From an uncultured Alphaproteobacteria bacterium (GTDB lineage Bacteria; Pseudomonadota; Alphaproteobacteria; Rhizobiales; Xanthobacteraceae): a DNA stretch of 64,000 nt. The position numbers and the translations under genes are program-made. The stretch covers positions 135,616 through 199,615 of the forward strand of contig CAVTZH010000007.1 in assembly GCA_963739175.1 (NCBI GenBank), written 5' to 3'. How positions within the stretch are numbered: position 1 is the first letter of the stretch; each line of letters starts with the position of its first letter. Positions 1 through 64,000 of the stretch are shown piece by piece. Below the pieces are notes generated by a model. That model searched no databases. It was not told the origin of the DNA and saw only the letters and a list, made by a program, of their open reading frames with translations.

Positions 1-52
1 GCGGAGGTGGCGAGAAGGTGTCGGCGATTGATCATTGCTCTCTCTCCGCGGG

Positions 53-1045
53 CTAATTGACCTTCAGTCCGGCCGCTTTGATCACGGCCGCCCATTTGGC
101 GATTTCGACCCTGAGCATCTTGGCAAGCTCTTCCGGCGTCGAGGGCGCGGGGGCATAGCCGATCAGCTCGGCCTTGGATTTGACCATGGGATCGGTGAGC
201 GCAGCGAGCGCCGCGGTATTGATCGCCTTGATGATCTCAGGAGGCGTCTTGCCTGAGACGAACATGGCCTGCCACGACATCACCTCGTAGCCCGGCACCG
301 CGTCGGCGATGGGCGGCAAGTCGGGTGCCGCGGGATCCCTGGTGAGCCCGCTCACGCCCAGTCCGCGGATCTGGCCCGCCCGCACGTTCTCGAGCAGCGA
401 GCCGCTGGCGATATAGACGTCCACGCGCCCTGGAATGAGATCGTTGAGCACGGGGCCGGCGCCGCGATAGGGCACGTGGGTCATCTTGAGCCCGGCCATC
501 GTCTGGAACAGCTCAATGGCGAGATGCGGCGCGCTGCCGGTGCCGGGCGACGCCATCGTCAGCTTGCCCGGGTTGGCTTTGGCGTAGGCGATGAACTCCT
601 GCACGGTTTTGGCCGGCGAGGTATTCGGCACGAACATGTAGTACGGGAAGCTGAACAGGTTCGCGACCGGTGCAAGGTCGGTGAGCGGATCGTAGCCGAG
701 CGTCCGATAGAGACTGGGCGCAACCGCCAGCGAGGACGTGGCGTAGAGGATCGTGTGGCCATCGGGTGCGGACTTGGCGACCAGCTCGCCCGCGATGTTG
801 GTGCCGCCGCCCGGCCGGTTCTCGACCACGACCTGCTGGCCCCACGTTCTCGACAGCGGCTCGGCCATGACGCGGGCGGCGACGTCGGTCGGTCCGCCGG
901 GCGCCAACGGCACGATCAGGCGCACGAAGCGGTTCGGATAGGTTTGCGCCGGAGTTTGCGTGGTTTGCGCGCGGCCAATGATCGACGGTGCCAAAACCGC
1001 GGTGACTGCGGCAGATGCTGCCAGCAATCGCCGGCGGCTGATCAT
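53..1045 (-). CDS. Tripartite tricarboxylate transporter (TTT) periplasmic substrate-binding protein, Bug/TctC family
   Basis: 330-aa ORF with a signal peptide (RRRLLAASAAV...AQ). It carries Bug-family hallmarks: 'YPNRFVRLIVPLAPGGPTDVAAR', 'VVVENRPGGG', 'SPGTGSAPHL', 'HVPYRGAGP'. The start overlaps the upstream stop (ATGA). Confidence 0.9.
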   Translation of the reverse strand: MISRRRLLAASAAVTAVLAPSIIGRAQTTQTPAQTYPNRFVRLIVPLAPGGPTDVAARVMAEPLSRTWGQQVVVENRPGGGTNIAGELVAKSAPDGHTILYATSSLAVAPSLYRTLGYDPLTDLAPVANLFSFPYYMFVPNTSPAKTVQEFIAYAKANPGKLTMASPGTGSAPHLAIELFQTMAGLKMTHVPYRGAGPVLNDLIPGRVDVYIASGSLLENVRAGQIRGLGVSGLTRDPAAPDLPPIADAVPGYEVMSWQAMFVSGKTPPEIIKAINTAALAALTDPMVKSKAELIGYAPAPSTPEELAKMLRVEIAKWAAVIKAAGLKVN

Positions 1046-1806
1046 GGCGCGCCTTGCTCCATGCCGGTCTTCTTGATGTAGGGCGCCGCCGCAGGCGAGC
1101 TGATGAACTTGATCAGCTCGCGCGCGGCGTCCGGCTGCGTCGCGCCGGTGTGCACCCCGCCGGCAAACACGCTGACGGTGTCCATCTCCTTCGGCACCGG
1201 ACCGACATACTGGATGCCGGGATAGAGCAGGAGCTCGCTGACCTGCTGGAAGCCGATGTCGACGTCGCCGCGCGCGAGGATCGAGCCGACCGGCGTGCCG
1301 GGCGGGGTCTGCTTGATCTTGGCGGCGACCTGATCCCAGATCCCCCAGCGCTTGAACAGGCCCTCCAGAAATACGCCGCTCGGGCCCGACGAATAGCCGA
1401 TGCCCTTGGCCGCGAGCAGCGCGCGCTTCACCGCGTCGGCCGAGCTGATGTCGGGTTTCGGCGCGCCCTTCGGCACGGCAATGGCGATGCCGGAGCGCAC
1501 GAGGTCGACGCGGCTCGCGCCGACGATCTTGCCTTCCTTGATCATCGTCTCCATCGACGGCGTCACCAGGACCACCAGGTCGAAGGTCTCGCCGGCGCGC
1601 AGCTTCTTGAGAATATCGACGGTGCCGTTCCAGGTGGTGTTGAGCTTGTGCCCGCTCACGCGCTCGAATTCCGGCGCGAACGCCAGATAGGCCTCCTTGA
1701 TCGCTTGCGAGGACAGGACTTTGATTTCAGCGGCATTCGCCATTTCCGCACTCCAAAAGGCGCCGCCGAGCACGGCAGCCAGGATTGTCATTGATCGCAT
1801 ACGCAT
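1042..1806 (-). CDS. Periplasmic substrate-binding protein, ModA/molybdate-binding-like (type 2 PBP fold)
   Basis: 254-aa ORF with a signal peptide ending ANAAEIKV. The layout resembles ModA-like binding proteins ('EIKVLSS...', 'FDLVVL', 'GIGYSSGPSG', 'DVDIGFQQVSE'). GC3-rich codon usage. Confidence 0.7.
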   Translation of the reverse strand: MRMRSMTILAAVLGGAFWSAEMANAAEIKVLSSQAIKEAYLAFAPEFERVSGHKLNTTWNGTVDILKKLRAGETFDLVVLVTPSMETMIKEGKIVGASRVDLVRSGIAIAVPKGAPKPDISSADAVKRALLAAKGIGYSSGPSGVFLEGLFKRWGIWDQVAAKIKQTPPGTPVGSILARGDVDIGFQQVSELLLYPGIQYVGPVPKEMDTVSVFAGGVHTGATQPDAARELIKFISSPAAAPYIKKTGMEQGAP

Positions 1807-1856
1807 GAGCTTGTCTCTTTTCTTTGCCCTGGTTTCCTGGTCCTGGCGCTACCCCT

Positions 1857-2843
1857 TCATTCCGTGACCTTGATGTTGGCGGCCTTGATCACCGGGCCCC
1901 ATTTCGCGGCGTCCTCCTTGAGGTGCGCGCCGAGCGCCTCGGGGGTCGATCCGACAATGATCACGCCGAGCTTGTCGAGCCTGGCCTTGATCGCGGGCTC
2001 GGCGAGCACGGCGACGGTATCGGCGTTCATCTTGCGGATGATCTCGGGCGGCGTCTTGGCCGGCACCACGAAGGCGAACCAGGACGACATGTCGTAGCCC
2101 GGTACGCCCGTCTCGGCGATGGTGGGGACGCCGGGCGCGGGCTCCTGCCGCTTCGACGTGGTCACGGCGATCGCGCGCACCTGGCCGGCCTCGACCATCG
2201 GCAGCCCGGAGGCCATCACCGCGAAATACATGTCGATGCGGCCGGCCAGCAGGTCGGTGTAGCCGGGCGACGCGCCGCGATAGGGGATGTGGGTGATGTC
2301 GACCTTGGCCATGTATTTGAACAGCTCGGCGCTCATGTGCGGCGAGGTGCCGTGGCCGGGCGAGGCGTAGGTCAGCTTGCCCGGGTTGGCCTTGGCGAAC
2401 GCGATGATGTCGCTGACCGAGCGGAATTTTGAATCCTTCGGCACCACCAGCAGATTGGGGAACAGGCAGATCAGCGAGACTGGCGCGAAGTCGGCGATCG
2501 GGTCGTAGTTGATCGACGGGAACAGGAACTGATTGATGGTCAGCCCGCCGGCGGTGATCAGCATGGTGTAGCCGTCCGGCGTCGAGCGTGCGGCAAACTC
2601 GATCCCGATATTGGCGCCGGCGCCGGGCTTGTTCTCGACCACTACCTGCTGGCCCCAGATCTCCGACAGCCGGCCGCCGACGATGCGGCCGATCGCGTCG
2701 ATGCCGCCGCCGGGCGTGAACGGGACAACCAGGCGGACGTTCCGGTTGGGCCAATTCTGTGCCTGTGCCCAGGCGCTGCGGCCGAAAGCGGGTGCCAGTG
2801 CGGAGGCCGCGGCCAGCCGGTTGAAACGGCGTCGATCGAGCAT
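1857..2843 (-). CDS. TTT periplasmic substrate-binding protein, Bug/TctC family
   Basis: 328 aa with a Tat-like/signal N-terminus (RRRFNRLAAASALAPAF). Motifs: 'WPNRNVRLVVPFTPGGGIDAIGR', 'VVVENKPGAGAN', 'SPGHGTSPH', 'HIPYRGASPG'. Confidence 0.9.
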   Translation of the reverse strand: MLDRRRFNRLAAASALAPAFGRSAWAQAQNWPNRNVRLVVPFTPGGGIDAIGRIVGGRLSEIWGQQVVVENKPGAGANIGIEFAARSTPDGYTMLITAGGLTINQFLFPSINYDPIADFAPVSLICLFPNLLVVPKDSKFRSVSDIIAFAKANPGKLTYASPGHGTSPHMSAELFKYMAKVDITHIPYRGASPGYTDLLAGRIDMYFAVMASGLPMVEAGQVRAIAVTTSKRQEPAPGVPTIAETGVPGYDMSSWFAFVVPAKTPPEIIRKMNADTVAVLAEPAIKARLDKLGVIIVGSTPEALGAHLKEDAAKWGPVIKAANIKVTE

Positions 2844-2871
2844 GATGGCGGTCCTGTTTGTTGGTCTTGCT

Positions 2872-3855
2872 TCAATCTTGCGTCGTGATGCCGGCGCCCT
2901 TGATGATCGGGCCCCATTGCTCGGTTTCCGCCTTCAGCCGCGCGCCAAGCGCCTGCGGCGTCGAAGCCACCACTTCGACGCCGACCTGCTCGAGACGCGT
3001 CTTGATGGCGGGCTCGGCGAGGATCGCAGCGGTGTCGGCGTTGATCTTCTTGACGATGTCGGCCGGCGTCTTGATCGGCACGAACAGCGCGTACCACGAG
3101 GTCACGTCGAAGCCGGGCAGGCCGGATTCTGCGACGGTCGGGAACTCCATCGCGGTCGGAGACCGTTTCGCGGTGCTGACGGCGAGCCCCCGCACCTGGC
3201 CGGCGCGCACCTGCTGCAGCACGCCGGCGGCGGTGTTGAACATCATGTCGACGCGTCCGGGAATAACGTCGGTGAGTGCCGGCGCAACGCCGCGATACGG
3301 GATGTGGGTCATCTCGAAACCGGCCATGCGCTTGAACAGTTCTCCGGACAAATGCGGCGAGGTGCCGACGCCGGACGACGCGAAGGTCAGCTTGCCGGAG
3401 TTGGCCTTGCCGTGGGCGATCAGGTCCTTGACCGACTTTACCGGCGACGAATTCGGCACCACCAGCAGGTTGGGGAACTGACAGATCATGATCACCGGCG
3501 CGAAGTCGGTGATTGAATCGTAGGTGAGCGATTTGAACAGAAAGCGGTTGACCGCCATCGGCAGCGCCGCGATCAGGATGGTGTAGCCGTCAGGCTCGGC
3601 GCGCGCGACCTGCTCGGCGCCGAAATTGCCGCCGGCGCCGGGCTTGTTCTCGACGATGACTTGCTGGCCCCAGACCTCCGACAGCCGGTTGGTCAGGATG
3701 CGCGCGACCACGTCGGTGCCGCCGCCGGGCGGGAACGGCGCGACCAGCTTCACGATGCGATTGGGCCAAGCCTGTGCGCGTGCGATATGCGGCAAGACCG
3801 CGGGGGCAAGCGCCGACGCGGCCGCAAGCCCCACCAGATGGCGGCGGGTGATCAT
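2872..3855 (-). CDS. TTT periplasmic substrate-binding protein, Bug/TctC family
   Basis: 327 aa. Motifs: 'WPNRIVKLVAPFPPGGGTDVVAR', 'VIVENKPGAGGN', 'HIPYRGVAPA'. Paralogue of the two other Bug genes on the same strand. Confidence 0.9.
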   Translation of the reverse strand: MITRRHLVGLAAASALAPAVLPHIARAQAWPNRIVKLVAPFPPGGGTDVVARILTNRLSEVWGQQVIVENKPGAGGNFGAEQVARAEPDGYTILIAALPMAVNRFLFKSLTYDSITDFAPVIMICQFPNLLVVPNSSPVKSVKDLIAHGKANSGKLTFASSGVGTSPHLSGELFKRMAGFEMTHIPYRGVAPALTDVIPGRVDMMFNTAAGVLQQVRAGQVRGLAVSTAKRSPTAMEFPTVAESGLPGFDVTSWYALFVPIKTPADIVKKINADTAAILAEPAIKTRLEQVGVEVVASTPQALGARLKAETEQWGPIIKGAGITTQD

Positions 3856-4007
3856 GGCGTCTCTCCCTGGCAGCGGCGTGCGTTGATACGCGTTGTGATG
3901 CCGTCGTTAGGGCAAGCCTATAGCGGGCTGGAACAGGTCACAACCGCCCGGATTCTAGCGCTATCGCGTGAATTGACGCAGGCGGACGAGTTTGCGATGA
4001 CCTCGCC

Positions 4008-5477
4008 ATGAGCGAACCCGCACGCAAATCCAAACTGCTGAAGGGCGCCACCGGCGACTGGGAGGTCGTGATCGGCCTCGAGGTCCATGCCCAGGTTACC
4101 TCCGAGGCAAAGCTGTTCTCCGGCGCCGCGACCGCGTTCGGCGGCGAGCCGAATTCGCAGGTCTCGCTGGTCGATGCCGCGATGCCGGGCATGCTTCCGG
4201 TGATCAACGCGGAGTGCATCCGCCAGGCGGTGCGCACCGGCCTCGGCCTCAATGCCAGGATCAATCTCAGATCGGTGTTCGACCGGAAGAACTATTTCTA
4301 TCCGGACCTGCCGCAGGGCTATCAGATCAGCCAGTACAAGTCGCCGATCGTGGGCGAGGGCGAGGTCGCGATCGACATGCCCGACGGCGAAGCGGTCCGG
4401 GTCGGGATCGAGCGCGTCCATCTCGAGCAGGACGCCGGCAAGCTGCTGCACGACCAGCACCCGTCGATGTCGTTCGTCGATCTCAACCGCTCGGGCGTGG
4501 CGCTAATGGAGATCGTGTCGAAGCCGGACCTGCGCTCGGCCGACGAGGCCAAGGCCTACGTCTCCAAACTGCGCACGATCCTGCGCTATCTCGGGACCTG
4601 CGACGGCGACATGGAGAAGGGCAACCTGCGCGCCGACGTCAACGTCTCGGTGCGCAAGCCTGGCGAGCCGTTCGGCACCCGCTGCGAGATCAAGAACGTC
4701 AACTCGATCCGCTTCATCGGCCAGGCGGTCGAGTACGAGGCGCGCCGGCAGGTCGACCTGATCGAGGACGGCGGCACGGTCGAGCAGGAGACGCGGCTGT
4801 TCGATCCCAACAAGGGCGAGACGCGCCCGATGCGCAGCAAGGAAGAGGCGCACGACTATCGCTACTTCCCCGACCCCGACCTGCTGCCGCTGGAGATGAC
4901 CCAGGCCGAGGTCGATGCGCTGAAGGTGCAGCTGCCGGAATTGCCGGACCAGAAGAAGGCGCGCTTCATCCGCGACTACGCGCTTACCGTCTACGACGCC
5001 AACGTGCTGACCGCCGAGCGCGAGGCCGCCGACTATTTCGAGGATGTGGCGCGCGGCCGCGACGCCAAGGCGGCGGCCAACTGGGTGATCAACGAGCTCG
5101 CTGGCCGCCTCAACAAGGAAGGCAAGGACATCCTGGCCTCACCGATCTCGTCGTCGCAGCTCGGTGCGATCCTCGACCTGATCGCGGCGGGCACGATTTC
5201 CGGCAAGATCGCCAAGGACGTGTTCGAGATCGTCTGGAGCAAGGGCGGCGATCCGCATCGGATCGTCAAAGAGGGCGGCATGGAGCAGGTAACCGACCTC
5301 TCGGCGATCGAGAAGGTGGTCGACGAGATCGTCGCCGCGAACCCCGACAAGGTGGAACAGGCGAAGAACAATCCCAAACTCGCGGGCTGGTTCGTCGGAC
5401 AGGTGATGAAAGCGTCGGGCGGCAAGGCCAACCCGCAGGCGGTGAACGATCTGCTCAAGCGCAAGCTCGGCGTCTGA
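4008..5477 (+). CDS. gatB: Asp-tRNA(Asn)/Glu-tRNA(Gln) amidotransferase subunit B
   Basis: 489 aa with full-length GatB signature ('[13 protein letters not shown]', '[18 protein letters not shown]', 'HLEQDAGK', '[10 protein letters not shown]', C-terminal YqeY-like '[17 protein letters not shown]'). Confidence 0.97.
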
Positions 5478-6046
5478 GGCGATCTTCGCCGTGACACGTG
5501 CGCGTCGCCGCTCGCGACAATTCCGAACGCCCATGTGCCGCTCAGAGCGTCCGATCGTGCGCGACAATCGACCGTCTCCGGCGTCGCGGCAGCGAATCAG
5601 TCCGGCCGATTCGCTCGATTTCACGTCGGGTTCGACCGCGCCAGACGCTATTTGAGGCATGCTGCGCAAATTTTTTTCACAAGAAGATTAACGCGCCCGG
5701 AGCCAACGTTTTTGCGCGCCGATTTTCGGTCAACGGTGCTTCTGTAAGTATCGATCGCGCGTTTGCCGCGCAAATTTGAATCACAAGAAAGCCCTGTGAA
5801 GTCGGTATTTCTTGCCTCTCGTGTTTTCTTGTCAGTCGACGAGCGACGTTGCTGCGCGTTGTTATGATGTGGATGATCGCGCACGTGTGCATTGACACGA
5901 GATCGAGCGCTGTAGACGTCCTATACACCCTTCATTAAGCGGAAACGCTGATTTTTTCGCTGCTCTGTAGTAATCGGAGTGCAGTGCTCGCGATTCGCGC
6001 GGGCACTGTAACCACATCGCCACTCACTCATGGCTAGGAGGGCAGC

Positions 6047-6115
6047 ATGGCGAAGAAGAGAAAAGCTAAGGCGGCGAAGGCAGCGAAGAAGACCAAGCGC
6101 CGGAAGAAGAGGTAG
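6047..6115 (+). CDS. Candidate 22-aa polybasic micro-protein (MAKKRKAKAAKAAKKTKRRKKR)
   Basis: ATG preceded by a perfect AGGAGG (6036-6041) with a 5-nt spacer. It sits at the end of an AT-rich spacer and is too short for the ORF track. No homology assessment is possible here. Confidence 0.3.
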   Translation: MAKKRKAKAAKAAKKTKRRKKR

Positions 6116-6421
6116 CTAACCGCTGCTTCACGGTCTTCGGCTTCGCTTGATGTCGATGACCGCGTCAAACGGGCCGGCGGTTGTTGACTTGCGGTGAGCG
6201 TCAAGCCGCCGCTATCGACAACCCCGGCTTGGTCGACGAAAGAGGGCGTCGGCGAGACAGAGGTACGAGATCCACGCGTCAAGCCGAAAGGCGAGATGCG
6301 CGGAATGCGAGGCCCGGTAACCCCGAACCTCGCCGGTGGTGAAAGCCACTAGCTCGGGTCTCTCATCTCGCCGACGCCCTTACCTTGTTGGGGGCGCTCT
6401 TGCCGCGGGTGGCGGGTCAGG

Positions 6422-6455
6422 CTTGTTTCAGGCAGACTTGTTTCAGGCAGACTTG
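6422..6455. repeat. Perfect 15-bp tandem duplication (cttgtttcaggcaga x2, plus a partial third copy)
   Basis: Read directly from the sequence. It duplicates the last codons and stop codon of the 6443-6769 gene. Confidence 0.9.
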
Positions 6456-6769
6456 CCCTTGAGCCTGGTGTTGCAGGCGCTCCAGAACTTCGGCCAAGTC
6501 TGGCCTTTTTCGATCTTGCCGGCCTTCTTGGCCTCGCGCCATTCTTGCCCGCACTGCCGCTGCCGCTCACGCGCCGACTTCTGGCCCGCGGTCAGCTCAC
6601 GCTTCTTTTTCTTGGCGGCTTTGGTGGCCTTGCCCGTGTCGGCCTTGTCAGTCTTGGCAGCTTTGTCGGTGGCCTCGGCCCGCGCCTGATCGGCGTAGTG
6701 GTTGGAAATTGCAGCAGGGACGACGAGAAGTGCACCCGCGACGAGCGCGGAGGATATCAACCGGAACAT
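6443..6769 (-). CDS. Small secreted lysine-rich protein (PsiF-like C-terminal Cys pair)
   Basis: 108 aa with a signal peptide (ALVAGALLVVPAAIS) and a K/A/T-rich linker. The C-terminal 'QCGQEW...WPKFWSACN' two-Cys module is reminiscent of PsiF repeats. Good GC3 bias. Confidence 0.6.
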   Translation of the reverse strand: MFRLISSALVAGALLVVPAAISNHYADQARAEATDKAAKTDKADTGKATKAAKKKKRELTAGQKSARERQRQCGQEWREAKKAGKIEKGQTWPKFWSACNTRLKGKSA

Positions 6770-6970
6770 GGGCGACTCCCTTCCTTGAACGACGAACGAA
6801 AATCCCGTTGGCGCCGTTTGTGACGCTCAAAGCGCCTTGTCGAAGCCTAGCCCTGAAGTCTATGGCCCGTCCATGGGCTGGCGGCCGCACCGCGCCGAGA
6901 GCGGTGGGGCACCGTGACGGTCAAATGTCACGCGGGAATGTCGGTCGAGGGGAAACGAGGAGCTTTTTCG

Positions 6971-7741
6971 ATGGCACGGACGTCAACAAAGAAGCGCAGC
7001 CGAGCCTCGCCAAAGGCTGCGCGGTCGTCAAAGCGGCCGGCGGCCAAGCCCATCGATCTCTACTATTGGCCGACACCCAACGGTTACAAAGTGTCAATCA
7101 TGCTGGAGGAATGCGGCCTGCCGTACCGCGTCATCCCGCTCAACATCGCCCGCGGCGATCAGTTCAAGCCGGAGTTTCTGGCGATCTCGCCCAACAATCG
7201 CATGCCCGCGATCGTCGATCCCGCGGGGCCCGGCGGCCGGCCGATCTCGATCTTCGAGTCCGGCGCCATCCTGCAATATCTCGGCCGTAAGACCGGGCGC
7301 TTCTACCCGGCCTCGGAACGCGCGCGGGTCGAGGTCGATCAATGGCTGTTCTGGCAGATGGCCAATCTCGGCCCCAAGGCCGGCGAGTGTCATCACTTCC
7401 GCCTGTACGCGCCCGAGCGCGCGACGCAGCAATACGCGATCGATCGCTTCACCAACGAGTGCAACCGGCTCTATGGCGTCATGAACCGCCGCCTGGCGGA
7501 TCGGGATTTCCTCGCCGGGAGCTACTCGATCGCCGACATGGCCTGTGTCGGCTGGGCCAGCCGCTGGCAGCGGCAGGGGCAGGACATCGACGCGTTTCCG
7601 CATCTCAAGCGCTGGCTCGACCGCATGCTGGCGCGGCGCGCCGTCTATAAGGGCATGCACATCTGGGTGGAGGCGGCGTCCAAGGTCCGCATGGACGACC
7701 CTGCCACCCGTACGACGCTGTTCGGCCAGCGCGCGCGCTAG
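6971..7741 (+). CDS. Glutathione S-transferase, Nu-class (YfcG/YghU-like)
   Basis: Aligns by eye with E. coli YfcG ('IDLYYWPTPNGYKVSIMLEE', 'FKPEFLAISPNNRMPAIVD', 'IFESGAILQYL', 'WLFWQM', 'YSIADMAC'). The ATG at 6971 has GAGGAG 8 nt upstream. The longer ORF from 6914 is less likely. Confidence 0.85.
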   Translation: MARTSTKKRSRASPKAARSSKRPAAKPIDLYYWPTPNGYKVSIMLEECGLPYRVIPLNIARGDQFKPEFLAISPNNRMPAIVDPAGPGGRPISIFESGAILQYLGRKTGRFYPASERARVEVDQWLFWQMANLGPKAGECHHFRLYAPERATQQYAIDRFTNECNRLYGVMNRRLADRDFLAGSYSIADMACVGWASRWQRQGQDIDAFPHLKRWLDRMLARRAVYKGMHIWVEAASKVRMDDPATRTTLFGQRAR

Positions 7742-7935
7742 GCCGCGTACTCATAAATGCGCCACGTCCGCTTTACCCGCCCCCCTGAAAGAAGCGGACA
7801 TTCCGCAACTGCTGGACCACGTTAAGGGATTGCCTCTGTTCCAGACTTCCTGCTTTCGACTCGCTGCGGCCAGCCGCTCGAGGAGCTGGTGGTGGCATGA
7901 TCAACTCCCTCGTAACCACTGTTACGTCATTTAGG

Positions 7936-9966
7936 TCAGCAACAAGCCCCATATGAGCCGTCGGCTTCGACGCGGAACGATTGCGCCGGCTCGCCGTGTT
8001 GCGAGATGTCCCACATTCGCCGGTAGGCGGCTTCGAGGCTGTGTGCGAATTGATCGGTGTCGAACAAAGGCGTACTGAGCCGGTTCCGGGCAAGCTTCTC
8101 ACGCGCCGCCGCAAGCCTGCCGGCATCGGTCGCGAGGGTCAGCGCCAGCGCCTCATAGTCGGGAAGATTGTACGTTATTAATTCTGGCATCCCCACCGCA
8201 TGCAGCAGGCTCGCGGCCACGCGACCGGGAAAGGCCTGGCCCTGGCAGGTGACCAGCGGCAACCCTGCCCACAACGCATCGCTGGCGGTGGTGTGGGCGT
8301 TACAGGGCACAGTATCCAGGAACAGGTCGGCGAGGCGGTGCCGCGCCAGATGGGCCGCGAGACTGCACGATTCCGCGAAAATGAGCCGAGCCGGATCGAT
8401 GCCACGCGCACGTGCTTCGCGCCGCAAGGCGGCCTCGGCGCTGCCCCGTATCAGCCACAGGACGCTGCCCGGCACCGCCTGCAGGAGGCGCATCCATGTG
8501 TCGAACACTGGCCCCGTGATCTTGAAGTGGTTATTGAAGCTGCAGAAGACGAATCCATTCGCCGGCAGATGCGCCGCCTCTCGTGTCGGCGTGTCCGCGG
8601 CGATCGCGCGCTTGCCATCGTTGACCTGATAGCTGCCGGGAAGCTGCACGACCTTCTCGCTGAAGAACGCATGCTGGTCGAGCGGCAGCACGATCGGGTC
8701 GGCGATGATGTAATCCAAGAAATCCGCGCCGATCGTCCCCGGATAACCCAGATATCCAACCTGGATCGGCGCCGGCCGATAGGCCAGGACCGCGAGACGC
8801 GAGTTGCGGGTATGGCCCTTGAGATCGATTGCAATATCGACGTCGAGCGCGCGCAGCCGGCTTGCGATATCACGATCGCTACTAGCGCGCACGTCATGGA
8901 ATGCGTCGAACGAGCGAACTAGCCGCTCGCGGATAGCCGAGCCGTCGTCGATGCCGAAGGATACACCCAGCACCTCAAATTGTGTCCGATCATGCACCTC
9001 GAACAGCTCGGCCATCAGATAGGCGGTCGCATGCTTGTGAAAATCCGCGGAGAGGTAGGCGAGCCTGATCCGGTCATGACGGCGTGCGACTGGGCCTTTA
9101 CACATCGGCTCCGGACGACTTGGCAATCGGTCCGCGACAAAGTTCCTGGCGCACTGCAGGTGCAGCGCCGGATCGTCGCTGTAGCCGACCAGCGTGAACG
9201 GGTTCACGCTCGGCTTGCCGGCCATGAGCGCGTCATGAAGAGGAGCGGCAAGCGCTTCGGTGCGCGCCCAGTCGCAGGTCGCCATGGCAGGGACGACGAT
9301 GCCAAATCGGTCGGGATGATCGGTCGAAATCGCCAGCGCGGCGCCATAGCTCGTCAGCGCTTCGTCGAAGCGCTTGATCTCACTGAACAGATTGCCGAGA
9401 CCGTAGTGCACGGCGGCGTGGCGGGGCGCTAATTCCCGCACGCGGTCATAGCTTGCAAGAGCTTCGTCGTAGCGCCTGAGTTCCTGCAGCGTAGCGCCGC
9501 GGATAATGAGCGTCTCGACATGAGCGGGATGGACCGCCAGTACCTGGTTGTAGCTTACGAGGGCTTCCTGATATCGGCACAGCTTGAACAGCGCGTTGCC
9601 GCGATTGTACTGCGCCTCGATGTTGCCGGGCTGCAACGACAGCGCACGGTCGTAGTCCGACAGCGCCTGCTCGTAGCGAGCCATGGCCGCCAGGATGTTG
9701 CCGCGATTATAGAAGGCCTCGGCATAGTCCTGCTTGAGCTCGATCGCCGCCGCGATCAGGCCGAGGGCTTCTTCGGTGCGGCCCTGCTGGAAACGCAGGA
9801 TGCCGAGGAAGTGGCGCGCCTCGGCATGTTCGCGCTTGGCGTTGAGGAGCTGTCGATAGCAGCGCTCGGCGTCGGCAAGCTCCCCGCGCCGGTGAAATGT
9901 GGTGGCCTGACTAAGCAGTTCCGCGAGGTCGAGCGTCTTTGATCCGGGCGGGGATTTGGCCATCAC
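7936..9966 (-). CDS. TPR-repeat protein fused to GT41 (SPINDLY/O-GlcNAc-transferase-like) glycosyltransferase domain
   Basis: 676 aa. The N-terminal ~220 aa are 34-residue TPR repeats. The C-terminal module is shared with two paralogues ('RIRLAYLSADF', 'PAPIQVGYLGYPGT', 'FCSFNNHFKI', 'GSVLWL', 'ADLFLDTVPCNAHTTASDALWAGLPLVTC', 'FPGRVAASLL'). Confidence 0.85.
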   Translation of the reverse strand: MMAKSPPGSKTLDLAELLSQATTFHRRGELADAERCYRQLLNAKREHAEARHFLGILRFQQGRTEEALGLIAAAIELKQDYAEAFYNRGNILAAMARYEQALSDYDRALSLQPGNIEAQYNRGNALFKLCRYQEALVSYNQVLAVHPAHVETLIIRGATLQELRRYDEALASYDRVRELAPRHAAVHYGLGNLFSEIKRFDEALTSYGAALAISTDHPDRFGIVVPAMATCDWARTEALAAPLHDALMAGKPSVNPFTLVGYSDDPALHLQCARNFVADRLPSRPEPMCKGPVARRHDRIRLAYLSADFHKHATAYLMAELFEVHDRTQFEVLGVSFGIDDGSAIRERLVRSFDAFHDVRASSDRDIASRLRALDVDIAIDLKGHTRNSRLAVLAYRPAPIQVGYLGYPGTIGADFLDYIIADPIVLPLDQHAFFSEKVVQLPGSYQVNDGKRAIAADTPTREAAHLPANGFVFCSFNNHFKITGPVFDTWMRLLQAVPGSVLWLIRGSAEAALRREARARGIDPARLIFAESCSLAAHLARHRLADLFLDTVPCNAHTTASDALWAGLPLVTCQGQAFPGRVAASLLHAVGMPELITYNLPDYEALALTLATDAGRLAAAREKLARNRLSTPLFDTDQFAHSLEAAYRRMWDISQHGEPAQSFRVEADGSYGACC

Positions 9967-10015
9967 TCATCACATATTCATCGGCTCGATGAAATTTACT
10001 ACTTCTTACGGTTAG

Positions 10016-10225
10016 TTGTTAGTGGCCTGTGCGCTCCGCGCCGACTTTTGCAGGCGGTCTTTGGGCACGCGAGCGGAGGTGAAGGACGCCGACTTTGTTG
10101 CCGATGCCAAGAAACAGAATCTGGATGTCGCCCCCGTAGACGGCGAGCACCTCGCCACATTGATCAAAAAGATTTATGCGACGCCAAAGCCGATCGTGGA
10201 CAAGATTATCGAGCTGATCAGGTAA
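10016..10225 (+). pseudogene. Possible C-terminal remnant of a periplasmic solute-binding protein
   Basis: The 69-aa ORF's last ~45 residues ('DADFVADAKKQNLDVAPVDGEHLATLIKKIYATPKPIVDKIIELI') look like the C-terminal helix region of a binding protein. There is no N-terminal part and no signal peptide, and it lies in an AT-richer spacer. Confidence 0.3.
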
Positions 10226-10548
10226 CCCTGTATCGGCAGGGCCAGCCGCTGGCGCGCGCTCGTAACTCCGCCTCCCGACACCGTTGCGACGATGGTTATC
10301 AGCCCGTCAACCGCCGGCACCGGCGGGCACGGCTGGTCCCGCGAATATCAAGTCAAACCACGTCATTTGCGGCCTGATCCGAAGTATAGGCGCGGTTTTG
10401 CTAGTCGTATTCAGATTTGGTTCACGTCGATCCTTAAAACGCCATTCAAATCTTATCGGCCATAGTCGCGTCACTCGGCCGGGGGGCTGAGTGGGATCGT
10501 GCGAAGCCTGCGAGCTGACGGGTGTGCACGAACAGGGGAGTGCCGAAC

Positions 10549-10818
10549 ATGGCTCGTTTTGAACTCAGTGAATGCAACCACGCCGTCCTCGGTGAGGGGC
10601 CGGTCAACGCCAGCACGCTGTTCGATCTCGGCATGATGTATTCGGTCGGGCGCAGCGTGCCGGTCGACTACGTCACCGCGCACAAGTGGTTCAATCTCGC
10701 GGCGATGCAGGGCAACCGGGAAGCGGCTCGCTTGCGCCAGGAAGTCGCCGAGCAGATGTCCCACGCGGACATCGCGGCAGCGCAACGCGCAGCACGGGCG
10801 TGGCTCAAGGCGGCCTGA
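10549..10818 (+). CDS. Sel1-like repeat (SLR) protein
   Basis: 'LFDLGMMYSVGRSVPVDYVTAHKWFNLAAMQGNREA' is a canonical Sel1 repeat. The ATG at 10549 has an AGGGGAG Shine-Dalgarno. No signal peptide seen. Confidence 0.7.
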   Translation: MARFELSECNHAVLGEGPVNASTLFDLGMMYSVGRSVPVDYVTAHKWFNLAAMQGNREAARLRQEVAEQMSHADIAAAQRAARAWLKAA

Positions 10819-10835
10819 TCCGGGCTTTGCGGGCC

Positions 10836-12995
10836 TCAGGTTTTTGCGTTGGCTGACGCCAGCGCACGGACGGCATCGGCGATCCGCGCGAACACCGGCT
10901 CCCAGTCGCCTTCCACCTGCTGCCGGAACAGCCGCGCGGTCGGGTAGAATACGCTGTCCTCGCGTTCGAGCAGCCAGCGCCAGTCGGGCACTCGTCGTAG
11001 CGCGATGAAGGTCGGGCGACCGAATGCGGCCGCCAGGTGGCCCATCATCGAGTCCGATGTCACCACCAAATCCAGGTTGGCGAGCAGGGCGGCCGTATTG
11101 AGCGGAGCTTCGGGCCCCTTGTCGGATTCATCGATGATGCGCTCGATACGATCGCCAAACCGGACTTGATCAATCTGCTCGAGACCGGGGTGCTTCTGAA
11201 GCGAGATCAGGCGCACGCCGGGAATGTCGGCGAGCGGCTCGAATGCGCGTAACGGGATGGAGCGGCCGGCGTCGGTCCAGTTCTCCCTGTTGCCTTGCCA
11301 CGCGATTCCGACACGGAAACCGTTTGAGCCGAGGCGGTCCCTCCATTGGGTGATGTTCTCGGGATCGGTCGAAAAATACGGAACGTCGAAGGCAACCTGT
11401 TCGGGCCGCAACTTGAGGACGTAAGGCACGCTCATCAGGGGCAGCCAGTGCTTCGGCGCGAGATCTTGCAACGCCTGCTGATCCGTCACCACCGCCTCGA
11501 CGCCAACGAGCGTGCGCAGGAGCGGCGCCAGGCTAGGCAGCGTCAGCAACTGGACCCGATATCCCTGACGAACCAGGCGGGCGGCGAATCCGGCAAAATG
11601 AATCGCGTCGCCGATGCCTTGCTCGGTCTCGAGCAGGATGGGCTCGCTCGTCGGCTCTCCGTTCCAGCGCGGAAACGGCGTGTCCTGGGTCTGCCCCGGT
11701 GACGCAACGCGCCGATCGATGTCGGAGCCGGCATTGAGGAAACGCCGGTGCAGCGTATTGAAGGCGGGCACCTCCAGCCGGAGCTCATATCTGCGCAGCC
11801 CGTCCTCCCAGCGGCCTTCCAGCATGTCGGCGAGCCCGATAACGAATTGCACATGCGGATTGTCGCTCTCCGTGCGGCAGCCCCGATCGAACGCCTCGAA
11901 GGCTTCGGAAAAACGGCCGAGCGCATGCAGCGCCAAGCCGCGATCGATGTGAATGGTGCCGCGCTCGGGAGCGAGCGACAGCGCGCGATCGAGGGCGGCC
12001 AGGGCATCCGCGGGGCGATTGCGCTTGATCAGGATCGCGCCGCGCAAGGCATGCGCGTCGGCGAGATGGGGCTCAAGTGCAAGCGCGCGGTCGATGCTGG
12101 TCAGGGCTTCATCGAGCCGTGCGGAGTCGCAGAGCAGGCGCCCGTGCAGTTGCCACGCCGCAAACCAGTCCGGGTGAGCCGCGAGCACGCGCTCGCAATG
12201 CGCCAGCGCGGCGACGAGATCGCCGGCCTTGTGCAGGATCGCGGCCCGCTCGAGTTGCGCCTCGCGCCACGTTGGATAGAGCGTGATCGCGCGATCGACA
12301 CACGCGAGCGCGCCATCGAATTGCTCGCGGTCTGCCAGCAGGACGGCGCGCGCGATGAGGGCAGGGGGGAAGTCCGGCTGCAGCGCGAGCACCCGATCGC
12401 AACTGGCGAGCGCGTCCTCCCATCGGCCCAGCACGTGCAATGCTTTGCTGCGATTCAGCCACGCTTCCGCGAGGTTCGGCACCAGCGCGATCGCGCGGTC
12501 GTAGCTTGCAAGTGCGTCCTCGTGACGGCCGAGCGACTGCAACAGTGAACCGCGGTTGACGAGCGCCGACACCAGGTCGGGCATCAGCGCGAGCGCGCGC
12601 TCATAGGCATCGAGCGCTTCGTGCGGGCGCTGCAAGTCCTGCAGGATGTCGCCGCGATTGGCGTGCGCCTCCGCGAAATTTTGGTCGCTGGCGATCGCAG
12701 CATTGCTGCTTGCGAGAGCGTCGTCGGCGCGGCCGGTTTCGCGCAGCGCCATGCTCAATGTGTTGTGGGCGGCGGCGTGTGCAGGAGCCAGCGACACGGC
12801 TCTGCGAAGGTGCTTGATGGCATCCTTGAATTCGCCGAGATGGCACTGCGCCAATCCAGAGAGATACAGCGCGTCGATATTCTTCGGCTCGCGACGGATG
12901 ATCTCGGCGTAGCGATCGCGCGCATCCGCGAACGCGCCCTGCTCGTGGCGATGAATGGCTTCCTGGAGCAAGTACGACAAGTCAGGTGCCGCCAT
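10836..12995 (-). CDS. TPR-repeat protein fused to GT9 (heptosyltransferase-like) glycosyltransferase domain
   Basis: 719 aa. About 12 TPR repeats fill the first ~410 aa. The C-terminal domain has GT9-like features ('GIGDAIHFAGFAARL', 'GIAWQGN', 'LDLVVTSDSMMGHLAAAFGRPT'). Confidence 0.8.
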   Translation of the reverse strand: MAAPDLSYLLQEAIHRHEQGAFADARDRYAEIIRREPKNIDALYLSGLAQCHLGEFKDAIKHLRRAVSLAPAHAAAHNTLSMALRETGRADDALASSNAAIASDQNFAEAHANRGDILQDLQRPHEALDAYERALALMPDLVSALVNRGSLLQSLGRHEDALASYDRAIALVPNLAEAWLNRSKALHVLGRWEDALASCDRVLALQPDFPPALIARAVLLADREQFDGALACVDRAITLYPTWREAQLERAAILHKAGDLVAALAHCERVLAAHPDWFAAWQLHGRLLCDSARLDEALTSIDRALALEPHLADAHALRGAILIKRNRPADALAALDRALSLAPERGTIHIDRGLALHALGRFSEAFEAFDRGCRTESDNPHVQFVIGLADMLEGRWEDGLRRYELRLEVPAFNTLHRRFLNAGSDIDRRVASPGQTQDTPFPRWNGEPTSEPILLETEQGIGDAIHFAGFAARLVRQGYRVQLLTLPSLAPLLRTLVGVEAVVTDQQALQDLAPKHWLPLMSVPYVLKLRPEQVAFDVPYFSTDPENITQWRDRLGSNGFRVGIAWQGNRENWTDAGRSIPLRAFEPLADIPGVRLISLQKHPGLEQIDQVRFGDRIERIIDESDKGPEAPLNTAALLANLDLVVTSDSMMGHLAAAFGRPTFIALRRVPDWRWLLEREDSVFYPTARLFRQQVEGDWEPVFARIADAVRALASANAKT

Positions 12996-13195
12996 GGTCG
13001 CCTACCGAAACTGCGGGCCCAGATTTGCCGATCAACAAGTTTTGCTGGTCAATACAGGTTTGCGTGATGGGAAGGAAAAGCAGGCCGGCTCGACGTTGTG
13101 ACATCGTACATCTTCGCCGGAACTCGAAACTGCTTTCGGAAATACTGATCGGGCCGGAGCGATACGCGGAATCGGCTCCCTTGCAGGGAGAAACT

Positions 13196-13288
13196 TGGCG
13201 GAGAGGAAGGGATTCGAACCCTTGATACGGCTTTAGACCGTATAACGGTTTAGCAAACCGCCGCCTTCAGCCACTCGGCCACCTCTCC
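13196..13288 (-). tRNA. tRNA-Ser (anticodon GCU)
   Basis: The reverse complement reads GGAGAGGTGGCCGAGTGGCTGAAGGCG-GCGGT-TTGCTAA-ACCGT-(long variable arm TATACGGTCTAAAGCCGTAT)-CAAGGGTTCGAATCCCTT-CCTCTCC-GCCA. It has a cloverleaf, a T-loop GGTTCGAATCC, the long extra arm typical of Ser, and an encoded CCA. Confidence 0.93.
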
Positions 13289-13936
13289 GACGCGAAACAC
13301 CCGTATCTTTCACGATATTGGGGGTCAAGGCATGACGTGATTTCCGTTGCCATGATGCCGATTCCCGAGGCGATAACGAGCCGTTAAAGGGCGTTGGATC
13401 GGCGTTTCACGACATGGGTACGAAGTTCAGCCCGGCTGGGGCAGTACAAAACGTCAATGGAACTCCTGCGCAAGACGGTCAGCGGTAACCCGCAAGTCTC
13501 TCCTTCCCGCGGCCATAAACATGGGCCGTATAAAAACATAAATCGCTGATAAAGTTGAAATATTCGATAGGTGTACAGTTGGGCGGGGCGGACGAAAGCT
13601 CGCCGGGGCCAAGTCTTCCACAAGCATTCTACAGGTGGCGATCGGGAGATATGCTAGGATTTGCGTGCGAGAAATCGGGAGTGTTTTTTAGGCAACACTT
13701 GCCGGAAATCAGCGCCCCACGTTGTTTAAAAGGGCGCTTCATCATTGCCTGCAATCAACTCTCGGTTAATCTGATCGTGCGACGGCGGGGGGCATCCCGA
13801 GGTCGCCCTGTGCGGTTGTCGGCGGTTGTATAGACCGAAAACCGGACGGTCACGGGGACTGAAGGGGACCTTCCAGGGGTGCGGAGCACCCGGCGGAGAC
13901 GGAACCCTCCCATGAGAGACAACTTGGAGGTTCAAC

Positions 13937-15379
13937 ATGAAGATGGTGAAAAGTCTTCTCCTCGGTTCTGCGGCGGGTGTGGTCGCGGTTGCCGGGGCGC
14001 AGGCTGCCGATCTTCCCGTCAAGGCCAAGCCGGTCCAGTACGTGAAGATCTGCACGCTCTACGGAGACGGGTTCTACTACATCCCCGGCTCCGACACGTG
14101 CATCAGGTTCAACGGATATATCCGGGCTGACTACAACTTCAACGGCCGTACACCGCACGTGCAGACCGGCGCCAACGGCGCGCAGGACCGCACCGTGCAG
14201 CGGTCGTCGACCCGGCACCGCGCGAACTTCGGCATTGATACGCGTACGCAGACTGCCTACGGCACTCTGCGCACGTATATGAACGTCAATATCGATAACG
14301 AGCTGGGCTCGGATGCCGCCCAGGCAACTCGTGCGTTCATCCAGTGGGGTGGCTTCACCTTCGGTCGTACGGCGTCGTTCGTCGACCACGAAGGCAGCCT
14401 CGGTGACTCGGGCTTCCGCTCGCTGTACACCGGCCTCGTCGATGCCACCACCGGCGCCGCTGGTATCAACCAGATCGCCTACACCTGGCAGCTCGGCAAC
14501 GGCATCACCCTGAACGTCGGTGCCGACGACGAGCGCAAGCGCTCGGTCGCCAACCTGAGCGCGACGACGATCACGGTCGGCACCGATCCGACCAGCTCCT
14601 CGCATGGCCAGTCGCATCCGGACCCGTGGGTCTCGTTGCGCATCAGCCAGGCTTGGGGCCGCGCCAGCGTGGCGGTGCTCGGTCACAAGAATGCCGCCAC
14701 CTACTACAGCGCGGGCGGCGGCGTCGGCATCTGCACGCAGGCCGGCACCACGCTGTGCAACCATCCGGCCGACCAGTGGGGCTTTGCGGTCGTCTCCGGC
14801 ATCGAGATCAAGCTTGACTCGTTGAGCCCGGGCAGCCGCATCGGCGGTTACGTCACCTACGGCCAGGGCGCATCCCGTGTCACGCGCAACAGCCAGACCA
14901 GCCCGGGCCTGTTCGGCTCCGGCAACCAGGTCGCCTTCGGTGTGCTGACCGACGCGGCTTACATCAACGGCTCGAGCCTCGAGCTGACCACGACGTGGGC
15001 GGCGGGTGGCGGGTTCGAATACTTCTGGACCCGTAACTTCTCGAGCACGATCTACGGCGGCTACACCCGCACCGAGTACAACAACAACGTGATCGCCGGC
15101 CGTTGGTTCTGCGCCGGCACGATCACGGTCTCTGCGGCGGTGGCTTGCGATCCGGGCTACAGCCTGTGGCAGATCGGCACGCATCACGACTGGTTCCCGG
15201 TCCCCGGGCTCCGGTTTGCGGTCGACGTGCTCTACACCGGCGTCGAGTCGGCATTCGCCGGCCAGACCATCACGCTCGGCAAGGCGGTGGGCGCTCGCCC
15301 GACCGGCGTCTACACCGCCAAGGACCTCGGCATTCTCGCGATCGCGTTCCGCGCTCAGCGCACCTGGGGCGCCGACTAA
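13937..15379 (+). CDS. Outer-membrane porin (alphaproteobacterial Porin_2/Omp2-type)
   Basis: 480 aa. Signal peptide 'AGAQAADLPVKAKPVQYVKIC', 'GDGFYYIPGSDTCIRFNGYIRADY', alternating beta-strand pattern, and a C-terminal aromatic-rich strand. Confidence 0.9.
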   Translation: MKMVKSLLLGSAAGVVAVAGAQAADLPVKAKPVQYVKICTLYGDGFYYIPGSDTCIRFNGYIRADYNFNGRTPHVQTGANGAQDRTVQRSSTRHRANFGIDTRTQTAYGTLRTYMNVNIDNELGSDAAQATRAFIQWGGFTFGRTASFVDHEGSLGDSGFRSLYTGLVDATTGAAGINQIAYTWQLGNGITLNVGADDERKRSVANLSATTITVGTDPTSSSHGQSHPDPWVSLRISQAWGRASVAVLGHKNAATYYSAGGGVGICTQAGTTLCNHPADQWGFAVVSGIEIKLDSLSPGSRIGGYVTYGQGASRVTRNSQTSPGLFGSGNQVAFGVLTDAAYINGSSLELTTTWAAGGGFEYFWTRNFSSTIYGGYTRTEYNNNVIAGRWFCAGTITVSAAVACDPGYSLWQIGTHHDWFPVPGLRFAVDVLYTGVESAFAGQTITLGKAVGARPTGVYTAKDLGILAIAFRAQRTWGAD

Positions 15380-15422
15380 GCCGAAGCACGAAGTCAGCGA
15401 GGCCGATGAGGTCTCTCTTGAA

Positions 15423-15452
15423 CCCCCGGCGGGACTTCCGCCGGGGGTTTTT
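15423..15452 (+). terminator. Rho-independent terminator of the porin gene
   Basis: Perfect 10-bp GC stem CCCCCGGCGG / CCGCCGGGGG, a 5-nt loop, then TTTTT. Confidence 0.8.
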
Positions 15453-15482
15453 GCATGAGCGGCGGCCGCTACGCCGGCGATC

Positions 15483-16370
15483 TCACGATGCTTCGCATCG
15501 GGCCACGAATTCAGCGATTCTCGCGATCACGTCCTGCTCGGCCAATAGCGGGGCATGGCCTTGCTCCGGAACGACAAGCACGTCGATATCCGCGCGTCGG
15601 GCGCACATCTCCGTCACGGTCTGTTCCGACAGGATGTCCGAGTTGGCGCCGCGGATGACCATGACCGGAACCGAAGCGAGGGCGTCGAACTCCTTCCAGA
15701 GCGGCGGCAGCGAACGCTCCAAGTCGATGCTCTCGAGCACTTTGGCAAGCTGCGGATCGTAGCGCGGCGCCAGCGCGCCATTCGCCTCCTTGAATGTGCG
15801 CCTCGCGAACATCATCCAGTCGTCTGCGCCGAGCCCGGAAAACTGCGTGCCGAACAGATGCCGGAGGATCTCCGCGGCGTCCTCGAAGCTCTTGGGTTGC
15901 GGCAGACGTCCAAGGTAGCTCTTGATTCGCACAAGCCCCTTGGTCTCGATCACCGGCCCGATGTCATTGAGGACGACGCCGGCAATCGCCGCCGGCCGTA
16001 CGGTGGCCAGCATCATTGCCAGGATTCCGCCGCGCGACGTGCCGACGAAAACCGCGGGCTCGATCTCGAGCGCGGTCAACACCGCGAGCAGGTCGGCGAT
16101 CTCGGTGGCGATGTTGTAGTTGGCTGGATCGGTGTCGTATTCCGATTCACCACGTCCGCGATAGTCGATGGCGAGTACCTGGCGGGCCCGGTGCGGGTCG
16201 TGGGCCAGCGCTGTCGCGAGCGGAACGAAATCGTCGGTTGTTCTCGCCAGCCCGGGCAGGCATACCACCGGACGTTGCTGGCCGGGTGTCCCAAAGCCGC
16301 GCGCGTGCAGCCGCAACCCGTCGGGCGCCGATACGAAGAAATGGGCGCCGTCTTGCTCTTGCACGCTCAT
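15483..16370 (-). CDS. Alpha/beta-fold hydrolase
   Basis: 'VVCLPGLARTTDDF', nucleophile elbow 'FVGTSRGG' (G-x-S-x-G), and C-terminal 'VPEQGHAPLL' with the catalytic His. The start is set at the ATG at 16370 (MSVQEQDG). The longer ORF to 16631 would collide with the divergent gene start. Confidence 0.8.
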   Translation of the reverse strand: MSVQEQDGAHFFVSAPDGLRLHARGFGTPGQQRPVVCLPGLARTTDDFVPLATALAHDPHRARQVLAIDYRGRGESEYDTDPANYNIATEIADLLAVLTALEIEPAVFVGTSRGGILAMMLATVRPAAIAGVVLNDIGPVIETKGLVRIKSYLGRLPQPKSFEDAAEILRHLFGTQFSGLGADDWMMFARRTFKEANGALAPRYDPQLAKVLESIDLERSLPPLWKEFDALASVPVMVIRGANSDILSEQTVTEMCARRADIDVLVVPEQGHAPLLAEQDVIARIAEFVARCEAS

Positions 16371-16534
16371 CGCATCCCCGCGGTAGCCGTCGGCCGAGCC
16401 GGGGCCGCCGCCTTGCGAGTGTCGCAACGCGACGCCAAGCTGCGTATAAGGGGCCCCGGCCCACGCCGTCGCGACGGGCGGCACGGCCGCGTGTTCCCGG
16501 ATCGCGCCAGCGGCATGAAAGGACATCCTCGACA

Positions 16535-18926
16535 ATGACGCCGACGATCCAAATGGCAATGGACCTGCATCGTCAAGGCCGACTCGGTGAGGCGGAGATT
16601 CAGTACCGGAGCCTGCTGGCGAAATCTCCAAGCCAGTTCGACGTGCTTCATTTGTTCGGGATCCTGAAGCTACAGCAGGGCAATCTTGCGGAAGCGCTGA
16701 CGTTGATTTCGAAGGCGGTCGAGATCAATCCGTCAGCGCTCGATGCGCGATCAAATCTGATTGCCGCCCTGTTTGGTCTTAACCGGCATGCCGAGGCGCT
16801 CGATCACTGCAATAGCGCCCTTGCCTCTGGTCCGGCGGATGCGGGGATGATCTACAATCGCGGCGCCGCGTTGCTGCAACTCGGCCGTTATGACGAGGCA
16901 TTGGGCGATTTCGACAAAGTCCTTGCGACCAAGTCCGATCACATCAATGCATTGTTCAATCGCGCCGCCGCGCTGGCAGGCTTGCGGCGGTACGAGGAGG
17001 CGATCGTCGACTTTGGCCGGCTGTTGGGATTCGCGCCGCGCCATGCCGACGCGCTCACCAACCGGGGGACGTTGTTGGCGCAGCTTGGACGCGATGCCGA
17101 CGCGCTCGCGAGTTTCGACCAAGCGCTCGTCATCTCGCCGAAGCACGCAAACGCACTGACCAATCGCGGCATCGCGCTGAAAAATCTCGCCCGATACGAT
17201 GAGGCCCTTGCCAGCCTCGATCGGGCGCTTGCGGTCGAGCCCGATCACGTCGGCGCGCATGTCAATCGCAGCAATGTGCTGCTCAACCTGCACCGCACCG
17301 AGGACGCGCTGGCGGGTTTCGAGCGCGCCCTCGCACTCGCCCCGTCGAACCCTAACGCATTGACAAACAAAGCATTTGCGCTCCGAAACCTCGGTCGGTA
17401 CCAGGAGGCCCTGGAAAGCTGCGACCAAGCCCTTGCCGCCGACCCGCTGCATGCCAACGCCACCTTGATCAGAGCACACGTGCTCGCAGCTCTTGATCGT
17501 CCGGCGGAGGCCGCGGCCAGCTACGAGCGGGTCCTGACGATTGATCCGGACAATTCATACGCGTTTGGCTCTTCAGTGGTGGCATACCGGTGGGCCTGCG
17601 AATGGGATCGCGTCGAGCAACTCTTGCCCGCGCTCGAACAATCCATCGGCGTTGGTCAAGCCGTGATTCCGCCATTCGGTCTGCTCGGGCTGCCGCTCGC
17701 ACCCGCCACTCAACTGCAATGTGCAAAGAATTTCATGCGCCAGACATTTCCGGCTGAGGCGAGACCGTTCCCGGTCAGGCAGCGCCAGCAGTCCGGTCGG
17801 ATCAAGCTGGCTTATTTATCAGCAGATTTCCGTCGACACGCGATTGCGTATCTCTTGGCTGAGCTGCTGGAGCGTCACGATCGACACCGCTTTGAGGTCA
17901 TCGGCATATCCTACGGCGTCGACGACGGCAGCGAGGAGCGTCGCCGCCTGATGGCGGCCTGCGATCATTTCCATGACGTCCGTGCCCGCGACGAACGGGA
18001 TACCGCCACCCTGATCAACGATCTGCAGATCGACATCGCCATCGACCTCGGCATTCATACCGCCAGCTGGCGCCCGGGAATTTTACGGGATCGTCCGGCA
18101 CCGGTGCAGGTGAGCTATCTCGGCTATACCGGAACGTTAGGTGCCGACTTCATCGACTACGTGGTGGCCGACAGGGTGGCGTTGCCGTCGGATCTCGCAC
18201 CCTATTTCACTGAAAAGATCGTGCACCTGCCCGAACTCCTTCCAGGTCAACGACACCAGGAAACCAATCGTGTCGGATATGCCGTCGCGCGCCAACGCCG
18301 GGCTGCCCGACGGGGGCTTTGTTTTCTGCTGCTTCAACAACAGCTTCAAGATCTCAGCCGCCGTCTTTTCTGTCTGGATGCGTTTGCTGGCGGCCGTGGA
18401 CGGAAGCGTGTTGTGGCTTCAGCAAATGAATCGGCGGGCCGCCGACAATCTTTGTTCCGCCGCGGCGTCCGCCGGCGTCGATCCGGCGCGCCTGGTGTTT
18501 GCCGAGTGGTGCAGTCATGAAACGCATCTTGCCCGGCTACACTTGGCCGACCTCTTTCTCGACACGCCGGGCTGCAATGCCGGCACCACCGGAAGTGACG
18601 CGCTTGGGTCGGGGCTTCCGGTGTTGACCTGCGCCGGCACGGCGTTCCCGGGCCGGGTCGCTGCGAGCCTCCTGCACGCCATCGGGCTCCCGGAGCTGGT
18701 GACGACGTCGATTGACGACTACGAGGCCTTGGCGCTGAAGCTTGCCCGCGATCCGGCGCTGCTGCAGTCGATCCGCCGCAAGCTCGAAGCGAACCGGCTC
18801 ACGCACCCGTTGTTCAATACCGATCGTTTTCGCCGCCATCTGGAGGCGGCCTACGCAACCATGTTGGATCTCGCGCGGCGGGGCGAGACGCCGCGCAGCT
18901 TCAGCGTGGACCCGGTCGACGCGTGA
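16535..18926 (+). pseudogene. TPR-repeat / GT41 (SPINDLY-OGT-like) glycosyltransferase, frame broken once
   Basis: Two ORFs (16535.. and ..18926) join into one paralogue of 7936-9966 and 18923-21451. At 18227-18236, 'ctg ccc gaa ctc' reads IVHLPELLPGQ. Removing one C of the CCC run (18230-18232) gives IVHLPNSFQVND, matching the paralogues (LPDCFLVND / LPGSYQVND). Confidence 0.8.
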
Positions 18927-21451
18927 GGCTTTGCGTGCAGTCCCCCGAGCCGATAGCGTCGTTGCTCGATGAGGCGGCGGCGCTGCATCGCTCGGGCGCG
19001 CTCGACGAAGCCGCGGCTCGCTATGCGCGCGTGCTGCATGGCGACCCCGTCAACGCAACGGCGCTCCACCACCTGGCGCAGATCCGCTGTCAACAGGGCC
19101 GCTTTGCCGAGGGCGTCGAGCTGGTGCGGCGTGGGCTGGCAGTCGAGCCGCAGCGCGCACGCTCCCATGTGCTGCTGGGGCGGGCGCTGGTCGAGCTTGG
19201 GGACCTCGCGGAGGCGCTGGCGAGCTTCGACCGCGCCATTGTCTACGAAGGCACCCACGCCGGCGCCCATGGCAACCGGGGCGATGTTCTGGCCCGGCTT
19301 GGCCGTCTGCAGGAGGCGATCGAGAGCTACCGGCAGGCGATCGCGATCGAGCCGGGCTCGCTGGCCAACTGGTGCAATCTCGGCGCCGCGCAGGCCGAGC
19401 TCGGCCGCCACGACGAGGCGCTGGCGAGCTACCAGCAGGTGATCGCCCTCCAGCCGAGCTTTATCGAAGCGCATCTGATGCGCGGCAATCTGCTGAGGGC
19501 GCTGGGGCGGAACGCCGAGGCGCTTGAGAGCTACGACCGTGCCTTGGCGGTAGCGCCGAACGAGGTGTCGGCCCTGATCGGACGGGCGGACGTGCTGGTG
19601 GCCCTCAAGCGGCCGGACGATGCGCTGGCAAGTCTCGACCAGGCCCTCTCGATCGATCCGTCGGATGCCGGCGCCCTGAGCAACCGCGGTTTCCTGTTGC
19701 AGTCGCTCAACCGCCACGACGAGGCGCTGGCGAGCCTCGACCGCGCGCTCCAGATCGATCCGAACCATGCCGGAGCCCTGTTCAATCGCGGGTCGGTGCT
19801 GTCCGAGTTCGGCCGCTACGGCGAGGCCCTCACGAGCTACGACCACGCGGTGGCGGTATCGCCGTCGGATGTGAAAGCGCACTGCAATCGATCGAAGACG
19901 CTGTTTGCGCTCAACCGCTTCGACGAGGCGCTCGCCGGGACCGAGCAGGCCCTCGCGCTCGATCCCGCGCATGTCGAGTCGCTCTATACCCGCGGCATGG
20001 TGCTCGGCCGGCTCAACCGTTACGACGAAGCGATTGCCGCGTCCGAGCGCGTCCTGGAACTGGCTTCGGCACACCCGCATGCCTTGGCGCAGCTGGCGAC
20101 GAGTTGTCTCGCGATCTGTGCGTGGGATAAGGCCGCCGCCGCCGCGGGCCGCCTGACCGAGGCGCTTGCGGCCGGAACCGCCGTCGTCGCACCACATACC
20201 CTGCTGCAATTGTCGGCCAGCCCGGCCGTGACGCTAGCCGCCACCCGCCGCTATGTGGAGCGCGAAATCCCGCCCGGCCCGCGGCTGGAGCCTGCTCCAT
20301 CCGCCGCCGGCGGCGACAAGATCAGGGTGGCCTACCTGTCGGGCGATTTTCGCGTGCATCCGGTCGCCTATTTGACGGCCGAGCTGTTCGAGCGGCACGA
20401 CCGCGGCCGCTTCGAGATCATCGGGCTGTCGTTCGGTCCCGACGACAAGAGCGCGTTGCGGGCGCGGATCGCAAGGTCATTCGATCAATTCCATGACGTG
20501 CGCACCGTCGACGACCGCGACGTGGCGGCGCTGATCCGGCGGCTCGGCATCGATATCGCCGTCGACCTGAGCGGGCACACCGACAACGCGCGGCCCGGCG
20601 TCCTGCGCTACCGGGCGGCGCCGGTGCAGGTGAACTATCTCGGCTTCGCCGGGACCATGGGGGCTGACTTCATCGACTACATCATCGCCGACAAGGTCGT
20701 GCTGCCGCTCGACCAGCAGCCGTATTATGCGGAGAAGATCGTTCACCTGCCGGATTGCTTCCTGGTCAACGACGCGACCAAGGCGATATCGCGGACCCCC
20801 TTGCGCGCGGAGGCAGGCCTGCCGGACAAGGGCGTCGTCTTCTGCTGCTTCAACAACGCCTACAAGATATCGCGCGAGGTGTTCGCCGTCTGGATGCGCC
20901 TGCTTGGGCAAGTCGACGGCAGCGTGCTGTGGCTGTCACGGCTCGACGCTCGCGCCTGCGAGAATTTGCGGGTCGCAGCGCGCGCCACCGGCATCGACCC
21001 GGGACGGATCGTGTTTGCGCCACGCGCGCCGGCCATGGCCGATCATTTCGCCCGTCAGCGGCTTGCCGACCTGTTCCTCGATACCCCCGGCTATAACGCC
21101 CACACCACCGCAAGCGACGCGCTCTGGGCGGGCCTTCCAGTGCTGACGTGCATCGGCACGACCTTCGCGGGGCGGGTGGCGGCGAGCCTGTTGCAGTCCG
21201 TGGGTTTGTCGGAGCTGGTGACGGAAACGCTCGACGACTACGAGGCGTTGGCGCTCGAGCTTGCACGCCGGCCGGCCGTGCTTGCGGGCATCCGGCAACG
21301 GCTTGCGCAGAACCGCCTGACCCATCCGCTGTTCGATACGGCACGGTTCACGCGCCATCTCGAACGCGCCTACGAGACGATGCTCGAGAACGCGCGCCAG
21401 GGCAGGGGTCCGCAGAGCTTCAGCGTCGAGCCGGTCGACGTCGCAGGCTGA
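18923..21451 (+). CDS. TPR-repeat / GT41 (SPINDLY-OGT-like) glycosyltransferase
   Basis: 842 aa with ~11 TPR repeats plus the conserved C-terminal module ('KIRVAYLSGDF', 'PVQVNYLGFAGTMGADFIDY', 'VFCCFNNAYKIS', 'GSVLWL', 'ADLFLDTPGYNAHTTASDALWAGLPVLTC'). The GTG start overlaps the upstream stop (GTGA). Confidence 0.85.
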   Translation: MRLCVQSPEPIASLLDEAAALHRSGALDEAAARYARVLHGDPVNATALHHLAQIRCQQGRFAEGVELVRRGLAVEPQRARSHVLLGRALVELGDLAEALASFDRAIVYEGTHAGAHGNRGDVLARLGRLQEAIESYRQAIAIEPGSLANWCNLGAAQAELGRHDEALASYQQVIALQPSFIEAHLMRGNLLRALGRNAEALESYDRALAVAPNEVSALIGRADVLVALKRPDDALASLDQALSIDPSDAGALSNRGFLLQSLNRHDEALASLDRALQIDPNHAGALFNRGSVLSEFGRYGEALTSYDHAVAVSPSDVKAHCNRSKTLFALNRFDEALAGTEQALALDPAHVESLYTRGMVLGRLNRYDEAIAASERVLELASAHPHALAQLATSCLAICAWDKAAAAAGRLTEALAAGTAVVAPHTLLQLSASPAVTLAATRRYVEREIPPGPRLEPAPSAAGGDKIRVAYLSGDFRVHPVAYLTAELFERHDRGRFEIIGLSFGPDDKSALRARIARSFDQFHDVRTVDDRDVAALIRRLGIDIAVDLSGHTDNARPGVLRYRAAPVQVNYLGFAGTMGADFIDYIIADKVVLPLDQQPYYAEKIVHLPDCFLVNDATKAISRTPLRAEAGLPDKGVVFCCFNNAYKISREVFAVWMRLLGQVDGSVLWLSRLDARACENLRVAARATGIDPGRIVFAPRAPAMADHFARQRLADLFLDTPGYNAHTTASDALWAGLPVLTCIGTTFAGRVAASLLQSVGLSELVTETLDDYEALALELARRPAVLAGIRQRLAQNRLTHPLFDTARFTRHLERAYETMLENARQGRGPQSFSVEPVDVAG

Positions 21452-21453
21452 GG

Positions 21454-23772
21454 TTAGTTCGCGCTGGCGCCGCGGCGGATGTCGGCCTCGATCATCAGCT
21501 TGTCGCCGCCGCCAAAGCGGATGCGATAGACCTGCATGTTCTCCATCACGCGCTGCACGTAGTTGCGTGTCTCAGCGAACGGGATGCGTTCGACCCAGTC
21601 GACCGGGTCGACGTTGGGGTCGCGCGGGTCGCCGTAGCGGGCGACCCAGTCGCGGATGCGGCCGCGCCCGGCGTTGTAGCCAACGAAAGTGAGCACGTAG
21701 GAGCCGCGGAAATCGGCCAGCAGGTCGCCGAGCTCGGCGGCGCCGAACTGCACGTTGTAGACCGGGTCGGACAGCAGCTTCTTCTCGTTGTAGGTAACCT
21801 TGAACTTCCTGGCGATATATTTGCCCGCCGCCGGCGTCACCTGCATCAGGCCCATCGCGCGGGCGCTGGAGACGGTCTTCTGGTTGAACGTGCTTTCCTG
21901 CCGGGCGATCGCATAGATCAGCGGCTTCTCGACCGCCGGGCCGATCGCGGTGTAGTTCGGCATGCCGATGGTCGGGAACGCGTAGGTCTCGAGCGGCAGG
22001 CCGCGCCCGAGCGCCGCCTTGCCAAGCAGCAGCATGGCGCGGGCGTCGTTGTTGCGCGCAGCGACTTCGCCAATCGCAGCCAGCGCGCCGGCGTCGTTGG
22101 AGCGGTCGCCGAAGTCGGCGGCGGCGCCGACCACCATGTCGCGCTGGCCGACGGCATAGAGCATCTCCATGGCGCGCACGACGTCGGTTGAGCCCGACGG
22201 CTGTGACGGCGCCGAGCGCAGCGCAATATTTCGCAGCCCGAGCTTCGCGCCGGCGAGCTGTCCGTAGTACGCGGTCGGATGCTGCGCGGCCGCCTGGTAG
22301 TGGTTCTTGGCCTCGCCACTGCGTCCCTGCGCCTCATAGGTGCGGCCCAGCCAGTAGTGCGCGCGCGCAAGCGAGATTGCGTGGGTTGAGCCGTCCGGGA
22401 TGCGCGCGAAATGGGTCAGCGCGGTCGCCGGATCCTTGACGAAGCGCAGCGCGATCCAGCCGGCGGTGAACTGATGCTCGACGCGATAGTTGTCGCGCTT
22501 GGGCACAGCGGCGTCGCGCGCGATCCGGTAGGCCTTCGTCGCGTCGCCGAGGTCGAGCATGTTGCGGGCGGCGAGCCGGCGCTCGATCCACCATTGATCG
22601 GTGTCGATCGTCTGTCCATCGCGCGGCGCCGACAGGATCAGATCGCCGGCTTCGGCCATACGGTCGTTGCGCCGCAGCCATTGCGCCAGGCTGAAGATGT
22701 AGCCGAGGTCGCGGCGCGCCGCGGATGGAACAGCGTCGAGTGCGGCCTTGGCATTGCCGGCCTTCTTCATGACCGCGATTCGCGCCTTGGCGATCGCCGG
22801 AGCGTCGCCGCCGGCGCGATTGGCATTGCGCAGGCCGCCGTCGGTATCCTCGGCATAGAGCCGCATGTTCATGCGCGCCTTGTGGTCCTCGGCGCTGAGC
22901 AGGCCGCTGAACGTCTCCAGCACCCGCGATTCGACGTCGGCGCCGAAGCCCTCGCTGCGCCAGCCCTCACGCACCTGCGCCTGCGCGCCGGCACGGTCGC
23001 CTTGTGCGAGCATGGCGCGCGCGAGCGCGAATTGCCCGCGGGCGGTAAGCGGCGGGTTCTTGGCAAAATAGGCGCGGACCGCTCCCGCGTCGGCCTGCTC
23101 GGCCCACATCATCGATTCCGCCCGCCGGCGCATCATGCCGACGCTCGGCCAGCTCGGATTGGCATTGATGAAGGCGAGGTAGCGTGCGGAGCTTGCCCCA
23201 TTGCTGTCGCTGCGCAGGATCGCCCATTCGACCAGCTTGCGCGACACCGGGTCCTGGATGTTCTGCTGGAGCGAGGTCGCCTGCGAGGCGCGACCCGCGC
23301 GCGCGTGCTCGATCGCCTGCTTGACGGTCGCCAGCTCGCCTGACACGGCCGGCGCGGGTGGCGTATCGGCGTCGGAACTCGCGGCGGATTTGCTGCCCTT
23401 GCCGCCCTTACCCTTGGCGGTCTTCTTGTCTTTCTTGCTCGCCTTCTTGCTCTCTTTCTTGGTCTCTTTTTTGGCTTCCTTCTTGGACGCTTCGTTTTTC
23501 TTTTCCTTGGTCTTGGTGGAAGCGGCCTTCTTGTCCTTGGTCGCGGCAGCCTTGGTTTTGTCCTTGGCCTTATCCTTGGCCGTGGATTTTGACTTCGCGG
23601 CGGAGGTTTCGGCCTGCGCGATGGTGGCGGCCTGCAGTCCGATCCCTGCAACGGCCACGAGCAGCAACGCTGTCAGCAGTCCTTGGACCCTGGTCAATGT
23701 GCCGGTTCTCCCCAGCGCCAGAGAGGTTGCGCTACCGCTGAGTGTTTTCAATTGATAAGATTGACGAAGCAC
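21454..23772 (-). CDS. slt: Soluble lytic murein transglycosylase (Slt70 family) with N-terminal Lys-rich linker
   Basis: 772 aa. It has a superhelical U-domain-like region and a C-terminal SLT domain ('ARQESTFNQKTVSSARAMGLMQVTP', 'YNAG'). A signal/anchor segment is followed by an ~85-aa K/S/T/A low-complexity stretch. Confidence 0.9.
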   Translation of the reverse strand: MLRQSYQLKTLSGSATSLALGRTGTLTRVQGLLTALLLVAVAGIGLQAATIAQAETSAAKSKSTAKDKAKDKTKAAATKDKKAASTKTKEKKNEASKKEAKKETKKESKKASKKDKKTAKGKGGKGSKSAASSDADTPPAPAVSGELATVKQAIEHARAGRASQATSLQQNIQDPVSRKLVEWAILRSDSNGASSARYLAFINANPSWPSVGMMRRRAESMMWAEQADAGAVRAYFAKNPPLTARGQFALARAMLAQGDRAGAQAQVREGWRSEGFGADVESRVLETFSGLLSAEDHKARMNMRLYAEDTDGGLRNANRAGGDAPAIAKARIAVMKKAGNAKAALDAVPSAARRDLGYIFSLAQWLRRNDRMAEAGDLILSAPRDGQTIDTDQWWIERRLAARNMLDLGDATKAYRIARDAAVPKRDNYRVEHQFTAGWIALRFVKDPATALTHFARIPDGSTHAISLARAHYWLGRTYEAQGRSGEAKNHYQAAAQHPTAYYGQLAGAKLGLRNIALRSAPSQPSGSTDVVRAMEMLYAVGQRDMVVGAAADFGDRSNDAGALAAIGEVAARNNDARAMLLLGKAALGRGLPLETYAFPTIGMPNYTAIGPAVEKPLIYAIARQESTFNQKTVSSARAMGLMQVTPAAGKYIARKFKVTYNEKKLLSDPVYNVQFGAAELGDLLADFRGSYVLTFVGYNAGRGRIRDWVARYGDPRDPNVDPVDWVERIPFAETRNYVQRVMENMQVYRIRFGGGDKLMIEADIRRGASAN

Positions 23773-23925
23773 TAAACCCCCGCAGGGGCGGCGAACATCG
23801 GCCGCGACCGCGGCGAAAACGGGGCAAGGTATCCCCTTCCGCCCGCTTTCGTTGTCGCAGCCGACCCGTTATCAAGGGTTCCGCGCTCCGCCGGGCAAAG
23901 ATCGGCCAGCCAAAGGATTCGAGCC

Positions 23926-24816
23926 ATGACCGCCAAGACGAGCTTCAGGGGATCGTTCACGGCGCTCGTCACCCCGTTCAAGAACGGCGGCCTCGACGAG
24001 GCCCGATTCCGCGGCCTGGTCGATTGGCAGATCGCCGAGGGAACCAACGGGCTGGTCCCGGTGGGAACCACCGGCGAGAGCCCGACGCTCAGCCACGACG
24101 AGCACAAGCGGGTCGTGGAGTGGTGCGTCGATCAGGCCAAGGGCAAGGTGCCTGTGGTCGCCGGCGCGGGATCGAATTCCACCAAGGAGGCGGTCGAGCT
24201 GTCGCAGCACGCCGAGAAGGCAGGCGCCAGCGCCGTGCTGATCGTGACGCCGTACTACAACAAGCCGACCCAGGACGGCCTCTACGGTCACTTCAAGGCG
24301 ATCAACGACGCGATCGGCATCCCGATCATCATCTACAACATCCCCGCTCGCTCGGTGGTCGACATGTCGGTCGAAACCATGACGCGGCTGTTCGAGCTTA
24401 AGAACATCGCCGGCGTCAAGGACGCGACCGCGAACATGGTGCGAGTGTCGCAGCAGCGCGCGGCCATGGGCGCGGACTTCAACCAGCTCTCGGGCGAGGA
24501 CGCGACCGCGCTGGGCTTCATGGCGCATGGCGGCCACGGCTGCATCTCGGTGACCTCGAACGTAGCGCCACGGCTATGCGCCGAGTTCCAGGGCGCGTGC
24601 GTGCGCGGCGACTATGCGACGGCATTGAAGCTGCAGGATAAGCTGATGCCGCTGCACAACGCGCTGTTCATCGAGACCAACCCATCGCCGGCGAAGTACG
24701 CGCTGTCGCTGCTCGGGCGCTGCGCCGACACCGTCCGCCTGCCGCTGGTCACGGTCGGCGACAAGACGAAAGCGGCCGTGCGCGACGCGATGGTGCATGC
24801 CGGATTGGTCAACTGA
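23926..24816 (+). CDS. dapA: 4-hydroxy-tetrahydrodipicolinate synthase
   Basis: 296 aa. '[10 protein letters not shown]', '[15 protein letters not shown]', '[10 protein letters not shown]', 'VTPYYNKP', 'IIIYNIP', 'GVKDAT' (active-site Lys). Confidence 0.97.
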
Positions 24817-24909
24817 TCTCAATGTGTCTTGCGCCTGCGTACCGGTCCGGCAAGGCAACAGCTTGCCGCACCGATCGCCCGTTCAGTGATTGCAAAGAGG
24901 AGGGGAGCG

Positions 24910-25323
24910 ATGCTCGAAGATTTCAAGAAATTTGCGCTGCGTGGCAACGTCGTCGATCTCGCGGTCGGCGTCATCATCGGTGTGGCGTTCGGCGCGATCG
25001 TGTCGTCGCTGGTCGCTGACATCATCATGCCGGTCATCGGCGCCGCTACCGGCGGCTTCGATTTCTCGAACTATTTTGTCAAGCTGTCGTCGAAAGTGAC
25101 GGCTGACTCGCTAGCGGAAGCAAAGAAGCAGGGCGCGGTGCTGGCCTGGGGCAACTTCGTCACGATCACGATCAACTTCATCATCATCGCGTTCGTGCTG
25201 TTCCTGGTCATCCGGGCGATGTCCAAGCTTCAGAAGAAGGAAGAGGCGGCTCCGCCGAAGCCGTCGCAGGAGGTCGAGCTCCTGACCGAAATTCGGGATG
25301 TGCTCAAAGCGCAGAGCAAGTGA
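24910..25323 (+). CDS. mscL: Large-conductance mechanosensitive channel
   Basis: '[44 protein letters not shown]' is the canonical MscL N-terminus. Strong SD (AGGAGGGGAG) lies before the ATG at 24910. Confidence 0.95.
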
Positions 25324-25340
25324 GATTGGCATAGCGTGCA

Positions 25341-25814
25341 ATGGCGGCGAAACCGGATCGCAAGCTCAAGGTCGTCGCCGACAACCGCCGGGCGCGCTTC
25401 AACTATGAGATCGGCGAGACCTTCGAGGCCGGCATTGCGCTGACCGGCACCGAGGTCAAGGCGCTCCGCCAGGGCAGGGCGACGATTGCCGAGTCCTACG
25501 CCGACTCGCGCGGCGGCGAGCTCTGGCTCGTCAACGCCAACATCCCCGAATACCAGCAAGGCGGCCGCTTCAACCACGCCCCGAAGCGGCCGCGCAAGCT
25601 CCTGCTGCATAAACGCCAGATCGACAAGCTTTCAGGCGCGGTCGACCGCGAAGGCATGACCATCGTTCCACTCAAGCTCTATTTCAACGAGAAGGGACGA
25701 GCGAAGCTCGAGATTGCGGTCGCGCGCGGCAAGAAGCTTCATGACAAACGCGAGACAGACAAAAAACGCTCCTGGGATCGTGAGCGTGCTCGATTGTTGC
25801 GCAGCAAGGGATAA
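25341..25814 (+). CDS. smpB: SsrA-binding protein
   Basis: 157 aa. '[12 protein letters not shown]', '[13 protein letters not shown]', '[13 protein letters not shown]', '[12 protein letters not shown]'. Confidence 0.97.
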
Positions 25815-26020
25815 TCTTTTTTATTCGGCCCTCACGGGTTCGTGATCGCGGCCTCTGCAATTTCTCCAGCGCCGCACTGCAACCGCGCGCCACCCAGCCC
25901 CGTAGCTCCCTGCAGTCGCCACCGGAAACGAACCGGCCTCGGCGATGAGGACGGAATCCACCCCCCAGTCGCCACCGGTCAGACCGGCAGGCGACTTATT
26001 CGCAAGCAAGGGAGCTATCA

Positions 26021-26807
26021 ATGTTCGGAACCCTCAAGACCTTGGCAGTCGCCGGCGCCGTTGCCGCCTCTGCTTTGATGACCACCGGCGCGCATGCGCA
26101 GGGCCGGATCGTCGGCCTGGTTGACGGCAAGACTCTCGTGACCATCGATCCTGCGTCCAAGAAGGTCACCTCGACCGTGAACGTCAGCGGCGCCGGGACG
26201 CTGCTGGGCATCGACGTTCGCCCGGCCGACGGCATGCTCTATGGCGTCACCAGCGACGGCAACATCGTCACCATCGACGTTGCCTCGGGCAAGGCGACGA
26301 TGAAGAGCAAGCTCGTCGGAGCCATGGACGCGCTCGGCCGCGACCACCTTCGACTTCAACCCGGTCGCCGACCGTCTGCGCCTGATGAGCTCGGAAGGCG
26401 TGAGCTGGCGCATCAATGTCGACGACGGCAAGGTGACCGTCGACGGCTCGCACAAGTTCAAGGACCCGATGGCCGGCAAGAATCCGCGCGTCGTCGCGGG
26501 CGCCTACACCAACTCGTTCAAGGACACCAAGGCGACGGCGCTCTACAACATCGACGCGACCACCAACTCGCTGGTGCTGCAGGCGCCGCCGAATGATGGC
26601 GTGCTCGCCGCGGTTGGGCCGCTCGGCATCACCGTCAACGGCGCGGCTGCCTTCAACATCGTGTCGTCGGGCCCGGACCAGAACGAAGCCTGGCTCGCGA
26701 TGGGCGGCGCGCTCTACTCGGTCGATCTCAAGACCGGCGCCGCGAAGATGGCCGGCAAGATCTCCGGCCTGAAAGGAACGCTCAGCGATATCGCCTGGAT
26801 GAACTAG
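26021..26807 (+). pseudogene. DUF4394-domain secreted protein, frame broken once
   Basis: The signal peptide plus 'LVTIDPASKKVTS...LGIDVRPADGMLYGVTSDGNIVTID' continues in the +1 frame as 'TTFDFNPVADRLRLMSSEG...NIDATTNSLVLQAPPNDG'. The junction is about 26338 (an extra C in 'ggc cgc g'). Confidence 0.75.
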
Positions 26808-26911
26808 GTTCCTTGGCGTGCGTGGGAGCCCGTCCCGTGGCGACACGGGGCGGGCTTTCGCCATTGACCTGCGTCGCATTCTTGGGATGATTCCGGCGCA
26901 GGAGTAATCCC

Positions 26912-27310
26912 ATGGCATTGCCGGTCAGCTTCGATCATTGCGTGATCCACGTCTCCCAGTGGGAGCTCTCGAACGCGTTCTATCGGGACGTGCTCGGCGC
27001 CGAACTGGTGCGGCGTCCCAGCGGATGGGCCTACCGGTTTGGCAAGGTGCAGCTCAATTTGCATGGACCGGGCTTCACGCCGGCCGAGGTGGCGCGGCTG
27101 CCGGTGCAGCCGGGCAACAGCGATCTCTGCTTCGAATGGAATGGGCCGATCGGCGACGCCGTCACGCATCTCAACAACTGCAACGTCCCGATTCACGCCG
27201 GCCCGATCGAGCGCTTCGGAGCCAAAGGGTCGGGCACTAGCGTTTATTTCCGCGATCCCGACGGCTCGCTGCTCGAGTTCATCTCCTATCGGCCCAAAGG
27301 CGGAGGATAG
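26912..27310 (+). CDS. VOC-family (glyoxalase/bleomycin-resistance/dioxygenase fold) protein
   Basis: 132 aa. 'FDHCVIHVSQWELSNAFYRDVLGAELV' and 'SVYFRDPDGSLLEFISY' are typical paired beta-alpha-beta-beta-beta module motifs. Confidence 0.85.
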   Translation: MALPVSFDHCVIHVSQWELSNAFYRDVLGAELVRRPSGWAYRFGKVQLNLHGPGFTPAEVARLPVQPGNSDLCFEWNGPIGDAVTHLNNCNVPIHAGPIERFGAKGSGTSVYFRDPDGSLLEFISYRPKGGG

Positions 27311-27312
27311 TC

Positions 27313-27876
27313 ATGGCAATCCAGTACGATCCGACCGTGCTGCCGACGGAACTACCGGTACCGCAGGACGACGGTGCGACACGCCACCTCGCCGGGATGA
27401 AGCTGCCGTCGCTGCCGCTCACAGCCACCGATGGATCGTCGATTGATTTGTCGGCGTTGCGCGGCCGTACGGTGGTCTATGTCTATCCGCGCACCGGCCG
27501 TCCCAACCAAAATATGCCCGATGGCTGGGACGCCATCCCCGGCGCGCGCGGCTGCACGCCGCAATCGTGCTCGTTCCGCGACCACTTTGCCGAGCTCAAG
27601 CAGCTTGGCGTCGCCCGCGTGTTCGGATTGTCGACCCAGGACAGCGATTATCAGCGCGAGGCGGTCGAGCGGTTGCATCTGCCGTTCCCGGTGCTCTCCG
27701 ACGCCGATTTCAAGCTGACCAAGGCGCTCAACCTGCCGACCTTCATCGCCGCGGGCATGACCTTGCTCAAACGCATGGTGTTCGTGATCGACGATGGCGT
27801 GATGAGCAAGGTGTTCTATCCGGTGTTCCCGCCGGACAAGAGCGCCGAAGAGGTCGTCGCTTGGCTACGTGCGTGA
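27313..27876 (+). CDS. Peroxiredoxin (AhpC/TSA / Bcp-like thiol peroxidase)
   Basis: 187 aa. 'GRTVVYVYPRTG...GCTPQSCSFRDHFAELKQLGVARVFGLSTQD' (peroxidatic Cys context) and 'LPFPVLSDADFK'. Confidence 0.85.
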   Translation: MAIQYDPTVLPTELPVPQDDGATRHLAGMKLPSLPLTATDGSSIDLSALRGRTVVYVYPRTGRPNQNMPDGWDAIPGARGCTPQSCSFRDHFAELKQLGVARVFGLSTQDSDYQREAVERLHLPFPVLSDADFKLTKALNLPTFIAAGMTLLKRMVFVIDDGVMSKVFYPVFPPDKSAEEVVAWLRA

Positions 27877-28527
27877 GGCGTCCAGGTAGGAACGAACGGC
27901 CGCGAACACGGCACGGAACATCTCCGGCGTCAGCACGCCGGTATTGGTGTTGTAGCGCGAGCAGTGATAGCTGCTGAACAGCGCCATCGTCCCAACGTCG
28001 GCCTTGTTGCCATGCCCGAACGGCGCCGCCGAGCGCTTCATCCCGAGCGCGGTGACGGTGCTGTCATGGGCGATGCGGCCCAACGCAACAATGGCGCGCA
28101 GCTTCGGCATCTCGGCGATCGCGGCAGTGAGGAAGCTGCGGCAGGTCTTGATCTCGACGGTGGTCGGCTTGTTCTCGGGCGGCACGCAATGCACGGCATT
28201 GGCGATGCGCGCGTCGACGAGCTCCAGGCTGTCGTCGGCGCGCTCCTCATAGCTACCGCGGGCGAAGCCGTAGCTACTCAGCGTCTCGTAGAGCAGGTCG
28301 CCCGCGTAGTCGCCCGTGAACGGGCGCCCGGTGCGGTTGGCGCCCTGCATGCCGGGCGCCAGGCCGACGATCAGCAACCGCGCCGAGAGCTGCCCGAAGG
28401 CCGGCACCGGCGCGTTGAACCAGTCCGGATGGAGTTGCCGCAAATTCTGGCGGAACGTCTGCAGGCGAGGGCAGAGCGGGCAATCGCGAGCTGGCGTAGA
28501 TCCTGGCGTCGATAGTGCGCCGGGCAT
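27865..28527 (-). CDS. Uracil-DNA glycosylase superfamily protein (family 4/5-type, Fe-S Cys motif)
   Basis: 220 aa. 'CPLCPRL' N-terminal Cys cluster, 'LLIVGLAPGMQGANRTGRPFTGD', 'HCVPPENKPT', 'SSYHCSRYNTNTG'. Its 3' end overlaps the convergent peroxiredoxin gene by 12 nt. Confidence 0.85.
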   Translation of the reverse strand: MPGALSTPGSTPARDCPLCPRLQTFRQNLRQLHPDWFNAPVPAFGQLSARLLIVGLAPGMQGANRTGRPFTGDYAGDLLYETLSSYGFARGSYEERADDSLELVDARIANAVHCVPPENKPTTVEIKTCRSFLTAAIAEMPKLRAIVALGRIAHDSTVTALGMKRSAAPFGHGNKADVGTMALFSSYHCSRYNTNTGVLTPEMFRAVFAAVRSYLDASRT

Positions 28528-28551
28528 CGACGCCTCGCGTTTTGAAATGAA

Positions 28552-29298
28552 TTAGTCTTCGAAATCGTCGTCGTGGGCGCCGGCACCGGCGCGTTGCGGC
28601 GCGGGCGAGGTGCTGCGCTGCAGGAATTGCGGCGTGTGCGAGGAGGCGTGACGCGGCTCGCGCCCTTCGCGCGGCTCACGCGGCGCGCGCTCGGACGGAT
28701 CGCGTCCTATCTTGGGTTGCAGCTCGACGATGTCGAGGAAGACGTCGGCCTGCCGGCGCAGCTCATCGGCGACCATCGGCGGTTGGGTCGAGATCGTGGA
28801 CACCACCGTCACCCGCACGCCGCGCCGCTGCATCGCCTCGACTAGCGAGCGGAAATCGCCGTCACCGGAGAACAGCACCATGTGATCGATGTGGCCGGCG
28901 AGCTCCATGGCGTCGACCGCCAGCTCGATGTCCATATTGCCTTTGACCTTGCGGCGGCCGGTCTGATCCACGAATTCCTTCGTCGCCTTGGTCACGACCG
29001 TATAGCCGTTGTAGTCGAGCCAATCGATCAGCGGGCGGATCGAGGAATACTCCTGATCCTCGATCACCGCGGTGTAGTAGAACGCGCGCATGAGATAGCC
29101 GCGCGTGTGAAACTCGCGCAGCAGGCGCTTGTAGTCGATATCGAAACCCAGGGACTTGGCGGTGGCGTATAAATTGGCGCCGTCGATAAAGAGAGCAATC
29201 TTCTCGTTGCCCGAACCGATATTGTTTGAACCCATATTGTTCGAAACCATGCGTTCCGTTTGCGGGGCCATCTTGTCTCGCTTGTCAATCAAAACCAC
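28552..29298 (-). CDS. NYN-domain (LabA/DUF88-like) putative RNase
   Basis: 'KIALFIDGANLYATAKSLGFDIDYKRLL', 'NMDIELAVDAMELAGHIDHMVLFSGDGDFRSLVEAMQRRGVRVTVVST'. The start is uncertain (GTG 29298, ATG 29271 or ATG 29250). Confidence 0.85.
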   Translation of the reverse strand: MVLIDKRDKMAPQTERMVSNNMGSNNIGSGNEKIALFIDGANLYATAKSLGFDIDYKRLLREFHTRGYLMRAFYYTAVIEDQEYSSIRPLIDWLDYNGYTVVTKATKEFVDQTGRRKVKGNMDIELAVDAMELAGHIDHMVLFSGDGDFRSLVEAMQRRGVRVTVVSTISTQPPMVADELRRQADVFLDIVELQPKIGRDPSERAPREPREGREPRHASSHTPQFLQRSTSPAPQRAGAGAHDDDFED

Positions 29299-29611
29299 AG
29301 GAACCGATCCAACGTCCGGCTGCGGGCTTGCGGCCGGGCTCAGGGGTTAGATCGTCGTTAACGGGAACCGATGACCGCGTGCGGCGCAATCATCACCGCG
29401 CGCTGCTGTCACAACCCATACGGCCGCAGAATAATGAACCGCATGCCGGCACCCACGTTTTGCCTAACAGACGATGGCCCCGCTCGCCAAGGCAAAAGTA
29501 CTATCCTTTAGTTTAGTTCCGTTTCTTCCCAAGATTTGGCTTGCGCTCGACTTGCGGGGCGGATACCAAGCGACCATATTTTAAAGCAAGTTCCTTTGTA
29601 GGAGCAGCCAC

Positions 29612-30004
29612 ATGGCCCGCGTTACCGTTGAAGACTGCATCGACAAGGTTGAAAACCGGTTTGATCTCGTCTTGTTGGCGAGTCACCGGGCGCGCATGGT
29701 ATCGTCCGGCGCACCGATCACGGTCGAGCGCGATAACGACAAGAACCCGGTAGTGGCGCTGCGCGAAATTGCCGACATGACGGTCTCTCCCGACGACCTG
29801 CGCGAAGAGCTGGTTCACTCGCTGCAGAAGTATGTCGAGGTCGACGAGCCGGAGCCCTCGACCGTCCCGTTGATCGGGACCCCCGGCGCCACGGTCGATG
29901 CCGACGACACCGAGGTCACGACGGACCGCATGACCGAGGAAGAGCTGCTCAAGGGCCTCGAAGGGCTCGCCCCGCCCGAGGAGCAGCCCGAGGAAGAGGA
30001 ATAA
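29612..30004 (+). CDS. rpoZ: DNA-directed RNA polymerase subunit omega
   Basis: '[28 protein letters not shown]' is the canonical RpoZ N-terminus, followed by an acidic C-terminal tail. GGAG SD. Confidence 0.97.
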
Positions 30005-30180
30005 GCCTCCTCGGTTAGCTTGCGGATATCGAGATGCCGGCCCGGACCCTGGTTCGGGCCGTTGCTATTTGCCGGGGGTTGCAATCATTTTGGCAAACCA
30101 TGCCGATATCGGCTTGTGGCGTAGCGGAATCACGATGATATCTTAAGGGCTGTGAGGCCAGTGATTGGCCCGAGACAGCC

Positions 30181-32520
30181 ATGCCCCGCTCCTCGACCGA
30201 TCTGCCGCGTATGCAAAACCAGGCCCGGACCCGGGCCCCGATCGAGCGTGGCCGCAAGATCGCCCCGCAAGCCATTGAAAGTGCATCCAAACCCAAGCGG
30301 TCGTCGCGCGCGCAGATGATGCGGCAGTACGACCTGATCGATCGGGTGCGCCGCTACAATCCCAATACCAACGAGCCGCTGCTCAACCGCGCCTATGTCT
30401 ACGCCATGAAGGCCCATGGCGAGCAGAAGCGGGCCTCCGGCGACCCGTACTTCTCCCATCCGCTCGAGGTCGCGGCGATCCTCACCGACCTCAAGCTCGA
30501 CGATGCGACCATCGCCGCGGCGCTGCTGCACGACACCATCGAGGACACCCACGCCACCCGCGCCGAGATCGACCAGCTGTTCGGCGAGGACATCGGCGGT
30601 CTGGTCGAAGGCCTGACCAAGCTCGCCAAGCTCGACCTCGTCACCAAGGAGGCGAAGCAGGCCGAGAATCTGCGCAAGCTGCTGCTCGCGATCGCCGACG
30701 ACGTGCGCGTGCTGCTGGTCAAGCTCGCCGATCGTCTGCACAACATGCGCACCATCGGCCACATGCCGCCGGAGGCGCGGCGCCGCACCGCCGAGGAGAC
30801 GATCGACATCTATGCACCGCTCGCCGGCCGCATGGGCATGCATGAGCTGCGCGAGGAGCTCGAGGATCTAGCGTTCCGCGAGCTCAATCCCGACGCCTAT
30901 GCGGTGGTGAGCGAGCGCCTGGACGCGTTGGAAGAGCGCAACGTCGGGCTGATCGCGGAGATCGAGCAGCAGTTGACGCGCAAGCTCGGCGACCGCGGCA
31001 TCGTCGCGGAGGTCAAGGGACGCCGCAAGCGCGCCTATTCGATCTGGCGCAAGATGGAGCGCAAGTCGGTCGGCTTCGAGCAGCTGTCCGACATCGTCGG
31101 CTTCCGCGTCGTCGTGAAGACCATCGCCGAGTGCTACCAGGCGCTCGGCATCGTCCATACCACCTGGCCGATGGTGCCGGCCCGGTTCAAGGACTACGTC
31201 TCGACCCCGAAACAGAACGACTACCGCTCGATCCACACCACCGTGATCGGGCCCGGCAAGCAGCGCGTCGAGCTGCAGATCCGCACCGCCGATATGGACG
31301 ATATCGCCGAATACGGCATCGCCGCGCACGCGCTCTACAAGGACGGCGCCGGCTCGCCGACCGAGATGCTGTCGCGGGAATTGAGCGCCTATGCCTGGCT
31401 GCGGCGGACCATCGAGCTGCTCGCGGAGGGCTCCAACTCGGAAGAGTTCCTCGAGCACACCAAGCTCGAGCTGTTCCACGATCAGGTGTTCTGCTTCACG
31501 CCCAAGGGCAAGCTGATCGCGCTGCCGCGCTCGGCCAATGTCATCGACTTCGCCTATGCGGTGCACACCGACGTCGGCAACACCGCGGTCGGCGCCAAGA
31601 TCAACGGCAAGATCGCGCCGCTGGTCTCGGAGCTCGCCAACGGCGACGAGGTCGAGATCATCACCTCGAAGGCGCAGACCGCGCCGCCGGCGGCGTGGGA
31701 ATCGCTGGTCAAGACCGGCAAGGCGCGCGCCGCCATCCGGCGTGCAACCCGCGTCGCGGTGCGTGCGCAATATGCCGGATTTGGGCGCCTCTCGGTCGAG
31801 CGGCTGTGCCAGCGCGCCAAGATCGCCTATTCCGACGAGAAACTGCAGGGCGCGCTGCCCCGGCTGGCGCGGGCGTCGCTCGACGAGGTGTTCTCGGCCG
31901 TCGGCCGCGGCGAGATGCGGGCCTCCGATGTCGCGCGCGCCATGTATCCCGACTACAAGGAAGAACGCGCGGCCGCCATCAAGCAGCAGACCAAGCTCGG
32001 CAGCGGCTGGTTCGGCTTCCGGCGCGCCAAGGGCGTCAAGTATCAGGCGCCGGGCGGCAACGAGCAGGGCGCGATCCCGATCCGTGGCGTCAGCGGCGAC
32101 CTGCCAGTGCGCTTCGCGCCCAACGGCGGCGCCGTACCGGGCGACCGCATCGTCGGCATCCTGACGCCGGGCGAGGGGATCACCGTCTATCCGATCCAGT
32201 CGCCGTCGCTGAAGGATTTCGAGGACGCGCCGGAGAGCTGGATCGACCTGCGCTGGGACATCGACGAGCGCGCGCCGCAGCGCTTCCCCGCGCGCATCCA
32301 TATCAAGACCGTCAACGAGCCCGGCAGCCTGGCGCAGGTCGCGCAGGTGATCGCCGAGCACGACGGCAACATCGACAACATCCGCATGGAGCGCCCCGCG
32401 CCCGACTTCACCTCGGTGACCATCGATCTCGAAGTCTATGACCTCAAGCACCTGACCTCGATCATCGCGCAGTTGCGCGCCAAGTCCGTAGTCGCGGCCG
32501 CCGAGCGGGTGAACGCGTGA
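30181..32520 (+). CDS. rel: Bifunctional (p)ppGpp synthetase/hydrolase (RelA/SpoT homologue, Rsh)
   Basis: HD domain ('HGEQKRASGDPYFSHPLEVA', 'LLHDTIEDT'), synthetase domain ('YSIWRKM', 'DIVGFRVV', 'DYRSIHTTV'), TGS ('VFCFTPKG') and a C-terminal ACT. An alternative start is the ATG at 30316 (MMRQYDL). Confidence 0.95.
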   Translation: MPRSSTDLPRMQNQARTRAPIERGRKIAPQAIESASKPKRSSRAQMMRQYDLIDRVRRYNPNTNEPLLNRAYVYAMKAHGEQKRASGDPYFSHPLEVAAILTDLKLDDATIAAALLHDTIEDTHATRAEIDQLFGEDIGGLVEGLTKLAKLDLVTKEAKQAENLRKLLLAIADDVRVLLVKLADRLHNMRTIGHMPPEARRRTAEETIDIYAPLAGRMGMHELREELEDLAFRELNPDAYAVVSERLDALEERNVGLIAEIEQQLTRKLGDRGIVAEVKGRRKRAYSIWRKMERKSVGFEQLSDIVGFRVVVKTIAECYQALGIVHTTWPMVPARFKDYVSTPKQNDYRSIHTTVIGPGKQRVELQIRTADMDDIAEYGIAAHALYKDGAGSPTEMLSRELSAYAWLRRTIELLAEGSNSEEFLEHTKLELFHDQVFCFTPKGKLIALPRSANVIDFAYAVHTDVGNTAVGAKINGKIAPLVSELANGDEVEIITSKAQTAPPAAWESLVKTGKARAAIRRATRVAVRAQYAGFGRLSVERLCQRAKIAYSDEKLQGALPRLARASLDEVFSAVGRGEMRASDVARAMYPDYKEERAAAIKQQTKLGSGWFGFRRAKGVKYQAPGGNEQGAIPIRGVSGDLPVRFAPNGGAVPGDRIVGILTPGEGITVYPIQSPSLKDFEDAPESWIDLRWDIDERAPQRFPARIHIKTVNEPGSLAQVAQVIAEHDGNIDNIRMERPAPDFTSVTIDLEVYDLKHLTSIIAQLRAKSVVAAAERVNA

Positions 32521-32629
32521 ACGTCACTTGAAAGTCACTTGCCAGGGAGGCAGGTGAGCGCCATCTCACGGGATATGCCAACGAATTGGAATTGTTCGTT
32601 CGGTTTACCGAATAGGTCGAGGAATTCCC

Positions 32630-32866
32630 ATGTCAGACTGTCTTCACTGCGATATCAACGAGCTGGTCACGAAGTATGCCGAGCGGCCCGATAGCGACGC
32701 ATCCGAGCTGGCCGCGCGCATGGCGGAAAGCCTCGTCGACCTGATCCTGATGGCACCGGAAACCGATCGCGCGACGCTCTTGGCCGACGTCATTGCGGTG
32801 CTCGGGCAATTGTACCTGGAGAAAAGCGGCGTGGTTGAGCCCGGTGAATCCACGGCTAGGCACTAG
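32630..32866 (+). CDS. Small acidic hypothetical protein with N-terminal C-x2-C
   Basis: 78 aa with a GAGGAA SD 6 nt upstream and strong GC3 codon bias. There is no recognisable family. The antisense ORFs at the same locus lack that bias. Confidence 0.55.
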
Positions 32867-32895
32867 ACGCATCAGCGTTTGACGAGCTCAACACA

Positions 32896-33657
32896 ATGTC
32901 GTCGCCGCCCCATCTGCGCCTTGGCGTGAACATCGACCACGTTGCGACCGTCCGCAACGCGCGCGGCGGGGCGCATCCCGATCCCGTGCAGGCGGCGAAG
33001 CTGGCGATCGAGGCCGGTGCCGACGGGATCACCGCGCATCTGCGCGAGGATCGCCGCCACATCCGTGACGACGACATCGCGCGCCTGAAGGCGGAGATTG
33101 CCAAGCCGCTCAACCTTGAAATGGCGGCGACCGACGAGATGGTCGCGATCGCGATCAAGACGCGGCCGCATGCCGCCTGCATCGTTCCCGAACGACGCCA
33201 GGAGGTCACCACCGAGGGCGGACTCGATGCCGTTGGGCAGCACAATTTGCTGGCGCCGGTTATTGCGAAGCTCGTCGGCGCCGGCATCCGCGTGTCGCTG
33301 TTTATTGCCGCCGACCCCGGTCAGATCGAGATGGCGGCGCGGCTGCGCTCTCCGGTGATCGAGATTCACACCGGCGCCTGGTGCGATGCGCTCGCCGAAG
33401 GACGCGCCACCGCGGCCCAGGCGGAGTGGCAGCGCATCCAGGACGGCGCTCGTCTTGCACGCAGCCTCGGTCTTGAAGTGCATGCCGGACACGGCCTCAA
33501 CTACGCGACCGCGGAAGCGATCGCGGCGCTCGGCGAAATCGTCGAGTTGAACATCGGCCATTTCCTGGTCGGGGAGGCGATCGCGACCGGTTTGCCGCAA
33601 GCGGTGCGATCGATGCGCGCCGCCATGGACCGCGGACGGGCGAAGGTGGCGCAATGA
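32896..33657 (+). CDS. pdxJ: Pyridoxine 5'-phosphate synthase
   Basis: '[17 protein letters not shown]', '[14 protein letters not shown]', 'LNLEMA', 'VSLFI', 'IEIHTG', 'HAGHGL', 'ELNIGH'. Confidence 0.96.
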
Positions 33658-34058
33658 TTTTGGGCGTCGGTTCCGATCTCGTGGACGTGCGCCGGATCGA
33701 GCGCGTCATCGCCCGCCACGGCGATCGTTTCATCCTGCGCATCTTTACCGAGACCGAGCGCGCCAAGGCGGATCGGCGGGCCACGCGGATCGAGACCTAT
33801 GCCAAGCGCTTTGCCGCCAAGGAGGCTTGCGCCAAGGCGCTCGGCACCGGCTTTCGCCGCGGTGTGTTCTGGCGCGACCTCGGTGTCGTCAACCTGCCGT
33901 CCGGGCGGCCGACCATGCAACTCACCGGCGGTGCCCTGGAGCGGCTGCGCGCCATCACGCCGCCCGATCACGAAGCGAGAATCGACCTTACCATTACCGA
34001 CGAAGGTCCGATGGCGCAGGCGCTGGTGATCATCTCCGCTGTACCTAAACCCACCTGA
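33654..34058 (+). CDS. acpS: Holo-[acyl-carrier-protein] synthase
   Basis: '[15 protein letters not shown]', '[14 protein letters not shown]', 'ITDE'. The start overlaps the pdxJ stop (ATGA). Confidence 0.95.
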
Positions 34059-34269
34059 AATCGGTCCTGACAGTCGTTACAGTGAACCGCGTTGCGAGCC
34101 GTTTGGCAGCATCGCGAACCGCGTCGGAAACCGCCGTAAAAGGCTGAAATATAACGGTAAAATACCGGCCACAAGATGGTGATCGAATTTCACAAGCCTT
34201 GATTGCGCCCCGGCTGACCAGCAGATAGAAGATTCCGGCGGGCACGCGAGCCAGGAAAAGAGAAAGAGA

Positions 34270-35022
34270 ATGAGTGTGACGACAGGCGCAAAGCGGAAGG
34301 AAGGCGGCCTCGCCGAGACGGTGCGCGTGATCTTTCACGCTCTCATCATCGCGCTCATCATCCGCACCTTTCTGTTCCAGCCGTTCAACATTCCCTCCGG
34401 ATCGATGAAGGAGACGCTGCTGGTCGGCGACTACCTGTTCGTCTCGAAATATACCTACGGCTATAGCCGCTATTCGATTCCGTTCTCGCCGCCGCTGTTT
34501 TCCGGGCGCATCTGGTCGGGCGACCCGGTGCGCGGCGACATCGTGGTGTTCCGCCTGCCGAAGGACGACACCACCGACTACATCAAGCGCGTGATCGGGC
34601 TCCCCGGCGATCGCGTCCAGATGATCGATGGCGTGCTTCACATCAATGGCGAGCCGGTCAAGCGCGAGCGCATCGAGGATTTCATCGAGAACGAAGGTGG
34701 GCGCACCGAGCGCGTCAAGCGCTGGCGCGAGACGTTGCCGAACGGCGTGAGCTACACGACGCTCGACCTTCTCGATAACGGCTTCCACGACAACACCCAG
34801 GTGTTCGAAGTGCCCGCGGGTCACTACTTCATGATGGGCGACAACCGCGACAACTCCACCGACAGCCGCGTGCTCAGCCAAGTCGGCTATGTTCCGCTCC
34901 AGAACGTCGTCGGCAAGGCGCAGATCATCTTCTTCTCGATCCACGAAGGCGAGCGCGCCTGGGAGCTGTGGCGCTGGCCTTGGTCGGTGCGTTGGGGCCG
35001 GCTGTTCTCGATCGTGCGATGA
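34270..35022 (+). CDS. lepB: Signal peptidase I
   Basis: 'FNIPSGSMKETLLVGDYLFVSK' (catalytic Ser), 'GDIVVFR', 'YIKRVIGLPGD' (catalytic Lys), 'YFMMGDNRDNSTDSR'. Confidence 0.95.
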   Translation: MSVTTGAKRKEGGLAETVRVIFHALIIALIIRTFLFQPFNIPSGSMKETLLVGDYLFVSKYTYGYSRYSIPFSPPLFSGRIWSGDPVRGDIVVFRLPKDDTTDYIKRVIGLPGDRVQMIDGVLHINGEPVKRERIEDFIENEGGRTERVKRWRETLPNGVSYTTLDLLDNGFHDNTQVFEVPAGHYFMMGDNRDNSTDSRVLSQVGYVPLQNVVGKAQIIFFSIHEGERAWELWRWPWSVRWGRLFSIVR

Positions 35023-35846
35023 GCCCCAAGCGAAAAAGCACTCGCGCCGCGAATTCCTCGCCAGCATCCGACTCGTCCGCAGCAAAGTTGATTGATGGAG
35101 CCGCCCGGCCGAACCCCGAGGCGAAGCCGGTGCGCCGCCGGCGCAAGAAGACGCCGCCCGGCTTCGAGGATCGCATCGCCTACAAATTCAAGGATGCCGC
35201 GCTGCTCGAGCAGGCGCTGACGCATATTTCCGCGCTGACCGGACAACGCAATCGCGCCGGCAGCTATCAGCGGCTCGAATTCCTCGGCGACCATGTGCTG
35301 GGCCTTGTCATCTCCGACATGCTGTTCGGCGCGTTTCCGAAGGCGGACGAAGGCGAACTGTCGCGCCGGCTGGCCGACCTCGTCCGCAAGGAGGCCTGTG
35401 CCGACGTGGCGCGCGCGATCGATCTCGGCGAGGCGATCCGGCTCGGCGCATCGGAGAACAACGCCGGCGGCCGCAACCGCACCGCGATCCTGGCCGATGT
35501 CTGCGAGGCGCTGATCGGCGCGGTGTTCATCGACGGCGGTTACAAGGCGGCATCCGAGGTGATCGGGCGGCTATGGGAGCAGCGCATGCGGGCGCCGGCG
35601 CGGCCGCTGCGCGATTCCAAGACCATCCTGCAGGAATGGGCGCAGGCGCGCGGCCTGCCCACTCCCAACTATCGCGAGGTCGAGCGCAAAGGCCCCGACC
35701 ACAACCCCGAATTCCGCGTCACGGTGGAATTGCCGAACTGTGCGCCGGCCGAAGGCCTCGGCCGCTCCAAGCGCGCGGCCGAGCAGGCGGCGGCGGCGGC
35801 GATGCTCACGCGCGAAGGCGTCAAGGCGGACCGCCTCGATGGCTGA
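35019..35846 (+). CDS. rnc: Ribonuclease III
   Basis: 'LLEQALTHIS', 'YQRLEFLGDHVLGLVISD' (RNase III signature), 'ADVCEALIGAVFIDGG', and a dsRBD ('KTILQEWAQARGLPTPNY...GPDHNPEF...GRSKRAAEQAAA'). The ATG at 35019 overlaps the lepB stop (ATGA). It has a basic N-terminal extension. Confidence 0.95.
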   Translation: MSPKRKSTRAANSSPASDSSAAKLIDGAARPNPEAKPVRRRRKKTPPGFEDRIAYKFKDAALLEQALTHISALTGQRNRAGSYQRLEFLGDHVLGLVISDMLFGAFPKADEGELSRRLADLVRKEACADVARAIDLGEAIRLGASENNAGGRNRTAILADVCEALIGAVFIDGGYKAASEVIGRLWEQRMRAPARPLRDSKTILQEWAQARGLPTPNYREVERKGPDHNPEFRVTVELPNCAPAEGLGRSKRAAEQAAAAAMLTREGVKADRLDG

Positions 35847-36744
35847 GCCGCTCACGCGCTGCGGCTTCATCGCGGTCATCGGCGCGCCCAATGTCGGCAA
35901 GTCGACGCTGGTCAATGCGCTGGTCGGCACCAAGGTCGCGATCGTCTCGCACAAGGTGCAGACCACGCGGGCGCCGGTGCGCGGGATCGCGATGGAGGGC
36001 GGCGCGCAGCTCATCTTCATCGACACGCCCGGCATCTTCGCGCCGAAGCGGAGGCTCGAACGCGCCATGGTCAGCACCGCCTGGGCCGGCGCGCATGATG
36101 CCGACATCGTCTGCCTGCTGTTGGATGCCCGGCGCGGGATCGACGAGGAGACCGGCACCATCGTCGAACGGCTGGCCGAGATCGGGCGACCGCGCGTGGC
36201 GATCCTCAACAAGATCGATCTCGTGGAGAAGCCGGCGCTGCTGACGCTGGCGAAGGACCTGAACGCGCGGCTCCCGTTGGAGGCGACCTTCATGACCTCG
36301 GCGCTCACCGGCGACGGCGTCGCCGACCTCAGGCGCTGGCTCGCGGCGCGCGTCCCGGAAGGGCCATGGCACTATCCGGAGGACCAGGTCAGCGATGCGC
36401 CGATGCGCGTACTGGCGGCCGAGATCACCCGCGAGAAGCTTTACGCGCGCCTGCATCAGGAGCTGCCCTACCAGTCGACGGTGGAAACCGATATCTGGAA
36501 GGAGCTGCGCGACGGCGCGGTGCGCATCGAGCAGACGATCTATGTGGAGCGCGACAGCCAGCGCAAGATCGTGCTCGGCAAGGGCGGTGCGACCATCAAG
36601 GCGATCGGCGCCGACGCGCGGCGCGAGATCGCCGTCGCGCTCGAGCGGCCGGTGCATCTGTTTCTGTTCGTGAAGGTGCGCGAGGGCTGGAGCGACGATC
36701 CCGAACGGTATCGCGAGATGGGGCTGGAGTTTCCCAAGGAGTGA
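35839..36744 (+). CDS. era: GTPase Era
   Basis: 'CGFIAVIGAPNVGKSTL' (G1), 'FIDTPG' (G3), 'NKIDL' (G4), and a KH domain 'VERDSQRKIVLGKGGATIKAIG'. It overlaps the rnc end by 8 nt. Confidence 0.96.
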   Translation: MAEPLTRCGFIAVIGAPNVGKSTLVNALVGTKVAIVSHKVQTTRAPVRGIAMEGGAQLIFIDTPGIFAPKRRLERAMVSTAWAGAHDADIVCLLLDARRGIDEETGTIVERLAEIGRPRVAILNKIDLVEKPALLTLAKDLNARLPLEATFMTSALTGDGVADLRRWLAARVPEGPWHYPEDQVSDAPMRVLAAEITREKLYARLHQELPYQSTVETDIWKELRDGAVRIEQTIYVERDSQRKIVLGKGGATIKAIGADARREIAVALERPVHLFLFVKVREGWSDDPERYREMGLEFPKE

Positions 36745-36749
36745 TCGCC

Positions 36750-37823
36750 ATGCGGCTGCTGGCTGTCGGTGCAATCGTTGCGGCCATCGGGTTGCCGGCC
36801 GGCGCGGTCGTGGCGCAACCGCCGTCGCGGCCGCAGCTCGTCACCAATGAGGCGGCGGTGGTCGAGGCGATGCGCCCCGCGGCCTTCGACATCAAGGATC
36901 CGATGGCGGTGCTCGCCTTTGTGCTTGGCAGCCTGCCGCAACGCGTGACGGTCTATCCGACCGAGAACTACTACTATTTCAAGTTCGTCCATGGCGGCGT
37001 GCCGATCGCCGGCAATCTGCGGCTCGATCCGCGCGACCGTGACAAGGGCAAGGTCTATTTCGGCTACTACGAAGACAACGCCGAGTGGAAGAAAGACGGC
37101 CTCGAACAGGCGCTGGAGCTTGACGGATCGCGCAACGTGCTGGTGGAGCGCGTGGACAATCTGCTCTACCGCATCACCTATCAGGGAACGAGCGTGCTGT
37201 TCGCGCTCAATGACGTGTCGCAGATCAAGCCGCCGGCCGGCGTGATCGGGCCCGACGAGCGCTTGATCGGACCGGTATTCGACGAGTCGGCCGTGCGTTT
37301 CTTCCTGGTCTACAATTCAAAGGCCAAGGTGTTTCACTACATCCTCGACGAAACCGCTCCGGTGCCCGACCAGCTCGAGCCGTCGCCGCGCAGCGACCGG
37401 ATTCTGGTCGGCAAGCGCACCGGCTTTGCCTATTACCGCGACCATCGTCTCGACCGCAAAATCCTGATCGGCGTATTCGAGCAGAACATCCGGTTGAACA
37501 ATTATTTCGACGGGCCGTTCGACCAGCTGCCGGACAATTTCATCGAAGGCGAGAGCCTGCGGCAGGCGATCATCGACAGCGACCCGGGCGTCAAAGGCAT
37601 GATCGACCGGTTGGGTTATTTTCAGAAGGAGGATTCCCGTTACGCCATCAGTCCCTATATGCAGTACCGGAACGAAAACGATCTGTTGCAGGTCCATCGC
37701 TGCGCCACCGACCGGCGCCTCCCGGCGGCGTCCTATTATCGCTGCTTCGTGATGGACGAGGCGGGGCCGCGCGCGGTCGGCCGCCCGCTGGCACTGCGGG
37801 AGCTGCGCGGCAAGTCGCGATAA
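36750..37823 (+). CDS. Conserved exported hypothetical protein
   Basis: 357 aa from the ATG at 36750. It has a signal peptide (MRLLAVGAIVAAIGLPAGAVVAQ) and good codon bias, with no family recognised by eye. The longer ORF from 36366 overlaps era out of frame. Confidence 0.7.
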   Translation: MRLLAVGAIVAAIGLPAGAVVAQPPSRPQLVTNEAAVVEAMRPAAFDIKDPMAVLAFVLGSLPQRVTVYPTENYYYFKFVHGGVPIAGNLRLDPRDRDKGKVYFGYYEDNAEWKKDGLEQALELDGSRNVLVERVDNLLYRITYQGTSVLFALNDVSQIKPPAGVIGPDERLIGPVFDESAVRFFLVYNSKAKVFHYILDETAPVPDQLEPSPRSDRILVGKRTGFAYYRDHRLDRKILIGVFEQNIRLNNYFDGPFDQLPDNFIEGESLRQAIIDSDPGVKGMIDRLGYFQKEDSRYAISPYMQYRNENDLLQVHRCATDRRLPAASYYRCFVMDEAGPRAVGRPLALRELRGKSR

Positions 37824-37841
37824 GCAGCAAGTCGCGATAAG
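37810..37841. repeat. Two copies of gcaagtcgcgataag spaced by 2 nt (17-bp period)
   Basis: Read directly from the sequence. It duplicates the last codons and TAA stop of the 36750-37823 gene. Confidence 0.9.
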
Positions 37842-37850
37842 ATGTGACCG

Positions 37851-38597
37851 ATGCAATGGACCGATGAAGGCATCGTGCTGGGCGTCAGGCGCCACGGGGA
37901 GGGCAGCGCCATCCTCGAATTGATGACGCGCGAGCACGGCCGTCATCTCGGTCTCGTGCGTGGCGGCGGCGGTCGCATGCTGCGCCCGGTGCTGCAGACC
38001 GGCAACCTGGTCAGCGCGGTCTGGCGCGCGCGGCTCGACCAGCATCTCGGGCTCTACATGGTCGAAGGGCTCAACCTGCGGGCGGCATCGCTGCTTGCGA
38101 AGTCGCATGCGGTCTACGGCGCAACCCATCTCGCCGCGCTCTGCCGGTTGCTGCCGGAGCGCGATCCGCACCCCGCCATCGTGCCGATGGTCGAGACGAT
38201 CCTCGATCACATCGACGAAGCGCTGCTTGCCTCGGCCCTGGTCGTGCAGTTCGAGCTGCATCTCTTGAACGAGCTCGGGTTCGGGCTCGAGCTCGACTCC
38301 TGCGCCGTGACCGGTACGAACGACGACCTGATCTATGTCTCGCCCAAGTCGGGCCGTGCGGTATCGCGGCAGGCCGGCGAGCCGTGGTGCGACAAGCTCT
38401 TGCGGCTGCCACGGTTCCTGAGCGGCACGGCGCAGAGCGATGCGTCGCCCGGCGATATCGCCGACGGTTTTGCGCTGACCGGCTATTTTTTGGTGCAGCG
38501 CGTGCTCGAGCCCAGGGGGCACGGCTTCAACGAAGCCCGGGACAGTTTTGTCGCGGCGGTGCTCGGCGGTCCCACCCGCGCCGGGGCTGCGGGCTGA
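37851..38597 (+). CDS. recO: DNA repair protein RecO
   Basis: '[32 protein letters not shown]' is a typical alphaproteobacterial RecO OB-fold N-terminus. It has 248 aa and follows era, as in many bacteria. Confidence 0.92.
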
Positions 38598-38627
38598 TTG
38601 AGTCTCAGGAAAACTGAAATGCAAAAC

Positions 38628-38652
38628 GGCGGGCCTCCTCGGGAGACCCGCC
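38628..38652. terminator. GC-rich hairpin between convergent recO and the small secreted-protein gene
   Basis: GGCGGGcCTCC-tcg-GGAGaCCCGCC (6 + 4 bp with one C.A mismatch). It has the same architecture as the hairpin at 39069-39096. No clear U-tract. Confidence 0.5.
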
Positions 38653-38684
38653 GTGATCATCGGTCGCAGTGGTGATGCGACGCT

Positions 38685-38918
38685 TTACCAGCGGCGCGAC
38701 CACCGCCAGTAGTGGCCACCGCGGTACCACCGGCAGACCCTACCGCTGGTCCGCCAGCGGTGCCAGCAACGGCGCCACTGGACGTCTTCGGTCAGGCTGG
38801 TGTCGATGATCGACGGCTGGAGGGCCGACGGCGACACCGGCGCTGCATTGGCGTTCGTCATCGTGAAGCAAGCACCCATGGCCACGGCCGCAACCAGCGA
38901 AAGCAGGACTTTGCGCAT
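38685..38918 (-). CDS. Small secreted Trp/Arg-rich protein (C-x10-C core)
   Basis: 77 aa from the ATG at 38918 (GGAGAAAC SD). Signal peptide MRKVLLSLVAAVAMGACFTMTNANA, then 'APVSPSALQPSIIDTSL', 'CWHRWRTSGRVC', and the tail 'RWYRGGHYWRWSRRW'. Paralogue of 39145-39441. Confidence 0.6.
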   Translation of the reverse strand: MRKVLLSLVAAVAMGACFTMTNANAAPVSPSALQPSIIDTSLTEDVQWRRCWHRWRTSGRVCRWYRGGHYWRWSRRW

Positions 38919-39068
38919 GCGTTTCTCCCTAGGTTGATCGAGCGGGATGAAAAGAAACCCCGCACAGCCCGGCAAGTTCCAGAAAATGGCTGTTGTGCAA
39001 TAGATTGCGTTAATGCGTCTGAACTGCCTGTGGGCGGTCCGTTCATCCCGTGTTCATCTCAAGAAGTC

Positions 39069-39096
39069 GGCGGGCCTTCCGTTCGGAAGACCCGCC
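39069..39096 (-). terminator. GC-rich hairpin downstream of the His-rich protein gene
   Basis: GGCGGGcCTTCC-gttc-GGAAGaCCCGCC. It is a paralogous copy of the hairpin at 38628-38652. Confidence 0.55.
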
Positions 39097-39144
39097 GCAG
39101 CACCAGCCATCACGCCGCACGCAAGACAGAGCGGCGCGCCGGCA

Positions 39145-39441
39145 CTAGCGATGATGATGGTGCCGGCGATGATGATGGTGGTGCCTGTGATGATGCCCGT
39201 GATGATGGTGGTGGTGATGGCGGTGCCCGGGGCGCCACACCATGCGGCAATGGCGGTCGCTGTGGCGCCAGTGATGGTGGCACACCCGGAACCACGCGAC
39301 ATTGTCGACCATGTTTGAGTCGACGACCGCCGGCTGCATCGCCGACGGCGCGACCACGGCCGCGCCAGCGGTTGACGGCATCAATGAAGCGGCGGCCATC
39401 GTCACCGCTGCGGCAGCCAGGCTCAGAAACAGCTTGCGCAT
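39145..39441 (-). CDS. Small secreted histidine-rich protein (C-x10-C core plus poly-His tail)
   Basis: 98 aa with a GGAGG SD. Signal peptide MRKLFLSLAAAAVTMAAASLMPSTAGA, then 'APSAMQPAVVDSNM', 'CHHHWRHSDRHC', and the tail 'GHRHHHHHHHGHHHRHHHHHRRHHHHR'. Confidence 0.65.
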   Translation of the reverse strand: MRKLFLSLAAAAVTMAAASLMPSTAGAAVVAPSAMQPAVVDSNMVDNVAWFRVCHHHWRHSDRHCRMVWRPGHRHHHHHHHGHHHRHHHHHRRHHHHR

Positions 39442-39459
39442 CTAGGTACCTCCTTGCGC

Positions 39460-39485
39460 GTCCACGTCATGTGTCCACGTCATGT
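39460..39485. repeat. Perfect 13-bp tandem duplication (gtccacgtcatgt x2)
   Basis: Read directly from the sequence. It lies 19-45 nt upstream of the start codon of the His-rich protein gene. Confidence 0.9.
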
Positions 39486-39691
39486 ATCGCCCACGCGCGC
39501 ACCATACGCGCACGATCCCGTCGCCTTGATGTCTGAGGTGTTCAGTTGCAATTCAGCTCAGTGGCGACGCCGCGGCGACGGCGTGGCCGCCGTTTGCAGC
39601 GGCTCGGTTCGTCGGGGTTTCACGCACGGCGGCCAGTGGCGAATTAAAGGTGAGGCTTGTTCCGGACGTTTTGCCGCAGTAATCAGATTCC

Positions 39692-41984
39692 ATGGGCAAA
39701 CAACTGATTCCTTCACCGCCGACAGGCGGTCCGATCGAGGACATCGCGCTGCGCGATGCGCTGGAAGAGCGCTATCTCGCCTATGCGCTGTCGACCATCA
39801 TGCACCGCGCGCTGCCGGATGCGCGCGACGGGCTCAAGCCGGTGCACCGGCGGCTGCTGTATGCGATGCAGCAATTGCGCCTCGATCCCGACGCGGCGTT
39901 CAAGAAATGCGCGCGCGTGGTCGGCGACGTCATCGGCAAATTCCATCCGCACGGCGACCAGTCGGTTTATGACGCTTTGGTAAGGTTGGCGCAGGACTTT
40001 GCGCAGCGTTATCCGTTGGTCGACGGGCAGGGCAATTTCGGCAATGTCGACGGCGATAACCCGGCCGCCATGCGTTACACGGAGGCGCGCCTCACCGAGG
40101 TCGCGCGGCTCCTGATCGACGGCATCGACGAGGACGCGATCGATTTCCGGCCGACCTATGACGGCTCGGAGAACGAGCCGGTGGTGCTGCCGGGCGCGTT
40201 CCCCAATCTGCTCGCCAACGGCTCGCAAGGCATCGCGGTCGGCATGGCCACTGCGATCCCGCCGCACAATGCCGCCGAGCTGTGCGACGCCGCGCTGTTC
40301 CTGATCGACAATCCCAATGCGCGCTCGAAGACGCTGCTGAAATACGTGCAGGGCCCGGATTTCCCGACCGGCGGCATCATCGTCGACAACCGCGACACCA
40401 TCGCCGAAGCCTATGCGACCGGCCGCGGCTCGTTCCGCGTGCGTGCGCGCTGGCACAAGGAAGACACCGGCCGCGGCACCTACCTGATCGTGATCACGGA
40501 AGTGCCGTGGCTGGTGCAGAAGGGCCGGCTGGTCGAGAAGCTCGCGGAGCTGCTCAATGAGCGCAAGCTGCCGCTGGTCGCCGACGTCCGCGACGAGTCC
40601 GCCGAGGACATCCGCCTGGTGATCGAACCGAAGTCGCGCACGGTCGACGCGGCGCTGGTGATGGAATCGCTGTTCCGGTTGAGCGAGCTCGAGAGCCGCA
40701 TCCCGCTCAACATGAACGTGCTGCTGAAGGGCCGTATCCCGAAGGTCGTCGGCCTCGCGGAGGCGCTTTCGGAATGGCTCGCGCACCGGCGCGAGGTGCT
40801 GGTGCGGCGTTCGAAATTCCGCCTCGACAAGATCGAGCATCGGCTCGAAGTCTTGGGCGGCTATCTGATTGCCTATCTCAATCTCGACGAGGTGATCAGG
40901 ATCATCCGCACCGAGGATGAGCCCAAGCCCGTACTGATGAAGCGGTTCAAGCTCACCGACGTGCAGGCGGACGCGATCCTGAACATGCGGCTGCGCAACC
41001 TGCGCAAGCTCGAAGAGATGGAGATCAAGCAGGAGGACAAGGACCTCCGCAAAGAGCGCGCCGAGATCAAGAAGCTCCTGGGCATCCGAGCCGGAGCAGT
41101 GGAAGACCGTCGCCGGCGAGATCAAGAAGATCCGCGAGACGTTCGGGCCGAAGACCAAGCTCGGCAAGCGGCGCACGACCTTCGCCGAAGCGCCGCAGCA
41201 CGACGAGGCCGCGATCGAAGAGGCGATGGTCGAGCGCGAGCCGATCACCGTGGTGGTGTCGGAGAAGGGGTGGATCCGGGGGCTCCGGGGGCACGTCACC
41301 GACCTGTCCGGCGTGGCGTTCAAGGCCGACGACGGCCTCATGTTCGCGTTCCCGGCCGAGACCACCTCAAAGATCCTGGTGTTCGCCACCAACGGACGTT
41401 TCTACACGCTCGACGGCGCGAAGCTCCCGGGTGGGCGCGGGCACGGCGAGCCGGTGCGCTTGTTCATCGATCTCGAGCAGGACCACGAGCTGGTGGCGGT
41501 GTTCCGCCATCAGGGCGGCCGGAAATTCCTGGTTGCGAGCGCGCAGGGCAGGGGCTTCGTGGTGGCCGAGGACGAGTGCCTCGCCAACACCCGCAAGGGC
41601 AAGCAGGTGCTCAACGTCAAGCCGCCGGATGCGGCGCGCGCCATGACCGTGGTGGACGGCGAGCTCGTCGCCACCATCGGCGAGAACCGCAAGATGGTGA
41701 TCTTCCCGCTCGACCAGGTGCCGGAGCTCGGCCGCGGCCGCGGCGTGCGCCTGCAGCGCTACAAGGACGGCACGCTCTCCGACGTGAAGACCTTCAAGGG
41801 CGGCGACGGCCTGACCTGGATCGACGGCGGCGGGCGCACTTTCAACCTTACGCTGAAGGAGCTCGCCGCCTGGCGTGGCAACCGCAGCGACGCCGGCCGG
41901 GTTCGTCCCGACCGTTTCCTGACCAACAACAAGTTCGGCTCGGTGATGGTCAACGGCAACGGCAAGAACGGCGACAAGGACTGA
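39692..41984 (+). pseudogene. parC: DNA topoisomerase IV subunit A, frame broken once (probably a sequence error)
   Basis: N-terminal ORF: '[27 protein letters not shown]', 'GKFHPHGD', '[10 protein letters not shown]' (catalytic Tyr). After '...AEIKKLLG' the protein continues in the +1 frame ('[21 protein letters not shown]...') to 41984. There is an extra nt at about 41084 ('ggc a tcc gag'). Confidence 0.9.
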
Positions 41985-42044
41985 GTGCAGCGACGGCCGC
42001 CATTCGCCAAGCGGACATCGCGCCGGCGCGATTTGCGGCTTCGT

Positions 42045-42335
42045 CTAGTTCGGGGCGAGAATTCGCTTCCAGCCGATATTACGCAGCCGCTCACGATTGG
42101 GCGGCGTATTTTCCCGGCGTGGACCGCTAACGCTGGCGAAGGCCTGGTTAAAATCGACCATGGTCGTGTGCGCCGGAATGGTCACGGCGGCGAAGACGTA
42201 GTCGAAGTCGCCCCTTCCGATGGAAACTTGGCTCCCCCTCGAATTCGCGGTGTCCGGCCACACCAACGTCGCTGCGACGACCAGGGAGTTCAGGACCACC
42301 GCCGCCATCAGCATGCGGATCAGGTTACGCGACAT
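42045..42335 (-). CDS. Hypothetical small exported/anchored protein
   Basis: 96 aa with a GGGGAG SD, an N-terminal hydrophobic segment ([19 protein letters not shown]) and GC3 bias. No recognisable family. Confidence 0.45.
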
Positions 42336-42447
42336 CGGGAACTCCCCATCTTGGGACTGTTCCGGTTAGTCGCGGCGCCCGGCGAAAGGTTCAACGCCGG
42401 AATCCGTAGAAATAACAGGTAGATAAGGGGCCTCCAGGACGTCGATT

Positions 42448-43407
42448 CTAGTATCGCGCCGAGACCCCGACGAACGGGCTGAACCGGTCCGCGGCGTTGG
42501 TCACGCCGAACCGCATCCCGCCGTCGAACTGGAGGTTCTTGCTCAGCTTGTAGGTGAAGCCGGTCGCGAGCACGGCGACGTCGCCAAGCAGGTTGCCGGT
42601 GTTGAAGCGCGCCGCGACTTCATAATAGGTGCTCACCGCCTCGCTCCATTCGTAGGATAGCGATGCGGACGCGAGATACGCGGCGTGATGTCCCGGTGTG
42701 CCGTCGTTGCGCACGACATGGACGCCGGCGTTGAGCCCGAGCCCGAATTTCTCCGACAGCTTCACCGCAAACGGCAGGATCAAGCCACCTCCGACACCTT
42801 CGGGGCTGATCCCGTTGTTGCGGTCGGTCGGCAGCGTGATGAAGGGGAGGAGGGCGAAGGCGGTGGCGCCCGGTTTCTCGAACGAATCGTTGCCCCACAG
42901 ATTGAACTTGCCGCGGATGTCGACGCCGCCGATGCCGGAGCTGCGTGTAGCGGTCAGAGGATCAAGTGGCCGCGTGCGCGCGATCCCATAAGGCTGAAAC
43001 ACGACATTGACCTCGGAGTTGTACGTCAGCCCGATGCGGACGTTGGTGACGAGGAAGTCGTAGCTCGAGGTGACCGTGCCATCGATATCGGGACGCGAGC
43101 GCGTGTAGCCGAACAGATTGGTTTCGACCTGGATGCGGCCGGCGTCGACCGTGAACGGGCTCTCGGTGGTGTCCGGCCGGTCGGTGGTGAGGTCGCGCAG
43201 CAGCCGGTCCGGCGTCGGATTGAACAGCGTGTACTGGCTCTTGTTCTGGTCGGACGCTTCGGCAGCCCCGATGGCGATCGCGAGGAAGGCGCCAGCTACC
43301 GCTGCGCACTTTGCCAGCAATGGTGTCGAGCCACCGCCGTCGGGCCATGCAAGTGCTTTCGCCGGGCCTATTAACCCTCCGCACCACAACGCCATTTCAG
43401 CCCTCAC
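42448..43407 (-). CDS. Outer-membrane beta-barrel 'transporter' family protein (MetA-pathway/Phenol_MetA_deg-like)
   Basis: 'YTLFNPTPDRLLRDLTTDRPDTTESPFTVDAGRIQVE', alternating strands, and a terminal '...FVGVSARY'. A likelier start is the TTG at 43320 (MLAKCAAVAGAFLAIAIGAAEA|SDQ). It is divergent from the Mn/Fe ABC importer. Confidence 0.8.
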   Translation of the reverse strand: MRAEMALWCGGLIGPAKALAWPDGGGSTPLLAKCAAVAGAFLAIAIGAAEASDQNKSQYTLFNPTPDRLLRDLTTDRPDTTESPFTVDAGRIQVETNLFGYTRSRPDIDGTVTSSYDFLVTNVRIGLTYNSEVNVVFQPYGIARTRPLDPLTATRSSGIGGVDIRGKFNLWGNDSFEKPGATAFALLPFITLPTDRNNGISPEGVGGGLILPFAVKLSEKFGLGLNAGVHVVRNDGTPGHHAAYLASASLSYEWSEAVSTYYEVAARFNTGNLLGDVAVLATGFTYKLSKNLQFDGGMRFGVTNAADRFSPFVGVSARY

Positions 43408-43412
43408 GCTTA

Positions 43413-43429
43413 TTGCGAACTATTCGCAA
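43413..43429. promoter_or_regulatory. Perfect 7-3-7 palindrome TTGCGAA-CTA-TTCGCAA (candidate Fur/Mur-family operator)
   Basis: Seen directly in the divergent spacer between the barrel gene and sitA. The half-site resembles the TGCAA/TTGCA cores of Fur-family boxes. Confidence 0.5.
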
Positions 43430-43465
43430 CTAGCTTGACAATTGCCTCCGGCACTGTCAAGTAAA

Positions 43466-43486
43466 TGCGAATAATTTGCAGTTGCA
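43466..43486. promoter_or_regulatory. Near-palindrome TGCGAAT-A-ATTTGCA followed by GTTGCA (candidate Fur/Mur-family operator)
   Basis: 7-1-7 inverted repeat with one mismatch, plus an extra TTGCA hexamer, about 25-40 nt upstream of the sitA start. Confidence 0.5.
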
Positions 43487-43507
43487 GGTGCTTCGGGGAG
43501 TGGGAAG

Positions 43508-44440
43508 GTGAGGAAGATGGGTTTGAATTTGATCGGCCGGGGATTGGCGGCGGGGGTGCTCGCCGCGTTGCTGGCGTTTGCCGGCTTGCATGGCTCGGCG
43601 TCGGCGCAGGGCAAGGCGAAGAAGCCGTTCCGCGTCGTGACGACCTTCACGGTCATCCAGGACATCGCGCAGAACGTCGCCGGCGATAAAGCGATCGTCA
43701 ACTCGATCACCCGGCCGGGCGCCGAGATCCACGACTACCAGCCGACGCCGCTCGACATCGTGAAGGCGCAGGCCGGCGATCTGGTGCTGTGGAACGGCTT
43801 CAATCTCGAGCGCTGGTTCGAGCGCTTCTTCCAGAACGTCAAGGATGTGCCGAGCGTGGTGGTGACCGAAGGCATCGAGCCGATGGGCATCACCGAGGGC
43901 CCCTACAACGGCAAGCCCAATCCGCATGCCTGGATGTCGCCGAACAACGCGCTGATCTATGTCGAGAACATCCGCAAGGCGCTGTCGAAATACGATCCGG
44001 CCAATGCCGAAGCCTATGCGAAGAACGCCGCCGCCTATTCGGCGCAGATCAAGGCGCTCGACGAGCCGTTGCGCAAGCGGCTCTCGGCGATCCCGAAGAA
44101 CCAGCGCTGGCTCGTGACCAGCGAGGGCGCCTTCAGCTATCTCACGCGCGACTATGACCTGCGCGAGGCCTACCTCTGGCCGATCAACGCCGACGAGCAG
44201 GGCACGCCGCAGCAGGTGCGCCGGGTGATCGACCTCGTGCGCAAGAACAAGATCCCGGTGGTGTTCAGCGAGAGCACGATCTCTGACCGCGCCGCCCGCC
44301 AGGTCGCGCGCGAGACCGGCGCGCGCTACGGTGGCGTGCTCTATGTCGACTCGCTCAGCGCCGCCGGCGGCCCGGTGCCGACCTATCTCGATCTGCTCAA
44401 GGTGACGGTCGAGACCATCGTCAAAGGATTTGGCAGGTGA
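43508..44440 (+). CDS. sitA: Mn/Fe ABC transporter substrate-binding protein (cluster A-I, TroA/SitA/MntC-like)
   Basis: '[20 protein letters not shown]', '[11 protein letters not shown]', 'NPHAWMSP', '[11 protein letters not shown]', 'VFSEST'. The ATG at 43517 is an alternative start. Confidence 0.9.
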
Positions 44441-45348
44441 ATGCACTGACTGAGGCCGCGCGCATTGCAACCGATCGGGTGCCGACCGGCGCCAGCATCT
44501 CGGTGCGCAATCTGAGCGTGACCTACAGCAACGGCTTCACCGCCGTCCACGATGCGTCGTTCGAGCTCGATCCCGGCACGATCTGCGCGCTGGTCGGCGT
44601 CAACGGCAGCGGCAAGTCGACGATCTTCAAGGCGATCATGGGGTTCGTGCGGCCTTCGGCCGGCGAGGTGCGGCTGTGCGGCATGCCGGTCGACGAGGCG
44701 CTGAAGAAGAACATCGTCGCCTATGTGCCGCAGAGCGAGGACGTCGACTGGAATTTCCCGGTGCTGGTCGAGACCGTGGTGATGATGGGCCGCTACGGCC
44801 ACATGAATTTCCTGCGCATGCCCTCGCGCGCCGACCGCTACAAGGTCGACGAGGCGCTCGAGCGCGTCGGCATGAGCGCCTATCGCGACCGCCAGATCGG
44901 CGAGTTGAGCGGCGGCCAGAAGAAGCGCGTGTTCCTGGCGCGCTCGCTGGCGCAGGAGGGGCGCATCATCCTGCTCGACGAGCCGTTCACCGGCATCGAC
45001 GTGAAGACCGAGACCGCCATCATCGGCCTGCTGCGGGAGCTGCGCGCCTCCGGCCAGCTGATGCTGGTCTCGACCCACAATCTCGGCAGCGTGCCGGATT
45101 TCTGCGACCAGGTCGTGCTGTTGAACCGGACCGTGCTGGCGGCCGGTCCTACCGCCGAGGTCTTCACCCAGGCCAACCTCGAACGCGCCTTCGGCGGCGT
45201 GCTGCGCAACTTCCGGCTCGGCGGCCGCGCGCTGCACGATGATGACGACGCCCGCCAGGTCACGGTGCTGACCGACGACGAGCGCCCGCTGGTGTTCTAC
45301 GGCGACAAGACTCGTCAGCGGATCGGACCAGGGCGGGACCTGACATGA
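44437..45348 (+). CDS. sitB: Mn/Fe ABC transporter ATP-binding protein
   Basis: Walker A 'GVNGSGKST', signature 'LSGGQKKR', Walker B 'IILLDEP', 'STHNL'. Overlapping start and stop with its neighbours. Confidence 0.92.
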
Positions 45349-46277
45349 CCGAATGGCTCGCCGAGCTGCATCGTCCCGTTCAGCTACAACTACATGCTGA
45401 AAGCGATGTGGGTGAGCGCGCTGGTCGGCGGCGTCTGCGCCTTCCTCTCGGCCTATCTGATGCTCAAGGGCTGGTCGCTGATGGGCGACGCGCTCGCCCA
45501 TTCGATCGTGCCCGGCGTGGCGGCCGCCTATATCCTCGGCGCGCCGTTCGCGATCGGCGCATTCTTCGCCGGCATCCTGGCCTCGCTCGGCATGAATTTC
45601 GTCAAGCAGCAGACGCGGCTGCGCGAGGATGCGGTGATCGGGCTCGTGTTCACGTCGCTGTTTGCGCTCGGCCTGTTGATGGCCTCGATCTGGCCGACCT
45701 CGGTCATCGATCCAGACCATCGTGCTCGGCAACATCCTCGCCATCGCCGACGAGGACGTGGTGCAGGTCGCGATCATCGCCGGCGTCACGCTCCTCATCA
45801 TGGTCTTCATCTGGAAGGACCTGATGGTGACGTTCTTCGACGAGAACCATGCGCGCTCGATCGGGCTCAACACCACGCTCTTGAAGGTGGTCTTCTTCAC
45901 GCTGCTGAGCGCCTGCACGGTGGCGGCGCTGCAGACCGTCGGCGCCTGCCTCGTCATCGCCATGGTGGTGACGCCCGGCGCCACCGCCTATCTGCTCACC
46001 GACCGCTTCGGCCGGCTGATCGTGATCAGCGTCGCGCTCGGCGTCGATCACGAGCTTCGTCGGCGCCTATATCAGCTATTTCCTCGACGGCGCGACCGGC
46101 GGCGTGATCGTCACCCTGCAGACGCTGTTGTTCCTCGTGGCGTTCTTCTTCGCGCCCAAGCACGGCCTCATCGCCGCGCGCCGCCGGCGCCTGGCCGGCG
46201 ACGGAGGCCGCCGCATGATCGCGTGCTCGACTGGATCACCGGGCCGCTCGCCTATCCGTTCATGCAGCGCGCGCTGA
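45345..46277 (+). pseudogene. sitC: Mn/Fe ABC transporter permease, three frame breaks
   Basis: The pieces 'MTEWLAEL', 'IVPFSYNYMLKAMWVSALVGG...ASIWPTSV', 'IQTIVLGNILAIADEDV...VISVALG' and 'ITSFVGAYISYFLDGATGG...FAPKHGL' lie in successive +1 frames. Junctions are about 45369, 45706 and 46046. The 3' end is uncertain (46218-46277). Confidence 0.8.
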
Positions 46278-47090
46278 TCGTGTCGGTGCTGGTCGCGGCG
46301 GTGTGCGCGGTGCTGTCCTGCTATCTGGTGCTCAAGGGCTGGTCGCTGATGGGCGACGCCATCTCGCACGCCGTGCTGCCCGGCATCGTGCTCGCCTATG
46401 TGCTCGGCCTGCCGCTGGCGCTCGGAGCGTTCGTCGCCGGGCTCTCCTGCGCGCTGTTCACCGGCTATCTCAAGGAGAACAGCCGCATCAAGGAGGACAC
46501 GGTGATGGGCATCGTGTTCTCCGGCATGTTCGGGCTCGGGCTCGTGATCTTCACCAAGGTCGAGACCGACCAGCATCTCCTGCACATCCTGTTCGGCAAC
46601 GTGCTGGGCGTGACCGTGCAGGATCTCATCGAAACGGCGATCGTCGCCGGCGGCACGCTCGCGATCGTGCTGCTCAAGCGCCGCGATCTCCTGCTCTATT
46701 GCTTCGATCCCAACCACGCGCGCTCGATCGGCCTGCCGGTGCGGGTGCTGCACTACGGCCTGCTGGTCCTGCTCTCGCTCACCATCGTCGCCTCGCTGAA
46801 GGCGGTCGGCATCATCCTGGTGATCGCGATGCTGATCGCGCCCGGCGCCACCGCCTACATGCTGACCTCGAGCTTCGAGCGCATGCTGGTGATCGCCACT
46901 GCGGTGGCGACGAGCTCGGCCGCGCTCGGCACCATCATCAGCTTCCACATCGACGGCGCGACCGGCGCCTGCATCGTGCTGGTGCAGGCCGCGATGTTCG
47001 TGCTGGCGATGCTGTTCGCTCCCAAGCATGGGCTGGTCTGGAAGGGTCGGCGCGCGGAGCCGGCAGCGGCGGCGGCGCGAGGCGCCCTAG
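46223..47090 (+). CDS. sitD: Mn/Fe ABC transporter permease (3' end uncertain)
   Basis: 'LDWITGPLAYPFMQRALIVSVL...LKGWSLMGDAISHAVLPG...FDPNHARSIGLPV...FAPKHGLV' is intact. As given, the frame then runs on to 47389, deep into the convergent gene, so the natural stop was probably lost through an indel near 47040-47090. Confidence 0.7.
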
Positions 47091-48485
47091 CCCGGCCAGG
47101 CCGGCGGATGCGTGCCAAGCGGCACCGACGGGCGTGTCCAGCGCGGCGGGGTCTCGCTCATGACCGCTGCGTGCCGCACCGCCGTGATCCGCCCGAAGCC
47201 GGAGTCGATCTCCTCCAGACGGTCACGCACGTCGTCGAAACCGGGGTCGGGACGGGACGAGGCCGTCGACGCGCCCGAACGATCGCAGCCAGTGGGCGGT
47301 CTGGGCGAGCGAGACGCGCACGTGCCAGCTTCCACCGTCGCTGCGCGCGGCGAGCAAGCGCCGTCATCGCCGCAAACGCCATCAGGTAGCCGGTGCCATG
47401 GTCGATCGCCTGCGCCGGCAGCGGCTCTCGGCGTCTCGGCGCCGGCGGCCTCCGCCTCGGCGACGTTGAGGCCGTTGGCATTCTGCACCAGCGAATCGAA
47501 GCCGCGGCGTGCCGCCCACGGACCGCCGTGGCCGTAGGCGCACAGCGAGACATAGACGATGCCGGGGCGGATGCGCGCCGCCTCCTGCGGGCCGAAGCCG
47601 TGGCGGCAATGGCGCCGGGCCGGTAGCCCTGCACGAAGACGTCGGCGTCGCCGCAGCAGGTCGGCGAGGCGTCGCGCGGCCGTCCGCGTCGCGCAGGTCG
47701 ACGGCGGTCGAGAGCTTGCCGCGGCCGTTGTCGATGACCAGCGGCTCCATCTTGGGCAGGTGCCGCGCCGTCACCAGCAGCACGTCGGCGCCGTGCGCCG
47801 CGAGCGTGCGGCCGCACACCGGCCCCGCGATCACGCGCGTGAGGTCGAGCACCCGGATGCCGGAGAGCGGGCGATCGCCCGCCGGCAAGGGCTGCGGCGG
47901 CGCATCGCCGATCCGCTCGATGGTGAACAGCGGCAGGCCGGCGATCGCGCGTCCCTGCGGATGCGCGTCCCATTCGGCGAACGACCGGCTCATGGTCGCG
48001 ACCAGGCCGGCTTCGGCGGCGGCGGCTTCGAACGCCTCGGCGTCCCATTGCGCCAGCGCCTGCGCCACCGCGGCGGGATCGTGCTCGCAGCCGAGCAGGC
48101 GCAGCACGCCGTCGCGGTGATGCGGGAAATTGGCGTGGATGCGGACCCAGCGGCCGTCGCGACAGCGATAGATGCCGTGGATCGGATCCGTATATTCCGG
48201 CGTGGGCTTGCCGTTGACTTGCAGATAGCGCTCGCTGCGGAATTCGATCGCCGCATCGCGCATGGCGACGCTGATCCGCTGCCGCCGTCCGGTGCGCAGG
48301 TGCCACAGTTCGCCGGCGGCGAGCGCCGCGGCGGCGATCGTGGTTTGCGCCAGCGTGCCGACGGCAAATGAGGACGGGAGCACCGGCTCGGCGCCGGTCA
48401 GGTCGACGGCGTCAAGCGCGTCGCCGGGCTGCCCGGCCGCGCGCCAGAGATCGGCCAGAATTGTCTTGGAGTGCAGCGCCGTCAT
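47087..48485 (-). pseudogene. Family III CoA-transferase (CaiB/BaiF-like), about six frame breaks in the C-terminal third
   Basis: The N-terminal 270 aa are intact ('GIRVLDLTRVIAGPVCGRTLAAHGADVL'). The rest is recoverable only by hopping frames: 'RLADLL', 'ADVFVQGYRPGAIAA', 'GFGPQEAARIRPGIVYVSLCAYGHGGPW...NANGLNVAEAE', 'PLPAQAIDHGTGYLMAFAAMTAL', 'GGSWHVRVSLAQTAHWL', 'FDDVRDRLEEIDSGFGRITAVRHAAVMSETPPRWTRPSVPLGTH'. Confidence 0.85.
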
Positions 48486-49264
48486 ACGCCACGCGCTCCT
48501 TGATTGACGGCGCCTACGACCTCGACCCGCTTCCAGCCGTCGCTGGTCAGCCGCTGCTGCGGCAGGAAGCGGCCCTTGTAGTCCATCTTGCGCGAGCCCT
48601 GCACCCAGTAGCCGAGATAGACGTAAGGCAGCCCCATGCGCTTCGCGCGCGCGATGTGGTCGAGGATCATGAAGGTGCCGAGCGAGCGGAACCGGTGGTC
48701 GGCATCGAAATACGAGTAGACCATCGAGAGCCCGTCGCCGAGCACGTCGGTGAGCGCGACCGCGAGCAACTCGCCCGCGCCGCGGCCGTTGATCGAGCTG
48801 TCGGGGCCGCGCCGGCGGTACTCGACAATGCGCGTCTCGACATGGCTGTCCTCGACCATCATGGCGTAGTCGAGCACGGTCATGTCGGCCATGCCGCCGT
48901 CGCGGTGGCGCAGGTCGAGATACGAGCGGAACACCGAATACTGCTCGGAGGTCGGCACCGCGGCGCGCAGGTCGCCGATCAGGTCGCCGTTGCGTTGCTG
49001 GATGCGGCGCATGCTGCGCGACGGCTCGAATTCATCGACGATCACGCGCACCGATACGCAGGCGCGGCAGGTCTCGCAGGCGGGCCGGTAGGCGATCGAC
49101 TGGCTGCGGCGGAAGCCGCCATGGGTGAGCAGGTCGTTGAGCTCGGCGGCCCGCTCGCCGACCAGATGCGTGAATACCTTCCGCTCCTCGTGCCCGGGCA
49201 GATAGGGGCAGGGGGACGGCGCCGTCAGGTAGAATTGCGGGGTGTTGCGTGAGTGCTGTGTCAC
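48482..49264 (-). CDS. bpt: Aspartate/glutamate leucyltransferase (arginyl-tRNA-protein transferase family, N-end rule)
   Basis: '[21 protein letters not shown]', '[25 protein letters not shown]', 'SMVYSYFD', '[10 protein letters not shown]', 'YVYLGYWV'. The GTG at 49264 gives the typical MTQHS start. The stop overlaps the CoA-transferase start (ATGA). Confidence 0.9.
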
Positions 49265-49343
49265 GGATATTCCAGGCTGCCCTTCCACCGGCCGGATTCG
49301 CACATAGGATCGCCCGGGGGAGCCGTCCAGTCAAACGCCTTTG

Positions 49344-49893
49344 TCAGGCGCGGCCGACGTCCCGGATCGTCTGCGCGCGGGCCGGGTTGTTGATGACCAC
49401 CGTGCCGACCACCATGTCGTGCAGCAGGCGCTTGCGGTCGTTGAAGAAGCCGACCAGCAGGATCAGCGGCGTCAGGAACGAAATGGTTAGCCAGAACACC
49501 ACCGCGTGCACGGCGCCGAGCACGAAATAGGCCGGCGCGCCGTACCAGGTGCGCATCTCGAGGTCCATGACCCGCATGCCGATGGTGGCGGAAGCCGGGC
49601 TGCCGAATGTGTAGCCGTAGTAGCAGAGCGCCCAGATCACGATCAGCGGCCAATAGAGCGGCGAGAGGAAGACGAACAGCACGCCTGCGAGGCCGAGCGT
49701 CGCGATGGTCGCCGCCGCCATGAAGAACCCGGCAATGACAACCGGGATGGCGAGGATGATCAGGTCGATGACAAAGGCGATCAGCCGGCGCGCCAGCACG
49801 CCTTCGAACAATTCCGGATTGGTCAGCGGGGTCGTAGGCGTGCGGCTTGAGCTCGATCGACACGCCGATCCGTCTCGGTTCGTTGTCGGTCAT
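49344..49893 (-). pseudogene. RDD-family membrane protein, frame broken once
   Basis: 'MTDNEPRRIGVSIELKPHAYDP' (ATG 49893) joins 'LTNPELFEGVLARRLIAFVIDLII...' after removing one G of the GGGG run at 49828-49831. Confidence 0.8.
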
Positions 49894-50037
49894 GACGAGT
49901 CCTTTAACCGTCCCTGCTATCCTCGAATCCAACGCCAGATGGAGAATAAACCGTTGCGCCACAAGAGGCACGGGCTTTGTGTCACGCACAAACCCTTGTC
50001 ACGCCCAAATCCTTGGGCGGGCTGGTAGGATGAGAGT

Positions 50038-51227
50038 ATGACCGTCACCGTCGCCGACATCGACGCCGCCCGCCGCACCATTGCCGGCCAGGTCCTGCGC
50101 ACCCCGATGCTGCCGGCGCCACGGCTCTCGGCGCTGACCGGCGCCGCAGGTGTACGTCAAATACGAGAACCTCCAGGTCACCAACTCGTTCAAGGAGCGC
50201 GGCGCACTCAACAAGCTCGCCTCGCTCACGGCCAAGGAACGCAGCGCCGGCGTCATCGCGATGTCGGCCGGCAATCACGCCCAGGCGGTGGCCTATCACG
50301 CCGCGCGGCTCAAGATCCCCGCCACCATCGTGATGCCGGTGACGACGCCGATCGTGAAGGTCGAGGCAACGCAGGCGCACGGCGCCACCGTCGTGCTCGA
50401 AGGCGAAACGGTGGCCGAGGCGCAGACGAAAGCCGAGGCGCTGGCGCGCGAACGCGGCCTGACCTGGGTGCATCCCTACGACGACGTCCGCGTGATCGCC
50501 GGGCAGGGGACGATCGCAGCGGAGATGCTGGAGGACGTGCCGGACCTCGACATGCTGGTGATCCCGATCGGCGGCGGCGGGCTGATCGCCGGCAATGCGA
50601 TGGCGGCGCGCGCGCTGAAACCATCGATCGAGGTCGTCGGCGCCGAGGCGGCGATGTATCCCTCGTTCTGGAATGCGCTCACCGGCGAAGCAGCGCCCGT
50701 GCGGCGGCCCGACGCTGGCCGAAGGCATCGCGGTGAAGAACGTCGGCAAGCTGACGCTGCCGATCGTGCGCGAGCTGGTCTCCGAGATCGTGCTGGTCGA
50801 CGAGGAGTCGATCGAGCGCGCGGTCAACGCCTATCTCACGCTGCAGAAGACCATGGCGGAAGGCGCCGGCGCCGCCGGCCTCGCGGCGATGCTGCTCAAG
50901 CCCGAGCGCTTCCGCGGCCGCAAGGTCGGGTTGATCCTGTGCGGCGGCAATATCGATCCGCGCATCCTGTCGACCATCGTGGTGCGGGAACTCGAGCGCG
51001 AATGCCGGATCGCCTCGTTCCGGCTTTCAATTCCCGATCGGCCCGGCGTGCTCGGGCAGATCGCCACATTGTTCGGTGAGCTCGGCGTCAATATCCTGGA
51101 GGTCGATCACCACCGCCGCTTCCTCAACGTGCCGGCCAAGGGCGCCAAGCTCGACGTGACTGTCGAGACGCGCGGCCCCGCCCATGGCGACGAGATTTTC
51201 GCGCGGCTCAAGCAGCGAGGGCTATGA
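50038..51227 (+). pseudogene. ilvA: Threonine ammonia-lyase (PLP-dependent, C-terminal ACT-like domain), two frame breaks
   Basis: 'MTVTVADIDAARRTIAGQVLRTPMLPAPRLSALTGAA', 'VYVKYENLQVTNSFKERGALNK...MSAGNHAQAVAYHA...GGGGLIAG' and 'GGPTLAEGIAVKNVG...' lie in successive +1 frames. Junctions are about 50149 and 50702. Confidence 0.88.
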
Positions 51228-51338
51228 GCCGGTGCGGATCGAGGCCGCCACCGCGATGGAGTAAGACTTCCTCCCGGCGCGATATCCGTTCATGATGACG
51301 TCGTAGCTCGCGAATCACCCTGGCTGGGGGCGGACACC

Positions 51339-53813
51339 GTGCGCGAGAAGGAACTTCGCATTGCGCTCGTGTGCTTTGGCGGCGTTTCGCTCGCCGTCTA
51401 TATGCACGGCATCGGCAAGGAGATCCTGAAGCTGGTGCGGGCATCGAGCGCGCTGCATCGCATCTCCGATCGCTCCGAACGGATGGACGCGTCGTTCTTC
51501 GATCGCGTCGACGCAAGCGACACCGAATACGACACCGAGCAATTCTACTTCGAACTGCTGCGCGACGTCGGGCGGGGCGTCGACCTGCGCGTCGTGGTCG
51601 ACATCATTGCCGGGCGCGTCCGCCGGCGGCATCGTCGGCACCATGCTGGCGCGGGCGCTGAGCCACGACCTGCGCATGGAGAAGATGCGCGACCTGTGGC
51701 TCGACAATGCCGACGTCACGGTGCTGCTGTCGCCGGATACCAAGGCCGGCGCCTGGAGCAAGTGGTTCCTCAAGCCGTTCCTGTGGGGCGCGGCCAAAAC
51801 AGGAATGTTAGGTGCAATCAGGGACCTCGAAGTCCGCCAGAAGCTCTCGCTCCTGGTGCGCTCGCGCTGGTTCCGGCCGCCGCTCGACGGGCGCATCATG
51901 GCCGGCCTGATGTACGACGCGGTCACCTCGATGGGCGAGCCCGAGCACCAGGCGCAGTCGCTTGCTGCCGTCGGGTCACAATCTCGATCTGTTCGTGACG
52001 CTCACCGACTTCTACGGCTACCACCAGCTGGTGCAGATCCACGATCCGCCGCTGATCCACGAGCTCGACCACAATCACGTGCTGCAATTCACCTATCGGC
52101 GACGGTCGGACGGAACAGTCGAAAGCGATTTCGACATCGACAACGCGCCCTCGCTCGCCTTTGCCGCCCGCGCCACCTCGTCGTTTCCGGGCGCGTTCCC
52201 GCCGGCGCGGATCGTCGAGATGGATGAGGCGGTGGCGGAGCGGCACGGGACCTGGCCGCGGCGCGAGGAATTCATCGCACGCTCGTTCGAGCACCATCTG
52301 CGCGCCGACGTCGATCCGGCGGTGACGCCGTTCATCGACGGCGCGGTGCTCAACAACCGGCCGTTCCAGCTCGCGATCTCGGCGATCCACGGGCGGCCGG
52401 CCTACCGGCAGGTCGACCGCCGGCTGGTCTATATCGAGCCGCATCCGGCGCCGCCGGTGATGCCGTCGCGGCAGCGGATGCCGCGCTTCTTCGCGACGCT
52501 GCGCGGCGCGATGTCGGACATTCCGAGCTCGCAGCCGGTCACCAACGAACTGAACTGGGTCAACGAATTCAACGAGCGCGTTCGCCGCCTCAAGGCGATC
52601 AACGACAGCGCCCGGCCGCAGGTCAGCCGGCTGGTGGCGGGCGTGCTGCCGGAAACGCTCGACCGCGCGATTACCTCGCAGGAGGTGCGCGACTGGCGCG
52701 AACAGGTGAATTCCCAGGTCGCGCGCGACGCCGGCTTTGCCTATCAGGCCTATGTCCGGTTGAAGCTCGCATCGGTGCGCGCTTTCGGCGCCCAACTGAT
52801 CGTCAAGCTGCGCGGTGCACCCGAGAAATCGCCGCTGTCGCGCGTGGTGGCGGAGATCATCGACGCCTGGGCCGTTCGCAAGGGCGTGGTCTACGAGAGC
52901 GAGGAAACCCAGGCGCTCGAATTCGAGACGCGCGGCTGCCGGCCAGATGCCGGTGTGGGTGCGCTACCTGCTCGCCTTCGACGTGAAGTACCGCGAGCGG
53001 CGGCTGCATTTCCTGATCGAAGGACAGAACCGGCTCTACGAACACATCGATCAGGCCCACTTCAACGGGCTCGACCCGCTGGTGGTCGACCGCCTCAAGC
53101 GCGAGTTCTATGCACGCTTGGACTCGCTGCGGCGCAAGGAGCGCCCCGACTACTACAGCGGCGACGTCTACGGGCTGGTGCACGACATCATCCCGGAGGA
53201 GCCGACGCCGGACGAGGTGAGGAACCTCCGCGCCTACGCGGCGGCGTTCGTGGACCAGCACTTCGACAAGCTCGATCGCCTGATCGAGGCGCTGGCGGCC
53301 GAGATCAAGCTCGACAACAGCACCCGCGATCTCGACGATCTGCTCGCTTCACTCGATCCGGCACAGTGGCATCCCGGCGCCCGGCGCGAGGTGCTGGTCA
53401 ACTATCTCGGCTTCCCGTTCTGGGACGTACTGACCTTCCCGATGACCAACGCGCGCGAGATCGGCGAGCTCAACGAGATCCTGGTCGACCGCATCAGCCC
53501 GCAGGACACGCGCACGCTGAAAGGGTTCGAGGGGATCGCCAGCCTCAAGGGCATCGGCTTCGCCCATTTCGCCGCGTTCCTGTCGCGCTCCTATCGCGAG
53601 AACGACTATCTGCTCGGGCGCCTGCACGCGACCGATCGGCTGATCGACATCGTCTGCGATGCGGCCGGTCCCGAGGCCGCCGGCAAAATCGACGTGCTGG
53701 CGCTGAAGCGGAAGGCGTTCAGCCGGATCCTCGATGCCGAGGAGAAGCATCTCGGCCAGAGCGCCGACCTGTTCGCGGCGCTGCGCCGCTGCATCGCGGA
53801 CATCGGCGCCTAA
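51339..53813 (+). pseudogene. Patatin-like phospholipase with long C-terminal DUF3376-type extension, three frame breaks
   Basis: 'LRIALVCFGGVSLAVYMHG' (oxyanion G-G-x-x), 'DIIAG|ASAGGIVG' (G-x-S-x-G split by an extra G at 51612-51614), and 'FIDGAVLNNRPF' (catalytic Asp). Further junctions are about 51961 and 52934. The reconstructed length is about 824 aa. Confidence 0.85.
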
Positions 53814-53937
53814 TTTTTGATCGGTGCCACCGGCACTTCGCAGAAAGTCTTAGCCCCTAAGTCGAATAGCGCGCCCCGCAAGACAGGGCGCAAAATAGGC
53901 GCGTGAATCAAATAACAACCGAAATGAGGATATCGCT

Positions 53938-54024
53938 ATGGGTGGACTTGAACTGGTTGGTGCAGCGCTGTTCTTGATCGTGGCGGGCCTGGCGGCCTGG
54001 AGAATCGTCGCGGTCCGCACATAA
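53938..54024 (+). CDS. Candidate 28-aa hydrophobic micro-protein (MGGLELVGAALFLIVAGLAAWRIVAVRT)
   Basis: The ATG has GAGGA 7 nt upstream. It encodes a single predicted TM helix, sits in an AT-rich pocket between two convergent genes, and is below the ORF-track cutoff. Confidence 0.3.
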   Translation: MGGLELVGAALFLIVAGLAAWRIVAVRT

Positions 54025-54047
54025 AGACCCGCGACAGCAACGCCGGT

Positions 54048-55158
54048 CTAGGCTTTCAGCCGCGGCATCAGCCTCAAGGCGTTCTCGTTCTCGACCGCCT
54101 TGAGGTCGGCCGCCGACAGGCCGGCTTTCATCAAATCGTTGGCGTTCTCGACCACCGACACATAGGGGTAGTCGGTGCCGAACAACACCTGCGATATCGG
54201 CGCGAATTTGAGCAGCGCCGCGATGTTCGGCGCATAGGCGGCGTTCGCGGTCTCGTAGTAGAGCCGCTTGAGCTCGAAATCGATGCCGTCGGGCAGCACC
54301 TGCGCCTGGTTCTTGAGCTGGATCTTCGCCAGCGAATTCACCCGTCCGGCGAGCAGCGGAACGGCGGCGCCGCCATGCGAGAAGATCCAGCGCACGTCGC
54401 GGGTGCGGGTGAACGTCCCGCTGAACAGAAGGCTCATCACCGTGCGGTTGGTGTCCTGCGGGTATTCGGTGAACGATCCCGGCACCTGCGGCGTCAGCGC
54501 GTCGCAGCAGTCCGGGCGGCCCGGATGCACGTACACGATGGCGCGCCGGCGCTGCAGCTCGTCCATCACCGGCTTGAAATCCGGATCGCCGAGGAACTGG
54601 TTGCCGTAGCTGGTGGAGAGCCCGATGCCGTCGGCCTTGAGCTCGTCGAGCGCGTAGGCGATCTCCTTCAGCGTGCCGTCGATGTCGGGCATCGGCACAT
54701 AGGCGAACAGCCCGAAACGGCCGGGATGATCGCTGCGCGCCTTGGCGGCATAGTCGTTGACCATGCGCGTCATGGTGCGGTTTTCGTCCGCGCTCAGCTT
54801 CGGAAGATTGAGGCCGCCGCTCGCCAGCGACAGGATCGCGGTCGCGACGCCGCCTTTGTTCATCTCGTCGAGTGTCGCTTCGAAGCGTCCAGCGCATCGC
54901 AACCGGCGCGGTGCGGATGTTGTCCTTCTTCCAGCGCTCCTGCACGAACGGCGGGAACATGTGGTGGTGGACGTCGACGCGGTGCGGTTTGGCGGTCGCG
55001 GCGTGGAGGTGTCTTGCGCCCACACCGCCGGCGTCGGCCAGCGCAGTGGCGGCGCCGAAGGCGCCGAGCGATTTGAGGAACGTGCGCCGCGAGGTGCAGC
55101 CGCACACGGCGACGCAGCCATGGACCGGTGCCGTGGCGTCGACAGGGTCGCAGCGCAT
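54048..55158 (-). pseudogene. Tat-exported amidohydrolase-2 family (ACMSD-like metal-dependent hydrolase/decarboxylase), frame broken once
   Basis: Tat motif 'SRRTFLKSLGAFGAATALA' and 'HRVDVHHHMFPP' (metal-binding HxH). It is then joined at about 54883 to 'EATLDEMNKGGVATAILS...IVYVHPG...LFGTDYPY'. Confidence 0.8.
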
Positions 55159-55219
55159 GCGCGGAATTTCTCCCCAGCCGAATCGTCGAGCGCCAAAATC
55201 CGCCGGCTAATGCCGGCGG

Positions 55220-56291
<1,072 letters not shown>

Positions 56292-56459
56292 GATCGTTCC
56301 GTTCCGGCGCTTCTTTTAGCCGTTTCCGGGCGCACCCGCCACCGGGGCCCGAAAACGTCCTCAAACACTGGTTAGCAACGAATGGTGACGCCGCTGCGGC
56401 CGTTGTGGCACCCGTGTCGCCGTGCCAAGATTGTTAATCCCAACGTCGCGGTGGCACCC

Positions 56460-56826
56460 ATGACCCAGATCGATCCCGGCCGGCCCCAGCCTGTCGTCTC
56501 CAATACGTCGATGGCGCTGATCATCTACATCCTCTATTTCGTCGCCTACTTTGTCGGCATCACGGCGATCGTCGGCGTGATCATGGCGCATGTGCAGAAG
56601 GGCAGCGGCAATGCCATGCTGGAGTCGCACTACGACTTCCAGATCAGGACCTTCTGGATCGGCCTCCTGTATGCTCATCGTCGGCTTCGTGCTGATGTTC
56701 GTCCTGATCGGCTTCCTGGTCTGGGCGTGGTGGTTCATCTGGTCGCTGATCAGGAACATCAAGGGCATTCTGGCGCTGAACGAGAACCGCCCGATCGCCA
56801 ATCCACATTCCTGGCTGTTCGGCTGA
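56460..56826 (+). pseudogene. Small multi-pass membrane protein (DUF4870-like), frame broken once
   Basis: 'MTQIDPGRPQPVVSNTSMALIIYILYFVAYFVGITAIVGVIMAH...SHYDFQIRTFWIGLL' continues as 'MLIVGFVLMFVLIGFLVWAWWFIWSLIRNIKGILAL' after an extra T at about 56670. Confidence 0.7.
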
Positions 56827-56854
56827 CGCGACGGCGGCGTCCCGTGGCAATGGC

Positions 56855-57900
56855 GTGACCGATATTCTCTTCGAGCGGCGCGGCGCCGCCGGCGTGGTCA
56901 CGCTCAATCGTCCGGATGCGCTCAACGCGGTGACGCACGCCATGGTGCGTGCGCTCGCGGAGCAGCTCGCCGCGTGGGCAACCGACCCGGCGGTCACCCG
57001 TGTCGTCGTTACGGCGGCTCCCGGGCGCGCGTTCTCCGCCGGCGGCGATCTGCGCGCGCTCTATGATCTCGGCCGCGCCGGCCGCTACGACGAGGCGCTG
57101 CAATACTGGCGCGACGAGTACCGTCTCAACGCCACGATCAAGCGCTACCGCAAGCCCTATGTCTCGATCGTCGACGGCGTCATTTTGGGCGGCGGCGTCG
57201 GGGTCGCGATCCATGGCTCGCACCGGGTGGCCGGCGACGGCTTCCGCTTTGCGATGCCGGAAGTCGGCATCGGCTTTTTCCCGGATATCGGCGCTACCTG
57301 GTTCCTGCCGCGCCTTCCGGGCGAAACCGGCACCTGGTGCGCGCTCACGGGCGAGCGCATCGAGGCCGCCGATGCGACCGCCTTGGGGCTCGCCACCCAT
57401 CGCGTGCCGTCGGCGCGCTTGCCGGACCTGCTGGACGGGCTGTGCGGTTCGGTTCCGGTCGATGCGCTGCTCGCCGCGTTCGCGGAGCCGGCTGGAAGCC
57501 GTGCAACCACACCGCCCGGCCATCGACCGTCTGTTCGCGGCTGACCGGGTCGAGGACATCCTGTCGGCGCTCGATACCGCCGGTGCGGCGACCGGCCCGG
57601 ATGCCGACGTTTGCGCGCCGCACGGCAGCCACGATCCGCACAAAATCGCCCACAAGTCTCAAGATCGCTCTGGCGCAGATGCGGCGCGGCAAAGACCTCG
57701 ATTTCGAGGCTTGCCTGCGGACCGAATTCCGCATTGTGTCGCGGGTCGTGACCGGGCATGACTTCTACGAGGGAATACGCGCTGTGATCGTGGACAAGGA
57801 CCAGAGCCCGCGCTGGCGGCCGCCGACGCTCGCCGCCGTCAGCGACGCCGACGTGGCGGGCTATTTTGCGCCGGTCGCCGCCGAACTCGATCTGTCATGA
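56855..57900 (+). pseudogene. 3-hydroxyisobutyryl-CoA hydrolase (enoyl-CoA hydratase/isomerase family), two frame breaks
   Basis: 'VVTLNRPDALNAV', 'FSAGGDLRAL', 'YVSIVDGVILGGGVGVAIHGSHRVA', 'FAMPEVGIGFFPDIGATWFLPRL', then 'TKSPTSLKIALAQMRRG...EFRIVSRVVTGHDFYEGIRAVIVDKD'. Junctions are about 57490 and 57609. Confidence 0.85.
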
Positions 57901-58346
57901 CCGATCCGATCACCACCGCGCACCGCAAGACGCTCGATCCGGTCCAGGCCGGCGAGGAGGAGGGGCGCACCGATCGCTGGACGCCGCGGCTCGTTCTGTT
58001 CCTGCGCGTGATGGCGGCGATCGCGCTGATGAAGGGCCTCTACCACTGGGCGATTGTCTGCGGCTTCCTCTCGCCGTCCGACGCGGGCTTCGAAGACGCC
58101 GCGACGCCGGTGCAGGCGGCGACTGTTTTCTTCGGCGTGATCGACCTCGTCGCCGCCGTCGGCCTGTGGCTCGCCGCGCCCTGGGGCGCCGTGGTCTGGC
58201 TGACCGCGGTGATTTCGATGGTGGCGGTCGAGGTGCTGTTTCCGCAGATCTACGGCGGGCGGGTGTGGGTCGTTGCGATCGATATCGTCCTGATATTTTT
58301 CTATCTCTGGCTGGCGCTGATGTCGGCGCGCGAGCAGCCGCCGTGA
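57897..58346 (+). CDS. Integral membrane protein of unknown function (4 TM segments)
   Basis: 149 aa with ATGA overlap with the upstream gene and hydrophobic segments 'LVLFLRVMAAIALMKGLYHWAIV', 'VFFGVIDLVAAVGLWLAAPWG', 'VVWLTAVISMVAVEVLF', 'VVAIDIVLIFFYLWLALM'. Confidence 0.7.
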   Translation: MTDPITTAHRKTLDPVQAGEEEGRTDRWTPRLVLFLRVMAAIALMKGLYHWAIVCGFLSPSDAGFEDAATPVQAATVFFGVIDLVAAVGLWLAAPWGAVVWLTAVISMVAVEVLFPQIYGGRVWVVAIDIVLIFFYLWLALMSAREQPP

Positions 58347-58370
58347 TTTTGGCGCGTCGTTGCGGCATGC

Positions 58371-59405
58371 GTGAATGAGGGGAGCGTTTCAGTGATTATC
58401 GATTTCCAGCAGCACTACACACCGCCGGAGCTGTTGAAGGGCAACCGCGACGCGGTCTCGGTCCTGCTCGATGAGCACGGCAATCCGGCCTATCTGCTCA
58501 ATCCGCTGCTGTCGGACCTCGCCGCGCATGTGCGGATGATGGACCGCGCCGGCATCGACGCCGGCGTGCTCACCTGCGGCTCCGGCTTCGACCAGCCCGA
58601 TCTCGCGATCTGCCGGCTGATCAACGACCGCATGAAGCAGGCGGCCGACGATTTCCCCGGGCGCTTCATCGGGCTTGCGCATGTGCCGGCGCTGAAGCCT
58701 GCGGAAGCGACGGCGGAGATGAAACGCTGCGCGGTCGAGCTCAAGCTTCCCGGCGTGGTCATCGGCTCGGAACTGCAAGGGCAGGCGCTCGACTCCGAGG
58801 CGCTGCGCCCGTTCTGGCGCGCGGCCGCCGACCTCGGCCTTTACGTGTTCATCCACCCGCTGCCCAACGTCATCCGCTGGGAGCACATGTATGCCGACGA
58901 TCTCGGCCGCATGCTCGGCTGGCAGTTCTCGCTGATGGTCGCGGCGGTGCGCATGATCAACAGCGGGCTGCTCGACGAGCTGCCGACGCTGAACGTGCAG
59001 TTCTCGCATTTCGCCGCCGGCATCGGGCGCTATCTCGGGCGCATCCGCGGCTTCCAGCAGCGCGACAAGTGGGGCACGGCGGCGGTGCCGCGACACGGTC
59101 GTCAGCCGAAACTGCCGTTCGATCACTACCTCGAGCAGCGGCTGTTCTACGATTGCGCCGGATGGGCCGGTCCCGACCATGCCGGCGACTGGGGCGCGGA
59201 GTGGGTCCGCTTCGGATTGCAGGAAGTGGCGCTATCGCAAACGGTGTTCGCGACCGACTATCCGCAGGCGGTGCGCGATCCGCAGGAGGTCGCCGAATAC
59301 GTTGCTGCGGTGCGCGCGCTCGGACCGAATGCGCGCGCCATGGTCGACGGCCTCAATGCCGAGAAACTGATCCCGGATGTAAAACAACGCGTGGGCAGAA
59401 ACTAG
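58371..59405 (+). CDS. Amidohydrolase-2 family metal-dependent hydrolase
   Basis: 'IIDFQQHYTP' (HxH-like start), 'GLAHVP', 'VFIHP', 'FSHFAAG', 'VFATDYPQ'. The GTG at 58392 is an alternative start. Confidence 0.85.
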   Translation: MNEGSVSVIIDFQQHYTPPELLKGNRDAVSVLLDEHGNPAYLLNPLLSDLAAHVRMMDRAGIDAGVLTCGSGFDQPDLAICRLINDRMKQAADDFPGRFIGLAHVPALKPAEATAEMKRCAVELKLPGVVIGSELQGQALDSEALRPFWRAAADLGLYVFIHPLPNVIRWEHMYADDLGRMLGWQFSLMVAAVRMINSGLLDELPTLNVQFSHFAAGIGRYLGRIRGFQQRDKWGTAAVPRHGRQPKLPFDHYLEQRLFYDCAGWAGPDHAGDWGAEWVRFGLQEVALSQTVFATDYPQAVRDPQEVAEYVAAVRALGPNARAMVDGLNAEKLIPDVKQRVGRN

Positions 59406-59435
59406 TCCGAACCGATTCCGAAGGAGTTCACGCCA

Positions 59436-60371
59436 ATGGCACAGATCGGATTCATCGGGCTCGGCAATATGGGACTACCGATGGCGCGGAACCTGATCAA
59501 GGCCGGGCACACGGTGACCGGCTACGACCTCAGCACCGCCGCGTCCGACCGGTTCGCATCCGACGGCGGCGTGGCGGCGACCGCGCTCGACATGGCCTGC
59601 ATGGGCGCTGACGCGATCATCACCATGCTGCCCGCCGGCAAAGATGTCCGCGACGTCTATCTTCAGCGGGGCGGCGTGCTCGCATCGGCACAGCAAGATG
59701 CGTTGCTGATCGACGCATCCACCATCGACGTCGAGACCGCGCGCGCGGTCGCGGCGGCGGCGCAAGTGAACGACCTGTCGATGGTCGATGCGCCCGTCTC
59801 GGGCGGCGTTGCCGGCGCGGAGGCGGGGACACTGACGTTCATGGTCGGCGGCAGCGACCGTGCCTTCGAGCGGGCGAAGCCGATCCTCGAAGCGATGGGC
59901 AAGACCATCGTCCATGCCGGCGGTCCCGGGTCCGGGCAGGCGATCAAGATTTGCAACAACATGATTCTCGGCGTGTCGATGATCGCGGTCTCGGAAGCGT
60001 TCGTGCTCGCCGAGAAGCTCGGCATCGATCCGCAAAAACTGTTCGACATTGCGTCGAAGGCGTCGGGCCAGTGCTGGGCGATGACGACGTACTGCCCGGT
60101 GCCGGGCCCGGTGCCGACCTCGCCCGCCAACCGCGATTATCAGGCCGGCTTCACCGCGGCGATGATGCTTAAGGATCTCAAACTGGCACAGGACGCGGCG
60201 AAGTCGTCGGGTGCGAAGGTGCCGATCGGCGCGGCGGCGACCGCGCTCTACAGTCTCTTTGTGGAACAGGGCAGTGCGCGTACCGACTTCTCCGGTATCA
60301 TACGGTTCCTGCGCGGGCCGCAGCCGGCCAAGAAAGAAACAACTTCGAAAGAAGAGCCGGCCAATCATTAA
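59436..60371 (+). CDS. mmsB: 3-hydroxyisobutyrate dehydrogenase
   Basis: 'IGFIGLGNMGLPMARNL' (Rossmann), 'MVDAPVSGGVAGAEAGTLTFMVGG', 'KICNNMILG', 'MMLKDLKLAQD'. Confidence 0.9.
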   Translation: MAQIGFIGLGNMGLPMARNLIKAGHTVTGYDLSTAASDRFASDGGVAATALDMACMGADAIITMLPAGKDVRDVYLQRGGVLASAQQDALLIDASTIDVETARAVAAAAQVNDLSMVDAPVSGGVAGAEAGTLTFMVGGSDRAFERAKPILEAMGKTIVHAGGPGSGQAIKICNNMILGVSMIAVSEAFVLAEKLGIDPQKLFDIASKASGQCWAMTTYCPVPGPVPTSPANRDYQAGFTAAMMLKDLKLAQDAAKSSGAKVPIGAAATALYSLFVEQGSARTDFSGIIRFLRGPQPAKKETTSKEEPANH

Positions 60372-60589
60372 AGCAATTAACAGATGTGGCCTTGTATCGT
60401 GAATCTCCGGTTACAGCATTCGCTGTAATTGGAAGTTCAATTGACCATTCACCTTCGCAAATAAACTTTATCTTTAGTCTGTTGTTTAAGTCGAATTTAG
60501 ACCATGGGCCGTAGTGTGGCCCGATAACGGCGGGGAAACAGGGCTCGTCGAATAACAAACGACTGCAGACAACAACGAGAGAGGCGTCA

Positions 60590-61105
60590 ATGATGAAGGC
60601 CGTTGCCAAGACGGTCGAGCCGGCTGATCGGGAAGCGCGGTTCGAGCACATCCGTCCGCTCTATCTCGAGGCCTTGACGCTGGTGGAGCGTTTGCACCGC
60701 CGGTTGCTCGACGTGATCAAGGACGAATTCGATCGCCGCAGCCGCGCCGACATCAACTCGGTCCAGGCGCTGTTGCTGTACAATATCGGCGACAAGGAGC
60801 TGACCGCAGGCGAGCTGCGCACGCGCGGCTACTACCTCGGCTCCAACGTGTCGTACAATCTGAAGAAGCTCGTCGAGATGGGCTTCCTCGACCATCAGCG
60901 CTCGCGGATCGACCGCCGGTCGGTGCGCATCAAGCTGACCGACAAGGGCCGCGAGGTCCGCGACATCGTGGACGCGCTCTATCAGAAGCATGTTCGCACC
61001 GTTGAACAGGTCGGTGGCATCTCCTCCGACGAGTTCTCGACGCTCAACAAATCGCTGCACAGGCTCGAGCGGTTCTGGACCGACCAGATCCTGTACCGGC
61101 TATAA
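60590..61105 (+). CDS. MarR-family winged-helix transcriptional regulator
   Basis: 171 aa. 'INSVQALLLYNIGDKELTAGELRTRGYYLGSNVSYNLKKLVEMGFLDHQRSRIDRRSVRIKLTDKG' is the HTH plus wing of the MarR fold. Confidence 0.85.
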   Translation: MMKAVAKTVEPADREARFEHIRPLYLEALTLVERLHRRLLDVIKDEFDRRSRADINSVQALLLYNIGDKELTAGELRTRGYYLGSNVSYNLKKLVEMGFLDHQRSRIDRRSVRIKLTDKGREVRDIVDALYQKHVRTVEQVGGISSDEFSTLNKSLHRLERFWTDQILYRL

Positions 61106-61132
61106 AACCTACCGCGCTTACTGGCGGTCCTC

Positions 61133-61160
61133 GCCCCGGCCGAAAGGCCGGGGCTTTTTT
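61133..61160 (+). terminator. Rho-independent terminator of the MarR-family gene
   Basis: GCCCCGGCC-GAAA-GGCCGGGGC followed by TTTTTT. Confidence 0.88.
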
Positions 61161-61210
61161 ATGTTTCGCGCTATACTACGCTCCGGGAAACGACAGGGAG
61201 CACGGGCGCG

Positions 61211-62180
61211 ATGGCGCGCATTTCCGCATGGTTGTTCGCGATTGTTCTGACGGCGGTGGCCGGTAGCGCGCAGGCGCAGACCGACTATCCGGCGCGCCCG
61301 GTCAGGCTGGTGGTGCCGTTCGCGGCCGGTGGGCCGACCGACGTGGTGGCGCGCATCCTTGCCGACATGCTCTCGCGCGCGCTGGGGCGGGCAGTCGATC
61401 GTGATCGAGAACCGGCCGGGCGCCGGCACCATCGTCGCGACCGCGGCGGTCGCCAATGCGCCGAAGGACGGCTACACGTTTCTCATTGCCACCAATTCGC
61501 TGCTGATCAATCCCGCGATCGGCCAGAAACTGCCTTACGACACGCTCAAGGATTTTGCCGCGGTCACCATGATCGCAACGCAGCCGGTCGCGCTGGTCGC
61601 CAACAAGGATTTCGCGGCGAACACGGTGAGCGAGCTGGTCGCGCTCGCGAAGAAGAGCGCCGAGCCGCTCAACTACACGTCGCCCGGCCCGCGCGGTGTC
61701 GGGCATCTCGCGGGCGAGCTGCTGCAACAGCGCGCCGGCATCAAGATGCAGCACATCAACTACAACGGCAGCGCGCCGGCGCTGGTCGACCTGATCGCCG
61801 GGCGGGTGCCGGTCATGTTCGACATCTGGCATTCGGCGAAACGCTACGTCGATACCGGGCAGATCAAGATCATCGCCGGCGCCAGCGCCGAACGGCTCAG
61901 CGATACGCCGAACACGCCCGCGATCGCGGAGACCTATCCGGGCTTTGCGGTGATGGCGATGAACGCGCTGTACGGCCCGTCGGGCATTCCGGCGCCGGTG
62001 CTCACGAAAGTGTCAACCGACGTCCGCGCCATTGCGGAATCTTCCGAGTTCAGGGAGAAGACAAAACACCTCGGCATCCATACATGGGGAACAACGCCGC
62101 AGGAGCTCGACGCCTGGACGCGTAACGAAATCGCGAACTGGGCGAAGGTCGCCAAGGCGGCCAACATTAAGGTAGACTAG
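61211..62180 (+). pseudogene. TTT periplasmic substrate-binding protein (Bug/TctC family), frame broken once
   Basis: 'YPARPVRLVVPFAAGGPTDVVARILADMLSRALG' joins 'GQSIVIENRPGAGT...SPGPRGVGHL...HINYNGSAPA' when one G of the GGGG run at 61384-61387 is removed. Confidence 0.85.
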
Positions 62181-62218
62181 CTTTCTAATAGCTAGCCGTT
62201 GAGAAGAAGGAGATTGTC

Positions 62219-63052
62219 ATGAGCGCCCTCGCCGAAGTCGAAACCGTCCCCGACGTCATCGAAGCGACCGTCAACTACGTCCAGAACAACGGCGAGAAGC
62301 TGTTCACCTATACCGGGGCGCCGGGTGGGAACGACAAGCGCCAGGGCGGCAGCTACGATCCGCGTACGGTGAAAATGCATAACGGACGTCTGGAAACGGA
62401 TCGCTTCGTGCTTGACCGCGATGGCTTCCGCTTCGTGCCGCACCCGACCAAGATGCGCGATTTCTACGACGAGGACGAAATCCGCAGCGTCTATTACCCG
62501 GAAATGATCGAGCTGATCAAAGCCGAGAGCGGCGCCAAGCGCGTGGTGGTGTTCGACCACACGCTGCGCACCGCCGACGACGAGATGCGCGAGGCCAAGA
62601 AAATCCGCGAGGTCGTGCGGCGCGCGCACAACGACTATACCGAATGGTCGGGGCCGCAGCGGGTGCGCGACATCGTGCCCGACGAGGCCGAGGATCTGCT
62701 CACGCGGCGTTTCGCGATCGTGCAGGTGTGGCGCCCGATCCGCTATCCGGTCGAAACCTTCCCGCTGGCGATCTGCGATGCGCGCAGCGTCGCGTTCGAC
62801 GACTTCATCATCTCCGAGCGCATCTATCAGGACCGCAAGGGCCAGACCTACGCCTGCGCCTACAATCCCAACCACCACTGGTACTGGTTCCCGCGCATGC
62901 GGCGCGAGGAGGCGCTGGTGTTCAAGGTCTATGACTCGCAGAAGGAAGGCGTGGCGCGCTGGACCGCCCACACCGCGTTCGAGGACCCGACCACGCCGCC
63001 GAACGCCCGCCCGCGCGAGAGCATCGAGATCAGGACCCTGGCGTTTTTCTAA
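62219..63052 (+). CDS. CmcJ/NvfI-family oxidoreductase-like protein
   Basis: 277 aa. 'RFVLDRDGFRFV', 'VVVFDHTLR', 'VRRAHNDYTEWSGPQRVR', 'RFAIVQVWRPI', 'PLAICDARSV' and 'HHWYWFPRM' resemble the CmcJ (cephamycin 7-alpha-hydroxylase-related) family as I remember it. Confidence 0.7.
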   Translation: MSALAEVETVPDVIEATVNYVQNNGEKLFTYTGAPGGNDKRQGGSYDPRTVKMHNGRLETDRFVLDRDGFRFVPHPTKMRDFYDEDEIRSVYYPEMIELIKAESGAKRVVVFDHTLRTADDEMREAKKIREVVRRAHNDYTEWSGPQRVRDIVPDEAEDLLTRRFAIVQVWRPIRYPVETFPLAICDARSVAFDDFIISERIYQDRKGQTYACAYNPNHHWYWFPRMRREEALVFKVYDSQKEGVARWTAHTAFEDPTTPPNARPRESIEIRTLAFF

Positions 63053-63980
63053 GCGCGTCCGCCGCAATCCAGCGCCTGAGCCAGCTGTTTGCTGCCCACA
63101 CCGCGGCCGCGAGTATCAACGCGGCCAAGAGCCCACGCATCGCGCTGGCGATGAAGGCGGCGTCGAGCGTGGGGAACGGAAATTTCGCGAGCTGAGCGCC
63201 CCGTTCGAGCATCCAATGCCAGCCGGTGTGCACCACCAGCGCTGATATGATGATGATGCCGAGGCGTTCGGGGACAACGTACCGGAACAGCACTCCAAGC
63301 GCCGGGACCAGCACGAGCAGCACGGCGATTTGGCCAAGCTCGACGCCGAGATTGAAGGCGAACAGCGACAAGACGAGATGGTCACCTGAGAACTGCAGGG
63401 ATTCGCGCAACGCGAACGAAAATCCGAATCCGTGCACGACCCCGAACGCGAAAGCGACGATCCAGCGATACTCCACGCCGCTTTCGCCGAGCGTTCCCTT
63501 CGCGGCCTGAACGATATTCTCCAGTGCCATGTAGACGATCGTGATGGCGATCAGCGTCTCGACGAGCGGTGGAAACCAGAGCGCGTCCGGTACGAAACCG
63601 AGGGCAGCCGCGATCAGTGAGATCGAGTGGCCGACCGTGAACGCGGTGACGATGATGACGAGCGGGCGCAACCGCCGGAACGGAAGCACGAGGCACAGCA
63701 GAAACAACAGGTGATCGATGCCTTCGAGGATGTGCCAGAAGCCTGACACGACGAAGCGCAGGGCAGCCTGGTGCCAGCGCGGATCGAGCGCGATCACGCC
63801 AGGATCGCCGTGAAACTCGAAGGCCCGCGTGGCGCCGTCGGGGGTCAGGAAGCGAAGCGTCGTCGTGACGGTGCGGGCGAACCGGTCGACGCGCAGCTGG
63901 ATGGCGAATTCCGAGCGGTCGGACCGGATTGGATATTCGAGCAGCACATCGATGAACTGCTGGTTCCAATAGAGGTCCAT
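63030..63980 (-). CDS. HupE/UreJ-family membrane protein (N-terminus may extend beyond the window)
   Basis: 'WHILEGIDHLLFLLCLVL', 'AFTVGHSISL', 'FGVVHGFGFSFAL' and 'NLGVELGQIAVL' are HupE/UreJ-type TM motifs. The frame is still open upstream of the ATG at 63980 at the window edge. Confidence 0.8.
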   Translation of the reverse strand: MDLYWNQQFIDVLLEYPIRSDRSEFAIQLRVDRFARTVTTTLRFLTPDGATRAFEFHGDPGVIALDPRWHQAALRFVVSGFWHILEGIDHLLFLLCLVLPFRRLRPLVIIVTAFTVGHSISLIAAALGFVPDALWFPPLVETLIAITIVYMALENIVQAAKGTLGESGVEYRWIVAFAFGVVHGFGFSFALRESLQFSGDHLVLSLFAFNLGVELGQIAVLLVLVPALGVLFRYVVPERLGIIIISALVVHTGWHWMLERGAQLAKFPFPTLDAAFIASAMRGLLAALILAAAVWAANSWLRRWIAADALRKTPGS

Positions 63981-64000
63981 GCTGCTGGGCAGGGGCGGGC

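Follow-up and report, generated by a model that had tools for sequence, protein, structure and literature searches.

To our knowledge, glycosyltransferases of family GT41 are abundant in bacteria and only a few of them have a known client or sugar. Published bacterial examples include the HMW1C-type enzymes, among them HmwC of Yersinia pestis, and a cyanobacterial pilin Ogt. In OGT, an asparagine ladder holds the backbone of the client. Experiments on FlmG assigned acceptor binding to the TPR part and the choice of donor to the GT-B domain (PMC7591256; bioRxiv 10.1101/2022.03.25.485807). For XcOGT, the closest solved relative of the enzymes described below, no O-GlcNAc activity was found on bacterial lysates or short peptides (PMC9715652). 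The same paper describes the donor-gate position and proposes that the gate tyrosine of SPINDLY (SPY), Y744, excludes GlcNAc. This gate rule is a published proposal and not an established code, and as XcOGT also carries a tyrosine at the gate, Tyr alone does not define fucosyl transfer (PMC9715652).

The window analysed here is a stretch of 64,000 nucleotides from an uncultured, soil-type alphaproteobacterium of the Xanthobacteraceae, in which three OGT/SPINDLY-like enzymes and one heptosyltransferase-like enzyme are encoded amid housekeeping genes. GT41a (7936..9966, minus strand; 676 aa, likely start ATG at 9963) carries about six TPRs and a GT41 catalytic domain. The TPR-GT9-like gene (10836..12995, minus strand; 719 aa) encodes about 11 TPRs and, at the C-terminus, a GT-B domain whose fold is heptosyltransferase-like. 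GT41b (16535..18926, plus strand), which is read in two frames, 16535-18232 and 18234-18926, has about 10 TPRs and a GT41 catalytic domain. GT41c (18923..21451, plus strand; 842 aa when started at the GTG at 18923) combines about 11 TPRs with a catalytic domain of the GT41 family. The frames of GT41a and GT41c are open throughout, and an exact-sequence look-up of GT41c returned no such protein on record. We consider it fairly probable that these genes encode four soluble, cytoplasmic TPR + GT-B glycosyltransferases whose copies have diverged, and not an operon pathway acting together with the envelope-related neighbours.

The conserved housekeeping block around the four genes runs from gatB to slt-dapA-mscL-smpB (mscL at 24829-25323 and smpB at 25341-25814). 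All neighbours named by the original prediction were found as claimed: tRNA-Ser(GCU) (13196-13288), a porin of the Porin_2 family, an alpha/beta hydrolase, a Sel1 protein and Slt. The Sel1 protein, which had been counted among the envelope-related neighbours, has no signal peptide and is therefore not evidently an envelope protein. The TPR-GT genes form three transcription units of mixed orientation, convergent or divergent relative to their neighbours; the TPR-GT9-like gene lies downstream of tRNA-Ser and is convergent with the Sel1 gene. GT41b and GT41c are tightly packed under either start of GT41c. The GTGA overlap that had been read as translational coupling is present, but the homology to the orthologue begins at an in-frame GTG at 18935 (plus strand, 838 aa), after a GAGG, so that the spacing may be 8 nt and not an overlap. 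As had been stated, neither sugar-nucleotide nor Wzx/Wzy genes occur in the window, nor do polysaccharide genes.

The assignment of three of the genes to the GT41 (SPINDLY/OGT-like) family was confirmed by Pfam, by homology to PDB entries and by the catalytic Lys and His, which are kept in all three. The PF13844 scores were far above the cut-off of 25 bits, reaching 284 bits for GT41a, 280 bits for GT41c and 101 and 155 bits for the two pieces of GT41b. Every motif quoted for the shared C-terminal module was found; the catalytic halves of GT41a and GT41c are about 58% identical, and the best full-length alignment of the two proteins showed 49% identity over 609 residues. The PDB sequence search with GT41c gave an E value of 2e-118 for human OGT (hOGT) and 270 bits for XcOGT, the latter contiguous over residues 129-542 with K388, H218, Y463 and H466 aligned.

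The catalytic Lys motif FNxxxK reads FCSFNNHFK in GT41a, FCCFNNSFK in GT41b and FCCFNNAYK in GT41c, its Lys aligning to K388 of XcOGT and K842 of hOGT (K665 in SPY). Likewise, the N-lobe His (H498 in hOGT, H218 in XcOGT, H495 in SPY) is kept as DFHKH, DFRRH and DFRVH in GT41a, b and c, respectively, and aligns to XcOGT H218. The phosphate-binding H-T-T motif, whose His corresponds to XcOGT H466 and hOGT H920, is NAHTT in GT41a and GT41c and NAGTT, with His replaced by Gly, in GT41b. The donor-gate residue is Cys in GT41a and GT41b and Tyr in GT41c. Among 93 domains from the relatives' loci the H-T-T His is present in 83; Tyr at the gate with His in the motif, the combination of GT41c, is the majority type (78/93), and Cys/His and Cys/Gly account for 4/93 and 1/93. 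As GT41b lacks the phosphate-contacting His of XcOGT, this enzyme may be weak or inactive.

The region 16535-18926 had been listed as one gene, with its frame break recorded separately. Its GT41 content stands, with PF13844 matches on both pieces, but a single open frame does not, as the 2392 nt are split by a 1-nt insertion near 18233 (18227..18236, plus strand). The extra base is absent from four GT41b orthologues, including those in loci L014, L015 and L016. This break and three further features agree with GT41b being a genuine pseudogene of recent origin, or a partner without catalytic activity, that is redundant beside its paralogues: the His to Gly replacement, a terminal branch about double the length of the branches of its orthologues, and three radical substitutions seen in this copy alone (G to I, R to H and W to G), each at a position that does not vary among 33 other locus-resident GT41s; no other copy has as many. 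However, the margin of that count is small (3 versus 2), the Cys/Gly active-site variant recurs in the c copy of another genome, and the dN/dS of 0.18 is the same as for the intact paralogues. Moreover, about 15 like breaks, nearly all single-base insertions, were found in 10 of the 49 window genes compared with the short-read-assembled genome of a relative (G013), one of them in a topoisomerase IV/gyrase A-type gene. The frame break of GT41b is very probably an assembly error, and we regard its being a pseudogene or non-catalytic partner as unlikely.

The gatB-slt block was mapped across syntenic Xanthobacteraceae loci, Bradyrhizobium included, where it holds from one to four TPR-GT genes and where at least one TPR-GT41 is kept in the interval. 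Where the GT genes lie in the block, and which way they point, differs among the relatives; in G013, the closest relative, GT41a is absent between the GST and Sel1 genes. In the phylogenetic tree, built by a quick method and with several deep nodes under the star threshold, the locus-resident GT41 copies cluster apart from other genomic copies, and the b and c groups comprise four members each with a support of 99-100. The orthologues of GT41c are found in loci L013, L014 and L015. The dN/dS values across GT41b, GT41c and the TPR-GT9-like gene range from 0.17 to 0.25, the value of 0.17 being that of the TPR-GT9-like gene against its G013 orthologue. In-place duplication gave rise to the copies, and the split between b and c is older than the close relatives sampled. 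Paralogues scattered singly in relatives had been named as an argument against a functional system; a single GT41 is present in 58 of 79 related loci and arrays in the other 21. The array arrangement is thus common and would not surprise a specialist; the locus shows a known enzyme family that has expanded in an ordinary way, typical of the lineage. Recent gene conversion between the paralogues was rejected, there being no long identical tracts and a b/c DNA identity of 71-74%. A horizontally acquired island at tRNA-Ser was also rejected, given the synteny of the interval throughout the Xanthobacteraceae; its GC content is likewise unremarkable.

Neither a signal peptide nor a membrane segment was predicted in any of the four TPR-GT proteins, which places them in the cytoplasm. 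Asn occupies position 6 in 7/9 of the detected TPRs of GT41b, 5/8 of GT41c, 2/3 of GT41a and 3/6 of the TPR-GT9-like protein, counting detected repeats only, all in 34-residue register. The proposed selection of protein clients by the TPRs would fit the position-6 Asn in most repeats and, by analogy, the published work on OGT and FlmG. In GT41a, the similarities of the TPR part and of the catalytic domain conflict. The former is 57-58% identical to two divergent GT41-like proteins encoded on contig C1 of the same genome and 36-38% identical to GT41b and GT41c, whereas the latter is 56-58% identical to GT41b and GT41c and 25-28% to the C1 proteins, so that the TPR module is common to GT41a and two distant GT41-like genes.

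The fourth gene had been counted as a paralogue, which applies to its TPR part but not to its catalytic part, which has a different fold. PF01075 matched with a marginal score of 25.6 bits (cut-off 22 bits) over only 29 residues, and the PDB sequence search with this domain gave no glycosyltransferase match and TPR noise only. The AlphaFold (AF2) model of the C-terminal domain has a pLDDT of 84, and its best Foldseek matches are WaaF (1psw, E 1.4e-9), then WaaC, 3tov and TibC, with E values from 1e-9 to 1e-5; for the top hits (1psw, 2h1h, 3tov and 4rap) the E values range from 1e-9 to 1e-6 and the TM-scores from 0.45 to 0.61. At the level of the modelled fold, the predicted fusion of TPRs to a GT9-like domain is therefore borne out. 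The conserved N-terminal G-D motif of the domain, on inspection, is presumably similar to the region around the catalytic Asp in WaaC. The recorded homologues of this protein number more than 2,600 and are mostly named just 'TPR protein'. GT41 and TPR-GT9-like genes are co-located in the Xanthobacteraceae, in one gammaproteobacterial locus and in one Methylococcales locus. One protein from an 8-kb metagenome contig (P0070) joins only the final 150 residues of a GT41 domain to TPRs and a GT9 domain; as a read-through or a truncated gene call may account for it, it was rejected as evidence of a functional link.

Taken together, each of the four soluble enzymes has a TPR superhelix at the N-terminus and a GT-B catalytic domain at the C-terminus; three of them are GT41 enzymes of the bacterial XcOGT type that lack the metazoan intervening domain, and the fourth has a GT9-like fold. 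The GT41 enzymes derive from in-place duplication of a single gene long resident in the gatB-slt interval of the Xanthobacteraceae. By analogy with OGT, SPINDLY and FlmG, a client polypeptide would be threaded along the TPR lumen and one sugar would be moved from a nucleotide sugar onto a Ser/Thr of the client, the conserved Lys stabilising the leaving diphosphate. Both the client-binding part (about 6, 10 and 11 TPRs in a, b and c, with the module of GT41a shared with the C1 pair) and the donor pocket (gate Cys in a and b and Tyr in c, phosphate-binding His changed to Gly in b) have diverged, and for that reason the paralogues most likely differ in their clients, in their sugars, or in both. 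We infer protein acceptors, a Ser/Thr linkage and differing donors, and the acceptor may be a non-protein one, especially for the GT9-like enzyme.

According to the original prediction, the four enzymes would act as one multi-enzyme system for envelope glycosylation; the porin, Slt or Sel1 would then be clients modified in the cytoplasm before export. The porin, Sel1 and at least one TPR-GT41 gene do occur together between gatB and slt across the Xanthobacteraceae, including Bradyrhizobium, but since synteny extends over this entire housekeeping interval, linkage within one family is weak evidence. The division into three transcription units that converge with or diverge from the envelope neighbours, the varying position of the GT genes in the block and the missing signal peptide of Sel1 also speak against such a system. 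In 32 related loci outside the gatB-slt block, no neighbour family recurs except further TPR-GTs, and homologues of the porin, Sel1 and Slt are not among the genes recurring beside GT41. Contigs C8 and C9 of the genome carry two near-identical copies of the porin, and no GT gene lies beside them. As for the three remaining GT41 genes of the genome, they adjoin what we take to be rho, metallo-beta-lactamase-fold, Bug/TctC-type and ornithine-cyclodeaminase-like genes. The fold matches of the GT9-like domain do include the protein heptosyltransferase TibC, and there are established precedents for cytoplasmic GT41 and GT9-type enzymes that modify exported adhesins, namely HMW1C (PMC3012730) and TibC (4rap/4rb4). 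On balance, a common envelope system is quite unlikely. Linkage to Flp pilins or flagellins was also searched for and rejected: the Flp pilins (C1:363k and C8:168k) and the flagellin genes (contigs C4 and C5) lie away from all GT41 loci.

It is similarly doubtful, and in our estimate rather improbable, that the acceptors are polysaccharide, LPS core or lipid and that the TPRs dock the enzymes onto an assembly machine. The fold of the fourth enzyme is matched best by LPS heptosyltransferases, and the lack of demonstrated bacterial protein substrates for XcOGT (PMC9715652) would agree with such acceptors. Against them stand the window, free of the polysaccharide-related genes mentioned above, the conserved Asn ladder of OGT type and the fact that characterised GT41 members act on proteins. 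Furthermore, no ADP-heptose kinase domain scored above the cut-off in the 86.5%-complete genome, the best TIGR02198 (RfaE domain I) match reaching 43 bits against a cut-off of 345. Finally, it seems very improbable that the TPR-GT41 kept beside the major Porin_2 porin and a small Sel1 protein throughout the Xanthobacteraceae is a dedicated cytoplasmic glycosyltransferase for the porin or another exported envelope protein, with the extra paralogues (of Cys-gate and Tyr-gate type, and the GT9-like enzyme) adding different sugars sequentially; if true, outer-membrane proteins would be modified by a route of OGT type.

Three features of the locus make the question of clients and sugars easier to test: the defined chromosomal position (gatB … slt-dapA), with an orthologous TPR-GT41 gene in culturable Bradyrhizobium and Tardiphaga, the natural Cys versus Tyr variation at the proposed donor gate among the paralogues, and the TPR swap of GT41a.

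Among the known systems, WaaC, WaaF and TibC have the closest folds to the GT9-like domain, with only 10-15% identity; unlike in these enzymes, the domain is fused to about 11 TPRs and no ADP-heptose pathway marker was found, and unlike for TibC, no autotransporter client gene is among the annotated window genes. Arabidopsis SPINDLY, a protein O-fucosyltransferase (PDB 7Y4I, 8DTF), matched the catalytic part with 172 bits, a lower score than for XcOGT or hOGT, with the catalytic Lys conserved. Its gate Tyr (Y744) is found likewise in GT41c and is replaced by Cys in GT41a and GT41b; GDP-fucose genes are absent from the window. Human OGT (PDB 3PE3, 7NTF) has in common with the window proteins the long TPR superhelix with position-6 Asn, K842, H498 and H920-T921-T922, and its Cys917-type gate is shared by GT41a and GT41b. 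Its intervening domain is missing here, the alignment to hOGT consisting of two blocks that skip the segment between them, and there are several paralogues versus one essential gene. A GH84 O-GlcNAcase (PF07555) was likewise not matched in the genome, whose 86.5% completeness means that absence is not proven. Caulobacter FlmG is likewise an alphaproteobacterial, soluble two-module TPR + GT-B enzyme and is likened by architecture; its type of linkage to flagellin or nonulosonic-acid genes is missing near the locus. The natural exchange of the TPR module in GT41a parallels the FlmG chimera experiments. XcOGT of Xanthomonas campestris (XCC0866; PDB 2JLB, 2VSN) differs in its chain of only 568 residues, compared with the window proteins with their 6-11 TPRs, in its gate, which is Cys in GT41a and GT41b, and in H466, which is Gly in GT41b. 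Like the window GT41 proteins, it has its TPRs fused straight onto the GT41 domain of GT-B fold and lacks an intervening domain, and its residues K388, H218 and H466 are kept in GT41a and GT41c, as is its gate Y463 in GT41c.

The genome that holds the window (5.87 Mb in 11 contigs, 86.5% complete) has uncultured Xanthobacteraceae/Hyphomicrobiales MAGs as its closest named relatives. The gene order, built from ORFs, a tRNA scan and Pfam, runs from gatB (4008-5477, +) and a GST gene (6914-7741, +) to GT41a (7936-9966, -), a 98-aa Sel1-repeat protein (10522-10818, +), the TPR-GT9-like gene (10836-12995, -) and tRNA-Ser(GCU) (13196-13288, -). These are followed by a Porin_2 porin (13937-15379, +), an alpha/beta hydrolase (15483-16631, -), GT41b (16535-18926, +), GT41c (18923-21451, +), Slt (21454-23772, -), dapA (23926-24816, +), mscL (24829-25323, +) and smpB (25341-25814, +), with rpoZ (29612-30004), relA/spoT (30181-32520) and pdxJ (32896-33657) further downstream. 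The four TPR-GT genes occupy three transcription units of mixed orientation and do not form an operon. The hydrolase and the first GT41 gene are a divergent pair, kept in relatives that have the hydrolase; the hydrolase probably begins further downstream than its longest ORF, which would extend about 100 nt across the start of GT41b.

The assignment of GT41a-c to GT41 was upheld. The PF13844 profile scored 284 bits on GT41a, 280 bits on GT41c and 101 and 155 bits on two pieces of GT41b, and a search against solved structures matched GT41c to human OGT (E 2e-118). Residues 129-542 of XcOGT, the Xanthomonas campestris enzyme, align unbroken to the catalytic part of GT41c (270 bits), and the metazoan intervening domain is therefore absent from it. 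In this alignment, XcOGT K388 corresponds to the Lys of FCCFNNAYK, H218 to the His of DFRVH, and Y463 and H466 to the Tyr and His of PGYNAHTT; according to a multiple alignment, GT41a, GT41b and GT41c all have the catalytic Lys and this first His. The TPRs keep a strict 34-residue register, which gives a 102-nt periodicity in the DNA, and most detected units carry Asn at position 6 (7 of 9 in GT41b, 5 of 8 in GT41c), which is the asparagine-ladder position of OGT.

One active-site position, hOGT C917, SPY Y744 and XcOGT Y463, has been proposed to determine how large the donor pocket is, and hence the sugar (PMC9715652; SPINDLY structures). This gate is Cys in GT41a and GT41b and Tyr in GT41c, and the phosphate-binding His position is His in GT41a and GT41c and Gly in GT41b. 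Among 93 domains from the relatives' loci, 78 have Tyr/His, four Cys/His and one Cys/Gly. The window thus holds the prevailing type alongside two less common ones, which fits paralogues that would have diverged not only in their client-binding TPRs but also in donor. GT41a is also a mosaic, a case of natural module shuffling between TPR-GT paralogues, with a catalytic domain of the b/c type. Its TPR module (9300-9966, -) is 57-58% identical to the N-terminal TPRs of a highly divergent tandem pair of GT41-like genes that directly follows rho (contig C1, 1407232-1412751, -), against 25-28% in the catalytic part; compared with GT41b and GT41c, the values are 36-38% and 56-58%, respectively.

GT41b is split by a 1-nt insertion near 18233, and the extra base is missing from the orthologues of four relatives. 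A frame survey of 49 window genes against the contiguous region of the closest relative, assembled from short reads, revealed about 15 frame breaks in 10 genes, nearly all of them single-base insertions in non-homopolymer contexts. They lie within 25700-57900 (e.g., 26316, 41088, 45692, 46047, 50147, 50700, 51968, 52932, 56070, 56676 and 57609), and among the genes hit are those for a topoisomerase IV/gyrase A-type protein (39593-41981), an ABC-3 permease and a PLP-dependent, ACT-domain enzyme. This pattern looks like a property of the assembly, namely residual indel error, rather than biology; a pseudogene called anywhere in this genome has to be confirmed from reads. The dN/dS of GT41b against its orthologue in the same relative was 0.18, next to 0.19-0.25 for GT41c and 0.17 for the TPR-GT9-like gene, and the break in GT41b is very probably an assembly artefact. 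Nevertheless, GT41b may be catalytically altered, because Gly replaces the phosphate-contacting His, three unique radical changes fall at sites invariant in 33 other copies, and in a quick maximum-likelihood tree it sits on a longer terminal branch than its orthologues do. GT41 or porin matches in two or three frames or pieces were also seen in several of the relatives' MAG loci (among L015, L016, L028, L030, L048 and L060), possibly the same assembly-error issue.

Many Xanthobacteraceae loci, among them those of several Bradyrhizobium species, keep the block gatB, Sel1, porin and slt-dapA-mscL in synteny. All syntenic loci mapped carry at least one TPR-GT41 in the interval, but they differ in how many GT41 genes there are (1-4), in where and in which orientation these lie, and in whether they include a TPR-GT9-like gene. 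In the tree, which is based on 40 catalytic domains, the locus-resident copies form a group that excludes the genome's three further GT41 genes (support 93). GT41b and GT41c form sister groups (support 100 and 99, respectively), each with four members drawn from the closest relatives, so their tandem duplication is older than these sampled relatives. For GT41a, the tree gave a single orthologue, in locus L016, and the nearest relative lacks the gene between GST and Sel1.

The original prediction also read the four genes as a multi-enzyme system for protein glycosylation or envelope modification, and the envelope reading now seems very unlikely, synteny within one family being its sole support. 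Single GT41 genes occur in 58 of 79 related loci and arrays in 21; one Methylococcales locus combines four GT41 genes with two of the GT9-like type. Of the 32 loci that lie outside the syntenic block, 30 have TPR-GTs beside GT41, the only family to recur widely there, and the next commonest reaches four. Two Porin_2 copies elsewhere (contig C8, 25214-26653; contig C9, 128103-129544, frame-broken) have no GT genes beside them. Their 97% identity to the window gene is confined to the coding region, the flanks being unrelated, and points to a recent duplication of the major porin or to recent gene conversion. A signal peptide or membrane-grade hydrophobic segment was found in the porin and Slt and in neither the Sel1 protein nor any of the four TPR-GT proteins. 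Flagellin and Flp-pilin genes lie elsewhere in the genome, and a GH84 O-GlcNAcase was not found in this 86.5% complete assembly.

The fourth protein had been called GT9-like, which is thin by sequence: PF01075 gave 25.6 bits over 29 residues, and a PDB sequence search returned no match. The C-terminal 320 residues were modelled from a 27-sequence alignment (pLDDT 84.4, pTM 0.84), and the top Foldseek matches of the model were WaaF (1psw, E 1.4e-9), WaaC, the Veillonella GT9 structure 3tov (TM-score 0.61) and TibC, a protein heptosyltransferase, so the call holds for the modelled fold. A heptose donor is doubtful because neither an RfaE-type ADP-heptose kinase above cut-off nor a canonical GT9 enzyme was found in the genome (86.5% complete). 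More than 2,600 homologues were among the candidates scored, nearly all named just "TPR protein", and the family looks uncharacterised. It also adjoins GT41 in one gammaproteobacterial and one Methylococcales locus (loci listed for the family: L033, L071, L055, L060, L028 and L030). In a JGI metagenome protein (P0070, 1256 aa), 150 C-terminal GT41 residues are followed, with no intervening stop, by TPRs and a GT9-like domain; the protein is a genuine fusion or else reflects a read-through or a truncated gene call, its contig being 8 kb long.

The evidence is best explained by a set of soluble, modular, putative protein glycosyltransferases, whose genes duplicated in place and then diverged. 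The main usefulness of the locus lies in its same-locus orthologues in culturable Bradyrhizobium and Tardiphaga. The window TPR-GTs belong to an already known kind of enzyme: they resemble OGT, XcOGT and SPY and, in function, FlmG, for which experiments assigned acceptor binding to the TPR and donor choice to the GT-B domain (PMC7591256; bioRxiv 10.1101/2022.03.25.485807).
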